From NCBI GenBank assembly GCA_043228905.1, contig JBHGNT010000008.1:21824001-21888000 (forward strand): a stretch of DNA of 64,000 nucleotides, in the 5' to 3' direction. The notes beneath the pieces are model-generated. The model ran no database searches. It was given only the letters and a program-made list of their open reading frames with translations, and was not told where the DNA came from. Positions 1 to 64,000 of the stretch are shown here, one piece after another. The DNA comes from Azolla caroliniana (Eukaryota; Plantae; Polypodiophyta). Every line of letters starts with the position of its first letter. Position 1 is the first letter of the stretch. The position numbers and the translations under genes were made by a program.

Positions 1-2272
1 ATTGTCAAAAGTAAACTAGAGCTTGAGCTCTTTCATTTCAACAAGATCTCGTTATGACGTGATGCCTAGCCTTTATATGTTTCTTTTGATATGTGAGTTT
101 GGGATTTACAGAATCTTTATACAAGATTGATAATCACAATACATTTTTATATGCTCCCCCAAGTTGGTGGACCACATGTCCCCAGAATACTAGTACTCAT
201 CCTTATAAAGTTGATCCTATCGCTTATTACAAATACTTTTCCATAAATGTCGTCGTTGGAGTTGGAAACTTAGTTAGTGAAGTACCAACTGTTGGCAACA
301 TCAACTCTTCTTCTTCCAAAAATCAATGTCTTTGCAACTCGAAGACATTAAATCAATCCTCCCATGACGAGAAGAGTAATCACTTGACTCTACCTAAGGT
401 TGGCACAACTAGCGCGAAAGAATTGGTCGAAGCATATTTCAACCAAGAAAAACACCACTCAAAATCAACATCATCAGTTCAACCACAAGTATGGTAAGAA
501 ATCTTGACATGTTAATAACTACACAATGACTTGCACAATCACACAACCATCAACAAACTCTCACTCCACCAAAATGAACCAGTTTAGGAGTCTAGCTAAG
601 CGAGAGATTGTCTTTAGTGCCATGTTGTAGACTTTGTGAATGTTGAAGGTTAAAACTCAATAATAATGTTGACTTTTTATTCAATTACTTTACCCATCTC
701 TTGAAGAATCGATGCATCATTTTACAAGGTCCAATCTCTATAACTAATCATCTGATGCAACGTGAACATGGGGTTGAAAACTTTAGTTATATGTTATACT
801 TTATTTTTGGTGAAACCAAAGAAATAAAGAATAGCATAATACTCTCTAGCTAGAATATATTCGGTGTACTATCTTACTAACAGTCACCAAAAATCTTGCT
901 TAAAAAGTAGTTTTCAATATGATCATTTGTTCCCTAAAATCAATATCAATAGGAAAAGATGTTAGCGCAAACACATATACTCCATTATTCTTGCCTATCA
1001 ACCATCCATGCATCAACATTTTGAGCAAATAATGCACAATAGCTAAATTGATGTCAAACATTGCAATATTGGTGCCCGATTTAATTAGTAGGGATATTCG
1101 TATATGAAACAATACAATCTAGGAACTAGACCTTAGGTAATATAGGGTGTGAGTGTGTAGATTAAACGGACAAACCACATTCACTCTTGTCTATTCATGT
1201 TCTATTTGCATCATTATAATGCATCACTAATTGAGAATCCTAGAACCTTAGAAAGTATATGTATATGTTATACTCATCGAGCATCCTAGAACCTTAGAAA
1301 GCATATATGCTATATTGATTTGTGGTACTAACCTCATTACTTCATTCAGTCAAATCCATCCAACATGTGCCTTGAGCGCCATATTATAAGCTCACTAACT
1401 ATGGAAAGCATGTATGGAAACAACAATAATTTCTAATAGTACTTTCCTTTCTGTGTTTTTGGAATATTATCAATGTACAAGTTCTTCTATTAATATGTTT
1501 TTAATTCTTAAAGAATAAGTACATGATAGTACAATGTGGTATTGATCTCATTACTGTGCACACGATCAATGTGGTGGGGACAACATGTACTCTTCCCTCC
1601 TTGTACTTTGAAATACTCTCCTTCTTTGAGCTCTATCTACAATACATTTCCATTCATCTCCATTGCACACCCTTTTGCAAATAAATCATACAAGAAACAC
1701 ATTTTTTTACTTCTCAAAAGCATAGGAGAATATTAAACTAATGTCGACATGCCTAATTTGCCACCCAAAAAACAAAGAAGAGATTAGGCACTAAATATGG
1801 TTGAGCAATCTTGTGGATATGTGGGCACTCAAAAATTAGCTAGCAAAGGAATTAATAATCAACAAACCCAAGAACACATTTTTTAAGGCATGAATACCAA
1901 GACATCAAAATTGCTTCTCTTTTTCTATATTCCTATCTATGCTTAGAAGACATCAAAATAGAGATATAACAATGGGTTATACAAAGCAATAGTTGGGATG
2001 ACAAATCTTGACAATTCACATTTAAAATAATGCTTAAACAATTTCTCTTTCCACATCCCAATGTTTGGAAAATATAAATTGCACGTAAAAACTATCAAAA
2101 AGGAAGAGAACATACAACAATGATTAAGGTGGCTTACATGGTGGTCAACTTTAGTGAAAGTAGATATATAACAAATTGATACGCTACATTTTATTAATGC
2201 ATCCCACATGACACTAGCTTCGATTTGTGTTGTGTAATTAATCCTTGAAGCTTCCATCGTACATTATGATTA

Positions 2273-2274
<2 letters not shown>

Positions 2275-2313
<39 letters not shown>
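2275..2313. repeat. (CT)n microsatellite
   Basis: Pure dinucleotide run. Confidence 0.9.
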
Positions 2314-2320
<7 letters not shown>

Positions 2321-5300
2321 GTGGATGTTTCCCTCCCTAAGAACCTCATTTTGTCAAGCACTATATTGTATATTGTAGAACTTGATAAGTCGTGAACAAA
2401 ATCATTAGACCACTTTTTACAACCAATGATTTAGGGTTTCCGCACATTTTGGGAAGACAACAAAATCTTGCAAGAAAAGCAATTGTTTGTTGTTGTAGAA
2501 AAAGAGAGAAACATCAATTATACAAAGTTCAATGGCAAGTTTGTTGCATTGGCCCTTCATTGCAAATATAGTGATGAATAAACGTTTAGAAGCCCATAAA
2601 GTGAGATTGATCAATCAACAATAACCTATATAGTATAATATAGCGTGCCACCTTGAAAAACTTGAGAAGAAGAAGAAAACAATTAAATCTTGGCGACGGA
2701 TTTCTTGCGTCTTGAATTTCAAACTTTCGAGAGGCGATAAGAGTTTCCATAATACATCATATTTTTTATTACTCCCAAAAAATACCCAAACAACCCATGT
2801 GAACTAAAAAGGATCTATAATCTCATTGCTGAGGTAGCAGCTTGTCTTTAGAGAAAGATATATATATATATATATATACACCTAAGAGCTTGATCCAAGG
2901 ATTGAAAAGAAGGCTCGCTAACCTAGATTAAAAGAAAATAACGAAAGAGGGTCATGCGCAATACATAAAATCCCTAAGTACATCACAGAAGACACGGTAC
3001 CAAAATAGAGAGACAAGAAGTAAGGAAAATGTAAAGAATCGAATCTTGTAAAGGCTTAAATCAACCACAACCCGAAGGTTCCTTTGCCCATAAAAGGAAA
3101 AAAAAAAAAGGTGACTTTTGCCCTCTTCTTCCCTTTATGGTTGTATGCTCACAAGATGAATGGATTATTAGCCCAAGACGAACATACCTCCAAGTCAAAC
3201 ATCAATGTTTGTAGAATGGTATTCTCCTAGAAACGGAACGAGCCTTGCACGCACAGGACGTAGATATCATTGCCATCACCGTTACATAAAAAAAACGAAA
3301 TTAGCACTTGGAGGTGGAAAAGGTTTAGAAAATGACTAGGATGTACAAATTGCACTTAGAACATAATCATAAAATATATGATTTAGTACAACGTTAAAGA
3401 GACATTTGAGGTTAATGCACTCTAAATTTACAATGTGTCCTCATCTTTTTCAAGATCTTGGCCCATCATATCCCAATCACACTTGCGATATCACAATCTC
3501 AACCTTCCTCACAATCACCAAGTTAATCCTCTCAATCCCAAAAATCATACAATGTTTGCATGTTGACACAAGGAGAGATTTTGGGGCAATTTGAAGTTCT
3601 CATTAAACTTGTGTTTCTTCTTCTTTTTCTCTAACAAAGAGGTTTATGATACATGTATCATACACTACCATGTGGGTTTGATTGTAGCACTTCTACTTTA
3701 TCAATTGATATATTACAAGTGGGCATACATCTAGGGTTGTGGGACATTGCCCCATGTCATGAGAAAAACTTTACAGAGACAATGCCCGCTATATCCTTTT
3801 GTGTATCATTATTCTCCAATAAGGAGACACGGTATGACATTAGAAAAACTTAGGAATCGCCATATACAATTCTATTTATAGTGGTATATAATGGTCCACA
3901 TAAAGCCCTTCTTATATATCACACACGCACAAGATCAAATTTTCTACATTGATGTGATATATCACCATCCTTCTTACCATTATGTTTATGATTGCCATAG
4001 TTGCAACCTACTAAAATGTCTCCTCATGGTAGGTGTCAATCGTTTGCGCAATATATATTAGTTCAACATTCATTGTATTGAAATGCAAACAATAGATTTT
4101 TCATCCCCTAGTGCAATCATTTCTTCTCACCCTACATGATGTCCTTTGTCTCGAATCAATGTCTACTTTCATCACACCAAGAGGCTTATTCTTTAGAATA
4201 TCAACCTTGGCCATTTTCATCACATCTCACTCAACCATCTTGAAAACCATCACACGTCAACAAACTTCCCTTACTATTTCCAAAGAATTTCTAGATCTAG
4301 TTTATTATTGAAGCTACTTGTATGAATTTGGATTGATTTTGAGGGAGACTAATTTTCGGATCACCACCATCGAAACTATGGGATTTAGTTAGAATTTTAC
4401 TTACCGTACGCATTTACATTTCTTTTAACGATATCTTTCCGTGCATGATAACTTGAGCATTCAATAAATGCATTGACATGGTTCAATCTATAACATGTTG
4501 GAAGATGTGAGCTAAAGGCATTTGAGAAGAAAACAAACTCCTGAACAATGGCACGTGAGATATTGTAAAGTAGCAAAACTATTGAAAAGCTAGTATGGGT
4601 TTATGTAACATGGAAACATGTAAAGCAAGGTCAATATCAAAGGTGGTTGGTTGATGTTACGACAAGACATTTGATCTGTAAGTGCCACTTGCACTGAAAG
4701 AAAGCTAGATGGTCATATAAGCCTCACATGTCAAGAACGTAGGGTTTGGGATGAAAGATTTGGGTGGCTAGAATTATTTCTTGGAAATAACGTTTCTCAT
4801 GTAAAGTTTGACATAATTTATACAAATCCCCCTACTCACCAATTCTAATCTTGAAGTCATTGAGGTACTAGAAAACGATTTGTATCCATGTAAGACTTAC
4901 CACTAATGTATGTTGCCAAATGTCGTAAGCCTAAAGATATTAATAAGAGAAATTGATTTTTTTATTGTGCAAAAGCAAACTGCCAACTCCCCGAAACGAC
5001 ATTTTCACTTTTTGTGAAGTTAATGAACTTTCTAATCATTTTTGGCAATCTTTACAATCTGTAATGATGCATCACCCAATCCCCATATATGAGTTTGCGA
5101 CTTCTAATGTTGCGTGAGACTAAAATCTTGTGCCAATTTATGAAGTGGAGTCCCAATATACAAGCATTTTACTTCTCAAATGATATGGGACTCCAAGAAC
5201 TTCATGTCAACTTACGACATTGACTCCCAATATACCATCATGTTGTTTCTAGTATGTTGAGGGACTAAGAGAATCTCATGCCAAATTATGGACCTTGCAA

Positions 5301-6152
5301 GAATTCTTCTGAAATTATATGTTTTGAGGGTGTATACAGCTAGGTGAGAGTTTTATCTTTCGCTTCTCCTTCTTGTCACCCTTAAATTATTTGTTAATTG
5401 CTTGTACAAATTATCATTAATTAGATTCATCCTATCATTACAACTATTTCCACCTATTTTAATTGCTAATCCTATAGGCTCACTTTTTTCTCAACATAGG
5501 AAGGACAAGGAACCATTCAAGGGACTTGAAATATATCCTTCTCAAAAAAACGAGATTTAGGGTCTCCTTTTGTCCAACCTTTTGTATTCATATAAAACTC
5601 CAAGAAACAAAGGGTCAACCATTTCTTTACAAAATAAATAAACATGTTATACGTTTCCCAAAATCATTCTTTTATCACTGGTCTGTAAGGGTGACCACAA
5701 GGTATCGAAAAATATCGACATTACCCATGCATTCTCATAATGATTCTTCTCGCAAGTATTCGAACGTGTCTGACATCTCTTACATGTGCACCATATACAA
5801 ATACATATCCACATATCCAGCTACGTGCAAATTTGTGTATATATACATAGATGCATGCATCCTTTCTCTTCGGTTCAATGAACTATACAGTGTGGCAGCA
5901 TACCACCTCATGACTTTTGACCAAATATTAGAAATACCCAACAATCTCAGCACATTCACATGCGCAAACGGTCCAAATACACAATCTCTAACCACAGTTT
6001 AAAATATCCTTCAATTGTTATCACATTAACAATGACATGCTACTAGTACCTCGTACCTTGGTTTGTTCACATCAACAATTCATTTAACGATTGGAAAAGC
6101 AGTTCAACAAAGCTACATTCCCATGCTAAAGACACAAATTCGCTACCAACAT

Positions 6153-6697
6153 AGAAATGACAAAAAAAGCTCCCAAAGTCCAATATTAAGCAGCCATTTT
6201 GCCCTATATATTGCGCAACAGGTTTGATACATAGCACTTAAAACATCATTTCTAGCAGCAATTATTCTTTAAAGATACAGATTTGGACAATATCAGCGAT
6301 AGAACATGATTAGAATCACTTATTCTTGTAGAAATGACAAAAAACGCCCCCATTTTGCCCTATATATTACACAATATGTTTGATACATAGCACTTCAACC
6401 ATTAATTAAAACATCATTACTACCAGCAATTATTCTTTATTAAAGATACAGATTTGGACAATATCGGAGGTAGAACATGATTAGAATCACTTATTCTTGT
6501 AGAAATGACAAATAAAGCTCCTGAAGTCCGATATTATGCAGCCATTTTGCCCTATATATTGCACAATGGGTTTGATACATAGCACTTAAAACCACTACTT
6601 AAAAAAATATCATTACTAGCATCAATTATTCTTTAAAGATATAGATTTCGACAATATTGGAGATAAAACAACATGATTAGAATCATTTATTTTTCCA
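6153..6697. repeat. Three tandem copies of a roughly 175-190 bp unit downstream of CSLC
   Basis: AGAAATGACAAA...CCATTTTGCCCTATATATT...TTTGATACATAGCAC...ACATGATTAGAATCA begins at 6153, 6330 and 6501. Confidence 0.9.
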
Positions 6698-7176
6698 CAA
6701 TCATTTCAGAAAATATGATTTGCACGAGAGTTCACTCAACAATTTCCTCTGAACAGTTGGAATGACATTACCCTGAGAATATAATAAAAGAGCAAATCTA
6801 CATAGAATTAGTGGCCTAAATAATGCTTCAGACCAAAAGAATATATTGAGATAGATAGGTTTTTGGCAGGTTGATCCATACATACAGGCTGCCTGATGAA
6901 TAAAACAATAATTACTGAAGAGAGGCACATCTCGGACCTTACGAAAAGGAAAGAAAAAAAACACAACAACATCGGCACTGTATACGATATGAAGCATCTT
7001 CATGCTCCCCCTGATGGAGCTTCAATGGATGAAGCTTTGCTAAACCATGTATTTGTGACCCACTTTATTGCTAATCAAACATTAACCCTTAATTTAGAGA
7101 TTTTGTAGCCGCGAGGAAGAAGAAAACAAGATTTTGTTGTCCCGATGAAGTGGTAATTAATTATTCATCATCTTTT

Positions 7177-10100
7177 TCAGCTCACTTGCTCGCCGATGAG
7201 ATCCAATCCAACTAAGAGAAATGAAATTCCTTGGAATAGAAGAAAATAGAAATGTATACCTTGGACTGAAAGCAAGCTTCGTAGCGCGGCAACCAGTAAT
7301 AGGAAAGCAAGAAAGAGTTCTTTCCTATATATCCGATTGAGCTTCTTTTTCTTGATTGGTTTCGCCAAAGCCGAACTAGATAAAGCATCGAGACCCGATT
7401 CAGATAACCCACGATGAAGAATCTTAGTTTGCTCTAGTTCGGCTTGAGCTTCTCTCTCGACAAGAGCGACTAGATCAGTCTCTGAAGCTCGACCCACTTT
7501 CTTTGTAACTACCCATTCATATGCACTTCCCAGCTGAAATAGCCCTGATACCATTGCATGGAACTTGGTCACCGACATGGTGTTCTCAAAGAGAAGATAT
7601 GGAACTATGAAAGGAAATGATTTCGGTGCCGGAGCAATATTCATTAGTGACATAATGGCAGGAACATAACAAATCACCCATGCGGGTAGTTGTGCCTCAG
7701 GGATGAACATCGTCAATGGAAGAATAATGCAAAAGAGCGTGAACGAATAAAACGGAAGGATGAGCTTCCTTAGTAAAAAGAACAGGAATATCAAGTTCGA
7801 CTTCTTCCAAATCGAAATCTGGCAATTAAAAGAGAGACATTTGATCAGTATCCAACATTAACTCATACACGATATGCTCTACTATATACCAGGCAGACAC
7901 ATTCCAAAACAAACATCATTCAAACCCTTTTAAAAGGTAAAAGCATGTTCTTATCGCAGGAGTAATTATACCGTAAGAACCCCCTCAAGAAATCCAATTT
8001 ACCATCTTAGACATGATTTTAACTTTGACGTGATTATAGACGGAAGACAACCATAAATAAAAAGAAGTTTTTCCCTCTTCATAATGACTTCACTTCTTAC
8101 CTTTGAAGTAATTATGTCAGGCAGACACAATCGAAACAGCTGCATCGGGCCCGAGTGCCAGCGATGCTGCTGCTTTCTATATGCCTCATAGCTCTCAGGA
8201 ACTTCACAGAGACACTGCACATAAGAAGAGTTAATTGATATTAGGATAGAGTAAAAACTTGTATAGACATTCAGATATTCATTAGCCCCAAATTACACAT
8301 ATGATTAAGAGTTCATAAAAACCATCAAAATAACTTAATCTTCTTGCACATATACAGAAACTGAATCAAGTATATAAATATGCAAAACAATATGTGATCT
8401 ATCAACCATGTTATACACATTTGGAGACTGAATGAAGCATGCATATAAGTGTCCAAAAAAAAAAAAAACTATTATGCATTCCTTTGAAAATCATTCATAT
8501 GTACTATCCATTAGTTTCCAAACATTCACATGTACTATGTATTACTTTCAAAAACAATCACATGTATTATGCATTACCTGGACATCGTTAAGGAAGACAA
8601 ATTTCCAGCCATTGAGATGGGCTCGAACAGCGATATCCATATCCTCCACAGTGGTTCGCTCGAGCCATCCTCCCGACTCTTCAAGTGCCTTTATTCTCCA
8701 CACACCAGCTGTGCCATTGAACCCAAAGAAGTTCAACATTGCGCCATTCACTTGCTGCTCAACCTCGAAATGATAACATAAATTGATGTATTGCAGCCGG
8801 GTCAAAAGATTTTCATCTTTGTTAACAAACGACCATCGAGCTTGCACCAACCCAATATCTTCATTGTCCTACAAAATTGTGCCAGAAGGTTATTTATAGA
8901 GCCCAATATCTCGATTATCATACAATCTATATAAGCCAATAAATATCTTCATATGCTACAAAATTGAACAGAGAAAAAAATCTATAGAACCCAATATCTT
9001 CACAACACTACAAAATAGAACAGGGAAAACAATCTACAGAACCCGCTCACTATCTCAATTACAATCTACAAAACAGAGCACAGACAATAAACCTTTACAA
9101 ATCAGAACCCCACTTTCTCAATTATTCTAGGAAATGGAATGCATAAACAACTTTCTAGATCATAACATCTCTACTAGGCTACAAAATGAAATACAGAGAA
9201 TTCTATAACAACTTTAAGGTGTGACGCATCACTGAAAAAGTTGAAATGATATGTCTACCTTGAAGTGAATAATGGTTCGTTTCAGAAAATCAGATTGTGG
9301 TTGGAAATCAGCATCAAAAATCGCTACAAATTCATAATCCCTAACATAATCACAGCTCATAGCCGACTTAAGGTTTCCGGCCTTGTATCCCGTCCTGAGT
9401 AACCGATGTCTATACACAATATTCAGACCTTTCTGATGCCATTTCTGGACTTCAGCTCTGATAAGCATCTGTGTTTCTTTGTCATCGGAATCGTCCAATA
9501 TCTGCACCAGCATCTTGTCTCTTGGCCAATCTAGCTGAGCAACAGCACCTATAGATTGCTGATACACCTGCCAAATAGATGATAAACCATAACATAAGAA
9601 AAATGAATTCTTGAAAATCCACCTCTCTGGCATATAACACATCTCTCACTTCCAGACAGAGACATGAAATGTCTGAGATGTACTGCATCACCCGAGATAT
9701 ATAATATATCTCTCTCATAGATAGAGAGATGATATGTACAAGATCTAGCATCCCTCTACAGCAATTGAGAGTGGGATAGTGCATTAAATTTCAGATACGT
9801 AGCATATCACATAACAAATGTGCTACAAATGTATGCATCTCTAACGTATTTCTCTTTCTCGGATGGATGTACAACATATCTCTCTTGGATATGGATCGAC
9901 AACATATCTTCTCTTATGAGACAGAAACCCATTGTTCATTTTAATCCAACCCTATCTCAATCATACACGCAGCCAATCTAATAATAATATCCAAGCAAAA
10001 AAATAAAGACTCTAAAAAGCCGATCACTCAATCCCAATCAACCACGACCATAATAGTATCTAACACACACAAACTACACACATGAAAAACCTGAACAGAA

Positions 10101-10876
10101 ATACAGAAAAGAGTGGAGCCATCATCATCTACCTCTTTCTCGTTACACATGGGAATCTGCACAAGGACCATAGGGTATCCCGCATAAGGCTGTTCTGCAT
10201 CGCCGGTGTCCAGAGATAGCACTTTCGGCACCGGACGGATTCCCTTGAGCTTGATGTAGACACAGCCAAGGCACTGCGTGACACGATCGAGGGATTGGAT
10301 GAGGAAGAGGACGATGCAAACATTGGCTAAGGACTGCAATGGGGGCCCAAGATAGTTCTCTCGGATATAAATCCACCCCACATAGGTGGACTGCAGGATC
10401 CCACGCACGTCTTCGGAGCCGGGTATGTAGATATTGGGTTGGAAATGCCATCCCTTAACGTGGGCCACAAGCTCAAACCCTAGCATCAACACTGTGGATG
10501 CGAGAAGAACTCTGAGGATGGTGTAGAGCTTACCTCTCTGCCTTTGATCTTCAATCTCCACGCCTTGGCGTAAGATGAGACGTCTGTTAATGGTGGAGAG
10601 CATGCCGAGGAAGGTCTGCGCAGACCACGCCACGCAACCTGCTGCCTGGTGAGCTCTTAGGAACATTATCCACCTGATCTGCTTCGAGTTCTTCCCTTTC
10701 CCTTCCTTCTCTGCAGACCCCAGGTTTAATGGGACCTTCGACTCCCCCGCAGAGGAGCCGTTGGAAAGTGCACCCCCGGTCGACCAGTTCTGAGGTTTCT
10801 CCATCTTTACCACCACAGATGTGGCGTCCATCCGAGTCTCCTTTGGCCATGACAGGTCTGAGCTTGGAGGCGGCAT
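7177..10876 (-). CDS. CSLC: Cellulose synthase-like C (GT2 family; probable xyloglucan beta-1,4-glucan synthase), 5 exons, 699 aa
   Basis: Exons 10876-10133, 9567-9259, 8868-8578, 8214-8101 and 7818-7177 all have GT-AG, phase-0 junctions. Motifs: [64 protein letters not shown] (D,D,D,QxxRW), YEWVVTKK, and C-terminal [10 protein letters not shown]. The long N-terminal extension (VVVKME...KQIRW..L.AH.A.GC) is typical of CSLC rather than CSLA. Confidence 0.96.
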
Positions 10877-11957
10877 ATTGTATCTGACACAGTATCTGAC
10901 AGTTAATCAATCCGATGATGTCTTTCTTATCTTCCTTCACTAATTCTCTGGCTATGGCAGGACCGAATCGCGATCCGCAGTGACTGATATACACATGAGT
11001 AGATCAACAGATCCGTGGCCAAAGCAATCCGAGGCCTTCAAAACTCTGAAATCTGAGAAGACAGGAGGCTTAATGATCTTGAATCTGAGATCAATATGTA
11101 TCCTCCTCCTCCTTCGGCCTCTGAGAAGCTGAAATGTAACTCGAGTCAAACCTTGTATTATGCCTTCACCAGAGAAGGTCGATCTCAATATAGCTAAAGA
11201 CTGTTGTGAGAAGATCGATTTGCGCAGAGGATTGAGTAGAATAATCAGACCTGCTCTCTGCTACTCGTGAGATCTATAGTACAGGCGGCGAGCAAAGATC
11301 GAGGTCGAACCAGAAGATCGAGCTTGAAATGGATTGGATTAGGCAGAAGATGAGCAGAGCAATAGATTGGTTGAAGGAGAAGGAAGGGGTGGGATTATCT
11401 GTCTGAGGAAGGGGATTTTTGGTTTCGATAGGGAAAGCAGACGATTTTGGATGGAACAGACCAAATCAGATCGATGATCTGTCGACTGAGGGGGGGGGGG
11501 GGTTAAACAGGCGCCATTTAAGGAAAATATTCTTCTTTCCTTCCTTTTTCTTTCTTTTTCTTTTTCTCAAATGTGTTTCTTCCTTTTTCTCGATTGTCTT
11601 TCCCTTGGATCTAAAGCGACAAATAGAAGAAGAAGAAGAAGAAGAAGAAGAAGAAGAAAATACAAAAAAAAAAGGAGAGGAAAAAGAACTTTTTCAAGCT
11701 ATGGCGATGGCGCTAGCTTCTGACAAGGGAGAGATGATGTCGGCGATCAGAAGCAAAGGATCTTCTGGGGAGAGACAAGAAGAAGAAGGAAGAAGGAAGA
11801 AGGAAGAAGAAGACTGATATGGCTATGGATAATGAAGGCTGGAGGAGCTTCAAGAAGAAGCTATGGAAGGCTTCAAATTCTCGCCCATTACATTGGAACC
11901 AACAGAGATGCAGGGGAGCGAAGAGAAAGAAAAAAAAAAACCCACAGACAGACAGAA

Positions 11958-11959
<2 letters not shown>

Positions 11960-11992
<33 letters not shown>

Positions 11993-12390
11993 AGAAGAGA
12001 GGTACTATGGCGATGGAAGCAGAGGTCGAGGTGAAGCTTTTATGGCGATGACAGCTGCACAGAGAGAGAGAGAAGAGAGAGAAGAAAGAGAGAGACCGAG
12101 AGAGAAAGAGAGAGACAGACATAGACACAGAGAAGAGAGAGAGAGAGAGAGAGAGAGGAGAGGAGAGAAGAGAGAGACAGAGTCAGAAAAGAGAGAGACA
12201 GGAGAGAGACAGAGTCAGAGAAGAGAGAGAGAGAGAGGAGAGAAGAGAGAGACAGAGTCAGAGAAGAGAGAGAGAGAGGAGAGAAGAGAAGAGAAGAGAG
12301 AGAGAGAGAGAGGAGAGAGACAGAGACAGAGAGAGGGGAGAAGAGAAGAGAGAGAGGGGTTGAAAGCGACACTTCTAGAGAGAGAAGGAG
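11960..12390. repeat. Long (GA)n-rich tract (CT-rich on the CSLC sense strand; probable 5' leader / Y-patch / GAGA elements)
   Basis: About 400 bp of GA/GAGAA repeats between the G-box cluster and the CSLC ATG. Confidence 0.8.
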
Positions 12391-12419
12391 GGGGGGAGCG
12401 CGTCCAGACACGCCGACGG

Positions 12420-12575
12420 CCACATCCGTAAATTCGCGAAACTTTGGGGCCAAATATCTCCCATCCTCTCGGCCCAATCACCGCCTGCCACGTTCGGCCC
12501 CCCCCGCTGCCACGTCTTCTCCACGTGGCCCCAACCACCTTCTGCCACATCATCTCCACGTGGGCCACCATCGCC
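12420..12575 (-). promoter_or_regulatory. Probable CSLC proximal promoter with G-box/ABRE cluster
   Basis: GC-rich island with GCCACGTT (12487), GCCACGTC (12509), CCACGTGG (12521, 12556) and GGCCCA site-II-like motifs. Confidence 0.55.
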
Positions 12576-13369
12576 ACCTCGCCTTTTTTGTTTTCTTTTC
12601 TTTTCTTTTTCCCAACTTTCTTCGTCTTTTTTTTTCTATACATACATATATAAAAAATTAAAATCCCAAAATATTGTATTTCTTCTCCTTCTTTTATCTT
12701 TTTTTTTTTTTTGTTGCCCTTTTCAATCCTTTGCTTTTCCAAATGTTTTTTATTATTTCTTTTTAAATTTTTCCTGTTTAATTTACATTAACTTGGGTTT
12801 TGCTGTTTTTTTCTTCCCCTTCCCCCTCTTCTTGTTTTTTATTTTGCACTTTCCATGTGTTTAAGATGCGTTGGCAAAATGTCCAAAAAGACCTTTCTTA
12901 AGGCAAATGTGCGTGTGTGTGTGTTTTGGGGGGGGGGGGGGGGGGGGGGTGGTATGAGAGAGAGAGAGAGAGAGAGACATTTGTTAGCACATTTTCTTTC
13001 CACCTTTGCTTTAGATAGACAAGCAATCCGTCGAGTGTGCATGTGGTGACATGTATGGTAATCTTCCCCTGTTTGACATCGAGTTGGATTCAATGTAAGA
13101 AGCTACTACGGCTTCATAGATGTGCTTACTGATGATGGTGGGACAATTATATGCGCGACATGACTGAGACTTGATTTTCCTACTTCTTTTCCCTTTTAAT
13201 TATGTTACTCTAGGACCGATTAACCATAAGGCATTAGGATTTCATTGCCATTCATCGGGGACAATTGTCGTAATATATGGCCCAACATTGTTGTCGATCA
13301 AGGCTAGGGTGACATATGTATGTATGTATGTATGTATATATGGATGGATGGATGGATGTAGGCATGTAG

Positions 13370-13404
<35 letters not shown>

Positions 13405-16400
13405 AAGTTTCAACTTACAACATCACTTTCCTTCTTGTTTTGCAAATGGACTAGAAGGCTTCGTTATTGCCACATTCTCTCGCGCATACTTGATGGAGCA
13501 CAATTTTGTGCTTATTAGTTTGACCCATGGGCATAGGATTCAGTTACTACTTTGATTTTCATTGGCGCTCTTGAACGAGGAGATCAGTATATGTCATGGC
13601 AACAATCACACAAAAATGTGGCTTTTCTGCTTCACATGATGGAGTATTGACGAGACGCATTAGGTGCATCAATGGCATGGACGCATGATGTCATGCAAGT
13701 AGTGTGCAGGGGTCTAGAAGGAAAAGTCATGTAAATCTGGTAAGGTTTCTTATAGAGTCACACGACGAGCCTTACAGCTGGAAAACTCTCATTTCCTCCT
13801 TATTTTCTCAAAATCAATCCATCAATGTGGCATGCGTTCATGATGTCTTCGTACATTCTAGTAAAGAGGTGTCACCCCTTGTAGACATTTTGGTTTATGC
13901 AAGTCTATACAGCTAGTTCGATACAAGTATTTGCAATTCCTACCATGACATTGCTCATGAGAAGGTGATCCTAATAAAGCGTCTTTAATCTTGCCCCATG
14001 GGAGGCATTGATTAATGATTTGAAATTTTGCATATTTGTCGCAAATACCCCATAGGTTCAAGCTCATGTGTTTTTGATGCAATAGTCAGCATGGCACAAG
14101 TAAGTAGCCTCCTAATAAATATTATATATGTTTTAGTAAGAACCCTGGACGTTTATCTTCCTTGTTTCATAGCCCTCTACCACTTCTTTCTTTATGTTAC
14201 ACACACTTTTTCCCACATGAAGTCACTTCTCGCTTCACCTTTAAAACTCCCATGTGACAACTCCCAAATCTATCCCAATTGCATTAGATTTATAATAAAC
14301 TCCTCTTTGTTTTGACTTTATCAAAGAGTCGGCTACACTTTGGAACTGATCAAACACTCCTCGACCCGGAGCACACGCGGTGCACCTAAAGTGAAAATGC
14401 TTTGGAAAGTGAGAGAGTCTCGTGGGAATCTATGATGAACGTCAAAAACCTAAGGCACATGCTCGTTAGAGGAAGTTGAAAATGTGAAGAAGCATAAAAG
14501 TCTAGAAAACAAATGAAAACATCAAAAAGCAATATGGAGTTTAAACTAACGTACATAAATTAAGACCAATCATGGTCTCACGCACATATTCAATTGGTTG
14601 ACTCGTCAATTTCATAATTCTAATGAAGAAATGAAGGTGTTTCTATCATTAAGAATTACGTTGTCCCCCTTAGAATCAAATGTAAACAAAAAACAAAAAC
14701 ATGACTCGATCAATTCTGTGTGGGAGGCAAGTCTCATATGACTTGGTAGTCTCCCAACAACAAATATGTTCATGTTTCTATGACCTTGGATCAAAAGCTT
14801 GACACACGTTAAGGCAGGAGAAATGTGAAAGTTCTTCTTTTAGCATATCAATAACGGTGAATTGTCATGTCTCTTATCGATGAACGCACCATGCACAAAG
14901 AAATCATATTTGTTTTTTAGGACCATGCATAAGAAACAAGCAAACATTTGTATGTTTCTTTCCGAATCACACATTTTCTCCCTCTATCAAAATAGATTAA
15001 TGAGTGTCTAGAATCTCAATCTCCCTCTAAATGAAGAATAAAAATAAAGGATGACTTGTCAACATGGCATCCAAGTAGCAATATGCGCTTTGAAAAAAAA
15101 AAACGAATATTGGAATATCATCAATGAAAAAGTAGTAATCATGGTGTACCAAGGGTTTTTGAGTTGGGTTACGTTATGCAAATATCTACCTTTGCTTTAA
15201 GGTTTTTGTATATTTTTAAATCATAGCCAACATTGTTATGAATGCAATAACGACTTTCAACTTTTGCGTTGTGGAAACCAAATTGCAAGCCCAATCACCA
15301 AGGATATACCATTAGTTTGCATACTCTCAAGCATAAGAACACACCTAAAAATATGTGAAAGAGATTTCAACCAATAATAGATTTGTTATTTCAATATTCA
15401 AACATTGTGGTCGACTACTTTACTAAACCAATGACCATAACTAAAATTGTTAAACCTACACAAATCATCTATAAGTAGATTGTGGATTTCCATGTATGGA
15501 TAGGCACATGTATGTATGTTTTATGTACGTATGTCCACATATAAGTTCCGTTATCATTCACATGTCACGTTGTCTAAGTTACTACCTATTCACGACGGCG
15601 TATTTGGAGTCACATGAATTAGAACATTTGCTCAATGATTGTTTTCTTTTCTACCTCTAGTCCCACCAGCTCGTGCCTTGGGATCCCCTTGATAGAAAAA
15701 CATTATGCGTAGGTTAAACGTAACATTAGCTTTGATTTGTTGGCAATTTGGAGAAAGAAGAGGTCAAATAAAAAGAGAGAAGTTTTTGGAAATAAAAATA
15801 AAAAGAGAGAAGACATTTACTATTCTTCCGTATTGGGCATTGGAAAACAGTTTCTCTCCACAAACAAATAAAAATGCATGAAAGCAACCTAAATCATGCA
15901 AATGTTAACTTATGACATTTATAATTGGACATCCTTGAAAACTATTGTATCTTGCGTAGCAATACTCTAAGGAGTATAAATATGCCATTAGTTTGTGGAC
16001 AACTTATTAATCGATTATGATCTCGGTAGTAATAATATCGTGTGGAATCCAAAAGACTTCTAGGAGTTACTTGAAGCAAATGTCTTACGCTCAAACCAAT
16101 ATTTTGGGCCAAAACTAATACGAGTAAAAGATGCCTCATTATCACAACTTTTACAATGAGCAAATATCTACATAGATATTCTGTTTCAAGGTCTTCATTG
16201 AGTCAATTTTGGATAACATGATTACAAAATTCAAAGATTAGACAAATACAAGCTTTCGATGAATAGCTTCAACGTTGAAAATTACACTAACTAAATGCAA
16301 AGTTTTCATCGTCCACATTCAAATCAATAGATAATGTTTCATTTCCATATATTTCAAAGATGTTTAGGCATCCCTCATGAGTAGAACTTTCTTCTTCAAT

Positions 16401-19110
16401 GAGAAAGTAGATGTTCACTTTAGATTATGAATGATGAAACTTGGAAGCTTGTGTAGTCTATAAGTTGCTGCATTCTTATGCTATATACATACCAAACTAA
16501 AATATAGCAATTATTATTGGATATGAGGTTTTCTTGCATCAATCAAGTTTTCGTATTTAGCCCTTCCAGACTTATGGTTGTTATTCAGTATTTGGCTCAA
16601 CATTCAACCAACATTTGTTGCTTCACACGTGATGGAGTTGTTGAATGCTCTATCATCATTTCCTTATTGTTCAAAGATCAAAGGGGGTTTCCATTTGTTG
16701 TTGGCATTAGACCAAAAATTAGGAAGTGTTTTTGACACCAAATCCGTTGCTCGAAGACTTGGATCCACAAGTTAAAGTTAAATAGCATGAAGTGGTTTGA
16801 ATTTGGAATCTATAAGCAATAATGTTTAGGAAAATTCTAAAGTATCTTGTTTTCACATTTCACTTAAACATGTAATATCACGTTAAATACTCATAAGCCA
16901 TGGTGGTATAAGATTGGAGGATGTCTCTGGAGTTTATGTGACATGTTGATCCTTTTTAAGAATATTCGGTGCTTTCCAGAAAATCCATGAGCCACCCTTG
17001 ACAAAGAGAGATTAACAACTTTAAGAGTAAGGGACAACACCTAAGGGAAGACTAAGGTGGGCAAGTTCCCTAAGACCCATTTTATCCATTGCACATTTTG
17101 GTGTCTTTTCTAAAGGTGGAGAACCAAGTTCCGACCTATGTATTGTATATTGGCAGGGTCCATGTGCATCACACATGCCATGTGTCACCCCTTGTTCAGT
17201 TGTGTCCCCACCTCTGCAATGTGGGTTGTCCTTGCCGAGCTATTTTCCCTTGAGAATTGGCTTGTGCACACTTTATAAATGTACGTTTTTCACCTTTTTC
17301 TAAGTTCATTTAAGAACATAAATATTGTTGGTCTTCCATTGAAATAGGTAAATTAACAAATATATGAAGTTTTCCATTAAAGAATCTATTTTTCTGAACC
17401 ATGAAGCCTTTTATCAAGTGCTAGTGTAGATTATCCAAACTAGAAATATGAGCGTCATGAACATAACACTAAATAGTTTTAAATACAAGTGACTCTACAC
17501 AAAGATAACATTCAATCGCATTATGGTGCGTTGGGAAATTTGCAAGCATTAAATTTATCTTAATCACACCAAATATTTATGACGGGTAAAACCTACACCC
17601 AAACAAATATATGATTCTTGACAGTCAAATGGGATGTCTTCTTTCATGCAATGATGATGTCTTGTATTAAAACAATGGTAATAACCAAAACAACAAGTTG
17701 ATCCACAACGCTACACTTTAACCAATAGCGAAAGTAAGGAATGAATGTAAGTAAGTAGTGGTCCGTAACACAACATTTGTAAATATTGTTATGTAGATCT
17801 ATGCTCTTAGAAATTTGAATAATGTTGCAATGATCTATATAATGGTGGACACTTATGAGATGTAAGAACTTGTACATGTGTGATGATACATCGTCACTAT
17901 CCGCATCTACACATGGTTATGACCTTTAGGGAACTAGAAGTGCATTTTAAAACAAGGTTCAACAAAAGAATTTGAGAACAAAGTTAATCAAAGTTTCCAA
18001 TCACCATGTCATCCAGGTTTGGATTGTGTTGGAAAGAGTATGAATTATACTACTTGAAAATATGAAAATTTTGGAATTTACTCCATAAGTATTTTCCCAA
18101 ATGACTTTTGTTGTAGTTAATACTTTTATACTTGTATCCGAATCTTTTCCTCTTGCGAAACCCAATTTTCTTACCTCTCTATCACTTCATAGGTGTCTCT
18201 TAATTTACTAGATACCATTGTTTTTACTTCAAATAAACTCAGTCATTTCATTAAACACATGATTGATCCCACATAACATTGGGATGTAGGGAGCATCAAA
18301 TTCGATAATCTAGTTATCTCTAGAAAACCCAACAATTAAGCGTCAATGCCAATTAGAATATTATGGAGGATCCACAAGAGACAACATGATCTCATAAACA
18401 AATATCTATCCTTATATTAATCTAAACTTGAACCTAGAAACCACTCGATCTTATATAAACCCCTCTTTTTTTTATTTACTTGTTATATTATACATGAACA
18501 TCAATAGTTGTTCCATTGAAGACATATTGAAAAGGAACCTCGCAATTTATATTGACTAGAATTAAACTTCCCTACGTAATCATTAAACTTTGTTTATGCA
18601 ATCAGTGACTCTTCATCATAAAGTCTAAGCATTAATATGCCTTCCCTCTCCCTTTGTTTCTTGGTACAACATGGCTCCCATCAAGAAAACAAAGGGAAAG
18701 GAAACCAAGTAAACCTTTTTACAATGCCTAAATTCTGGAAGAATTCACCATTTTTAACGAAGATGTGGTCATTAGGAGAGGTTCTACAACAAGCTATAGG
18801 AGAGGGCACACTTATATTGTGTTAAAAGAATATGCGAAGGAGCTAATTGATGAAATGAAGGGAGTTAGTAAAGCCAATCATAAATTTTAAGAAGATTGAC
18901 CCACGAAATTGATGGAGAGTTGAGAGGATTTGGAAATGGGTTTTCTTTGGTTTGGTTGTTGTAATTGTAAGAGTGATGTTGAAGTCATCAATTGGTAAAA
19001 CGTTTCTAGGTAATTCAAGCGTTTTGCACTCGAAGGTCATGCAAAAATGCGCCCTATCAACATGTTATTTTGTTACATAAATAAGATGAGAATGCAAAAA
19101 TTGTTCGACT

Positions 19111-19845
19111 CATATAGCAAGTGGGAATTTAGCATTTTGAAAGGTTGAAAAGCCTATTGAGATTACTTAGGGAGTTTGGTATAAGGTTGTTGTGAACTTT
19201 GTTGTCAATATTAGCAAGGCTCTTAAAGTTGAAATTATGATAAGGGAAACCCTTGGTTTGGACTTGTGGTTTATGAATCCATTTATATGTGCCTTCTATG
19301 TCAACTTCATTGAAAGAAGGCAAGTAAAACCTTGTTATTTATGGATGTTGAAAGTGGCGAATCGCACAACAAACACAATAACTAAATGTAGTTTGAGTTG
19401 GAGAATTCTTGTTTACTGAGGAACTCAATGTGCCTACAAGGTGAATAGGCAAAGACGTAATATGCATCATAATATATAGCATATCATATAGCAAAGGAGA
19501 CTTTAGCATTTTGAAATGTTGAAAAGCCTATTGAGATTATTAAGGGAGTGTGGTAGAAGGCTATTGTGAACTTTGTTGTCAATGTTAGCAAGCCTCTTAA
19601 AGCTGAAATTTGTGATAAGGGAAAACCCTTGGTTTGGACTTATGGTTGATGAATCCATTTATATGTGTCTTCTATGTCACCTTCGTTAAAAGAAGGCAAG
19701 TAAAACCTTGTTATTTATGGATGCTGAAAATGGAGAATCGCACAACAAACATAATAACTAAATGTAGTTTGAGTTGGATTGTTTACCAAGGAACTCAATG
19801 TGCCTACAGGGTGAATAGGCGAAGATGCAAGATGCATCGTAATAC
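19111..19845. repeat. Tandem duplication, about 374-bp period, 2 copies; followed by three roughly 60-bp repeats to about 20020
   Basis: CATATAGCAA...TTTAGCATTTTGAAA..TTGAAAAGCCTATTGAG at 19111 and 19485. Confidence 0.9.
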
Positions 19846-22800
19846 ATGTATTTACACATATTGAAGCTGAATAAGATACGATAGTTCTCCTACACATGTA
19901 TGTAAAATAAGGGCAAGATTGAAACTGAATCAGAGATGATAGCTCTCCTACACATGATTACTTTTGTTGGATAATAAGTTCAAGATTGAAGCTGAATTAG
20001 AGATGATAGTTCTCCTACACTAATTTACTGGATATGATATGTTGAGCATGGAAATGGAGATGAAGCTCTCAAGCTTTATGAGAGAATGCAAGTTAAGGGT
20101 GTGCAAAATGTAATTATCGTTACCTAGAAAGAAGGGACTATTGGACTGTTTTTGTATATTGCCTCTGGCCACTTTAATTTCAATACCAATGGAAGATATT
20201 TTCTCAAAAAAAAAGAGACAACAACAACAACATGCATTTACATGTTCTTGGAATCATGAGGATATGATGGCTAAGTCATCATGGTTTAGTTGTGGGGTGA
20301 TGTAATTTGTATGAGCTAGCTACGAAGACTTTGCCCTCATAGAGTGATGCTTATCACATATTTTAAAGCAACGGAGCTTCAAGGTTGTTTCTATGCTTCA
20401 TTTTCTTGTAAATATACTTAAGATTACATCCTTATTGAGTTTAGAATTTCAAAAGGATTTTGGGAATGTGATTGTAAACAACTATGGTAGTTATTTGGGA
20501 TATAAACGAGAAGTTTTTACATCATTTTCTAATTGATGTTAGTTAATTTGACAGGGTTAGTAATAATTATCCAATTATTCTTGACTATGTGAATAAAAAG
20601 GAATGCATGCAGCTTTGTGAAGTGTAGTAAAAGGTATATTATGTATCAAAGCATTATCAATGGTAAAGATCTAACAAACAAAATTAGGTTTCAAAATTTA
20701 TTTGTCAAGGAGTGATAGGGACTAGAAAGAAAAGACTTCAAAACCCGATGACTCTTTCTTCTATGAATGTGGTATCTCTTATAAATATGTTTATAGGTTC
20801 TACAAGTAATGTAACACAAAAGACCATGTATTGAATGAATTAAAAGAACTTATAATTTTTGTGGACCGGTGAGAATAATACATGGAAAACATATTCTCTT
20901 GTTATTGATAATGACAATTGTATGATCAATATATAGTCTTCAAGAGGCAAGCTACTAGTGAATGGTTTGGAAGAGATATTTTGAATGTTTGAAATACGAT
21001 AAATTGTAGTAAATATGTTTGAAATATTGAATGTTTAGGTAGCTCCTCTTTCCCAAAATTACTACCAAAGGTTCGAAAGATTTCATCGATAAGGTCGATT
21101 CAATCAATGTTCATCAGCCGAAATTAGTTATTCAGCCGAAACCCTAATTTGCATGTCGAGAAAATGATGCAAGGGGAGGCTTCTTCGTTGTTCGTTGTTT
21201 GTTCGGTCATTAGGTAAGTGAAAAAAAAAGGAATACTTTTACATGTATTCATATTCGTATTTGTATGCATTCGTGGGAGAGGCCCTAAGAATGTGAATAT
21301 GTCAATCTATATATATTTATATATGCGTCATGCTTCATATGTACTTGTTTTTATGGAGTGGTTATGGCCAAACTTTCTACTTGTAGATATCTATTCTTAT
21401 CTTTTTACGAAAATACTTAGCTATATTTGTTTTGTGATGAGATTACACACATGATAATGCAATCATGAAATTTAAATAAAAACAAAAGTTTTTCTTCTTG
21501 CTCTGAATGACATAAATAGTACGGTATGAATTATGGAAATCCAACTAGGTTGAGGAGGAGAGGACAAACGTTTGACTAACACAACACAAGATTGATTACA
21601 TGCAAAAACTATATCATTCAAAGAGAGTTTGATGTATTATAAAATGCTTCAAAGAGTTAGGTTGTGCATATATATCAATATGATTCAATGCTCGCTTATT
21701 TCTCATTGACCTGCTTTACTCTATGGCTTTTTCATCATGAGTCATTGTCACACAAAGTGAAATTAGACTTTATTAGATTTTCAAGCCCACAAGATTCCTT
21801 AGAAACATGATGTAGTATTATAATACTTCAAATCACATTGCAACACATGCATTGTTCTATTAGTGGTCTTTCATCTCCAAACTTCAATTGTTGATGTATT
21901 TAAAGTGTTATAAACTTGGAAACATCGCAGTTAATAATGAAACTTTTAGTTTATGTTGTTAGATATCAACTCTAAAAATGCATCATTGATTGGTGGGCTA
22001 CTTCAATCTTGGAAGAAGTCCTTAGCATTAACATGCTCATGTTTAGTTTCATGAATTGGCAATTGCCTTTAGCCTCAAGTCACACTCAATAAAAGACTAA
22101 TCTCGACCATAGGTTCAAGTAACATGTCTTTGTAGGCGCAATTACGATATTTCCATATCATTGACTTTAATTTTAATAGTCGAGCTTTTAGCTGGATGTT
22201 GACATATACACAATTTGAATAATCAAAATTGAAAACTTTCATATTTAATTATTTGCTCTCAAAATAAGACACAAGGTCTTTGAAACTTACACGTATTAAC
22301 ATATAGGCACTTGTTGCTTTAGTTTTGTCTGTAACACAAATCAATTAGAAGAGATCATCTTTGGGTTCATATAATGAGTAGTACATGCTGGCAAAATTGA
22401 GATGACTTCAATTGACATGAAACAATCCGCCACTATCAAATAACAGTTTAGAAATGAACATCACGCTCACTTGTATGCACTTATTCTTGAGATGAAACAA
22501 TATGGCACTATCAAATATTGGTATAGAAATGAACATTACTTGTCTATTGTGGCCTGCACCACTTTAGATGTTGGACACCTCAAAATGGACAAGTAACACA
22601 AATTCCTTCTAAGTATTTTTTATTAAACAACTTTAGTGGAGTTCAATTGACGACTTCTTTATCAAAAGGTTTCAATAGGGCATAACACATTGCTCTTTTA
22701 CTAAAATTAAGTTGTTTCCCCATTAATGTTACTCAAACTTTTTATTTCATTGCCTCTTTATTTATTAAATTTGTGATTCATGACACGTATGGACTATATG

Positions 22801-23714
22801 TAAAGGATCTCATGATATAAAATCAATTCTCATAGAATGGTGGGATGATAGCAAATGCACAACCATCCTTGATTTTGATGCAAATACATAAGGTGAACAT
22901 TTGAACAATCAACAAACGCTTGCATGCTTGTTACCTACATGGACATATATCTTGAAACCAAGTTGAGAAGACAATACATCCAATAGTTTGTCACTTATTA
23001 AACTTGAAAAAGGGCAAATCCCATCATGCTTAAATTTCTTCTTGTATTCATTTTCTCAACAAAAAAGTAGTTGTTCCCTATAGACATAGACAAGCTATAG
23101 CTTTCTTTCTATCACCAATTTTGTATTATAATCTCAATGATTTGTATTTAAGGATCAAAGACAATTGTTTTGGTAAAATTCTTTATGCAATTACATGGAC
23201 ATCTCCATATGGGGTTTGAACTTTGAAGTCTTTTTTTTTTCATATCTAGATGTAGATGGTATCATGATTTATTGTTAGGACCAATCAATGAGAAAATTTG
23301 AAAGATATTGTTAAGTAATACAAGAGAAGTTGCAACTAGATTATTATTATGAATTAATAAATATCAAAGCCATATGAATATAAGAAATGGTAGTCCTCAT
23401 ATACAATTCTAGTATGATATATGAATCTAGTCCATATGGATTGGCTAAACCTTTGCATGTCCCATACTATGGAAGATAATATGTGCAGATTTGGGAAGTA
23501 GTTGTTCATTTTTGTACATTGGGATATAATTGTTTGTTCTCTTTGCATGAAAGATGTATAATTATGGTAAAGAGAGTATCACCTATGTTTAGGTCTATTT
23601 TCACACTATGGTTGTACATGGAGCTAATGAGCTTATCATCATTCTAATTACCTACATAATTATTACACATGATATGATACGATAACCTTGTTGTGAGAAT
23701 TTGCATATGCATGT

Positions 23715-24144
23715 TGTCAAAGTAAACGTGCGGAAGTGTTCGACAAACCGGCTCAGCCGGATAGCAACAGAAGATGAGAAGAAAAGTTAACACACATAGA
23801 GAGTACGCGTACATAGGACAGAGACAAAGGGAGAGAACGTAAACTCTATTAAAAAATACTCTTGATATTCTGTACATAGAATGTGCTCAGAGAGCACTTT
23901 TATACAAGTCCATAAAGGACTAATAGGTACTTCAATGCTCATACGAGCGACTGACACTAACTCCCAAAAATATGCCTACGTACTAGGCTGGATCCGTAGG
24001 CCTCTAACGGCCTACCGGTTTCAATCCGATCGGCTCCTGGTTTGGGATATCATCCGGACACCGATCCAGTTCTCCGTTCCGGATACTGATCCGGCTCTGG
24101 CTTATTCAGCCGATCCAGATCCGGTTGAGCTTGCTCGCTCAACA
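23715..24144 (-). repeat. 3' LTR of Copia element A
   Basis: TG...CA ends, aligns with 36449-36870, adjacent to the PPT. Confidence 0.92.
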
Positions 24145-24759
24145 GTCCCCCTCAAGCTCAACTTGAGGTCAGATCGTGGTGTCAGTTTCTATGGTAACCA
24201 GTTCTTCCGTCCGATTCCTTCTGGCGTCCTCCTGCCTTGCTTGCGCTCCTCGCCCGGTCTTGTTCCGCTTCCTGCGACCCGTCTGGTTCCGCACACCTCG
24301 ACCTTGTCGGTCGGCTTGTCTGCTCAACATGCCCATTTCAACTTCCTCGCTGTTATGACTCCGGTGCTTGTCAACCTGTTGGCTCCTCCGTGTTGGCGTC
24401 GACTTTCGTTGCGTTCGTGTTCGCTTGGCCTTTAGTAGATCTAGCTCTTCCGAATCCATCTGTTGAACCAAATCGGTTGTCTCTGATTCGTTCCAGCTCT
24501 TGTCTGAGTTGGTAGTCTCCAACTCGTCTTCCGTTTTTAGGCCCTTCACCACATCGGACCACGTCCGAGGTCTTGGCCTTCTTCCGGTCGGCTTTGTCCT
24601 TCTTGACTCTACCGCTGCTGTTGTTTACTCTGACTTGTTCAGATGTGCCGACTCCTTCGGTCAATGCGGCTTCCTTTTTCTGCTTATCTCCCCACTTTGT
24701 TCTTTCTTCCTCTCTGGTTCCTTGTCCGGTGCCATTTGGTGCCATCTATTCCCATTCCT

Positions 24760-25638
24760 ATTCTCCCCCTCAAGTGCGGCACGTCGAGATGCTGAACACC
24801 GAGCATTTCGGTGAAGTGTTGCAACTTGTCCGATTCGAGTAGTTTGGTGAAGATATTGGCAATCTACTGATCCGTCTGAACATATCGAAGTTCAACTTCA
24901 TCGCTCAGGACCCGCTCACACACGAAGTGATAATGCACTTCTATGTGCTTTGTCTAAGCATGGAATACAGGGTTCTTGGTGAGCTGAATGCTGCTCATGT
25001 TGTCACAGTAGATCAGGATCGGGGTCGGTACCTCGATCCGGAGGTCACGCAACAGTCGCCGAAGCCAAATGGGTTCACAGGTGGCATTGGTAGCGCCCCG
25101 ATACTTAGCCTTAGTGCTCGACAGAGCCATTGTCAGCTGCTTTTTGCTACTCCACGCAACAACCACGCTACCTAGAGAAAACATGTAACCGGAGGTGGAT
25201 CAACGATCTGATGCATCACCAGCCCAATCGGCATTGGTATATCCAACTAGCTCTGCAGTTATACCGTGTCGGTATAACAGTCCTCGGTCCTTTGTGCCGC
25301 TAACATACCGGAGTATCCGGTGTGCTCATTGAAGGTGCTCGACGGTCGGCTTCTGCATGAACTGGTTGATCACCTTGATTGGATAACTGATGCCGGGTCG
25401 GGTGATCATCAAGTATATAAGGCTTCTGACAATTTGGCGGAACCGTTTCTCATCATAGGCCGGTTTGGAGTTAGGATGTAGCTTCAGGTTCCGGTCCAAG
25501 GGTGTAGAGATTGGTCTGCATTCTGTCATGCCGAACTTGTACAACATATTCAACACATAATGACGTTGTGAGAGTAATATGCCATTGGGGGTCCGGATCA
25601 CCTCGATCCCAAGGAAATAATGAAGGTCCCCCAGGTCT
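24760..25638 (-). pseudogene. Copia A RT C-terminus and RNase H remnant
   Basis: DLGDLHYFLGIEV, LSQRHYV, SLIYLMITRP, WSSKKQ...SSTKAKY, IYCDNMSSI..KNPVFHA, IANIFTK. Confidence 0.88.
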
Positions 25639-26140
25639 TGTCATGGACACACCAATGCTAGACTACGACAAAGCACAAATGACAAGGCTATGATCAATAA
25701 GGTTACGAACATGGAACTCGACGTGATGAGGCTAGAAACTCGGGAAGTTGGGAACGATGAGATGAGGAACTTAAGACGCTAGGGACAAATACAAGAGCAT
25801 AAAGAAAAAGATGTAAATCAATGAGAGAAGATGAGGCTAAACAAGAATACTAGATTGATGTGTCAATGACTGGGCCCGTTGAATCCCTTGAAAGGGACCA
25901 AGAAGGTTACAAGTATTTATACTGTAAGTTGAAGTACATGCACTAGAATATTTTGAAGAATATTCTAGAACCTTGGAACTTTCTAGAACTTTGTAGATGT
26001 CTAGAGAGTATACCTAGATCATGTACATCTTATACAATGATATGTAGATCAAATATATTTGATACAATGCTCATATGAAGATGGTTGAGCATGATGTATT
26101 GATCATGTGAGGTTGTGAGTTCAATCCTCACCCACTATAT

Positions 26141-26652
26141 TGCTGGGAAATCGGTCCCTCCGGATGGGATCCGGTGATGAATGAAGAGGACCCGGTGAGA
26201 ACCGGAAGAAAAGACATATTTGTAAATATGTTTTGGGTAAGCCTATTGAGGCCATATTTGTAAATAGACTTAAGTTCATATAAGTATAAATATGACTTAG
26301 GGCAATCACTTTGGTAGATGCTGATAGAGAGTATTGTTGTTACATTGTTGTTGTAGAGATAATTGTTGTACAGAGAGAGAGGAGACACAGAGTTATACTC
26401 TATTGTAACCGCCGGTTGGCGAAGATACTGAGCATGAGGTCGTTGCCTCCGAGTCTCTAATTGTACCTTTCTCATATAGTGAGAGTTTGGAGTCTGTGGG
26501 CTCCCGTGGTTTTTCCCTATTTGGGTTTTCCACGTAAACATCCTGTGTACTCTCCTTTGTATTCATCTCTATTTCTATTTCTGTGTTTCATTCTAATCAA
26601 AGTGATTCAAGACTCGGTTGTGGCCGAGCAATATTCCGCGCTATTATCTTCA
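26141..26652 (+). mobile_element. Solo LTR (family D) inserted in the 3' LTR of element B
   Basis: TG...CA ends, TSD TATAT on both sides, TATAAATA box, and the GTGGGCTCCCGTGGTTTT...GGTTTTCCACGT motif; homologous to 37003-37570. Confidence 0.85.
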
Positions 26653-26762
26653 TATATATTTAATGTCATTGTATTGTGACATTCTCCTCCCCTTTATGGC
26701 CGCGTTTTCGAAAGTGTGGTGTAGGGGTGAGCTAAAATAGAAAACCAAAGTACATTGAGGAG

Positions 26763-27520
26763 TGAGTGACCATGAGTAGTCCTCACCAGAAATAAGAGCA
26801 CGGATGAACTCGAGTGACCATGTGTGGTCCTCACTAGATATTGTAACACCAACGGGCGTGAGCGAACATGTATGGTCCTCACCGGAGACTGGAGCACCAA
26901 TGTGAGCGTGAGCGACCATGTTCGGTCCTCACTGGGAATTGGAACACCAACGGGAGTGTGAGCGACCATGCACGGTCCTCACCGGGAACTGGAACACCAA
27001 CGGGCATGAGCGATCATGTATGGTCCTCACCGAAGACTGGAACACCAACGTGAGTGAGCGACCAGGTGCGGTCCTCATCGGGAACTGGAACAACAAAGGA
27101 CATGAGCGATCATGTGCGGTCCTCTCCGAGAATTGGAACACCAACGGACGTGAGCGACCATGTACGGTCCTCACCGGGAATTGGAACACCAACGGGCGTG
27201 AGAGACCATGTATAGGTCTCACCGGAGACACAAACACGAACGGAAATGAGCAACCATGTGCGGTCCTCCCTGGGAACTAGAACACCAATGGGCATGAGTG
27301 ACCATGTGTGGTCCTCACCGGAGACGCGAACAACGGACGTGAGCGACCATGTGCGGTTCTCACCAGGAACTGGAACACCGAGCGTGAGAGACCATGTATG
27401 GTCCTTACCTGAGATGCAAACACCAACGGACGTGAACGACCATGTGCAGTCCTCACCGGAGACATGAACACCAATGGAGGTGAGCGACCCTGTATGGTCC
27501 TCATCGGGATCTGGAACACT
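26763..27520. repeat. Tandem array of about 16 x 48-bp units inside element B
   Basis: Consensus approximately GAGCGACCATGTRCGGTCCTCACCGGGAAYTGGAACACCAACGGGCGT; a 16-aa periodicity is visible in the ORF track. Confidence 0.92.
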
Positions 27521-27639
27521 TGACGACGATGAATGCTAGGCAAAGTAGTGTTGATAACGACACCAATAGGTGTTGCAGATGATGATGTCGAAGATGAAGC
27601 AATGAAAACAATGATGTTGACTCTAAAAGCAATGACTGT

Positions 27640-27885
27640 GACTATGGCAATGATGGAAATAGAGAAATAGATGAAGAGGATAAGAAACACAGAGATTGAG
27701 ACGTTGAGGATAAAAAGAAACACAAAGATAGAGATATAGAGGATGATAGAAAACACAGTGATAGGGACAAAGATGATAAGAAACACATAGATAGGGATGA
27801 TGATGATAAGAAACACATAGATAGAGATGAAAATGATAGGAAACACATGGAGAAGGATGACAATGACAAAAAACGCAGAGATAGG
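27640..27885. repeat. Degenerate 27-33 bp purine-rich tandem repeats (GATGATAAGAAACAC...GATAGAGA), continuing at 28628-28870
   Basis: Repeated GATAAGAAACACA(T/G)AGATAG units, interrupted by the hAT MITE. Confidence 0.7.
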
Positions 27886-28619
27886 TAGCAATGGGCCTGG
27901 TTCGGTTTCGGTTCGGTTCGGTTTCTTGGCCTTCAAACCAAACCAAACCATTTATTAATAAAAAAAACCGAACCAAACTGTTTTAAAATTTATGAAGCCA
28001 TTTAAACCAAACCGTTAAACCAAACAGTTTAAAGCATAGGAGAAACCAAACCGTTTACGAAAAATTTAAAACCAAACCAAACCATTTTTTATTGATATTA
28101 ATCATTATACTTATTATAAATTTGTGTGAGAAAATCATCGTAAATTTATTCATCATACTTATTATAAAATTTGTCATCATACTTATCATAATTTTGGTCA
28201 TCATACTAATCATAAATTTGATCATCATACTAATCATAAATTTGATCATCATACTTATCATACTTGAACATCATAAATGAAAAAGAGACTCTACATATAA
28301 TACATATAAAATCTAATAAGTTAAAACAAGAGTTTAAAATTAAAAGTTGAAAGTTATAACTTATAGAAAATATTTATGAGTATTTTTTAACCTATAAACC
28401 TATAAACCTTTAAACCTTTAAACCGAACCACATAAACAAAGACCGATAAGCCGCTAAACTGCTAAACCGGTCAATTCAAAACCGAACCGAACCGAAACCG
28501 AAACCGATTAGTAACATTTGAAACCAAACCAAACTGTTTAGTTATCTTTGAACCTATAAACCGTTAAGCCACGGTTTTTCGGTTCGGTTCGGTTTGAGCC
28601 GAAACCTGGCCCATTGCTA
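27886..28619. mobile_element. hAT-superfamily MITE (734 bp)
   Basis: TIRs TAGCAATGGGCC...GGCCCATTGCTA, perfect 8-bp TSD GAGATAGG, subterminal AACCG/GGTTC repeats, AT-rich core with ATCATACT repeats. Confidence 0.92.
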
Positions 28620-29127
28620 GAGATAGGAATGTGGAAGATGATAAGAAGTGCAAAGATAGGGATAATGATAAGAAATGCGGAGATAGATATGAACTAAAAA
28701 ACAAAGACGATGATGAGGAGAAACTAAAAAGACAGAGACGACGACGAGAAGAAACTAGGAGATAGAGATGGCGAGGAAGATAGGAAACGAAGGGATGTTG
28801 ATGATGGTAACTCTGGAAGCAAGGACAGTGACGATGGTAACTCTAAAAGCAAGGGCAATGACGAAGATGGGTGATGCTTCCAATTGGAAGGGATTCAAAC
28901 TATCACAGAGACACCAATGCTAGACTACGATAAATCACAGATGACAAGGCTACGACCGATAAGGTTACGAATGTGGAACTTGACGTGATGAGGCTAGAAA
29001 CTCGGGAACAATGAGATGAGGAACTTAAGACGCTAGTGTTGGGGACACGACCGTCAATGCGGAAGTGCAAGCAACATTCGTGATGAAGAAGAACCTATGT
29101 ATGCACGAGCAAGATAGACACAGAGGG

Positions 29128-29163
<36 letters not shown>

Positions 29164-29553
29164 CACAAAGGAACTGTTTTATTCCAATAGCAACAGTTAC
29201 AAATGACAACCAACCCTCACTAAAGGTTAAAAAGTCACTTTATATAGTGACTATCCTAGGGCAACTGCTCTTTATGCTATTTACAGAAATAGCCCGAACT
29301 TGGGCTGTCCAAAGGGACAATGTGAATACGGCCATTATACACTCGTATTCAACACTCCCCTGTAATGGGCGTATACATGGGTTATCTAAAGAATTACAGG
29401 TATATATACAAGGTTTATCGGACATATCAGTTTTGTCAGAGTCGGCAAGATCCGAAGACAGAGGACCGAACCGGTCGGGTCGGAAGAGCTAAAGTCGATC
29501 CTTAGAGAACCGATGTCGGTGGTCCGAAACCATCATGTGCTGTGTGTCCGACT

Positions 29554-32500
29554 TTAATCGGACCGATTTTTCGTTACGCCCATCCGGTGCCGAAGGGACC
29601 GGAAACGATCCGCTGAAAGACACTTGGTCATTCCATCTGTGACATTATCGGTTGTGGATATCTTCTCTAGACCGATTTTCCCTGAAATGACGTAGTCCCG
29701 AACAAAGTGATATCGAACGTTGATATGCTTAGAGGCGTTGTGGTGAACCAGATTTTTTGACAAAGCAACAAAACCTTGACTGTCGCTGTAGACATCTGGG
29801 GCCGAGTCGGAGTCGACCTATCGAAACGTGTGCGCCAACTGACTGAGCCATAAAGCTTCTTTTGCCATGTCAGACACAACTACATATTCCGCTTTGGTCT
29901 TTGAGGTGGCTGTGCACTCTTGAAGTTTTGACTTCCACGAGATTGCTCTATTGTCAAATTTGAAACAGTATTCGGTTGTTGATTTCTGATTGTCCACACA
30001 ACCGACGAAGTTCGAGTCGATGTAACCGACTACGCTTGAGGTTGAGTTCGGCCTGAAAAGAATGCCGTGGTCTTTTGTGCCAACTAGATATCTGAACACA
30101 TGCTTGACTGTGTTCTAGTGAGATCGGCCAGGGTTGTGCATGAATCTGCTAATGACTCCTACGGCGTGAGAAATATCAGGCCGTGTCGCAACCATCGCGT
30201 ACATGAGGGAGCCGACTGCCAGTGCATACGGTACCAACTTCATATCTTCTCCCGCTGGACCGGATGTCGGACAATCTCGCTGAGACAACCAAAGGTTAAT
30301 GGGGAGCACGGTCGAAGCAGACTTGGCCGATTGCATGTTGAAGCGTTCTAAGACACATCCGATGTAGTCGGTTTGAGACAAGAAAAGTTGTTGTGTATCG
30401 CGATACCGACTAATCTTCATACCAAGTATGTGTCTTGCCGGACCGAGGTCCTTCATGGAAAACTTCAACCGCAGTTGCCGAACGAGTTCGGTGAGCTCTC
30501 CGGCATGCCGACCGGAGAGTAGCATGTCGTCCATGTAGATGATGAGGAAGACGGGAGACCCGTCTTGAGCTGTTTTGGTGAAGAGACAGTGGTCCTCATC
30601 GCTCTTTGAGAAGCTGACTGATTGGATCAAGTCGTCGAACTTCTTGTACCACTGTCGGGGTGCCTGTTTTAGGCCGTAGAGACTCTTCTTGAGTCGGCAG
30701 ACTAGATGTTCCTGGCCGGATGCCACAAAGCCTTTCGGCTGCTCCATATAGATTTCCTCCTGTAGGTCACCGTGGAGGAATGCTGTTTTACATCTAGCTG
30801 AATCAGCTCCAAGTTGTTGGCGGCCACGACGCCGAGCATGAAACGAAGGGTCGTCATTTTCACCACTGGTGAAAAGATTTCGTCGAAGTTGACGCCATAT
30901 TCTTGTCGAAATCCCTTCGCAACTAATCTGGCCTTGTACTTTGGGGTGGTCGAGTTGGACATCTCTTTTAGTCGATAAGACGCACTTACACGGAAGAGCA
31001 CGTCGATTCTTCGGTAATTCGACCAAGTCCCAAGTCTTGTTTGCCCGAATGGAGGCATTTCCGTCATTTTCACCACTGGTGAAAAGATTTCGTCAAAGTC
31101 GACGCCATATTCTTGTCGAAATCCCTTCGCAACTAATCTGGCCTTGTACTTTGGGGTGGTAGAGTTGGACGTCTCTTTTAGTCGATTGACCCACTTACAC
31201 GGAAGAACAGGTCGATTCTTCGGTAATTCGACCAAGTCCCAAGTCTTGTTTGCCCGAATGGAGTGCATTTCCGACTCCATCGCCAGATGCCATGTGGTTG
31301 AATCGGCAAATGCCGATGCTTCTTCATAAGACGTCGGTTCGCCGGCGTCGGTAAAGAAAATTCCGGGAGAGTACCTCTCCGGAGGTTGCGACAGTCTCTC
31401 GGATCTGCGAGGTATGACTGGACTAGTTGCACCGGGTGTCGATGTCGGATGGTCGGGAACAGAGCCATTCGGCTGTGTCGAATCGGTGGATTCGGTGCGA
31501 GAGTTGTCGGTTACCCGTGAAACCGATCTCGTGTTGTGGGTTGGGCCGTCAGGAAGGGTTGGCACTTCGGAAAATATTACCCTTCAGACTTCAATAGGCC
31601 TTTCGGCCGTTTTATGCATAGTCGACTCGTTGAACACAACGTCTGAACTTCGGACGATTTGTCTGTGTTTGGGGTGCCAGAGTTGGTATCCAATCTCGCC
31701 ATCGGGTCCATATCCAAGAAAAACACATTTCCTTGACCTTGGTTCGAGTTTCCGGCAACCGAAGATCCTCAATTTATCATAATTCGGCTTACTGCCGGTC
31801 CATATTTCCTGAGGTATTTGAAGTCCTAGAGGTCTACTTGGCGACATATTGATTATGTGTACTGCCGTAAGTAGAGCCTCCGCCCAGAAGCCATTCGATA
31901 GTCCAGAGTGTTGGAGCATGGATACTACGCGTTCTTGAATCGTCCGATTCATGCGTTCAACAATTCCGTTCTGCTCCGGAGTATAGGGTGCCGTATATTC
32001 ACGTCGAATGCCGCCTTCCCGACCGAATTTGATGAATTCTTCAGACTTGAATTCTCCTCCATTGTCGGTTTGGAGACATTTCAGTTGCCGACCGGTCTGA
32101 TTTTCGACCACTGCAAGCCATTAAGAGAAGATCGAGAACACCCGATCTTTTGTTCTGATGGGGTATGCCCACACCTTCCGACTCGAGTCATCAATAAAAC
32201 TGACGAAGTACGAAGCACCGTCGAGAGACTGATGTGGCATCGGGCCACAGACGTCCGAATGGACCAAATCGAGGGGACTCGATTCTCTTGGTGCTGATGT
32301 CGGATGTGGTTTGGCTACCTGTTTGCCGTACTGGCAATGCTCGTAGAATTGGTGATCTGAGAAGGAGAGTTTGGGGATGTAATCGGCTCTGGATAGGTGC
32401 GTTATGCCGGCCTTGCTGAGGTGTCCAAGTCGTCCGTGCCATAACAATGACACGGGGATATCAACCAAAAATAAGTCACCCTCTTTGAGTGTGACATATA

Positions 32501-33755
32501 AAGGATACAAGCAATGTACCTTTGGTCCTCGAGCAAGCAGGAGGTTCCCTTTGTGGAGTGTCCACCCTCCTGATGAGAATCCAGCACGGATGTCGGCTTC
32601 GTCATGTTGTCTGACTAAGATCAAGGGACTTGAGAACTCAGGAACGTGTCAGACGTTGTGTAGTACGAGTATAGAGCCTCCTGGAAGATTGAGCTCTACG
32701 GTGCCGATTCCGATTATAGCACAGTGCTGGGAGTTTCCAACTCGAACTGAGTCAGAGTGCCGGTCCGAGTATTGCTGAAACTGAGATCGGTGAGGTGTCA
32801 CATGATACGATGCGCTTGAGTCCAGGAGCCATGTGCTAGATTCCTCAGTCGTAAGCAGAACTTCTGATTCGACTGAGTTCTCTATGGACAATATGTTCGG
32901 GTCGGTCGTCAAGATTTCGGCTGAAGAGCCGACGTAGTTGACCTCCTCATGCCGGCTACTCTTATGATCCGCTCTTTGAGCTTTGTCGGTTTTTGCTTTG
33001 AGTGCCCGACAGTCGGCTTTGATGTGTCTCGGTTTCTTGCAATAGTTGCAGATTCAGTTGTCCCGAGACTTGCTCCAGCTTCGCTTACTGTTCGGTGGTC
33101 GGGAAAAGCTTCTTCCCCGGTTGTTCGATCGGTTGGTCGAGCCTTGTACTACATAAGCTTCATTTGCCGAGTCTTTGGCGAAAGACTTTCTCCGAGCTGC
33201 TTCAGTCAGGATTGCGCTCGTGACTTCGGAGTACTTAACAGTAGTTGTTGAAGCATTGCACACGGTTGTAACGAAAGTTTCCCATGAAGAGGGGAGACTA
33301 CTCATGAGTATCATTGCTCTGAGTTCATCCTCGATTTCCGTCCCCTGAGACGAGATTTGGGAGCTTATGCTTTCGTAATCGTTGAGGTGTGCCTGAACCG
33401 AATCAAATTCTTTCATCTGCAGGTTGTAGATGTGCCGGATCAGATACATCCTCGTTGCGGCAACCTTCTTTTCATAAGTTTCCGATAGTGTTTTCCAAAG
33501 TTCAAACGCTATCGTGCATGATTGCACTGTGAAGTACACTAACTCTGACATGTGCATCCGAATCGTGGCACGAACGATTCTGTCCAGCTTTAGCCACTCA
33601 TTTGCCTTGTATGCTTCTGGAGGATTTTCATTCTCAATCAGGTCTATCTGATCCTTGACTATGAGATAGTCCTGCATTTGTTCCTTCCAGAAGTTGAAGT
33701 TCGAACCATCAAAACTCCTTAGAATCATCTCCGATGAGTTGGATGTTGATGCCAT
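29554..33755 (-). pseudogene. Copia C gag-pol polyprotein with a few stops and frameshifts
   Basis: FDGSNFNFWKEQMQDYL (gag), WLLDSSASYHVT (PR), LWHGRLGH / LDLVHSDVCGP / TDNGGEF / PEQNGIVERMNRT (INT), YKARLVAKGF / YGLKQAPRQW / YMDDMLL (RT), SWKSKLQ / KHINVRYHF / NVTDGMTK (RH). Confidence 0.93.
30852..31272. repeat. About 210-bp tandem duplication within the RT of Copia C
   Basis: The KARLVAKGF...FSPVVKMT segment is present twice (30852-31061 and 31062-31272). Confidence 0.9.
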
Positions 33756-34916
33756 CTGCTTCGGTTTCGGTTGATAAGACTTGGTTCGGAGTTGACTACG
33801 AACCTTAGTGGGGTGCAGTCGGTCGACTCACCCGATATCGTTCTAGTCGGTTTTGAACCTGAGACGGTTTGGTTTCAGATACTTGTTGTTGAACTTGCTC
33901 GGAGTGACTCCGGTAACTTGAGGGACAGAACCAGCTGGTCTTCCCAAATGTTGCTGAGTCGGAGTGAGCCCGGTTAGCTTCCGATTGTATGCCGAATACC
34001 GATTACGCGAAACCGATAGTTTGGGCCGATTTTGCTTCAGACGACTGCAACGATGAGAGGGATAGATCCAACTGATCCTCCCGAATGTCGATCAGCCGAG
34101 TGAAGCACGAAGTGGTTGTTGCTCAAGGAGCTCCCCTCAAGCGGTTACAATCATAGGAACAAAGTACAACCGACTAGCTTACTCCAATTTGTGATTTAAC
34201 ACAGTGAGATGCGAGCTTTTGTTTTTCTTCTCCCTTCTCTGTTCTTCAAAGAAACCGAAAACAGAATGTTGTGTTGTGCGATGACGGTCGGCAGTGGGTT
34301 GAAGAACCTCCAATGCTCTGATACCAAATGTTGGGGACAAGGCCGTCAATGCGGAAGTGCAAGCAACATTCATGATGAAGAAGAACTTGTGTATGCACGA
34401 GCAAGATAGATACAGAGGGAGAGAGAGAGAGAGAGTGAGGCACAAAGGAACCGTTATATTCCAATAGCAACAGTTACAAATGACAACCAATCCTCACTAA
34501 AGGTTACAAAGTCACTTTATATAGTGACTATCCTAGGGCAACTGCCCTTTATGCTATTTACAATGGGACGATGTGAATACGGCCATTATACACTCGTATT
34601 CGACAACTAGGAACCAATACAATAGCATAAAGACAAAGATGTAAATCAAGGAGAGAAGATGGGGCTAAACAAGAATACTAGATTGATGTGTCAATGACTA
34701 GTGTTGAATCCCTTGAAAGGGACCAAGGAAGTTACAAGTATTTATATGCTGAGTTGAAGTACATGCATTACTTGAAATAGATAATCTACTAATAATCTAC
34801 TAAGATATACATAACATGAGCATATATTTGGACGTGTTGGTTAGAACACAACACTTGACTATATATAAGAGGTCAAGAGTTCAAATCTTGACATGATTGT
34901 TGTCATGTTTGTGACA

Positions 34917-36350
34917 ATCCTGAAGCCTCTGGTAATTAACGTGGCCGATTCGCTGATGCCAAAGATCGATGTCCGATTCAATCTTCTGTCCTTTGGAAAA
35001 CATAGCGGTGTCGACGTCATTAATGTTGAGGATGAACATCGTCCCTTCTCTGCGTCCTTTCACAATTATCCGGCCTTCTTCCTCGATGAAGCACTCGAGG
35101 TGTGTAAACCGCACCTGCATCGCCTGGTCGACGATTTGTCCAACTGACACCAGGTTCTTTGTGATAGTCGGAACGTGTAGTAGGTTCATCAGCTTCCCCT
35201 TTTGTCCTACATGGCTTAAAGGGACTTCTCCGACATGCACAATCAGGTGAGGGGTGTCGTCTCTTGTTTCGCCAATCCCCAGTTGTTCCGGTTTCTCTAA
35301 AATTGAGAACTACTCTTCATGGCTCGTCATATGGTTAGATGCTTCGGAATCAACATACCACACTTCCTCCGATCTGGAACTGGCCCCTTGTGCTTCATCA
35401 CAAAGGTTGGCCCCTTTCTGGTTTTCCCAGTTCCGAATCCTTCCGATGCTTCAGCATAGTGCGAGCTTTGCTGGTTCCCTTGTCCGGCCTTGCCGGATCC
35501 GGATTCATCTGAATCGGCGCGCTTCTTCCAACACTCGCTTTCTTGGTGGCCTTTCTTGCCATAGTACCAACATTCCGTGTCGGCCTTTGATTGCCGGTTT
35601 TTGGCTCCGACTTGACTCCCCCTACTTGTGGAGGGTTCAGAATTGTTGTTGGCACCGTCTCTGTGCTTTCGATTCTGCTCTTGACGGCCGCCTCCATTGC
35701 GCATCGACCCACCTCGTCCTCCACGCCCACGAGGTCGATCCACCTCCGTGTACAACATCCGACTGTCTGATTGAGTGGTCCTCGACCCACTCGCGTGGTT
35801 TTCTTCGACCATCAACATGGATTGTAAGTCGAAGAAGGACGGTGGCTTCTCTCGCGTGCAGATCGCCATCCGGATTCGCCCGTACCGTTGTGCTAGACCA
35901 TCGAGGCAGATTTGAATCATCTCCTCTTCATCCACCGTCACGTTGATGGACCCGAGCGTGTCGCAAATCTCCTTTATCTTGGTGGTGTGGTCGGTCACGG
36001 ATATATCCTCTGTCGGATATTGTTGAGCTCTTGTCGGAGCTGCAACTTCCGTGCCGTGGTACTAGTGGCGAAAATCTTCCAGAGATTTTCCCAGGCCTCC
36101 TTTGGCGTTTTTGCATCTACTAGCTGAGCATCTGATCGTGCACACCGGATACGAGGCAGTACAATACTTGGCTTGCTCCTTCTCCCATGCCGGGAAGTCC
36201 TTGTGTGCCGGCTCTGGTGCGACCTCATTGGTTCCTTCCACATAGTTCCAATATCCATGCCCCAACGGGTATTGCTGCATTTTATATGACCAGGATGCAT
36301 AGTTGCTCCGGTCGAGCTTTTATGTGGGAAGCGAACTTGCCATACCTCTG
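34917..36350 (-). pseudogene. Copia A gag-protease-GAG-pre-integrase remnant (frameshifted)
   Basis: MQQYPLGHGYWNYVEG, TPKEAWENL...RKLQLRQEL, zinc knuckle CWYYGKKGHQESECW, LLHVPTITKNLVSVGQ, LWHQRIGHVN. Confidence 0.88.
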
Positions 36351-36448
36351 TCCATTTCGGTTCTTTGTCTGATGTTGCCAGGTATTAGGGTTTGTCTTCG
36401 AAGCGTTTGTCGATTGAAGAGGTTCTCAACCCTCGCGCTTTGATACCA

Positions 36449-36870
36449 TTACAAAGTAAACGTGCGGAAGCATTCGACAAACCGGCTCAGCCGGATAGCA
36501 ACAGAAAATGAGAAGAAAAGTTAACACACACAGAGAGTACGCATACATAGGACAGAGAGAGAGAGAGAGAGAGAGCATAAAATCTATTAAAAAATACTCT
36601 TGATATTTTGTACATAGAATATGCTCAGAGAGCACTTTTATACAAGTCCATAAAGGACTGACAGAAGTACCGACAGGTACTTCAATGCTCATATGAGCAA
36701 TTGACACTAACTCCCAAAAATATGCCTACGTACTAGGCTGGATCCGTAGGCCTCTAACGGCCTACCGGTTTCAATCCGATCCGACTCCTGGTTCCAGATA
36801 TCATCCAGACACCGATCCGGCTCTAGCTTATTCAGTCTATCTGGATCCGGTTGAGCTTGCTCGCTCAACG
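36449..36870 (-). repeat. 5' LTR of Copia element A
   Basis: Aligns with 23715-24144 and lies immediately upstream of the PBS; terminal dinucleotides are mutated. Confidence 0.92.
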
Positions 36871-37002
36871 CATGTGAAATGTGGATCGAGACAACCAAGA
36901 CTTGAATTAGGGAAGTTGGCTTTGTTGATGAAGGATTGTAGTAACTAGAAAACTTCTTTAGATTGAGGTTATTGACTTGACTCTTGATTTGTGCGATATG
37001 AT

Positions 37003-37570
37003 TGTTGAGATATAGGTCTCTCTGGATGGGGACCAGTCCAATCAGATCGAAGAAGTCGAAGAAGAACGAGCCGGATCGGGGTGATCCGGAAGGATATCCG
37101 GAAACCGGATCGGATGAACCTGGAAGGAGTCCGGCGGATCCGGTATGAACCGTGAAGTGAGACGGATTTGTAAATATGTTTCTCATGGGGCGTTGAGGCC
37201 ACATTTGTAAATAGCCCATAAGTTATGTAAGTATAAATATAACGTAGGGCAATCATCATGTATTGTGTGTGTGGTCATTGTATGCAAGTTGTATTGAGAG
37301 AGAACAGAAGGTAGTCATTCTGCTATAACCGCCTGTTGGTGAAGACAGAGGGCTCGAGGTCGTTGCCTTTGAGCTCCTCATTGATGTATCTCTCCTTTCA
37401 GATAATGATTATTGGAGTCTGTGGGCTCCCGTGGTTTTGCCTTGTTTTGAGGTTTTCCATGTTAACATTCTATGTTGACTTATTTCATGTGTAAGTGTGC
37501 CTCAAAATATTTGTTTTCTACTTGAGTTCTTCCATTGTACCTTAGAGATGCAGTTGTGGCTGAGCATCGA
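37003..37570 (+). mobile_element. Solo or truncated LTR of family D
   Basis: Starts TGTTGAG and shares ATTTGTAAATA, TATAAATA..TAGGGCAATCA, GAGGTCGTTGCC and GTGGGCTCCCGTGGTTT blocks with 26141-26652; 3' end and TSD not resolved. Confidence 0.75.
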
Positions 37571-38329
37571 TTACTGTCATGTGTGTTTACGTGGAAGTGA
37601 CTTGGTGCAGTGTTTGTGTGTGCACAAATTTTCCGATGTATTTGTTATAAATGTGAGCGTGAATTAACATGTGTGTGGGCTTGTGAATTTATTTGAGTGC
37701 TATTGCATGTGCAAATGTGTGTTTTGTATCGAATTACATGTGTATGTATTAATCTAGAAGTTTTCTTGATGTGCTCACGTGTGTGTTTCTACTATCATGG
37801 GAGCACGCTTGACACGAAACATTTGTGTGAATGTTCCTATATGTGCATGCATGAAATGATTGTGTGTGAATGGATAATATGGGTATGTAGGTGTAAATAT
37901 TTGTTTTTATGTATACATGTGTGTGTATACATTTTGATTGTTAGATATTTAGGAGGGTGGGGGGGGGATGGTAGTTTAAAAATCATGACTTATGGGGATA
38001 TTTTTGGGCATATAAGGGTTTCCCTTAGGGTGTGGGGGGATGGGGACCTTAGGAAAAATGGGGGGGGCGGGGGGGGGAGGGAAGTAGGCAATAAGTGTGA
38101 AGCGTTTCAAAAAGGAGAACCTAGGGATGATTTAGGGTTGCCCAAGTGTCATAGACATCTATACAAAATATCATAAGTATATATGTAAAATATCATAATC
38201 ATCGTAGAAAGTGGGAGGGGGATTTGAACCCATGACCTCTATGGTGGGGTTGGGGTAATTGGGGGAGCAGGTTTTTGATGTCATACTTTAGTCAACATTG
38301 TGGAGAAGTTACAACTCTTGCATTGATAG

Positions 38330-39560
38330 GGAGTAGGCGCGTTATCAACTCATTCCCTCGTTGAGCATATGCTTGCTACTCATTGGCTTCAATGCCGACA
38401 TCAATCTTAGCTAGGACCCATTTAGGATTAGCTCTAGCGCCAATTTAGGATTGCTTATTTTGTGGTATCCAACCTTGGGTAGAAATAATTGGTCATTTTG
38501 TGGAAAAGGTTGTATATACCATGGGAAAATGAGAATTACAGCCTCGTGGTGGCATGTTGTTAAAAGTACTCGTGCATTTAAATGTTCAGAATCTACTATG
38601 GTTCAACAATGAGTGCTTTCTTGGCAACACTGTTTGAAATTGTTTAATTGGAGACCCATTGAATGCAGAAAAGGTAGTAATTCTTTAGCACTAGAAGTGT
38701 TGGCAACCTCAAGGATATTGCATTGGGATGGAAAAGAAAGTCTCAACTCACATTTCAATTGAATGGCAAGGCTAGGATTGGTAATTGTGGAAGATGTTAT
38801 CTTAGAGTCATGTAGGAAAATGATGGCCTTTCGGACACTCCAAAATAAGTTTCATATACCACATGGATATGAGTATATTTGACAATCAATATTAGCATTG
38901 CCTAGTCTAGTTTTCCCAATTCTAGAGTTGGTGGTCGAGGAACCATATAATTGGTCATTTGGTATTGGAAAATCGATATTCGTGGTGGTGCACACTAATG
39001 ATGTATACCATAAGTTGGTTGAAGATAGAGCTTGGCTAGCAAATAAGGTTTTGGATACATGGCACATTATTGGACATGTAAAGTGGTGGCTTTCAATTTT
39101 GGATGCAGGGATGATAGTCTCATCTTCCATTTCGCGCAAAGATGATTCTTTCGCGCAATGGTCATTGGGTTACCTTTGTCGATGACTTTAAAATGAAGAT
39201 ATTTCGAATGGGACATGTATTTTTTGTACAGTGGTTGACGAAGATGCCAGACATACGTTCATTACATGTTCAATTGCTAAAGCCATTTGGGAGGTTACAT
39301 CTTAAATTTGGGCATCAGTAACATCAAGTATTTTTTCATCTTTTAAGTGGGTTTTCATTGATGGTACTAAAGCTCTACCCATGCCATCATATCAGGCAAT
39401 GTTTGACTACCTTAGGTATTGGGATTTGTGGTTAAACTGAACCATGAGAAATGGGTAACACAACAACTCTGTAGGATGAAAGGAAGTTGATTTGGAAATT
39501 TTCGCAACTATGTTGTATGGGGACGGTGTCCTATCATTTGGTATTACAACACTTGAGAGG
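38330..39560 (+). mobile_element. Degenerate L1-type LINE 3' fragment (zf-RVT region)
   Basis: Fragmentary translations: SIF...TNDVYHKL, KVLDTWHI..VKWWL, GTCIFCTVVDEDARHTFITCSIAKAIW (CxxC...HxxxxC), FDYLRY.GLW; boundaries approximate. Confidence 0.72.
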
Positions 39561-39613
39561 GTTTACCTTGCCATATCACTACTAATGAAGTAGTGGTCCA
39601 TTGGAGATAGCAA

Positions 39614-39860
39614 GGGTTGCAAAGATGCATGCGAAATTTGTCTTTATGTAAAAAAATGTGCAAATAACATGAGACTAATAGGTACTAGAGAGTGTGATTT
39701 TGATGGGTACTTTAATATCTCACATCATATCTTTTCATTCCTCTTTTTCTTTGGGACATTAAAGTACCCATCAAAATCACACTCTCTCATACCTATTAGT
39801 CCTATGTTATTTACACATTTTTGTACATAAAGACAAATTTCACGTTCATCTTTGCACCCC
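39614..39860. repeat. Long inverted repeat / foldback MITE-like element (arms about 110 bp, loop about 28 nt)
   Basis: 39614-39722 is the reverse complement of 39751-39860 with scattered mismatches. Confidence 0.88.
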
Positions 39861-41300
39861 CCCTGCCCCGGTTCACACACATCCGACAAATTTTCTCCTA
39901 GTAGCCGGAATTCCCCATGACATCCACCCCCACCAAACCACACATCCTCTGGTATGCGTCGATCTAGGGAAACAGTAGGGGTTCCGGGTCGTTCCTTACT
40001 CGTCCTCATCCGAACGATCGCCGATCCAATCCTCATCCGGCTCCTTGTCCTCGTCCGCGCTTTGGGCCCCTACCTCTGGATCCGGTTCCGCTTCATGTCG
40101 CTTCTTGAATGCCTTGATATGCTTCCCCGCAACCGGTATCAAGATCCTCGTTTCGTCAAGCTCCGTAAGGTGGTCGGTTGCATTGTCGTTTGCACTTGTC
40201 ACCACATAAGGTCTGAACCATCGTCTCGGGAACTTCCGAGTCGACCGGTGTTGATTGTCAAGGCTGGTGTCATAGACCAACACCCAATCACCTTCCTCGA
40301 TCTTTTTCAACCGGAGTTGGTGCGTTGGTCAAACCAATCCTTCTTCTTCTTCCTTGCCTCTTCTACCCTCGGCATCGCCCGTTCCACGTCCTCCGGCCTT
40401 TGCTCAAGTTGTCGGATCTGCGTGCCAGCATCTCCTCCCGACTCATCTCATCTGACATCCATGAGGCTATTGTTCGCTCTACTAACATGATGGGTTTCTG
40501 CCCGAACATGAGTTCGACGAGCATATACTTGGTTACCGAACTGTGCATAGTCTAGTCCGCCCATAGCGCATAAGGTTGTCTCGGCCAGTTGTTGACTCGT
40601 CCGTCGCATGCCCACAATATCTCTTTGACGATCAATCCATGCCTTCTTTCAACCTTCCCATTTGCTTCCAGATTGTACGTCGTTGTGAGGGAAAGCTTGA
40701 CCCCTAGTCGGTCGAATAGCTCTTCGGCTTCTTGCACATCCAGCTCCCCTCAGCTGGCCACGATCTTTCCCACACACCCATACCGACAAATCACATCCTT
40801 GATCAGGAATCAGCATACCGCTACAGTCGTCTGGTTCGTCAATGCCCGACCCTCCACCTGGTTCGTCAGGTCTTCTCGCGCAAGCACAAGGTACCGCATT
40901 TGGCCTACCCCGATTGACATCGTGACCAGGTCGACCATGCAGTTAAAGTGAATGGCCGGCGGGTAGGTCGGGTGTAACTCATTTCGGTGCTGGACTCTGG
41001 AATGCACTTGGCAGCTCTCGCATGTCGTCATGAAGAGATGCATGTCCTTGTACATCTCGGGCCACCAGTACCTCTCCTTCAACTTTTTAAGCGTGGCCCA
41101 TGTTCCCCAATGTCCGGACCAGGAACTCTTGTGGAACTTCGACATTAGCACCGTATGGTCGTCCTCCTTCGTCATCACTTAGAGTGGTGTGTCGGTCCGC
41201 TTCTTCGGATGCCGCCCGATATTCCTGTCTCGTAGGAAGAACGTATATGTATTCTTCTAGATCTAGCTCGCCTCGTCCTTCATCCTTCATCTTGTCGGTG
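39860..41300 (-). mobile_element. Ty3/Gypsy integrase remnant with PPT and truncated 3' LTR
   Basis: HHCC zinc finger (H..WSGHWG...RYWWP...CESCQ), DLVTM..YLVLAREDLTNQVEGRAL, EANGKVER, GPY-like RWFRPYVV; purine tract GGTGGGGGTGGA followed by TGTCATGG at about 39921. Confidence 0.85.
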
Positions 41301-41304
41301 TCAC

Positions 41305-42190
41305 CCCTGCTCAATCCGGGTTTGTCCAAATGAGAGCGTTTCTTCCAGCACTTGCTCTCTTTGTGGCCCTTTCGGCCACAATACCAGCATTCCGGTTCAG
41401 CCTTTGCTTGCCGGTTTTTTGCGCCCCCTTGACTCCCCTTGTTTCCGGAGGATCCAGAATTGCTATTGGCATTTCGATTATGCCTTCTGTTTTTCTCTTG
41501 TCGGCCGCCTCCATTGCGTGCCGACCTACCTCATCCATCACGACCATGGGGCCTATCTTCGTTCACGTACAACATCTTGTTGTCGGTGTGTGTACTTGTC
41601 GACACACCCACATGGTTCTCCTCTACAAGGAGCATTGATTGTAAGTCAAAAAATAAAGGCATATTCTCCCTTGTGTAGACCGTCGTTCGAAATGTTCCGA
41701 ACTTTGACGCCAAGCCCCCGAGGCAGACTTGTACCATCTCATCCTCCTTGTGACTGTCATGTTGATGGAGGCAAGGCAATCACAGATCTCCTTGATCTGG
41801 GCTATATAATCGGCCACAGACATGTCCTTCTGTCGGACATTGCTCAACTCTTGTCTGAGTTGCAACTTCTAAACCGTGGTGCTTGCGGCGAATACCCTTT
41901 TCAGGTTCGTCCACGCTTCCTTTGGCGTCTTGGCGTCATGGATATGGCTAAGCAATTGATCACCAACACTAGACGCGAAGCAGTACATTACCTTGCTTGC
42001 TGCTTGTTCCCAAGCCGAAAAGTCCTTGTGTGTCGCATCTGGTGCTGCATCATTAGCTCCGTCGACATAACTCTAATATCCATGTCCAAGCAGGTACTGG
42101 TGCATCTTTTACGACCAAGATGCGTAGTTGCTTCTGTCGAGCTTCTCTGTCGGAAGCAAGCTAGCCATTCCTTTGTCCATTTCTCTTCTT
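41305..42190 (-). pseudogene. Copia gag remnant related to element A gag
   Basis: LQLRQELSNVRQKDMSVADYIAQIKEICD, FFDLQSMLLVEENH, CWYCGRKGHKESKCW; collinear with 35327-36300. Confidence 0.85.
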
Positions 42191-42204
42191 GGAACCACAT
42201 TTAA

Positions 42205-42745
42205 GCCAAATTAATTAAAAATTAAATAAATAAAAATACACTAAATTAAATAAACATTTATGTTTAATTAATGAAATAAATAAATAAGAAATAGTTAAGC
42301 CATTAGATTAAATAAACATTTAATTTAAGTGAATTAAATCAATAAAAAAACATTAATTAAACCATTAAATTACATAAACATTTAAGAGATAAAAAAAGTT
42401 AGCCCAAAAACCTATAAACCGTTAAACCAAACCACTTAAACCTAGAAATCGATAAACCCTAGTTTTAGAACTAAACTGAATTGTTTATTAATAATTAAAA
42501 TCAAACCAAACCATTTAATTATTTTGGAACTTATAAACCTTTAAACCATGGCTTAACGGTTCGGTCCGGTTCGAGCCGGAACCGGGCCCATCGCTACGAG
42601 TCACGGAAGTAGGTGGCATTAGAATTTCACAATCGCTAAGCGGTGATTTGGGTGAACACATGGGGAATCGGTAATGGTTCGGTTCGGTTCAAACCGAGCC
42701 GCGAAAACCACAACTTAACGGCTTAACGGTTTGATGGTTTAGGTT
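42205..42745. mobile_element. hAT MITE remnants related to 27886-28619, immediately upstream of the aspartic protease promoter
   Basis: One TIR, GGGCCCATCGCTA, ends at 42596; AAACC/GGTTC subterminal repeats; AT-rich core; a second subterminal block at 42676-42745; no partner TIR found. Confidence 0.7.
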
Positions 42746-42869
42746 GCTATTTGCGAGTATCTACCATAACGAGCGAGCTCGATCGACGGGTGATTAGAAG
42801 AAAAAAAAGTCCGGAAAATTTGGTTACCGTGGGCAGAGAAAAGGCTCGCGTATACATATGTTGAATTGG

Positions 42870-43020
42870 TCCAAGCGAAAGAAAGCCCGGGCTTCGGGCT
42901 CGGGCTCGGGCTCGGGCACGAGGCGGGGGCGGCTGCCACGTGGATTTCCGCCGCCACGCTGGCAAGAAGCCCCCCCCCCCCACCCCACCTAGGGCCAGCC
43001 TGGCAAAACCCTAATTCTGT
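42870..43020 (+). promoter_or_regulatory. Probable aspartic protease proximal promoter
   Basis: GC-rich; GCCACGTGG G-box (about 42935), GGGCT/GGGCC repeats, telo-box AAACCCTAA (about 43007), then a GAA-rich leader. Confidence 0.5.
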
Positions 43021-43076
43021 CAGAGACACCTCAGAAGAACTGAAGAACGAAGAAGAAGAAGAAGAAGAAGAAAGGA

Positions 43077-46000
43077 ATGATCAGTCTCTGCATAGCCGTA
43101 AACCCTGTTCTAGTATCTAAGCAGACCGATCGGAGAAGAAGAATGCGCGTTTCTTCCTTCCTTCGTTCACCATGTATCGCATCTTCACTGTTTCCATCTT
43201 TCATAGCTGCTTCCTTCTTCTGGCTTTATGCCTCTTCGGCATTCGGAGTAGCAGCAGAAGGACGAATGTACCAGCATGACAATAAGGAAGAAGAAAACCT
43301 GATGTTTGGACTTCGATCTAAACTTGCCATGGTTTCTTCGACCTCAGACTCTTCCGTGTCAGACTCAGTTCCCGCCTATCCGATCAACTCTCTGTTAACA
43401 TCTATGCTGAACCTTGGCAGCAGAGACGATGTAATCAGAAATTCAAGGTCAACAAATACATACTCTTCAGATGATTCTATCAATACCTTGGCTGCTGTCT
43501 TTCCTATTTATGGAAATGTCTATCCTTCGGGGTAAGAAGAAGCGCTTGAATCCTTTTATCATTGGATTGAGATTCTTTTGTACTGTTACATTTTGCCTGG
43601 TGAAAATAGGATATAATTTAGGTGCTTTATTTGTATGAATCAGACTTGGGTTGGGATTCCTTTGTGGAAGGTACATAGAAGAAAGATTATGAAATTTTCT
43701 TGGCTAATATTGCAAGGAGCTAGAGAGCTCCAAATTTTGCAATGGAAATTTAACGAGACATACTTTAAGAAGTTTAGAAAGGACATAGAAGAAAGGTTCT
43801 GAAATGTTCTTGGATAAATCGATAAGGAGCAAGCGGCATTGAAACAGCTGAAGATGTATGTCGGCAAATGAGGAAGGTGGAGATAGATAAGTTTCGTGCA
43901 ATTGCCTTTAACAGTACATGAAAAATGGAACTTGATCTTCCCTAGCCTCATTGTGAAACCTTGTTTTGACCAAAGTCATCTAGGGTTTTAAGATGTTATG
44001 TGAGAATTTCATTGGATTTCTGAGACAAAGTTTATGGGACACCTGCCTTGTTAATGTAGAGTCCAAAGAAGGTCAGTAGGAATGTAGTATGATTTGCTAC
44101 TTCGTTATGATAAAAGGCTATCTATAATTCTCCATGAGAATTTTTTGTGAAATGAAACTTCAAAATCAAGGTTGTGATGTCAATTAAGTAAAACTAAGCA
44201 GCAATTTTGACGATTATGGCTTTATATTATGTACAACAACTTGCAAGTGATGTGACATTAACTTGGGGGATGCCTGTTGTCATGGTAATTTATATCCATT
44301 CCAAGGTATGGCCATATGACCCATTGCAAGTCATAAAGGAAGATCATGTTGGTGTAATCTGTCTTTGTTTGTTTCAAGTATAGGAGAATGTAAAGGAGTT
44401 CATCAGCTTCTTTTTTTACGTTATTCCTTCCTTGGAGGGTTTGGAAAGGCTTAAATATAGTCTTTATGGAAAATTAAGTAAAGAGAGAACCGAAATAGTG
44501 TTGTACAGTGGATTTTCATGGGAGAGAGAAGCAGGGCTCTGGGCAGATAGGGTTTCAGGGATGTGAGAAAGAATCCCACAGAACCCATCAGCCATCAGAT
44601 CCTCACCATTGGCCGACCAACGTGACTTTTGTTTCAATATTTCACATGGCATTAGTTTAGATCGACTGACATTTATGCGTTCCTCTCCTTTCCACCTTTG
44701 CACAGGCAGATTTAAATTGATGTTTGTTCCTTTTCTCACTCTCTAAATTATTGTGAAACTTCAAGTGTATCACAAAATTTGTTTGATCTGTTGTGCTTTA
44801 CTTCATTATTGATACCCGAACATACAAATCCCTGATCATATATCAAACAAATCTATTAGTTCTTTCTAGTCATTTTCAATTTATAAGATAACTATATGGA
44901 ACTTTTTCCTGAACAAATTTAAAATTTGCAGACTATACTTCGTTTCCATGAGGTTTGGTAACCCTTTGCAAGAATATTTTCTAGATATGGACACCGGGAG
45001 TGATCTCACATGGCTACAATGTGATGCACCATGTGTACGTTGTGCAAAGGTGTGTAATTCAACCTCATTTCACCTTGTCTACGTTAATGGTTTGTGTAAG
45101 GAGAGTATGATATTTTGTGTTTGAAAATCTATATATTATGATTCGTAATTGATTTATCTTACACATTAAAAACTGAAATTTAAGAAGGGGTGGTACGATT
45201 GCACATACATGGCGAGCATTAGAGTACACATAAAATAGTGGGAAGAATGCCTCAAACATCGACCATTAGGAATGTGTACCATTCCAAGTAAAACAGAAAT
45301 TGGAAGAGTAAGGTTGCCTTCACACTTCCTTGGTGTAAAAATAATCGACTTTTTTCTCTCTTTCTGCTTGGAAAGATTTGACATGTCTTCCACCACATTA
45401 GCATTTTACTGATACATTGGTACCCAATAGAAAATGCATACCTTCATAAGAACGAAGCAAGAGTTTGAATTTACACATATAATATTAATAAGCGCCAAAA
45501 ACAAAATAACTTGAAAAGGGAATAATAATAAAAAAGCGTTAAAAATTAAAATATACACACATAGAAGCATGCAGTGTCCTTGTGAATGCTCCAACTCAAG
45601 AAGTGCAAGGTCCACATCATCAAACAAAAATGCATCCCCCTTACCAAATTGTCAAGGTTAGATTAGAAAGTTGTCCAGTGCCTATCAATCAAAATCATCA
45701 ACACGAAAAGGCATTGCGTAACAAAGGATATCTTACCCAGTCAATCTATTGGTTTTCCTTCCAAAAGAGAATTAAAAGACCCAATCTTTTTTTCATTGTG
45801 AAGGGCCCTCATCCTTTGTACAAACCAAGGCAAGCTAACCTTGTGGACTGTAGTGAAGCAAGCTGTTCAACAATCCAAGTCGGAAGTAGATTTGGTTGTG
45901 ACAAAGGGTTTGGGCAATGTGATTATGACATCAAGTATGCAGATGGAGGCACTTCATTGGGTGTTCTTATTCGTGACCGTTTGGCACTAATATTAAGCAA

Positions 46001-48523
46001 TGGCACTTGGGGTCGCACACAGGCCATCATTGGGTAACTTTAGTTTATTTGAAATATAATGTTTACTCAATTGAAACTTAAAATGTCATTTTCTGGATGT
46101 TCCAAGTCCTTGCCCATGTGACTAATCAATACGAATGCATGTAACTGAAATAGACAAGATATAGTGAATGACATGCCAATGGTTAGAGTAGAAATTAATG
46201 GATCATGTATTGATCCTCCCAGGTTGTTGAAAAATAACGGATTAGGAGATACATAATAGACAGATATGTCCAAAGAATGTAGCTCATTTGGAAGGTTTCT
46301 GGCAGAGACCTGAAGATCATGTTTTCAACCCCTACATCCTGCACAGTTATACAGTAAATTGTAGTAAGTTGGTGAGATTTGAACCCAAAACAAGATGGGT
46401 TTGTAAAATATGGCTTAACGTTACAGTAAATCCCTAAGAAGGAATGGATAGATTTATTAGTGGCTCTGGAGGCTAAATATGGCCTGTGGGGTGACAAAAT
46501 AAATTCCTCTAATGTCATAGTTCCTTGATTTGAGTTAGCTAGGTGTGAACTCCTCTGCAATCCATTGGCCGGTCCTGTAAGGAGATAAGATTGACGGGGA
46601 AATGTGTGTACAAGAGGATTTATGAAATCCAAGCTGCAGGCAGCCCTTAAGTGCTCACATGGTGTTTGATTAAGTATGCACGAATGAATTCTGAGGAATC
46701 AGTCCACCCCTAGTTCTTAACTCTAAAAACTAGATGAATCACGTGAAACGAATGTTTAACACAGTAATGTGGAGTGGTCATGTCTTAGGGGGAGACACCC
46801 CCTAGAAAACAGCTGCTGCTAGTAACCTTTTATTTAACTTCTGCTTTTTGGAACTATTTTTCATGATTTTTATTAGAGTGATTTTGATGGTTTTGGTGTG
46901 CTTTGTTGAAGAGAGATCATTAAGTGATGGGCTCCAATTTTCCAATGTAATTGTTGTTGATCATCTCAACCCCCAAATCCATACTCCTCATGCAGCCATA
47001 GTTTCCACCAAATTCTCTGTTTACCAGAGTCTCTTCAGCCCACAACCATGGTTTGCTCATTGTATCTATCTGGATCTATTGTATCTTGAAGTAATGCAAG
47101 TTTTTGTGTTATTCATTGACTTTTTTATTTGATCAATTTTTGGATTTTAAGTTATTTGATCTAATTTGAATGAATGAAGACTTAATGTGTGTTAGATTGG
47201 AGCATGAGTGCAAACAAAGTTGGTTATATGACTAGGTGTGCATATAATCAGCAAGGGTCTCTTGCGCATTCTCCATCTGCAACAGATGGTGTCTTGGGTC
47301 TCAGTTCTTCATCCATCTCTCTTCCTTCTCAATTGTCACAAAAGGGCCTCATGAAAAACGTGATTGCACATTGTATCTCTGGAGATGGTTCTGGTGGTGG
47401 CTATCTGTTGATGGGTGACAAACTTCTTCCCGCTTGGGGCATGACATGGGCATCCTTTGTTGGCAAACCTGCAATGTAAGACCAAAGTTTAATATGCGTA
47501 TTTCAAATTCCTATATGAACCTAGACTCATCTGTATAAATGGCAGGAAGAATTATGCATTATCAATGGCGGCTGTCTTTTACGGTGATGTACAAGTAGAT
47601 GTGAATTCAAATGCTGTTAAAACTGCCATTTTTGACAGTGGATCATCTTATACATATCTGATCCCTTCGCTATACTCTGCAATTGTGGCAACTGTATGTT
47701 TAGCATATTCTGTTTATATTCCACTAACGCCTCCACATTTTCATTGTGTTTCACTTGCTTGCTATATAAGCAGGTTTGTATTTTTTTGTTATATAGATTT
47801 TGAATGCTTCTGATACAGATCCAGGAACACCTTATTGGCAGTGATCTTCAACTTGATAAATCAGATAACAGCCTACCTTTTTGTTGGCGAGGCAACACGC
47901 CTATCAGGTAAGAGTTGGTGCATTATTAGATTCATCAATGTCATTTTCTAGAGGTGTAAAAGCAAGAAGCTTCTGTCATGCACTGTATGCATCATTGTTG
48001 AGTATAGTAAATTCTGCTCCTTGAATCCTGTTTTGTGAATATAGGTCATTGAAAGATGTACTACATGTTTTTAAACCGATAATCTTGGAATTCAATGGCA
48101 ACAAGATTGGCAAGACAAGTAGAATGCAGTTGTTTGGAGAAGGCTATCTTATAAATAATGCAAGAGTTTGACAAAGCTCTAAGAAATCCATTTTTCATCA
48201 TAGCATATATATATATAGATAGATATATAGATAGATATATATATAGTTTGATAAAAATTTGTCTTTTTCTATTGATAGTCTCGAGGAAATGTCTGCCTTG
48301 GACTGTTAGATGCAAGCATTATGGGTAAAGATGCTTCAAACATCATCGGAGGTAATTATTCTCAGGCTTTTGTTTGGTAATGCTTACCCCCATCACACTT
48401 AACATCCATGAGTGAAATATTTCAGATATTTCAATGCAAGGGACCTTAGTGGTATATGATAATGAGAACCACCGGTTGGGTTGGATGAAGACAGATTGTA
48501 GAAAGATCCCAAAAACGTCTTGA
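43077..48523 (+). CDS. Nucellin-like / Asp1 / APCB1-type A1 aspartic protease, 9 exons, 499-521 aa depending on start codon
   Basis: Exons 43077(or 43143)-43531, 44932-45049, 45804-46033, 47236-47475, 47546-47693, 47819-47907, 48045-48159, 48279-48351 and 48426-48523 are phase-consistent. Motifs: FPIYGNVYP, catalytic DTGSDLTWLQCDAPC (the QCDAPC nucellin signature), CDYDIKYADGG, DGVLGL, second catalytic DSGSSYTY, GNVCLG, IIGDISMQG..VVYDNE..RLGW. The hydrophobic N-terminal segment fits a signal or anchor. Confidence 0.94.
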
Positions 48524-50456
48524 ATCAGAGATATGATTTACAAATGAATTATATCCATATTCTAGTTAAACATCAACCAAGGGGTGCTATTGCAGTTTGC
48601 AAAAGATACATGTTTTCACAACAGGGCAGTACTAGAACAAGGTGATGCCAAACATCTTTCAAGGTCCACTAGCTTTTAAATTTCATTTTTGGAGGCCACT
48701 ATCCATAACCCATCATGTGTAATACACAGGATTAATTTAGATGTGTGCAAACAAGTGGTACCAAGTTCACGTCCTACAGGCCTGCAGCTCCTCGTAAGGA
48801 CAAGTGTATGTGTGGGACAAAGGAAAACCTAAATTCTTGGTGATGCTGTTGAAAATAGGAATTTCAACTGAATCACTAGGATTTAGGGTCTTATTTTCCA
48901 AAGTACCGGTTTTTTGTCATGTTATTCGAAAACTCTTAATGCATTTGTAATGTCTTTGTAAAATGAGCCTATCTGGCCACAAATGATCATTTTGGGTTTT
49001 TAGAACCAACAGAATCACCAAGGATTTATGGTTTCATCTTCTAAACTACTGATTTTGACATGCTATTCCAAACTCTTAATATATATATATATATATATAT
49101 GCAATGTTTTTGTAAAACCAGACTATCTCAACAACAAACTATCATTTTGAGGTTTTTTTTGTTTCATTGAGCATGACATGAAAATACTCATATTTGTAAT
49201 CATAATTAGTTTCATAGGTGGATTTTGGCCTGCAATTGATGTTAATAATATGAGTGTTATACTCAAATTTCTACGAAGAATGATATGTGAGTTGGTTTTG
49301 TAGGTCAAAATCAATACATGTTAGATCCCATCTCGTTGTTTGCCATCTAGACCATTGTTTCCATGTGATCGACCTGACACGCATTGCCATGTGAGACGGG
49401 GCATTGGGGCACTGGTGATGATAAGTCAACTATGCACACTTTCTCAAAACAAGTTCAAGTGTTTTTGAGTATATGACACTTTGAATATAATGCTTTGCCT
49501 TTGATCATATTTGACTATGTTTTCCACACATCTTCAATCAAACCCGATCCTTGCAATATTTGTTTTCCACACATCTTTGATCAAACCCAATCCTTGCAAG
49601 ATTTTTGCTCACAATCACAATGTGCACTCTCCATTCTAACATTCATTGGTAAAGCTCTTGAACATTGAAAGTCACTACTTGCTTTCCCATGTATTATGTG
49701 AAAAAATGTAATGTCTTTGGTATCATGCATTATATTTGATATTCTAAGATGATAATAGAATGTGTATGCATGCATTGCATGTGCATGGGCATTGTCCGTG
49801 TGCATGTGTATGGGTGTAGAATTTGTTGACCAAGGAATATGTGTCTCATAAGTTATTTGTTAATTCTTTTGTACAAGAGTAACAAAATAAAGCAAGGATA
49901 GTGCATCTTATACATATAACTGCATGAGCGCCACTAATTTATCCAATGATTCTTTTTTTAAGAATCACTTGAAACATCAATTTAAATAAGAAAGCCTCAA
50001 AATGAGCTACAAGATTGATAATGTAAGGAGGAATATTCAAGATCCAAGATCCAAACTGAATGCCAATTGTGATTCAGGTTCCAAAATTGAGCTCCGCTCT
50101 ATCGGCCTTAGAATCAATTCCGAGGTTGAGAAAGGAGATCTTAGAGATATGCCTAAAATCCATGACATTATGCTGTATTCTTTTTGTTATTAATAGCAGT
50201 TTGGCATCAATTCTAAGATTGAGGATGGAAGGGAGGAATCAGAAGGATAAATCATTCCAACTCTGATTCTAATTCCAGTTCTGATTCCTGGCCCACCGAC
50301 ATTCAGACTTAGAATCAATTTGAAAGAATGAGATCAGAAGCAAGGAGGAATCTTGAGATTTCAGTTAACAACATGGATTGCATATTATTGATGAAAGAAA
50401 AGGTGAGAGGGATTTGTAAATTAGTCATCCACCGTACTTAATAGCTATCCATTAAT

Positions 50457-51839
50457 ATGCAGAATTTGCAGCAAATCGTTCATCCTAATTCCGATCATAT
50501 TGTAGCCTACATTGCCAATCATTTTCATTCACCCTTTTTATTAATACCGCATTATATGATTGTGCAGTATTATACTCTCCCCCACACCATCTCAATTATG
50601 CATGCAAGATATTATCTCTTGTATTCCATTATTAACAGCAATCAATATTACTTGCAGCCTCACCATGATTATCACCGATCAACAATCAGAACACAATTAC
50701 ACCGCAATCTTTCCATCACTGGAAACCATGGGAGGCAGCCTCAGAATCACCACTCAAATGTTAAAACCATAAAGAACCATGTGAACATACATAAAGCAAG
50801 CTTGAAATTGGTTGCAGAGAAACAGAAATCTGGCTTTGTATTCAAGTTATCCTTCGCTTTCGATGCAAACGTCCCTGGAAAGTAAGAAAGAACACATTGG
50901 AGTTCCAGTTTTCTAATGTCAAATTTTCATTTTAATCTCATTTCATTTAGCTTTATTTCTTTTCGTTTCTCTGTATATGTTTCTGATCCATCCATCAGTA
51001 CAATGGCAGATTCAAAATCTACTTAGTAACGGATGAGGAATCGCTGCGGCGAGACAATCGATGTAACAGTAAATCTAAGCAGATTAAACTACGAGAATCG
51101 ACATTTCCTGCAGGATTTGTACAAGAATTCCTAGACAATGACCTTGCTCTGGATAATGCTAACTTTGAGGAAGAAGGATCGATATCATTAGCGAAGAAGA
51201 AAATGATGATGGTAGTGAAGGCTGAGATCGATGCAACAGAGTTGCAGAACTTACGCAGTGGTTCTGGTTCAGCAAAAGGACCAGATTCTCATGCAATTGC
51301 ACAGATTACCCATGTTGGACTGACCATAGCCACGCACATCAAGGACCATGGCCAGATTCCCAAGGATAATGGCCAGATTCCCAAGAATCGTGGCCAGATT
51401 CCCAAGGGAAATGGTCAGATTCCCGTGAATAGGGATCCGATTCCGATGAACCATGGTCAGATCAAGATGGACATACATGATGGTCAGGAAAATAAACGGC
51501 ATGGCCAGTTTCAAGTGGAGGACGGTCCGATTCACAAGCAGGACCTTGTCCTGGATGCAGTAGTGGAGAGGCAGATGATTGTCGCGGAGGCAGGGTGCGA
51601 TGATGAGAACGAAGGGATGGTGTACGAGGTGCATGAGATCTACGGTGGTGGTGGTGGTGGTGGTGGTGGCAATCTCAAGAAGCCAAGAGGTGCAGAGTCA
51701 CGTGACAGCGATGGCGATGGCGATGGCGATGGCGATGGCGATGGTTGCTGCGTGGTATGCTTGGGGGAGCCACGTGACACGCTGCTCTTACCCTGCAGGC
51801 ACATGGTAACCCTAAATCGCGCATCTTTCTGCTCTGACC

Positions 51840-51886
<47 letters not shown>

Positions 51887-51984
51887 GTTTAGGGTTTAGG
51901 GTTTAGGGTTTAGTTCTGTCCACACCCATGGGACATTTGGGCCATATATGCATATGGATTGTATCAGGCCGGCCGATCATGGGT

Positions 51985-52015
<31 letters not shown>

Positions 52016-54796
52016 GTTTAGGGTTTATGGTTTAGTTCAGTGCACAGCATAGGGCATTCGGGGCAACACACGCATGCATGATCGAATCGGGTGGGACGAT
52101 TAGGAGTCGTGAGAGAGAAAGAGAGGGAGAGAGATTCAATTATTCCCTTCGGAGGTCAAATCTGACATATATGAGACCAAAAATATTGCATTTCACATAA
52201 TACATGTGAAAGTGAGTAGCAACTCTCGATGTTTGAGACAAAGAGAGACAAAGAGAGACAAAGACAAAGACAAAGACAGAGAGAGAGAGAGATGAACCAG
52301 AGAGCACTTTGTGCTTTTGCACTCATTGTTCGATATAGCAGAGGACGATATCAGACATTGGCTTTTTGTAGGGAATCGATTGGTTGTAGGTGATCTATGT
52401 TCTATGTAAATGGTCAGACACTATGGTGAGGAGCGAACTTCGGTTCTCCCCAAACTATGGCTTCAATGACGCTACAACATAAACCACCGAGCCAACTAGC
52501 CATTGACCGTGTGATGTAGTCATTGGTCTAGGTATGGATGACATTATACTTGCAAAGCATGTCAAAGGCCATGGGACCAAGGATGGGAACATGTATGTCA
52601 ACATAAAGATAACCCCTCCTCGGCACCCCCCCCCCTTGATAATCACGCAATGCAACATGTTGCAATAAACGATTGAAAACCTTACCATCTATGGTACCTT
52701 TACTTAGTCTTCGACCAAAGATAATCCCTCGTGAACAACTAGGATTCTATCACGTAAGTTTTTTAATCAGGCTTTTGGATGTCATGTTTCTAGTCTCCCA
52801 TTATTAGGACATAGATCAAATTTTGTTCCTTTTTTTAGCATGTGGATCAATTTCATGTTGGAAAGAGTTGTGTTGGTTAGAAGACTTGCTACCTGCATTG
52901 TGTAGACATTATACTATATATATATATTCAAGTAGCATATTCATGTTATCAACCTTTTTCCAAATAAATGTGAGGAATTCGTATGATTACAATAAGTAGC
53001 ATGTGGAGGAGGTATAATCATTTGGTACATACGTGAGAAGTTACCTTAGATGAGAAGTTCTACCCATATAGGGTACACAAAAGTTAAAAGTTCACCATGA
53101 GTAGCTTCCACAACCTAATAAAATTTACATGCAAGCCCCAACAATCATTGTTAAAATGTGTTCACTAGTGAAATTTACTACCAACACAATAATAAGTTAT
53201 AACTAGTGAACCATTTATCTAGGCATACTTTAACCTTAAGGTTGCTTTAACTACAACCTAGTGTGAAATTCCTAGGACAAAGAGAAAAGTGTTGGATCAT
53301 TCTTTGGACAAAACATTAGAGGAAGGATCTCTCCTTTGCAATCATTAATCTAGTTTCCAAAGAGGGATTCTTTGATGACATGTAGTATCAATGAGCATAT
53401 CAAAAAGGATATTGATCCAATTGTTGTTATACTAGACCACATTTTGAACAATATATTGTCAACTATAATCAATAAAATGTTCACTTTTGTTAAACCTAGA
53501 ATGTAATCAACATAACTTATGATTGCAACGAAGAGAGAAAATCACAACCAATTGAATCCTCATCTTAAAATGTCATAAGGTAAATCTTCGGTAAACAATA
53601 AAACACTTGGAAATGCCCTCTAGTTATGGAATATTGATTTGTTGAGATTTCTTAGGGTGGCTCGTCATATATTGTTGAGTATATCTAAAGAATGACAATG
53701 AAGATGTCAATCTTAAATGGGAAGTTTATAGGTAGACAATGAAAGCTTTGTGGTTGCTCCAAATAAGTAGAATCATACCTAATGTGGTGTTGTGCACATG
53801 TAGACCAAATGCAAAATCATAACATGATATTTATATTGTGTAATTACGGACTCAATTATTGTTGTTGGATTTAGGGTATAAAACGTAGATACCTTGAAAA
53901 GTTGTAGGAAACTTTTGGCCCTTAAAAAGAAAATGGAAGATCCTTGGATACATCATACCTTCACATGGCAAGGGCATGCACTAACAGAATTTAGACTTAA
54001 AAGTATGAAGTGGTGACTCTAACAAAAGGATATACGTAACTTCCAATGTCAGAAACACTTCAGAACAAAAGAAGGAAGAAACTTATAGGTACTTTTCTGG
54101 TTCTCTGTATCATCCTCCTTTGGATAAGGGAAAAGAAACTAACATCATACAATGTCCCATTTTGCTGCCCCCTAGCAAGGTTACCAGTATTAAACTAGGG
54201 AGTTGAACATTAAAGTCCTCTAGAAATTGGCTAGCTAGAAGAGAGGTAACTAGATTTATTTCACTTCGTGAAATCTTGTTCCACTTCTGGCATTACGAAT
54301 GTATTTATAGAGCTAAAGTAGCATTGATCCCCAACTACATCCACATCTCATACACTTGAAAGTGTGATGAAGTGCTCTCTAGATGACAATCTTACTAACC
54401 AAGTAGAATTGAGATAAAGCATCACACATCACTTTGGGATAAGTGAAATGGCCATGTTGCATACTCTCTTTATACTCAAGTTTAATTTATTTTCATTTCT
54501 CAAATATGTAAACAATCCAACTGTAAAAGGTGTATATCTATCTTAGGCCTCTATAGTGCCATTAGTATACTTCTTCCCTATTTCTCCCTTTATCCATCAT
54601 GTGTGCACTTAGCGTCTTTTTTCTTGTCTAAATAGAGAGGGAGTGATTGATTATTGAAACTAATTGTGTTCCATTATGTTTGCAGTGTTTGTGCAATGCT
54701 TGTGCCGCCAACTTTAGATATAAACATAACATGGCAACATGTCCACTTTGCCGTCAAAATGTACAATCTCTTATTAGAATTCATAATTCAAACTAA
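50457..54796 (+). CDS. LOG2/LUL (MGRN1/RNF157-like) RING-HC E3 ubiquitin ligase, divergent; 3 exons, about 443 aa (start uncertain)
   Basis: Exons about 50457-50881, 51010-51805 and 54686-54796. DAR2-like segments: TIKNHVNIHKASLKL..FKLSFAFDA..G, F..G..QEF, VVKAE, AQIT, V..Q......YEVHEIYG. The RING is split by an intron: CVVCLGEPRDTLLLPCRHM|CLCNACA...TCPLCRQ. Confidence 0.85.
51841..52040. repeat. (GA)n microsatellites followed by short telomere-type (TTTAGGG)n tracts in RING gene intron 2
   Basis: (TTTAGGG)3 at 51888-51908; degenerate copy at about 52017-52035. Confidence 0.8.
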
Positions 54797-55263
54797 GGGT
54801 ATATTCTTACTTCATGGTTCGAATAACTTAAATTACATGCTAGTTCGTTCAAATGTTGGTCTAGTCATATTCGTATCATTTTTGGATATCCCCCCCACGA
54901 ATGACGATGTACTTATTACACTCATATTATTTTATCATCTTTACTCTTAGAAGAATTTCATTTTCCTTTCATAATCTCGCGTCCATGATTTCATCATGCG
55001 CTTGGGGAAATAGCGTGTAAAAGTTACTGTGATAATATTGGTTTTAACCACGGACCAGGGAAGAAATCCATTTCATCGAAACCAAGACATTTGTCATTAC
55101 AAATTAATATTCAGCCATTTTTGGCTTTGAATTTGCAAATCTTTAAAATAAAAGGTTGCATTTCCACTCCCATGCTAAAAAGGCAAAATGTGGGTATAGA
55201 GGGAGAGTGAATTGCTCATAATTGCAGAAATATTGTATATACTACACACACATTATTCATACA

Positions 55264-55267
<4 letters not shown>

Positions 55268-55313
<46 letters not shown>

Positions 55314-55350
55314 ATGTATGTATTTATGTATGTATGTATGTATGTATGTA
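55268..55350. repeat. (TG)n plus (TATG)n compound microsatellite
   Basis: Pure runs. Confidence 0.85.
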
Positions 55351-56926
55351 TGCATGGGCAAGCCATGTTCGTGGTACAATAGAAGTGCATTTATATGCTT
55401 CGGCAATAAATGTCAATGCTCATGAAATGCAATGAATGAAATAGACATGCACATTTATGAAGTAAACACAAGGGGACAACATTAAAACTTTAAAATCTAC
55501 ATGGACTAAAAGTAAAATTCCATAATCTATTTGATGCCCAAATTGAACATATCCGACACATCATGACCAACACGAGTGACATGGGATAGAGACAAACAAA
55601 CAAACAAACAATGTAATGGGATTCGTTATTTTCGTGTGCCAATCCCCTATCAAAGAAACCAATCTCTTATAATATTGCAGCATAGTCTTGTACAACCATA
55701 ATTTAAAGCAAGATACAATGACACGAGTAAAGATACAACAAACCAATGCTTGATATAATAGACATTTTTCACATTACTTTGCATGATGTTGACTCATACC
55801 TAAGCATACACATCTTCATCTTATTCGTTCATGCAATTTCATGCTCCGGATTATGTCCTTTCCATGCACAATTGACCCAACCAAATAACACCCTTGACAC
55901 CATTGGGCTTTATGTCACAACTCTACTTTTCTAATCATTAAATCATCGTTCTCCCCTTCTTTCTTTACAAGCCGGATTCCTTGTGCATAAAACAAGTAGA
56001 CAATTGTAATTCAATCAATAAGCTACCAATGGTGTGTTCAACCCTAATATTTCACAATGGCGTCAAAGTACATATATCAAGAAAAAACAATATGTGCAAG
56101 CAAGGCATTATAGCCAAGGCCTCATGTTGATAGATGAATAATAGCTTACTACTAGGGTAAGCTAATTAAGAGGGGGGAAACAAGTGAGACACATTTTCAT
56201 ACTAGACAAGGACTCAATTGCATTTTTAGATTATAGATATACGATGATGAATAAATATAATGGGATTCGTGAGGGTGAAAAACGTCTAGCATACGTAATG
56301 CCACCATCCCCAATGTAGATTCAACCAACTACCGAGAATGAGAGGAGACAACAATAAAATTAGAATAATCCATCAATCCACTATTGGCATCAATGAGAGT
56401 ATGATTCAAATAACGAGATGCAAGGATAAAGAAAAAGGAACTGATACTATATTTAAATACATATGTACATGTTGGATGTCCCTTCCAAATAGTTCACATT
56501 CTCTATCTTGTAACCTTAGGTTCTATTATCTATAGACCTTGCAACTTATCGTGAGCCCTGATGGGAGATGGGAGATATCTTTCACCCTATCATACAAGTG
56601 CAAATAAACAAAGGCTCTATCTATGGACCAAGACGGAATTTGTGAATAAGCATGAACTCTCATTTTAATTCATGCCCTTGGTTGTCTTGCCCTCACCGTC
56701 ATGTGTGTTTGTCAAGTACTCCCCGCACTCTCATACGATCCTTCATAATGCCAAACAAGCACTTAAATTGGCTAAACCCCAAACCTAATCCATAAATGCA
56801 AATGCCTAACTCCTAAAACTCCAAAGGGATTTATGGCTAGACTTAGAACTCGTATACCCAGCCATTGTCAAAACCCCAGAAATGGCTTGCTACAAAGGAC
56901 TAGACCAAAAGCATATATATAGCCGA

Positions 56927-57107
56927 CCATTGTTGAAACCATAGAGATGGCTAGCTACAAATTACAAGACTTAGAGCCATGTAGAACCATTGTTGAAACC
57001 ATAGAGATGGCTAGCTACAAATTACAAGACTTAGAGCCATGTAGAACCATTGTTGAAACCATAGAGATGGCTAGCTATAAATGACAAGACTTAGAGCCAT
57101 GTAGAAC
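56927..57107. repeat. 60-bp tandem repeat x3 with degenerate flanking copies
   Basis: ACCATTGTTGAAACCATAGAGATGGCTAGCTACAAATTACAAGACTTAGAGCCATGTAGA, nearly perfect. Confidence 0.92.
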
Positions 57108-58315
57108 CCGCCATGCTCAAACAACTAGAGATTGCAGCTAGCTACCTACAAGAAGACTTCTTCCTAAACCCATATTCCCAACATACAAGTGAAGACTCAA
57201 AGAGACTCAGCCACGCAGACAAGCCAACTCCATGAGTCATGTCTAAATAGCATTATCATTTAAATGATGATATGGTATGGGTGGGGGTTTTAGTAGGAGG
57301 CATGCATGCATGGATGATAGTGGACACACTCAATTACAATACATCATTAGTATGTAGAGAGATGGGTATAGGGCGAGAAAGAGACGTACATTTGTGCAAT
57401 GATGTAGTATGTATGTATGTATGTATGTATGTATATGGAGAGACGTACATGTGTGCAATGATACCCACCCCCCATACATACATATCAAGATTTTTCATGC
57501 TGTAATTATTAAGAGAAAACAACGCAGAAGAGGAACCCAAAAAATAAAACTAGGCATACAGACAGACATATGTCTAATGATAATCATGATGATGATAATG
57601 GCGATGGGGAATGGGTTTATTATTTATTGAGACAGGAACAGCGACTCTTTGGTTCCTTCCTTGGCAAGGAGGAAAAAACAAAGGAATTCCAAGTTTTCAA
57701 AGAGGGGGAGGGAGAAAAAGAGGGAGGCAAAGATCGATCAATATATAGTGTGTATATTATATATATGTATATATATCCATTGCATTTAGATTTATATTTA
57801 ATCTGCGAATTCTTTTATTCTAGAAAAATCTGCAAATCATCGTCCTTCCTTTCCTTTACACATACATCACTTGATTTTGATGAGATGAGATACATAGATA
57901 GACATAGATAGTAGGCACATCTCTGATCGAAGGAGGAGCTGCAGCGTAGGAAGGAAGGAAACGAAGGATGCGAAGAAGCTCAGGCAGGCAGGCAGGACGG
58001 GACGAACTGATTCGGATTCGATCTCACGACGTACGATTTGATTCGGACGAACACACACACACACCTCAATTTCTCTATCTATCGCTCTCTCTATATATGT
58101 ATATGTATATATATAGATGAGGGATCAAATGTTTCGATTCATGATGAGAATTATCTTCTTGTTGTTATTATTATCATCTGCAGGAGAGAGTAGTAGCAGT
58201 AGCGATGGTGATTTTGTAGGAGAGAGAGAAAGGGGGGGAGGGGGAGAAGGAAGGAAGATAGACAGACAGTTTTTTAGGGGGGGGAGGGGGGAGGGGCCTA
58301 TATTTTTTATTTCGT

Positions 58316-61300
58316 TTAGTCGATTAATTTCTGCCATTCGTATCTCCCTCTGAATGCCTTCTCCCTCAGCGGGTCGAAATTGTACCTGTCCATCCATATA
58401 CCACACACATTATTATTACATCTACATATATATTATATATTTATATCTATATCTATATCTATATCTATATATTCTTGAATGTATTGAATGAATGCTTCCA
58501 TCTCTACTTAAAATACTCTTAAAGGAGAGTAATTAATTCACTCGTATCTATTCGTGAATTAATTAATTAATTTGGAAACATATAGCCCCCCCCCCCACCT
58601 CAAGTGGATTCATTACTGTATTTTTTTTCTAACCACTTAATTTTATGGTCATACATCAATTTATTTCGCAGGTAACTAATATTTACTTGATTCCTTCATA
58701 AATTCTATTGATGCAGTCTAATAATCCAACGAATTCTGGCTACCGCATTTCTGCAGATGGTTTTGCAACTAATTCCCAGTAAGATTTTCAGAATTATTAC
58801 AGAATCCATGGATTCTGAATAATCAGAAAATAATTATGAGAAGCCCACCAAATTGACTTGATTACTTTCATTAAATATGTAGATAAGTTTTCTAATTACG
58901 GACTAATTACAATAATGGCTGCTGCTTCAGCAAATGAGATAAACCTTAATTAATTCTGCAGAACACAATCATCAGGTTCCGATCAATTTATGAATCAGTA
59001 TCATCATATTCCCAACTCTACCCTAAAAGCAAACTTAAACAATTCCGCACTCGCTCGTGGCTAATCGGTCTATCCCAAACGAATTGTAATCTAATTGACA
59101 GATGGTTAAAGACGCGTAACAACTCTCGTCAGGCCATTGCTTAGTATATAGAATTAACCATGGCAGCCAGATTCCTAACTTACACTGCTTTATGCACCAT
59201 CACATCCCTCACTACATGGCTAAGTGCAGATTACTGATTAAGTAGAGACAGAGATTTCAACAGAAGATTAAGGATTTATCAGAGGAATTAAGTAGGCTGA
59301 GGACTAACCACTCTCGTCAGGCCATTGCTTAGTATATAGAATTAACCATGGCAGCCAGATTCCTAACTTACACTGCTTTATGCACCATCACATCCCTCAC
59401 TACATGGCCAAGTGCAGATTACTGATTAAGTAGAGACAGAGATTTCAACAGAAGATTAAGGATTTATCACAGGATTAAGTAGGCTGAGGACTAACCACTC
59501 TCGTCAGGCCATTGCTTAGTATAGAATTAGCCATGGCAGACAGATTCTTAATTTACACTGCTTTATGCACCATCACATCCCTAACTACATGGCGAAGTGC
59601 AGATTACGGATTAGGTAGAGACAGATATTTCAAAAGAAGATTAAGGATTTATCAGAGGATTAACTAGGCTGAGGACTAAACAGAACAAAAGCATGAGGAT
59701 TCAACAGAAGATCATAGATTGAAGAGGGCTAAGAATTTGAAAGAATGATGAAAACTAAACAGAAGGTTAAGGATTAAAACGAAACAGATTATTAAAGCCT
59801 ACCCCCTACCCAAGCAGCGCGATTAAATTAAGTATCTGACCAATTAAGTACCTGTCCATAAACCTTCTCCGTTGCTGTTGCTCGGCGTTGGCTAGAAAAG
59901 CTTCAATTTCGCCTGATGATGGACACTCGCGAACATTACAATAGTTGCTATTGGACGTTCTACTGAAAGGAGGGGCACTACGGGGTCTGCCGTTACTATT
60001 ACTGTCATTATTATTATTATTATTGGCTGCAAAGCATGTAGATGAAACTGGCGATGGCGATGGCGATGGCGAAGTATATGCATGATTAAAGCAGTTATTA
60101 CGAATATTACTCTCATACAGCGTCTTCTTCGACGTTGATCCTGGAGCTTCAGGAATGGAAGGGTCCATAATATCAGGAGCTTCCGCGATGGAGCAACTGT
60201 ATTCTTCTTCACGATCACTTCTTTTTTGCACCGAATTGGAATTTTCTGCAGTAATTCTCAAATGATCCCTAGTCTGAATATTTTTATTGATGGCGTGGCG
60301 ACGTGGCCTGTGATCAACGCAAAAAACAGCAGATTAAGAGTCTTAGATATCCCCATGGATACACCTAACTTACAACATATCTGACATCAAATAGGTTTAT
60401 ATTAGTGTGTTTTGCATTTTAATCACTGTGATTAACTGGCTAATTCTCTGACATGGACTCATTAGTTCATACCGAGCTATGGCGGCCACAGATCCAACAG
60501 CAACCATGGATGGACTCTCTCCACAGCAAGGTTCAATCTGCATCATCAATTTAGGTTTTAATTCTCCTTACTCAGAGGCAGACTCATGATGGAGACTTGC
60601 GTTCACTACCACTCACCTCAATCTGATCGACTGGAGCACGAATTAATGATCTACCAAGATCAGGATGAAGATGAATAGCATTGACAGGACTAATGATAGC
60701 AGCGTGATTATCTGCTTCTTCTTGCCCAGCGATATTGGAAGAGAGAACCTGTCTCCGGTATCTGGTTAGAACACCTAATGGCCTTCTGAGATTACCAAAC
60801 CTACGGTCTGGAGAAGAAACGACAGAGCATTGGATCGAGGGAGAAGGAGAAGGTGGAGGTGGAGGATTAATTACAGAAAGATTAGATTCCAAATTGGCTT
60901 TTTTGTCACGAGGAGTAGAACATAGGTTTCCAGGCACATGGATGTGTAAGTCGAGTTCCTGCCCCCTCGTTTTGCGACCTAGAGAAGCTCTGCCATCGCT
61001 GGGAAATCCTGCAGCAGAGTTAGCACTACTACTTCTCATCTGTCGCAAGACTCTGAAGGATCGGCCATGATTCGCTTCTGCAGCAGAACCGTCAATGGAG
61101 CTTGAAACATCATGCGAACACTTCAATGAACCGCCACGAATATTACTGCTGCGCTTGACAATTTTCTGCGCCTGAGAAATGTCTGTTCTAGTTTCATCAC
61201 GCGATACTTCTGCACCACCATCGTCGCCGTTGCTTCTCACGCATTTTGGACGGATTAGGTTAGAATTAGCTTTCTGCACACGAAGCTTTCTGCAGCTGCG

Positions 61301-61651
61301 AAGCTCCATTCGATGGACGCACGTCTGGTTCCGAGGGTCATCATCATCATCATCATTATTAAGACGAGGAGAAGAAGACGAAGCCGCCATGGCACTCGCT
61401 GTATTTTTGTGGCTATTCTCTGCTCTCCGAGCATGATGAAGATTAATCGAAGAATTAGCTGAGGAAGACCTCGGAGTTCCAGAAGAATCAGTAACCATGG
61501 CGTGCGCAATGGCGTTCTCCTTCTCATGAAGAGCAGCAAGGGCAGCTCGGGCTCGAGTTCTGACGCCAAGCGAGCTTCCATGTCCATGGCAGAAATGTGA
61601 TACTTCTTGCATCTTCTCTACACCTTTACCATTCCTCATGTATTTCCCCAT
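58316..61651 (-). CDS. KRP: ICK/KRP (Kip-related) cyclin-dependent kinase inhibitor, 4 exons, about 541 aa
   Basis: Exons 61651-60617, 60537-60473, 60307-59852 and 58385-58316 (phases 0, 2, 2). N-terminal MGKYMR, SLGVRTRAR and MELRS motifs. C-terminal CDK/cyclin-binding domain PSSGEIEAFLANAEQQQRRRFMDR|YNFDPLREKAFRGRYEW. Confidence 0.92.
59123..59680. repeat. 188-bp tandem repeat x3 in KRP intron 3
   Basis: CTCTCGTCAGGCCATTGCTTAGTAT begins at 59123, 59311 and 59499. Confidence 0.92.
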
Positions 61652-63289
61652 TGTAGCAGACGGAGAAGCCGAGCTACTTACTATTAGCAAACTGTGCTCT
61701 TTTCCATCTTATACCTATCTGCGTGTTAGGGTTTTCTGTTTTCCCTGTCTACTGATACATGTCAAAGGTAGTCACCATAGCCACTGCGAGTCAAAAGCTT
61801 TACTTCGTTTGCATTCTGCAACGTTCACAATCATCCAAGACACATTAACCGACTGCTTCGACGGAGAAGAAAGAAATCGCTGCTGATTAAAACGAATTTA
61901 TCCTCATAATTAACTACTAATTCATAAATAGTAAGTAAGAGACAGACACAGAGATACAGAAATGGAGGGAAAGGGAAAGGGAAAGGGAAAGGGAGGGAGG
62001 GAAACGTCTGACTCACAAATTCTGATAACGATATATATATATACTGCTGACTTAAATTTGGCAACTTACAACTGAAAGTATTACATATAAGGTCGCCATT
62101 AAAGCTGTGTATTGAAAACAAAAAGCAGGTCTGCTGCCATTCCGCGTCTCCCTCAAAGAAGACGACCTAATCCGCAACGGAACACTTCAAATAGAAAATC
62201 ACTGGCTCCCAAACCTGCTAAATATTAACTTTCCATTACACCTGTGTGTAGAGCAGACACGTACCGTTTCTGAATACATGCTGTTAAGGAAGGCTCTGTG
62301 AATAAGCATTCCATTCGCTACAACTGATTTCTCTTCTACTTTTTTCCTTTTGAGCTCAAGAATTAGATGATAATTTTTAACCTTTACTTCCCTGCGCCTC
62401 GGCGAACAAATTACTGAGCTCTATGAGCAGAGATGTGTGCCAAGGTTTTCAATGCTAGGGAATGAGACAAATTAGTGATCGGATCATAGGAGACAACTTG
62501 GCATATTCCTACTAAGCTTTTCCATAGGGAAGATAGCGACAAATTAAATGAGGAGAAGAAAGCACTGAGTGCAGAAACCTACCGGGGCTAGCATTTGGCG
62601 TTATCCGGGCTCCTTTCAGTAGAATCAGAATTTATTGTCGAGAGAGGAGATGCACTTGGGCTATATAATTTCATATAAAACAATCGAATTTACTGAGGTA
62701 ACTTAGCGGTAGACATGGAGATGAACTGAAATTGGAGTGCAAAAAAGCCATTCTTTGGTTCATAGAATCATATGGATTTTTTTTACCAACAGGCATGATT
62801 ATAGATAGACCTTACGCCATAGCCGCTAGTGTTGGTCTGCGAAACGAGGTGTAGTACTGTAGCTTGACGATAGGGTGGAAAGGTGAGCTGAACTATTATT
62901 CAATATTGAGCTTCGCAGTGGATGAAAAAGGGAGGATAATTCGACGTCTGATGATCTGAGAATGGCTACGATAACGAGGGAGGAGAGAGAGAGGAGACTG
63001 ATTGTCCATTTATAAAAAGAAAGGACTGATGGCTCTGCAGAGCGCAACAGGAGACGTGTGGAAGTGATGGGATCGAAATCAGAAGAAGCAGCAAAAAAAT
63101 AAAAACAAAGGGGAGGAGCGGAAAGAAAAAAGAAGCTAGAAAATCGAAGCGCCACAGAAACGCCAGCTATGGCGATGGTGATCTGCAGGCTATACACGGA
63201 GTTCTGCGAAGAGAGAGACAGAGAGATTGAGAGAGAGAGAGAACTTGAGCTAGAGCTATGGCTATGGCGTGTGTCGGAGTGAAAGCACA

Positions 63290-63800
63290 GTCTGTTGCCC
63301 TGTCTCCTGCATTCTCGAAAAAAGACGAGAGAAACTTCCTGTTCGGGAAGACGATGACGTGGATGCTTCCATTGCCGTCAGATCATTGCGCCGGCAACCA
63401 ACGGTTCAGAAGCCCCCCTCCTTCTTTCTGCTCACAATCGGTCCGTACCCTCCCCGCATCCCGCCCATCGCGCTCCGCCCGTCCGATTCCCGAAATCCGA
63501 CGGTAGCCGTCCCAGCCACGTGGCCCAATTCTGAAAGACCGCTCCACATCTCCATCGACGGCCCAGATTCGTTCTCGGGCCCACGTGATCGGACGGTTCG
63601 CAAGAGACATGACGGTACGCACGCCACGAGATGGAGGGCTGTGGAATCACGAGATGGGGGGCATCCATCCGATCGGACGGCTGAGATTGGATCGCGGGGG
63701 CTGAAGAATTCGTCGGGGTGCAGACAGAAAAAAGGAACGGTGGAGATGAGGCGCCAGCGCCGCCGCGTGGACGGCTGCGATGCATTGACAGCCGCCTGGG
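63290..63800 (-). promoter_or_regulatory. Probable KRP promoter with G-boxes and MSA-like (RACGG) elements
   Basis: CCACGTGG at 63516, CACGTG at 63582, CCAACGGTTC at 63398, several ATC(C/G)GACGG; a CT-rich leader starts about 63250. Confidence 0.5.
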
Positions 63801-64000
63801 CCTGGGGGCTTTGGAAATGAAGAAGAAGAAGAAGAGGCGAGTGGGGCTGTCTGTCTGTCTGTCTGTGTTATGTGTTTTTTTTTTTGTTCGTGGGAATTTG
63901 GGCGGGAGATGTTTCCGTGTTGGGCGGCCAGTTGGAAGGAGTGCACCTGCCTTTGTCCGGACAAAGACACGAGAGCCAATGTGGAACACTGGTCAATTGA

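What the first reader, a model, noticed from the sequence alone, without database searches (positions are those of the whole stretch)
26068..34895. Both divergent U3 regions of element B carry an antisense tRNA-like (Pol III A/B-box) module
Seen in sequence (+ strand, antisense to the element): the left LTR at 26068-26135 reads GCTCA-tatgaagatggt-TGAGC (D-arm-like, TGGTTGAGC A-box), CATGAT-gtattg-ATCATG, tgaggtt, then GTGAG-TTCAATC-CTCAC (a perfect T-arm and B-box). The right LTR at 34834-34892 reads GTGTT-ggttag-AACAC, CTT...AAG, aggt, then CAAGA-GTTCAAA-TCTTG. The two U3s are otherwise unalignable, yet both keep this module about 25-30 nt from the LTR end (ignoring the later solo-LTR insertion) with different stem sequences, which suggests selection on structure or TFIIIC binding. 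Established analogy: Cassandra TRIMs carry 5S rRNA Pol III promoters in their LTRs. Inference: a tRNA-derived analogue that may give Pol III transcription, TFIIIC insulation against silencing, or act as a decoy. No acceptor stem is evident, so these are not tRNA genes.
Basis: partly seen in the sequence, partly recalled or inferred. Interest (0 to 1): 0.78.

Follow-up and report, generated by a model that had tools for sequence, protein, structure and literature searches.

The report
Backwards tRNA promoter box in LTRs
A non-coding jumping gene of a fern-like plant carries, back to front at the outer edge of its terminal repeats, a worn and likely tRNA-derived stretch whose polymerase III "B-box" is kept across otherwise reshuffled repeat versions, likely as a protein-binding DNA site rather than as a folded RNA or the element's own promoter.

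Summary
Both motifs are present and real. [quoted passage not shown] Its two window LTRs belong to different subtypes; with no target duplication and the host element's integrase missing, this copy is likely a recombinant. In 57 family LTR anchors from public contigs, all 33 that reach the LTR end carry the module, antisense, at the U3 5' end. Across four subtypes the six invariant B-box positions are fixed, against 15 of 116 background columns. The stems do not covary, the 'perfect T-arm' is particular to the window copy, no copy has a full A-box, and no free SINE copy was found. The element has a TATA box and a self-priming site, so it is likely Pol II-driven; unlike Helenus or Cassandra, the module is not its promoter. 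Best reading (0.4): a TFIIIC-binding, barrier-like DNA element; neutral relic 0.25. No binding or expression data exist. Unchecked scan notes report similar modules in fungal LTRs.

The parts
25639..26681 (-). 3' LTR of element B (subtype L), ends TGTCA...TGACA, interrupted by a solo LTR of another family
   Evidence: (family contigs begin matching at 25639)
26067..26138 (+). tRNA-like module, subtype L: D-loop word 26082-26090, variable-loop word 26110-26114, B-box 26119-26127; antisense to B
26141..26652 (+). later solo LTR of an unrelated family with 5-bp target duplication (related LTR near 37136-37475); strand inferred
26682..26695 (-). polypurine tract fixing the orientation of B
26682..28900 (-). 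non-coding internal region of B: about 48-bp tandem array 26759-27519, low-complexity tract, TA-flanked MITE-like insert 27888-28617
   Evidence: (no Pfam match for the ORF at 27277-27951)
28888..28898 (-). predicted self-priming site, 2 nt past the 5' LTR, complementary to 34704-34714
28901..34916 (-). 5' LTR of element B (subtype R), interrupted by copia element C
29037..34605 (-). nested full-length copia element C with its own two LTRs, tRNA-type PBS, PPT and a 4-of-5 target duplication; not part of B
34704..34746 (-). TATA box (34739-34746) and, 32 nt downstream of its first base, the predicted transcript 5' end and self-primer (34704-34714); same layout in the left LTR (25914-25921, 25879-25889)
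34817..34898 (+). tRNA-like module, subtype R: D-loop word 34838-34848, variable-loop word 34870-34874, B-box 34879-34887; antisense to B
23718..36869 (-). host copia element A (LTRs about 23718-24143 and 36449-36869); B sits between its pre-integrase region and mid-RT, and the integrase region is missing
   Evidence: domain reading of the junctions is by eye

Best explanation
Element B is a non-coding LTR retrotransposon whose LTR subtypes all keep a likely tRNA-derived B-box, antisense, at the outer end of U3, where it likely works as a DNA binding site for TFIIIC that would help keep the element's own predicted Pol II promoter open. Shown: the position, the orientation, presence in all intact U3 ends examined, fixation of the six invariant box positions across four subtypes, lack of stem covariation, an incomplete A-box, a TATA box about 140-250 nt inward, and an 11-nt self-priming complement. 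Inferred: origin from a tRNA or tRNA-SINE head; selection acting on replicating master copies (inserted copies decay, also at the box CpG); TFIIIC binding; a barrier or open-chromatin effect like that of yeast ETC sites; mobilisation in trans by a self-priming autonomous element that was not found.
For: All 33 of 57 anchors that reach the LTR end carry the module; the other 24 are cut by contig ends or broken, and none shows an intact end without it. In six unanchored alignments of four subtypes the same 6 of 9 box columns are invariant, exactly the positions fixed in the recalled B-box consensus, while the two free positions differ by subtype; background 15 of 116 columns. A perfect box is found in 30 of 41 copies. 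Departures at the six positions are 4.5% vs 10.3% (p 0.033) and 4.4% vs 9.2% (p 0.086) elsewhere in the module (cells not independent). The module survives exchange of the whole TATA-proximal block (subtype S2 vs R) and shortening of the LTR end to 7 nt past the box. B-box binding dominates TFIIIC affinity, and B-box-only ETC sites act as barriers in yeast (PMC12409998, passages). No covariation and no full A-box (0 of 41) fit a DNA site better than an RNA or a full Pol III gene.
Against: No binding, chromatin or expression data. Within subtypes the module (0.73-0.89 mean identity per 15-nt bin) is conserved no better than the R/TATA region (0.76-0.95), and the whole module, not only the box, is conserved. 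An unbiased shared-word search across subtypes did not single out the boxes; it returned AT-rich mid-U3 words. The cross-subtype test is partly circular for subtypes R and L, where the box was first noticed; S is close to R, and T rests on one copy. 11 of 41 copies have a broken box; three related copies share the same C-to-T change. The loci are few and partly re-assemblies of the same young copy. ETC-like function in plants is an extrapolation.
Confidence: 0.4

Rival explanations
1. Neutral relic: a tRNA or SINE head entered U3 once or twice and is carried along. Its apparent conservation reflects recent ancestry and constraint on the LTR end (terminal TGTCA/TGACA repeats, hairpins), not the box.
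For: The stems do not covary; the A-box is half lost; inserted copies show CpG decay in the box; the subtype-R hairpin stem reuses the terminal TGTCA/TGACA words; the shared-word test did not pick the boxes. An unchecked scan note (e1-9852194) reached this reading for a fungal element.
Against: Subtype R and L modules have diverged until a profile of one does not detect the other above shuffles, yet all six invariant positions match; no intact U3 end lacks the module.
Confidence: 0.25
2. Working Pol III promoter that makes a short antisense RNA or fires outward from the 5' LTR, for self-regulation, as a decoy, or to mark Pol III-like sites for other elements.
For: tRNA-like spacing from the D-loop GG to the box (35-36 nt in 17 of 19 subtype-L copies, 40-42 nt in 15 of 22 R/S copies); a run of four T within 30 nt downstream in 11 of 19 subtype-L copies; one copy matches the whole tRNA model weakly (19.1 bits, E 0.064).
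Against: No full A-box in 41 copies; four T in only 2 of 22 R/S copies; nested breakpoints in the loci show no clear clustering upstream of the module (too few to test).
Confidence: 0.17
3. RNA-level role: on the element's genomic RNA the module is complementary to tRNA D- and T-loops and would pair with co-packaged tRNA to aid strand transfer or packaging, as recalled for the HIV-1 U3 tRNA-like segment and the Ty3 bipartite primer site.
For: The antisense orientation next to the PPT fits; the conserved words are the universally conserved tRNA loop sequences.
Against: The element appears self-primed and has no tRNA primer site; the subtypes differ at positions a specific tRNA would fix; both analogues are recalled, and searches with reads 79 and 80 did not retrieve them.
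Confidence: 0.12
4. Chance resemblance: the motifs are not tRNA-derived.
For: ARAGORN finds 0 genes at default and 0 of 41 down to 85% threshold; no tRNA hit in 3 of 5 short Rfam scans; bare B-boxes are at chance frequency; fold z-scores are only -1.6 to -2.2.
Against: At relaxed thresholds 22 of 41 modules are called against 3-7 in shuffles; weak tRNA hits; D-loop, variable-loop and T-loop words occur in tRNA order and spacing in four subtypes.
Confidence: 0.06

Closest known systems
Helenus (TRIMp3; Kojima 2024, PMC10886601; read: parts 1-4 of 6 of the text, searched passages, passages of supplement file 1)
   Same: [quoted passage not shown]
   Different: Helenus is 311-1263 bp and tRNA-primed, keeps both A- and B-box, and in the seven named consensus LTRs shown the tRNA part reads in the sense direction as the presumed promoter. 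Here the unit is over 2 kb, the module is antisense at the U3 5' end, the A-box is partial, and a TATA box with a self-priming site marks a separate predicted Pol II start.
Cassandra and Ajax TRIMs (as described in PMC10886601)
   Same: Small-RNA gene sequence inside the LTR; tandem arrays occur (Cassandra arrays cited in PMC13570524, passages).
   Different: 5S-derived; Cassandra is transcribed from that promoter. No 5S match here.
Self-priming Tcn1 / Tf1-Sushi chromoviruses and TAR copia (Neumann 2019, PMC6317226; Novikova 2010, PMC2864245; passages)
   Same: At least 10 nt starting 0-5 nt past the 5' LTR complementary to the LTR (the criterion in PMC6317226) is met, with compensatory changes between two subtypes.
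   Different: B has no coding region to place it in a lineage; those papers place plant Tcn1 in mosses and clubmosses and did not detect it in ferns by PCR; the passages read mention no tRNA-like LTR segment.
ETC (extra TFIIIC) sites and tRNA-gene insulators (PMC12409998, passages)
   Same: A B-box kept without a working A-box; proposed barrier function.
   Different: Those are fixed genomic sites shown by occupancy in yeast and mammals; here the site is carried by a mobile element and occupancy is untested.

Membership tests
Helenus / TRIMp3 | tRNA-derived sequence inside both LTRs | tested here: met
   module in both window LTRs and in 33 of 33 intact U3 ends; tRNA ancestry weak but above shuffles
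Helenus / TRIMp3 | TRIM size (screen under 1000 bp; reported range 311-1263 bp) | tested here: not met
   LTRs of 375-608 bp among the loci listed plus an internal region over 1.1 kb
Helenus / TRIMp3 | boxes A and B both conserved | tested here: not met
   perfect B-box 30 of 41, full A-box 0 of 41
Helenus / TRIMp3 | module oriented to transcribe the element | tested here: not met
   antisense to the PPT-defined strand; Helenus examples are sense
Helenus / TRIMp3 | PBS complementary to a tRNA | tested here: not met
   the sequence after the 5' LTR is complementary to the LTR itself; no comparison with a host tRNA set was possible
Helenus / TRIMp3 | PPT and 4-5 bp target duplication | tested here: met
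   PPT; perfect 5-bp duplication at solo LTR L049 and, by reading, L013; several other apparent solo LTRs and the window copy have none
Cassandra / Ajax | 5S rRNA-derived LTR segment | tested here: not met
   no 5S match at E up to 10
tRNA-derived SINE insertion | own target duplication, tail and free-standing copies | tested here: not met
   no full copy outside LTR context in 199 kb; that DNA was selected for LTRs, so a rare SINE elsewhere is not excluded
tRNA gene | cloverleaf passing ARAGORN or the Rfam cut-off | tested here: not met
   best 19.1 bits against a cut-off of 29
Tcn1 / Tf1-Sushi chromovirus derivative | self-priming site | tested here: met
   11-nt complement at offset 2 in 10 of 41 LTR 3' ends listed (most of the rest are followed by flanking DNA) and in the window
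Tcn1 / Tf1-Sushi chromovirus derivative | chromodomain | tested here: inconclusive
   a 34-44 aa stretch before the PPT of two subtypes recalls a chromodomain tail but has no Pfam chromo match
Tcn1 / Tf1-Sushi chromovirus derivative | RT/INT phylogeny | not testable with these tools
   no coding partner among the 60 loci; no genome held
ETC-like TFIIIC site | conserved B-box without a functional A-box | tested here: met
ETC-like TFIIIC site | TFIIIC bound, Pol III absent, barrier activity | not testable with these tools
   needs ChIP or CUT&Tag and a reporter

The most novel reading that the evidence does not exclude
A Pol II-driven, self-priming plant retroelement has captured tRNA promoter heads more than once, at the same place and in the same backwards orientation, and uses the B-box as a portable TFIIIC insulator against silencing: a mobile ETC site, and possibly a general habit of self-priming chromovirus LTRs from fungi to ferns.
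Probability: 0.2. Interest if true: 0.78.

Novelty: new variant of a known kind. Interest (0 to 1): 0.47.

Why it matters
Known small-RNA-bearing LTRs (Cassandra, Helenus, Ajax) are thought to use the captured sequence as their promoter. This family keeps the B-box in an orientation and position that cannot make its genomic RNA, which separates TFIIIC recruitment from transcription. It offers a natural, multi-subtype test of whether transposons use TFIIIC to resist silencing in plants. It also points to self-priming LTR elements in a fern, a group where Tcn1-type elements were not detected in the two papers consulted. If the module is a passenger, the value falls to a new annotated repeat family.

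Tried and rejected
No genome is held. Viral contig scan: 0 matches. Sequencing runs: no RNA holder listed, which says nothing on expression; both read layouts were DNA contigs, whose summed depth is no copy number, so depth was not used as evidence. Rfam over 24000-38000: 4 weak unrelated hits, no tRNA; short scans gave weak tRNA hits in 2 of 5 and none. The RNAalifold consensus gave no cloverleaf (-0.11 and -5.49 kcal/mol, covariation terms near zero). The shared-word test across subtypes did not isolate the boxes. Profiles of subtypes R and L did not cross-detect, so common ancestry of the two window modules is not shown. Chromodomain remnant not confirmed. The RT search of element C gave 86% best identity to unnamed proteins and did not name the host. 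Rejected: 'two LTRs diverged in place' (no target duplication, deletion in element A, both subtypes widespread); 'independent SINE'; 'selection on cloverleaf stems'. A landing-pad role could not be tested: too few nested insertions. Literature searches found Helenus but no report of an antisense tRNA or B-box module in U3 of a plant LTR element; the library lacks most subscription papers and Repbase entries. PMC3362945 and PMC12789967 (passages) held nothing relevant. Scan look-ups returned nothing.

Full report
Setting. The window is plant DNA. A cellulose-synthase-like C exon at 10120-10876 has its best named relatives in ferns (Adiantum and Ceratopteris, 53-58% identity among the top named hits), ahead of liverworts, clubmosses and seed plants. 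I therefore call the host fern-like. No assembled genome is held.

Anatomy. A copia element A (LTRs about 23718-24143 and 36449-36869, minus strand) contains element B, which runs from 25639 to 34916 on the minus strand. B's orientation is fixed by a polypurine tract at 26682-26695 directly before the LTR start at 26681. The 3' LTR (25639-26681) holds a solo LTR of another family (26141-26652, 5-bp duplication; the empty form is seen in 3 of 4 runs). The 5' LTR (28901-34916) holds a complete copia element C (29037-34605). B's interior is non-coding: a tandem array of about 48 bp, low-complexity tracts and a MITE-like insert. B has no target duplication (GGTCT against ATCCT), and A's sequence jumps from pre-integrase to mid-RT across it. 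The window copy is therefore most likely a recombinant of two insertions (inference). This explains why its two U3 ends differ.

The observation. All quoted motifs are present. The left T-arm is the only perfect canonical one in the window (1 against 0.05 expected); the right hairpin is one base out of register. Bare B-boxes are at chance level (15 against 12.8); the D-loop word with a box at tRNA spacing occurs 2 times against 0.20, with a pattern tuned on these sites. Neither segment is a tRNA gene: ARAGORN 0; Rfam tRNA 13.9 bits, E 1.5 for the left and nothing for the right.

The family. A 19-nt motif from the R region, chosen independently of the module, retrieved 60 metagenome loci with 66 matches and 57 distinct anchors. 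Some are re-assemblies of one young copy, so the counts overstate independence. Of the 57, 33 reach the LTR end and all 33 carry the module; 3 carry it without a visible end; 5 have it cut by a contig end or an insertion; 10 contigs end too early; 6 LTRs break before it (the fuzzy classes were corrected by eye for L005, L007, L020 and L056; L020 has a short look-alike of the LTR end and is the one possible exception). Both window types are common (R and L), and further types exist (S, S2, U, Q, T). Related LTRs are also covered by contigs of four coded organisms. No full free-standing copy was found in 199 kb of loci and window, and no SINE-like duplication or tail flanks the module.

tRNA ancestry. 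It is weak but above noise. One S2 copy aligns to the whole tRNA model at 19.1 bits, E 0.064, below the cut-off of 29; two other copies gave no tRNA hit. With relaxed ARAGORN thresholds 5 of 41 and 22 of 41 modules are called, against 0-1 and 3-7 in five shuffles. The distance from the D-loop GG to the box is 35-36 nt in 17 of 19 L copies and 40-42 nt in 15 of 22 R/S copies.

Sequence or structure. An alternative L stem set is 91% paired but has no compensatory change. The central pair of the left T-stem forms in 2 of 19 copies. In contrast, unanchored alignments of four subtypes (11, 13, 2 and 1 copies) fix the same 6 of 9 box columns in all six runs. These are the invariant positions of the recalled B-box consensus, against 15 of 116 other columns in the first run. 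The box is perfect in 30 of 41 copies; a full A-box is found in 0 of 41. Against this: within subtypes the module is conserved about as well as the R/TATA region, though better than mid-U3 (0.45-0.74); a shared-word test did not pick the boxes out; and the test is partly circular for R and L. The LTRs are mosaics. R and L share the promoter block but have modules that do not cross-detect by profile, while S2 shares R's module beside an unrelated promoter block. Either deep divergence or separate captures could give this; both leave the box in place.

The element's own promoter. Each LTR has a TATA box. In 10 of 41 listed LTR 3' ends, 11 nt starting 2 nt past the LTR are complementary to an LTR stretch that begins 32 nt from the TATA box (in 7 of those 10; 35 nt in one, TATA not matched in two), in two sequence variants that differ by compensatory changes. 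Most other ends are followed by flanking DNA. The window copy shows the same layout. This meets the self-priming criterion of PMC6317226 (passages), used there for Tcn1 chromoviruses and TAR copia. In two tandem arrays an R-type LTR is followed by the other variant's site, so the match is not universal. The genomic RNA is thus likely a Pol II transcript, and the antisense module cannot be its promoter. A possible chromodomain remnant was not confirmed, so the superfamily stays open.

Mechanism. The best reading (0.4) is a B-box kept as a DNA site for TFIIIC at the LTR's outer edge, acting like the B-box-only ETC barriers of yeast (PMC12409998, passages) to protect the Pol II promoter. Binding and barrier function are inferred, not shown. 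Rivals: neutral relic (0.25), outward or antisense Pol III transcription (0.17; four T downstream in 11 of 19 L but 2 of 22 R/S copies), pairing with host tRNA at the RNA level (0.12; analogues recalled, not retrieved), and chance (0.06).

Known relatives and novelty. Helenus (PMC10886601) already establishes tRNA-derived LTRs in non-autonomous elements, including one in Selaginella. B fails membership on size, A-box, orientation and priming. Ten literature searches found no description of an antisense U3 module in a plant element, within a library that lacks most subscription papers. Unchecked notes of this scan describe tRNA-promoter boxes or an antisense tRNA relic in LTRs of probably fungal elements; they are leads only. 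Verdict: a real feature and a new variant of a known kind, with sequence-level conservation of the B-box and no functional proof; interest 0.47.

Noticed in passing
L009:2808-6602, L003, L038: Tandem arrays in which two LTR subtypes alternate (3283-bp period in L009); some LTRs are followed by the self-priming site of the other subtype. These may be collapsed assemblies.
   Followed up: partly
window 28888-28898 with 34704-34714; L003:1525 and 3197: Self-priming site with compensatory changes between subtypes, suggesting a Tf1/Tcn1-like or TAR-like priming mode in a fern-like host.
   Followed up: yes
L011:1192-1323, L003:985-1118: A short stretch before the PPT of subtypes S and T that recalls a chromodomain C-terminus; no Pfam support.
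   Followed up: partly
window 27888-28617 and about 42400-42600: TA-flanked MITE-like insert with 10-bp terminal inverted repeats; a related fragment lies near 42485-42596.
   Followed up: partly
window 38221-38240 (minus); L006:2081-2125; L057:50-75: Other short tRNA-like variable-loop or T-loop words outside family B, hinting that worn tRNA-derived repeats occur elsewhere in this genome.
   Followed up: partly
L020, L056: Two LTRs break off into foreign DNA right at the upstream edge of the module, near where a Pol III start would lie; two cases only.
   Followed up: partly
window 30852-31273: 210-bp tandem duplication (95% identical) inside the RT region of copia element C.
   Followed up: no
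window 7177-10906 (minus), 59806-61708 (minus), 50987-51892 (plus): Host genes: a cellulose-synthase-like C gene, a probable KRP/ICK cyclin-dependent kinase inhibitor (weak Pfam CDI hit) and a RING-finger exon.
   Followed up: partly
window 39614-39860: Inverted repeat with 109-nt arms, 89% complementary, 29-nt spacer; probably a MITE.
   Followed up: no

What the first reader, a model, noticed from the sequence alone, without database searches (positions are those of the whole stretch)
28888..34746. Non-autonomous LTR element B shows a Tf1-type self-priming signature instead of a tRNA primer site
Seen in sequence: directly after B's 5' LTR (minus strand, 2-nt spacer) there is no TGG-type tRNA PBS, but TTGAATCCCTT (28898-28888). 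This is the perfect 11-nt complement of AAGGGATTCAA inside both LTRs (34714-34704 and 25889-25879). In both LTRs that motif starts exactly 32 nt downstream of the first T of a TATAAATA box (34746 and 25921), where Pol II initiation is expected. Established knowledge: S. pombe Tf1 primes reverse transcription by annealing the first 11 nt of its mRNA to its PBS, and self-priming has been proposed for Tcn1-type chromoviruses of non-seed plants. Inference: B is a coding-free LTR parasite that self-primes and borrows RT/RNase H from a self-priming Gypsy, a combination I do not know to be described for plant TRIM/LARD-like elements.
Basis: partly seen in the sequence, partly recalled or inferred. 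Interest (0 to 1): 0.85.

Follow-up and report, generated by a model that had tools for sequence, protein, structure and literature searches.

The report
Self-priming non-coding fern LTR retrotransposon
A multi-copy, protein-less jumping gene from what is likely a fern has no tRNA landing site; its primer site instead pairs with a stretch of its own repeat that is predicted to be the start of its RNA, so it likely primes its own DNA copy as yeast Tf1 does, using enzymes likely borrowed from a chromodomain Gypsy element, a known trick in a new carrier.

Summary
The motifs are at the stated coordinates and are not chance. Across 42 metagenome loci, B is a multi-copy, non-coding LTR family of about 2.4 kb. 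The post-LTR 11-mer is the exact complement of the LTR motif at 5 of 6 LTR-leader junctions. The motif sits 32 nt after TATA in 32 of 46 LTR rows. The pairing extends to about 33 bp with the LTR end, like the R-U5 stem of Tf1. Sushi-type ends, a matching PPT junction and a chromodomain remnant in one copy (L007) tie B to Tf1/sushi (Tcn1-like) chromoviruses found beside B copies. Corrections: the host is likely a fern; the window's B is a chimera of two subfamily copies without TSD; B is neither TRIM nor LARD by size. Not shown: transcription start, cleavage, covariation, the third Tf1 duplex, a helper with B's LTR. One PBS variant breaks the pairing. Self-priming is already predicted for plant Tcn1 and TAR lineages, and this scan noted similar non-autonomous elements in three other genomes. 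New variant of a known kind; moderate interest.

The parts
34606..34916 (-). B 5' LTR, first part (U3 subfamily type 1, TATA, R start), begins TGTCAC
34739..34746 (-). TATA box of 5' LTR
34704..34714 (-). Predicted 11-nt self-primer (predicted RNA +1..+11)
   Evidence: start site inferred from TATA distance only
34682..34698 (-). R arm of the predicted R-U5 stem (+17..+33)
29037..34605 (-). Nested Copia element C with tRNA-Met-type PBS, inserted in R/U5 of B's 5' LTR; TSD CTAGT/CTAGC. It separates primer from PBS by 5.6 kb in this copy
28901..29036 (-). B 5' LTR, second part (U5); last 18 nt are the U5 arm of the stem; ends GTGATA (family ends GTGACA)
28888..28898 (-). PBS, exact complement of the predicted self-primer, after a 2-nt spacer
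28840..28887 (-). Leader just after the PBS; predicted 9-bp hairpin in related copies
26682..28900 (-). Non-coding internal region (1477 nt without the MITE): 30-bp pyrimidine-rich repeats and a 48-bp array
27886..28619 (.). Nested hAT-type MITE, 8-bp TSD CCTATCTC; absent from other copies
   Evidence: (joint 27878-28621 in 2 of 4 runs); the hAT label is recalled from terminal TAG and 8-bp TSD
26760..27519 (-). 48-bp tandem array, about 15 units
26682..26695 (-). Polypurine tract abutting the 3' LTR
25639..26681 (-). B 3' LTR (U3 subfamily type 2), TGTCAC...TGACA, 526 nt without the nested solo LTR
26141..26652 (+). Nested solo LTR of another family, TSD ATATA; absent from other copies
   Evidence: (joint 26135-26653 in 3 of 4 runs)
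25914..25921 (-). TATA box of 3' LTR
25879..25889 (-). Second copy of the 11-nt motif, in the 3' LTR
23718..36869 (-). Host Copia element A (LTRs about 36869-36452 and 24143-23718); broken in the gag-pre-integrase region left of B and resuming in RT right of B, with the stretch between missing

Best explanation
B is a multi-copy, non-coding LTR element of about 2.4 kb whose PBS is the exact complement of an 11-nt motif in its own LTR, and it likely primes reverse transcription Tf1-style with enzymes likely supplied by a Tcn1-like chromovirus from which it likely descends. Shown in sequence: PBS-R complementarity, constant TATA spacing, Sushi-type ends, PPT, no coding capacity, a chromodomain remnant in one copy. 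Predicted by folding: the primer pairs with the PBS and the next R bases pair with the U5 end, about 30-33 bp in all. Inferred from Tf1: RNA polymerase II starts at the motif; the RNA is packaged by the helper's Gag; the helper's RNase H cuts after base 11; the freed 11-mer primes minus-strand DNA; the PPT primes the plus strand; the helper's integrase inserts the DNA with a 5-bp TSD. The copy in the window is likely dead: Copia C splits its leader, and it is likely a recombinant of two B insertions in Copia A.
For: PBS exact at 5 of 6 LTR-leader junctions, none with TGG. No variant at 4% or more at the 11 PBS positions in 4 of 4 DNA runs from organisms A-D. Of 46 R-start rows, 30 carry the exact 11-mer and 35 pair 11/11 with G-U allowed; the recurring A-to-G change at +2 keeps a G-U pair; spacing is 32 nt in 32 of 46 rows (8 had no TATA scored). 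The search 21-mer that fetched the loci excluded primer and PBS. Primer-PBS pair probabilities 0.9-1.0 for bases 2-11 in 4 of 5 intact leaders folded with 60 nt of downstream sequence. R-U5 stem: 16 of 17 columns pair in most of 34 LTRs. Ends fit the Sushi motifs TGTYANR and CNTNACA (PMC3601003 Table 3). A flank of L002 encodes an RNase H fragment 88% identical to an intact PR-RT-RH-INT-chromodomain ORF. Such ORFs end KGGIMS, KGGIVS or RRGDSVMN across their PPT-LTR junction; B's junction reads KGRIMS. L007 carries B's 48-bp array, then a chromodomain-tail remnant (i-E 0.0018 among 258 frames; next non-chromovirus hit 2.2), then PPT and a B-type LTR. Tcn1 elements: 83% predicted self-priming (PMC6317226 supplement 5).
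Against: No start-site or expression data. No compensatory change between PBS and R, or within the stem (of 75 changed cells 31 stay paired, none convincingly on both sides), so one conserved sequence is being counted many times. The PBS lacks CG and CHG sites, so its constancy may reflect low mutability; antisense R contigs also lay there and dilute variants. One junction (L029, second) has TTGTTCACCTT, 4 mismatches to an unchanged R, and the same variant appears in 3 contigs of run X11. The third Tf1 duplex (post-PBS with LTR) was matched by 15 to 140 of 300 shuffles in the 5 leaders. The stem extension alone was weak in 2 of 6 junctions (84 and 166 of 2000 shuffles). Duplex energy alone is unspecific: one G-rich stretch elsewhere scored lower than -36.8. 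No autonomous element with B's LTR and no complete TSD-flanked B copy were found; only 2 of 9 solo-type LTRs have a 5-bp TSD. A PCR survey found no Tcn1 in 26 ferns and horsetails (PMC2864245 section 7).
Confidence: 0.78

Rival explanations
1. The R-U5-PBS inverted repeat is a structural hairpin (packaging, dimerisation or polyadenylation control). Transcription starts elsewhere and priming uses another route.
For: Start site untested; third Tf1 duplex not supported; PMC2864245 found no priming signal of either kind in Selaginella SM-Tcn1 (passage).
Against: The perfect part is exactly 11 nt, begins 32 nt after TATA and ends 2 nt from the LTR end, the Tf1 geometry. No tRNA-type site exists at any of 6 junctions.
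Confidence: 0.09
2. The signal is vestigial. It was inherited from an autonomous self-priming ancestor, and the non-coding form spread mainly by tandem amplification and recombination, not by reverse transcription.
For: L027 and L029 show PPT-LTR-PBS tandem junctions; one has a broken PBS; 7 of 9 solo-type LTRs lack a TSD; no complete TSD-flanked copy was seen.
Against: All 13 PPT-LTR junctions in the loci abut B's non-coding internal end, not an integrase ORF, and 6 of them run out into six different flanks (L011, L013, L018, L027, L039, L040), which fits dispersed insertion of the non-coding form. The tandems come from high-coverage short-read contigs and may be assembly loops.
Confidence: 0.08
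3. B self-primes but its helper is not a chromovirus, for example a self-priming Copia of the TAR type.
For: TAR elements are 89% predicted self-priming; B sits in or beside Copia elements in the window and in several loci.
Against: Sushi-type ends, the chromovirus-like PPT junction and the L007 chromodomain remnant. The two Copia elements in the window have tRNA-Met-type PBSs.
Confidence: 0.03
4. The PBS binds a host tRNA or tRNA fragment, and the match to the LTR is incidental.
For: The host tRNA set could not be scanned; about 2% of plant elements use half-tRNAs.
Against: No TGG start at 6 of 6 junctions, which a CCA-ended tRNA requires (established knowledge). The self-match has a chance expectation of 2e-4 or less and continues into a longer stem.
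Confidence: 0.02

Closest known systems
Tf1/Tf2 of Schizosaccharomyces pombe and the Tf1/sushi group (Tj1, Tosmo, Tcry1, sushi-ichi, Cryptococcus Tcn1)
   Same: [quoted passage not shown]
   Different: B encodes nothing; the third duplex of the 'pretzel' was not supported and a leader hairpin is predicted in its place; nothing is shown experimentally.
Plant Tcn1 chromoviruses (REXdb; moss RLG1, Selaginella SM-Tcn1)
   Same: No tRNA PBS, self-priming predicted in 83% of 1500, 5-bp TSD; candidate helper ORFs carry an aromatic-cage chromodomain.
   Different: Reported only from mosses and club-mosses and not detected in 26 ferns and horsetails by PCR; B is 2.4 kb and non-coding against 5.5-9.4 kb.
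Plant TRIMs (including Selaginella Gypsy-related TRIMs) and Cassandra
   Same: Non-coding interior, PPT, possible tandem arrays; Selaginella TRIMs were linked to a Gypsy element (PMC4717578 passage).
   Different: TRIMs are under 1 kb with 100-250-bp repeats and a tRNA PBS (PMC6934838 and PMC3532108 passages); B is 2.4 kb with 440-530-bp LTRs. No 5S sequence. PMC4717578's main text never uses the term PBS, so priming of the Selaginella TRIMs seems unexamined there; its supplements were not read.
LARDs
   Same: Non-coding, non-autonomous LTR elements.
   Different: LARDs are larger than about 4-5 kb (recalled, not from a call); B is about half that.
Copia TAR lineage (Houba, Osr-1)
   Same: Self-priming predicted in plants.
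   Different: Copia, autonomous; B's ends, PPT junction and remnant point to a chromovirus.

Membership tests
Tf1/sushi self-primers | PBS complementary to an 11-nt LTR motif, no tRNA-type TGG site | tested here: met
   5 of 6 junctions exact; 1 has 4 mismatches
Tf1/sushi self-primers | The motif is the 5' end of the RNA | not testable with these tools
   Only TATA spacing (32 nt in 32 of 46 rows); no RNA holder listed
Tf1/sushi self-primers | Duplex of U5 end with R downstream of the primer | tested here: met
   Predicted in 5 of 5 leaders; 16 of 17 columns pair in most of 34 LTRs; R side constrained by the search pattern; no compensatory changes
Tf1/sushi self-primers | Third duplex: sequence after the PBS with the 5' LTR | tested here: not met
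   15, 41, 115, 123 and 140 of 300 shuffles did as well; best candidate L027 only borderline
Tf1/sushi self-primers | [quoted passage not shown] | not testable with these tools
   Needs biochemistry
Tf1/sushi self-primers | Ends TGTYANR ... CNTNACA | tested here: met
   against PMC3601003 Table 3; rGmr1 has similar ends, so this is not unique
Tcn1 chromovirus clade (autonomous) | Encodes GAG-PR-RT-RH-INT with chromodomain | tested here: not met
   B is non-coding; only a remnant in L007. B is filed as a derivative, not a member
Tcn1 chromovirus clade (candidate helper P0128 group) | Groups with reference Tcn1 in an RT-RH tree | tested here: inconclusive
   Quick tree of 74 rows had no labelled Tcn1 or Galadriel reference; the group sits with an Adiantum protein (SH-aLRT 97); named neighbours are fungal and protist, none from seed plants among 120 listed of 1401
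Tcn1 chromovirus clade (candidate helper P0128 group) | Group I chromodomain with aromatic cage | tested here: met
   Y, W and Y/F present, read by eye; Selaginella Galahad shares this
Tcn1 chromovirus clade | 5-bp TSD | tested here: inconclusive
   Perfect in 2 of 9 solo-type LTRs (L010, L030); absent in the window
TRIM | Under 1 kb, repeats of 100-250 bp | tested here: not met
   2445 nt in the window without insertions; about 2436 nt in L027
TRIM | tRNA-complementary PBS | tested here: not met
   No TGG at 6 of 6 junctions; host tRNA set itself not scanned
TRIM / LARD | Non-coding interior | tested here: met
   No Pfam hit in 5 window ORFs or in B-internal ORFs among 148 of 237 locus ORFs scanned; best tblastn E 0.039 from 103 pol proteins; atlas hits under 0.9
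LARD | Large size (over about 4 kb; recalled) | tested here: not met
   2.4 kb
Cassandra | 5S rRNA-derived segment in the LTR | tested here: not met
   No 5S or tRNA match at E up to 1 in 5 loci
TR-GAG | gag ORF in the interior | tested here: not met

The most novel reading that the evidence does not exclude
Ferns carry an unreported radiation of fungal-type, self-priming Tcn1-like chromoviruses, and B is their tRNA-independent parasite: a 2.4-kb RNA that keeps only the primer, a two-stem leader, a PPT and a heat-shock-element promoter, showing that self-priming works in trans with a simpler fold than Tf1's and defining the minimal signals.
Probability: 0.3. Interest if true: 0.6.

Novelty: new variant of a known kind. 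Interest (0 to 1): 0.4.

Why it matters
If true, self-priming works in trans: a helper's RNase H would cut and use a primer on a foreign, non-coding RNA, which makes B a natural minimal substrate for the Tf1 mechanism. It would extend Tcn1-like chromoviruses to ferns, where a PCR survey did not find them, which bears on the proposed fungus-to-plant transfer of the clade. In practice, LTR finders that need a tRNA PBS or protein domains would miss such families. The mechanism itself is known, and a non-autonomous derivative is the expected companion of any active LTR lineage, so the surprise is moderate.

Tried and rejected
No whole genome was held, so copies came from 42 short metagenome loci, some duplicated (L002/L023, L012/L041). 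No RNA holder was listed; this says nothing about expression. Pattern scans of viral contigs and prokaryote genomes, and helper scans of both, found nothing. L009's long ORF is a Copia host, not an autonomous B. The Gypsy fragment at window 39.9-41.2 kb is only 24% identical to the candidate helper and was dropped as helper. The chromovirus LTR in L023 shares only loose U3 motifs with B and has no PBS to test. Duplex energy as a test of specificity was dropped because G-rich windows score as low; Watson-Crick shuffles were used instead. Folding the 3' LTR alone gave z = 0.55: the LTR is not unusually structured overall. My first guess of a moss host was overturned. The 48-bp array as a protein: no Pfam, atlas or tblastn support, and unit lengths of 35, 44, 46, 49 and 53 nt break the frame in other copies. 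Ten paper searches listed no report of a self-priming non-autonomous plant LTR element or of Tcn1 in ferns; the library holds only open-licence papers, and the primary Tf1 papers and Butler 2001 were not read. The per-element table of PMC6317226 (Additional file 1) was too large to read, so B's PBS could not be compared with moss Tcn1 PBSs. The earlier-findings look-up by sequence found nothing.
Full report
Observation. A perfect complement of the post-LTR 11-mer is expected 2.3e-4 times in a 447-nt LTR and 5e-6 times in a 10-nt window.

Anatomy in the window (minus strand). B lies inside Copia A and holds three later insertions: Copia C in the 5' LTR (34605-29037), a MITE with an 8-bp TSD (28619-27886) and a solo LTR in the 3' LTR (26652-26141, TSD ATATA). 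Contigs from other runs join across the MITE (2 of 4 runs) and the solo LTR (3 of 4), confirming both as insertions. Without them B is 2445 nt: LTRs of 442 and 526 nt and a 1477-nt interior with 30-bp and 48-bp repeats ending in a PPT. The two LTRs are 92% and 90% identical from TATA to U5 but their U3 parts do not align. Among related loci three U3 types exist, with 13, 17 and 2 hits; the window's left LTR is type 1 and its right LTR type 2, while L027 and L029 carry type 1 throughout. There is no TSD, and Copia A jumps from its gag-pre-integrase region to late RT across B. Since reverse transcription makes both LTRs identical (established knowledge), I infer that this copy is a recombinant of two B insertions that deleted the DNA between them.

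Host. One exon of a cellulose-synthase-like C gene at 10028-10906 has its best named hits in Adiantum and Ceratopteris (53-58%), ahead of liverwort, lycophyte, moss and seed-plant proteins (49% or less) among 120 listed of 1127. The host is likely a fern; this rests on one gene.

The family. No genome was held. A 21-nt R pattern that excludes both primer and PBS returned 42 metagenome loci, and thousands of contigs from 4 of 4 DNA runs lay across all 30 bins of B (not a copy number). Of 46 R-start rows (44 from loci, 2 from the window; two truncated loci dropped; two pairs of loci are duplicates), 30 have the exact 11-mer and 35 pair 11/11 with the PBS if G-U is allowed; spacing from TATA is 32 nt in 32, other in 6, unscored in 8. 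Six LTR-leader junctions are available. Five have the exact PBS; the sixth (L029) has four mismatches with an unchanged R, and that variant recurs in 3 contigs of run X11. In 4 runs from organisms A-D no PBS position varied at 4% or more, while two flanking CHG positions did; low mutability and antisense R contigs weaken this as proof of selection. All 13 PPT-LTR junctions abut the non-coding interior. No B-internal ORF had a Pfam hit (5 window ORFs; 148 of 237 locus ORFs scanned), and 103 pol proteins gave a best tblastn E of 0.039.

The structure is larger than 11 bp. R +1..+38 pairs with the U5 end, spacer and PBS over 33 bp in the window. None of 2000 shuffles matched the Watson-Crick score in 5 of 6 junctions; the extension alone was matched by 0, 0, 3, 7, 84 and 166 of 2000. 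Folding the five uninterrupted leaders gave primer-PBS pair probabilities of 0.9-1.0 for bases 2-11 in four, with +12 unpaired or next to a bulge, followed by the R-U5 stem. Tf1 needs three duplexes (bioRxiv 10.1101/2022.12.06.519325, passages). B shows two; the third was matched by 15 to 140 of 300 shuffles, and a leader hairpin is predicted instead. Across 34 LTRs, 16 of 17 stem columns pair in the majority, but I saw no convincing two-sided change. There is conservation but no covariation.

The helper. Self-priming is predicted for both Tcn1 Gypsy (83%) and TAR Copia (89%) (PMC6317226, passages and supplement 5), so lineage needs separate evidence. B's ends fit the Sushi motifs (PMC3601003 Table 3, passage). 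A flank of L002 encodes an RNase H fragment 88% identical to P0128, an intact PR-RT-RH-INT-chromodomain ORF from unnamed metagenomes; named relatives among the 120 listed are fungal, protist and one Adiantum protein. These ORFs run through their PPT into the LTR and end KGGIMS, KGGIVS or RRGDSVMN; B's junction reads KGRIMS in the same register. L007 has B's 48-bp array, then two collinear pieces of a chromodomain tail (i-E 0.0018 for the longer piece among 258 frames; the shorter piece is not significant alone), then PPT and a B-type LTR with the same TATA and primer. L023 holds another chromovirus 3' end near a B LTR. A quick tree placed the P0128 group with the Adiantum protein but had no labelled Tcn1 reference, so 'Tcn1-like' is as far as I can go. 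I could not fetch the DNA of these ORFs, so their own PBSs are unseen, and that P0128 comes from B's host is inferred from the 88% match only.

Mechanism. Most likely (0.78) B RNA starts at the motif, folds back on the PBS, is cut after base 11 by a chromovirus RNase H and primes its own copying, as in Tf1 (PMC7175516 and PMC4600332, passages). Start site, cleavage, packaging and helper identity are inferred. Rivals: a structural hairpin with another priming route (0.09); a vestigial signal in a family spread by recombination (0.08), favoured by tandem junctions, the broken PBS and TSDs in only 2 of 9 solo-type LTRs but opposed by six different right flanks; a Copia helper (0.03); tRNA priming (0.02; host tRNAs not scanned).

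Comparison and novelty. B works like a Tf1/sushi element but is not an autonomous member. It fails the TRIM size and PBS tests (PMC6934838, PMC3532108, passages), has no 5S segment and is smaller than LARDs (recalled). Gypsy-related TRIMs are known in Selaginella without discussion of priming (PMC4717578, passages). Tcn1 was not detected in 26 ferns and horsetails by PCR (PMC2864245, section 7 and passages) and is listed only for mosses and club-mosses. Also consulted as passages, without bearing on priming in such elements: PMC12786077, PMC7466625, PMC11899658, PMC3350952, PMC8282616, PMC13469084. Ten searches listed no self-priming non-autonomous plant element and no fern Tcn1; closed-access papers were not searched. 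This scan has unreviewed notes on three similar non-autonomous elements in other genomes, which I did not test. Verdict: new variant of a known kind, interest 0.4.

Noticed in passing
window 25990-25935 (-); U3 of most B loci: Heat-shock-element-like arrays (TTCnnGAAnnTTC) just upstream of TATA: at least one perfect three-unit element in 24 of 39 LTRs against 1 of 450 same-size window tiles. The window's 5' LTR lacks the block. B may be heat-inducible; the motif is recalled, not from a call.
   Followed up: partly
L029:2870-2880; run X11: A PBS variant with four changes and no matching change in R, seen in one tandem junction and 3 contigs of another run. Unexplained; perhaps a decayed unit carried by array amplification.
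   Followed up: partly
L027:1-2485; L029:359-3928: Tandem PPT-LTR-PBS arrangements sharing one LTR, as described for TRIMs; from high-coverage short-read contigs, so possibly assembly loops.
   Followed up: partly
L002, L023, L007; proteins P0128-P0153: Several families of intact chromodomain Gypsy pol ORFs, 81-86% identical to P0128 over RT-RH, suggest a sizeable Tcn1-like radiation, likely in ferns.
   Followed up: partly
U3 start of B, e.g. window 34889-34870 (-) and L023:1428-1445: A short U3 motif resembling the antisense of a tRNA T-arm is shared by B types 1-3 and the L023 chromovirus LTR; no Rfam match. The resemblance is recalled.
   Followed up: no
window 39900-41230 (-): Fragment of a chromodomain-less Gypsy integrase nested in a Copia related to A; 24% identical to P0128. 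A 109-bp inverted repeat lies at 39614-39860.
   Followed up: no
window 42400-42760 and 27886-28619: A second piece of the same MITE family as the one inside B, near the aspartyl-protease-like gene.
   Followed up: no
window 30852-31273 (-): A 210-nt tandem duplication inside the RT region of Copia C, 95% identical.
   Followed up: no
window 51860-52035: Short telomere-like TTTAGGG runs next to GA microsatellites, at the end of an ORF with a partial RING-finger match.
   Followed up: no
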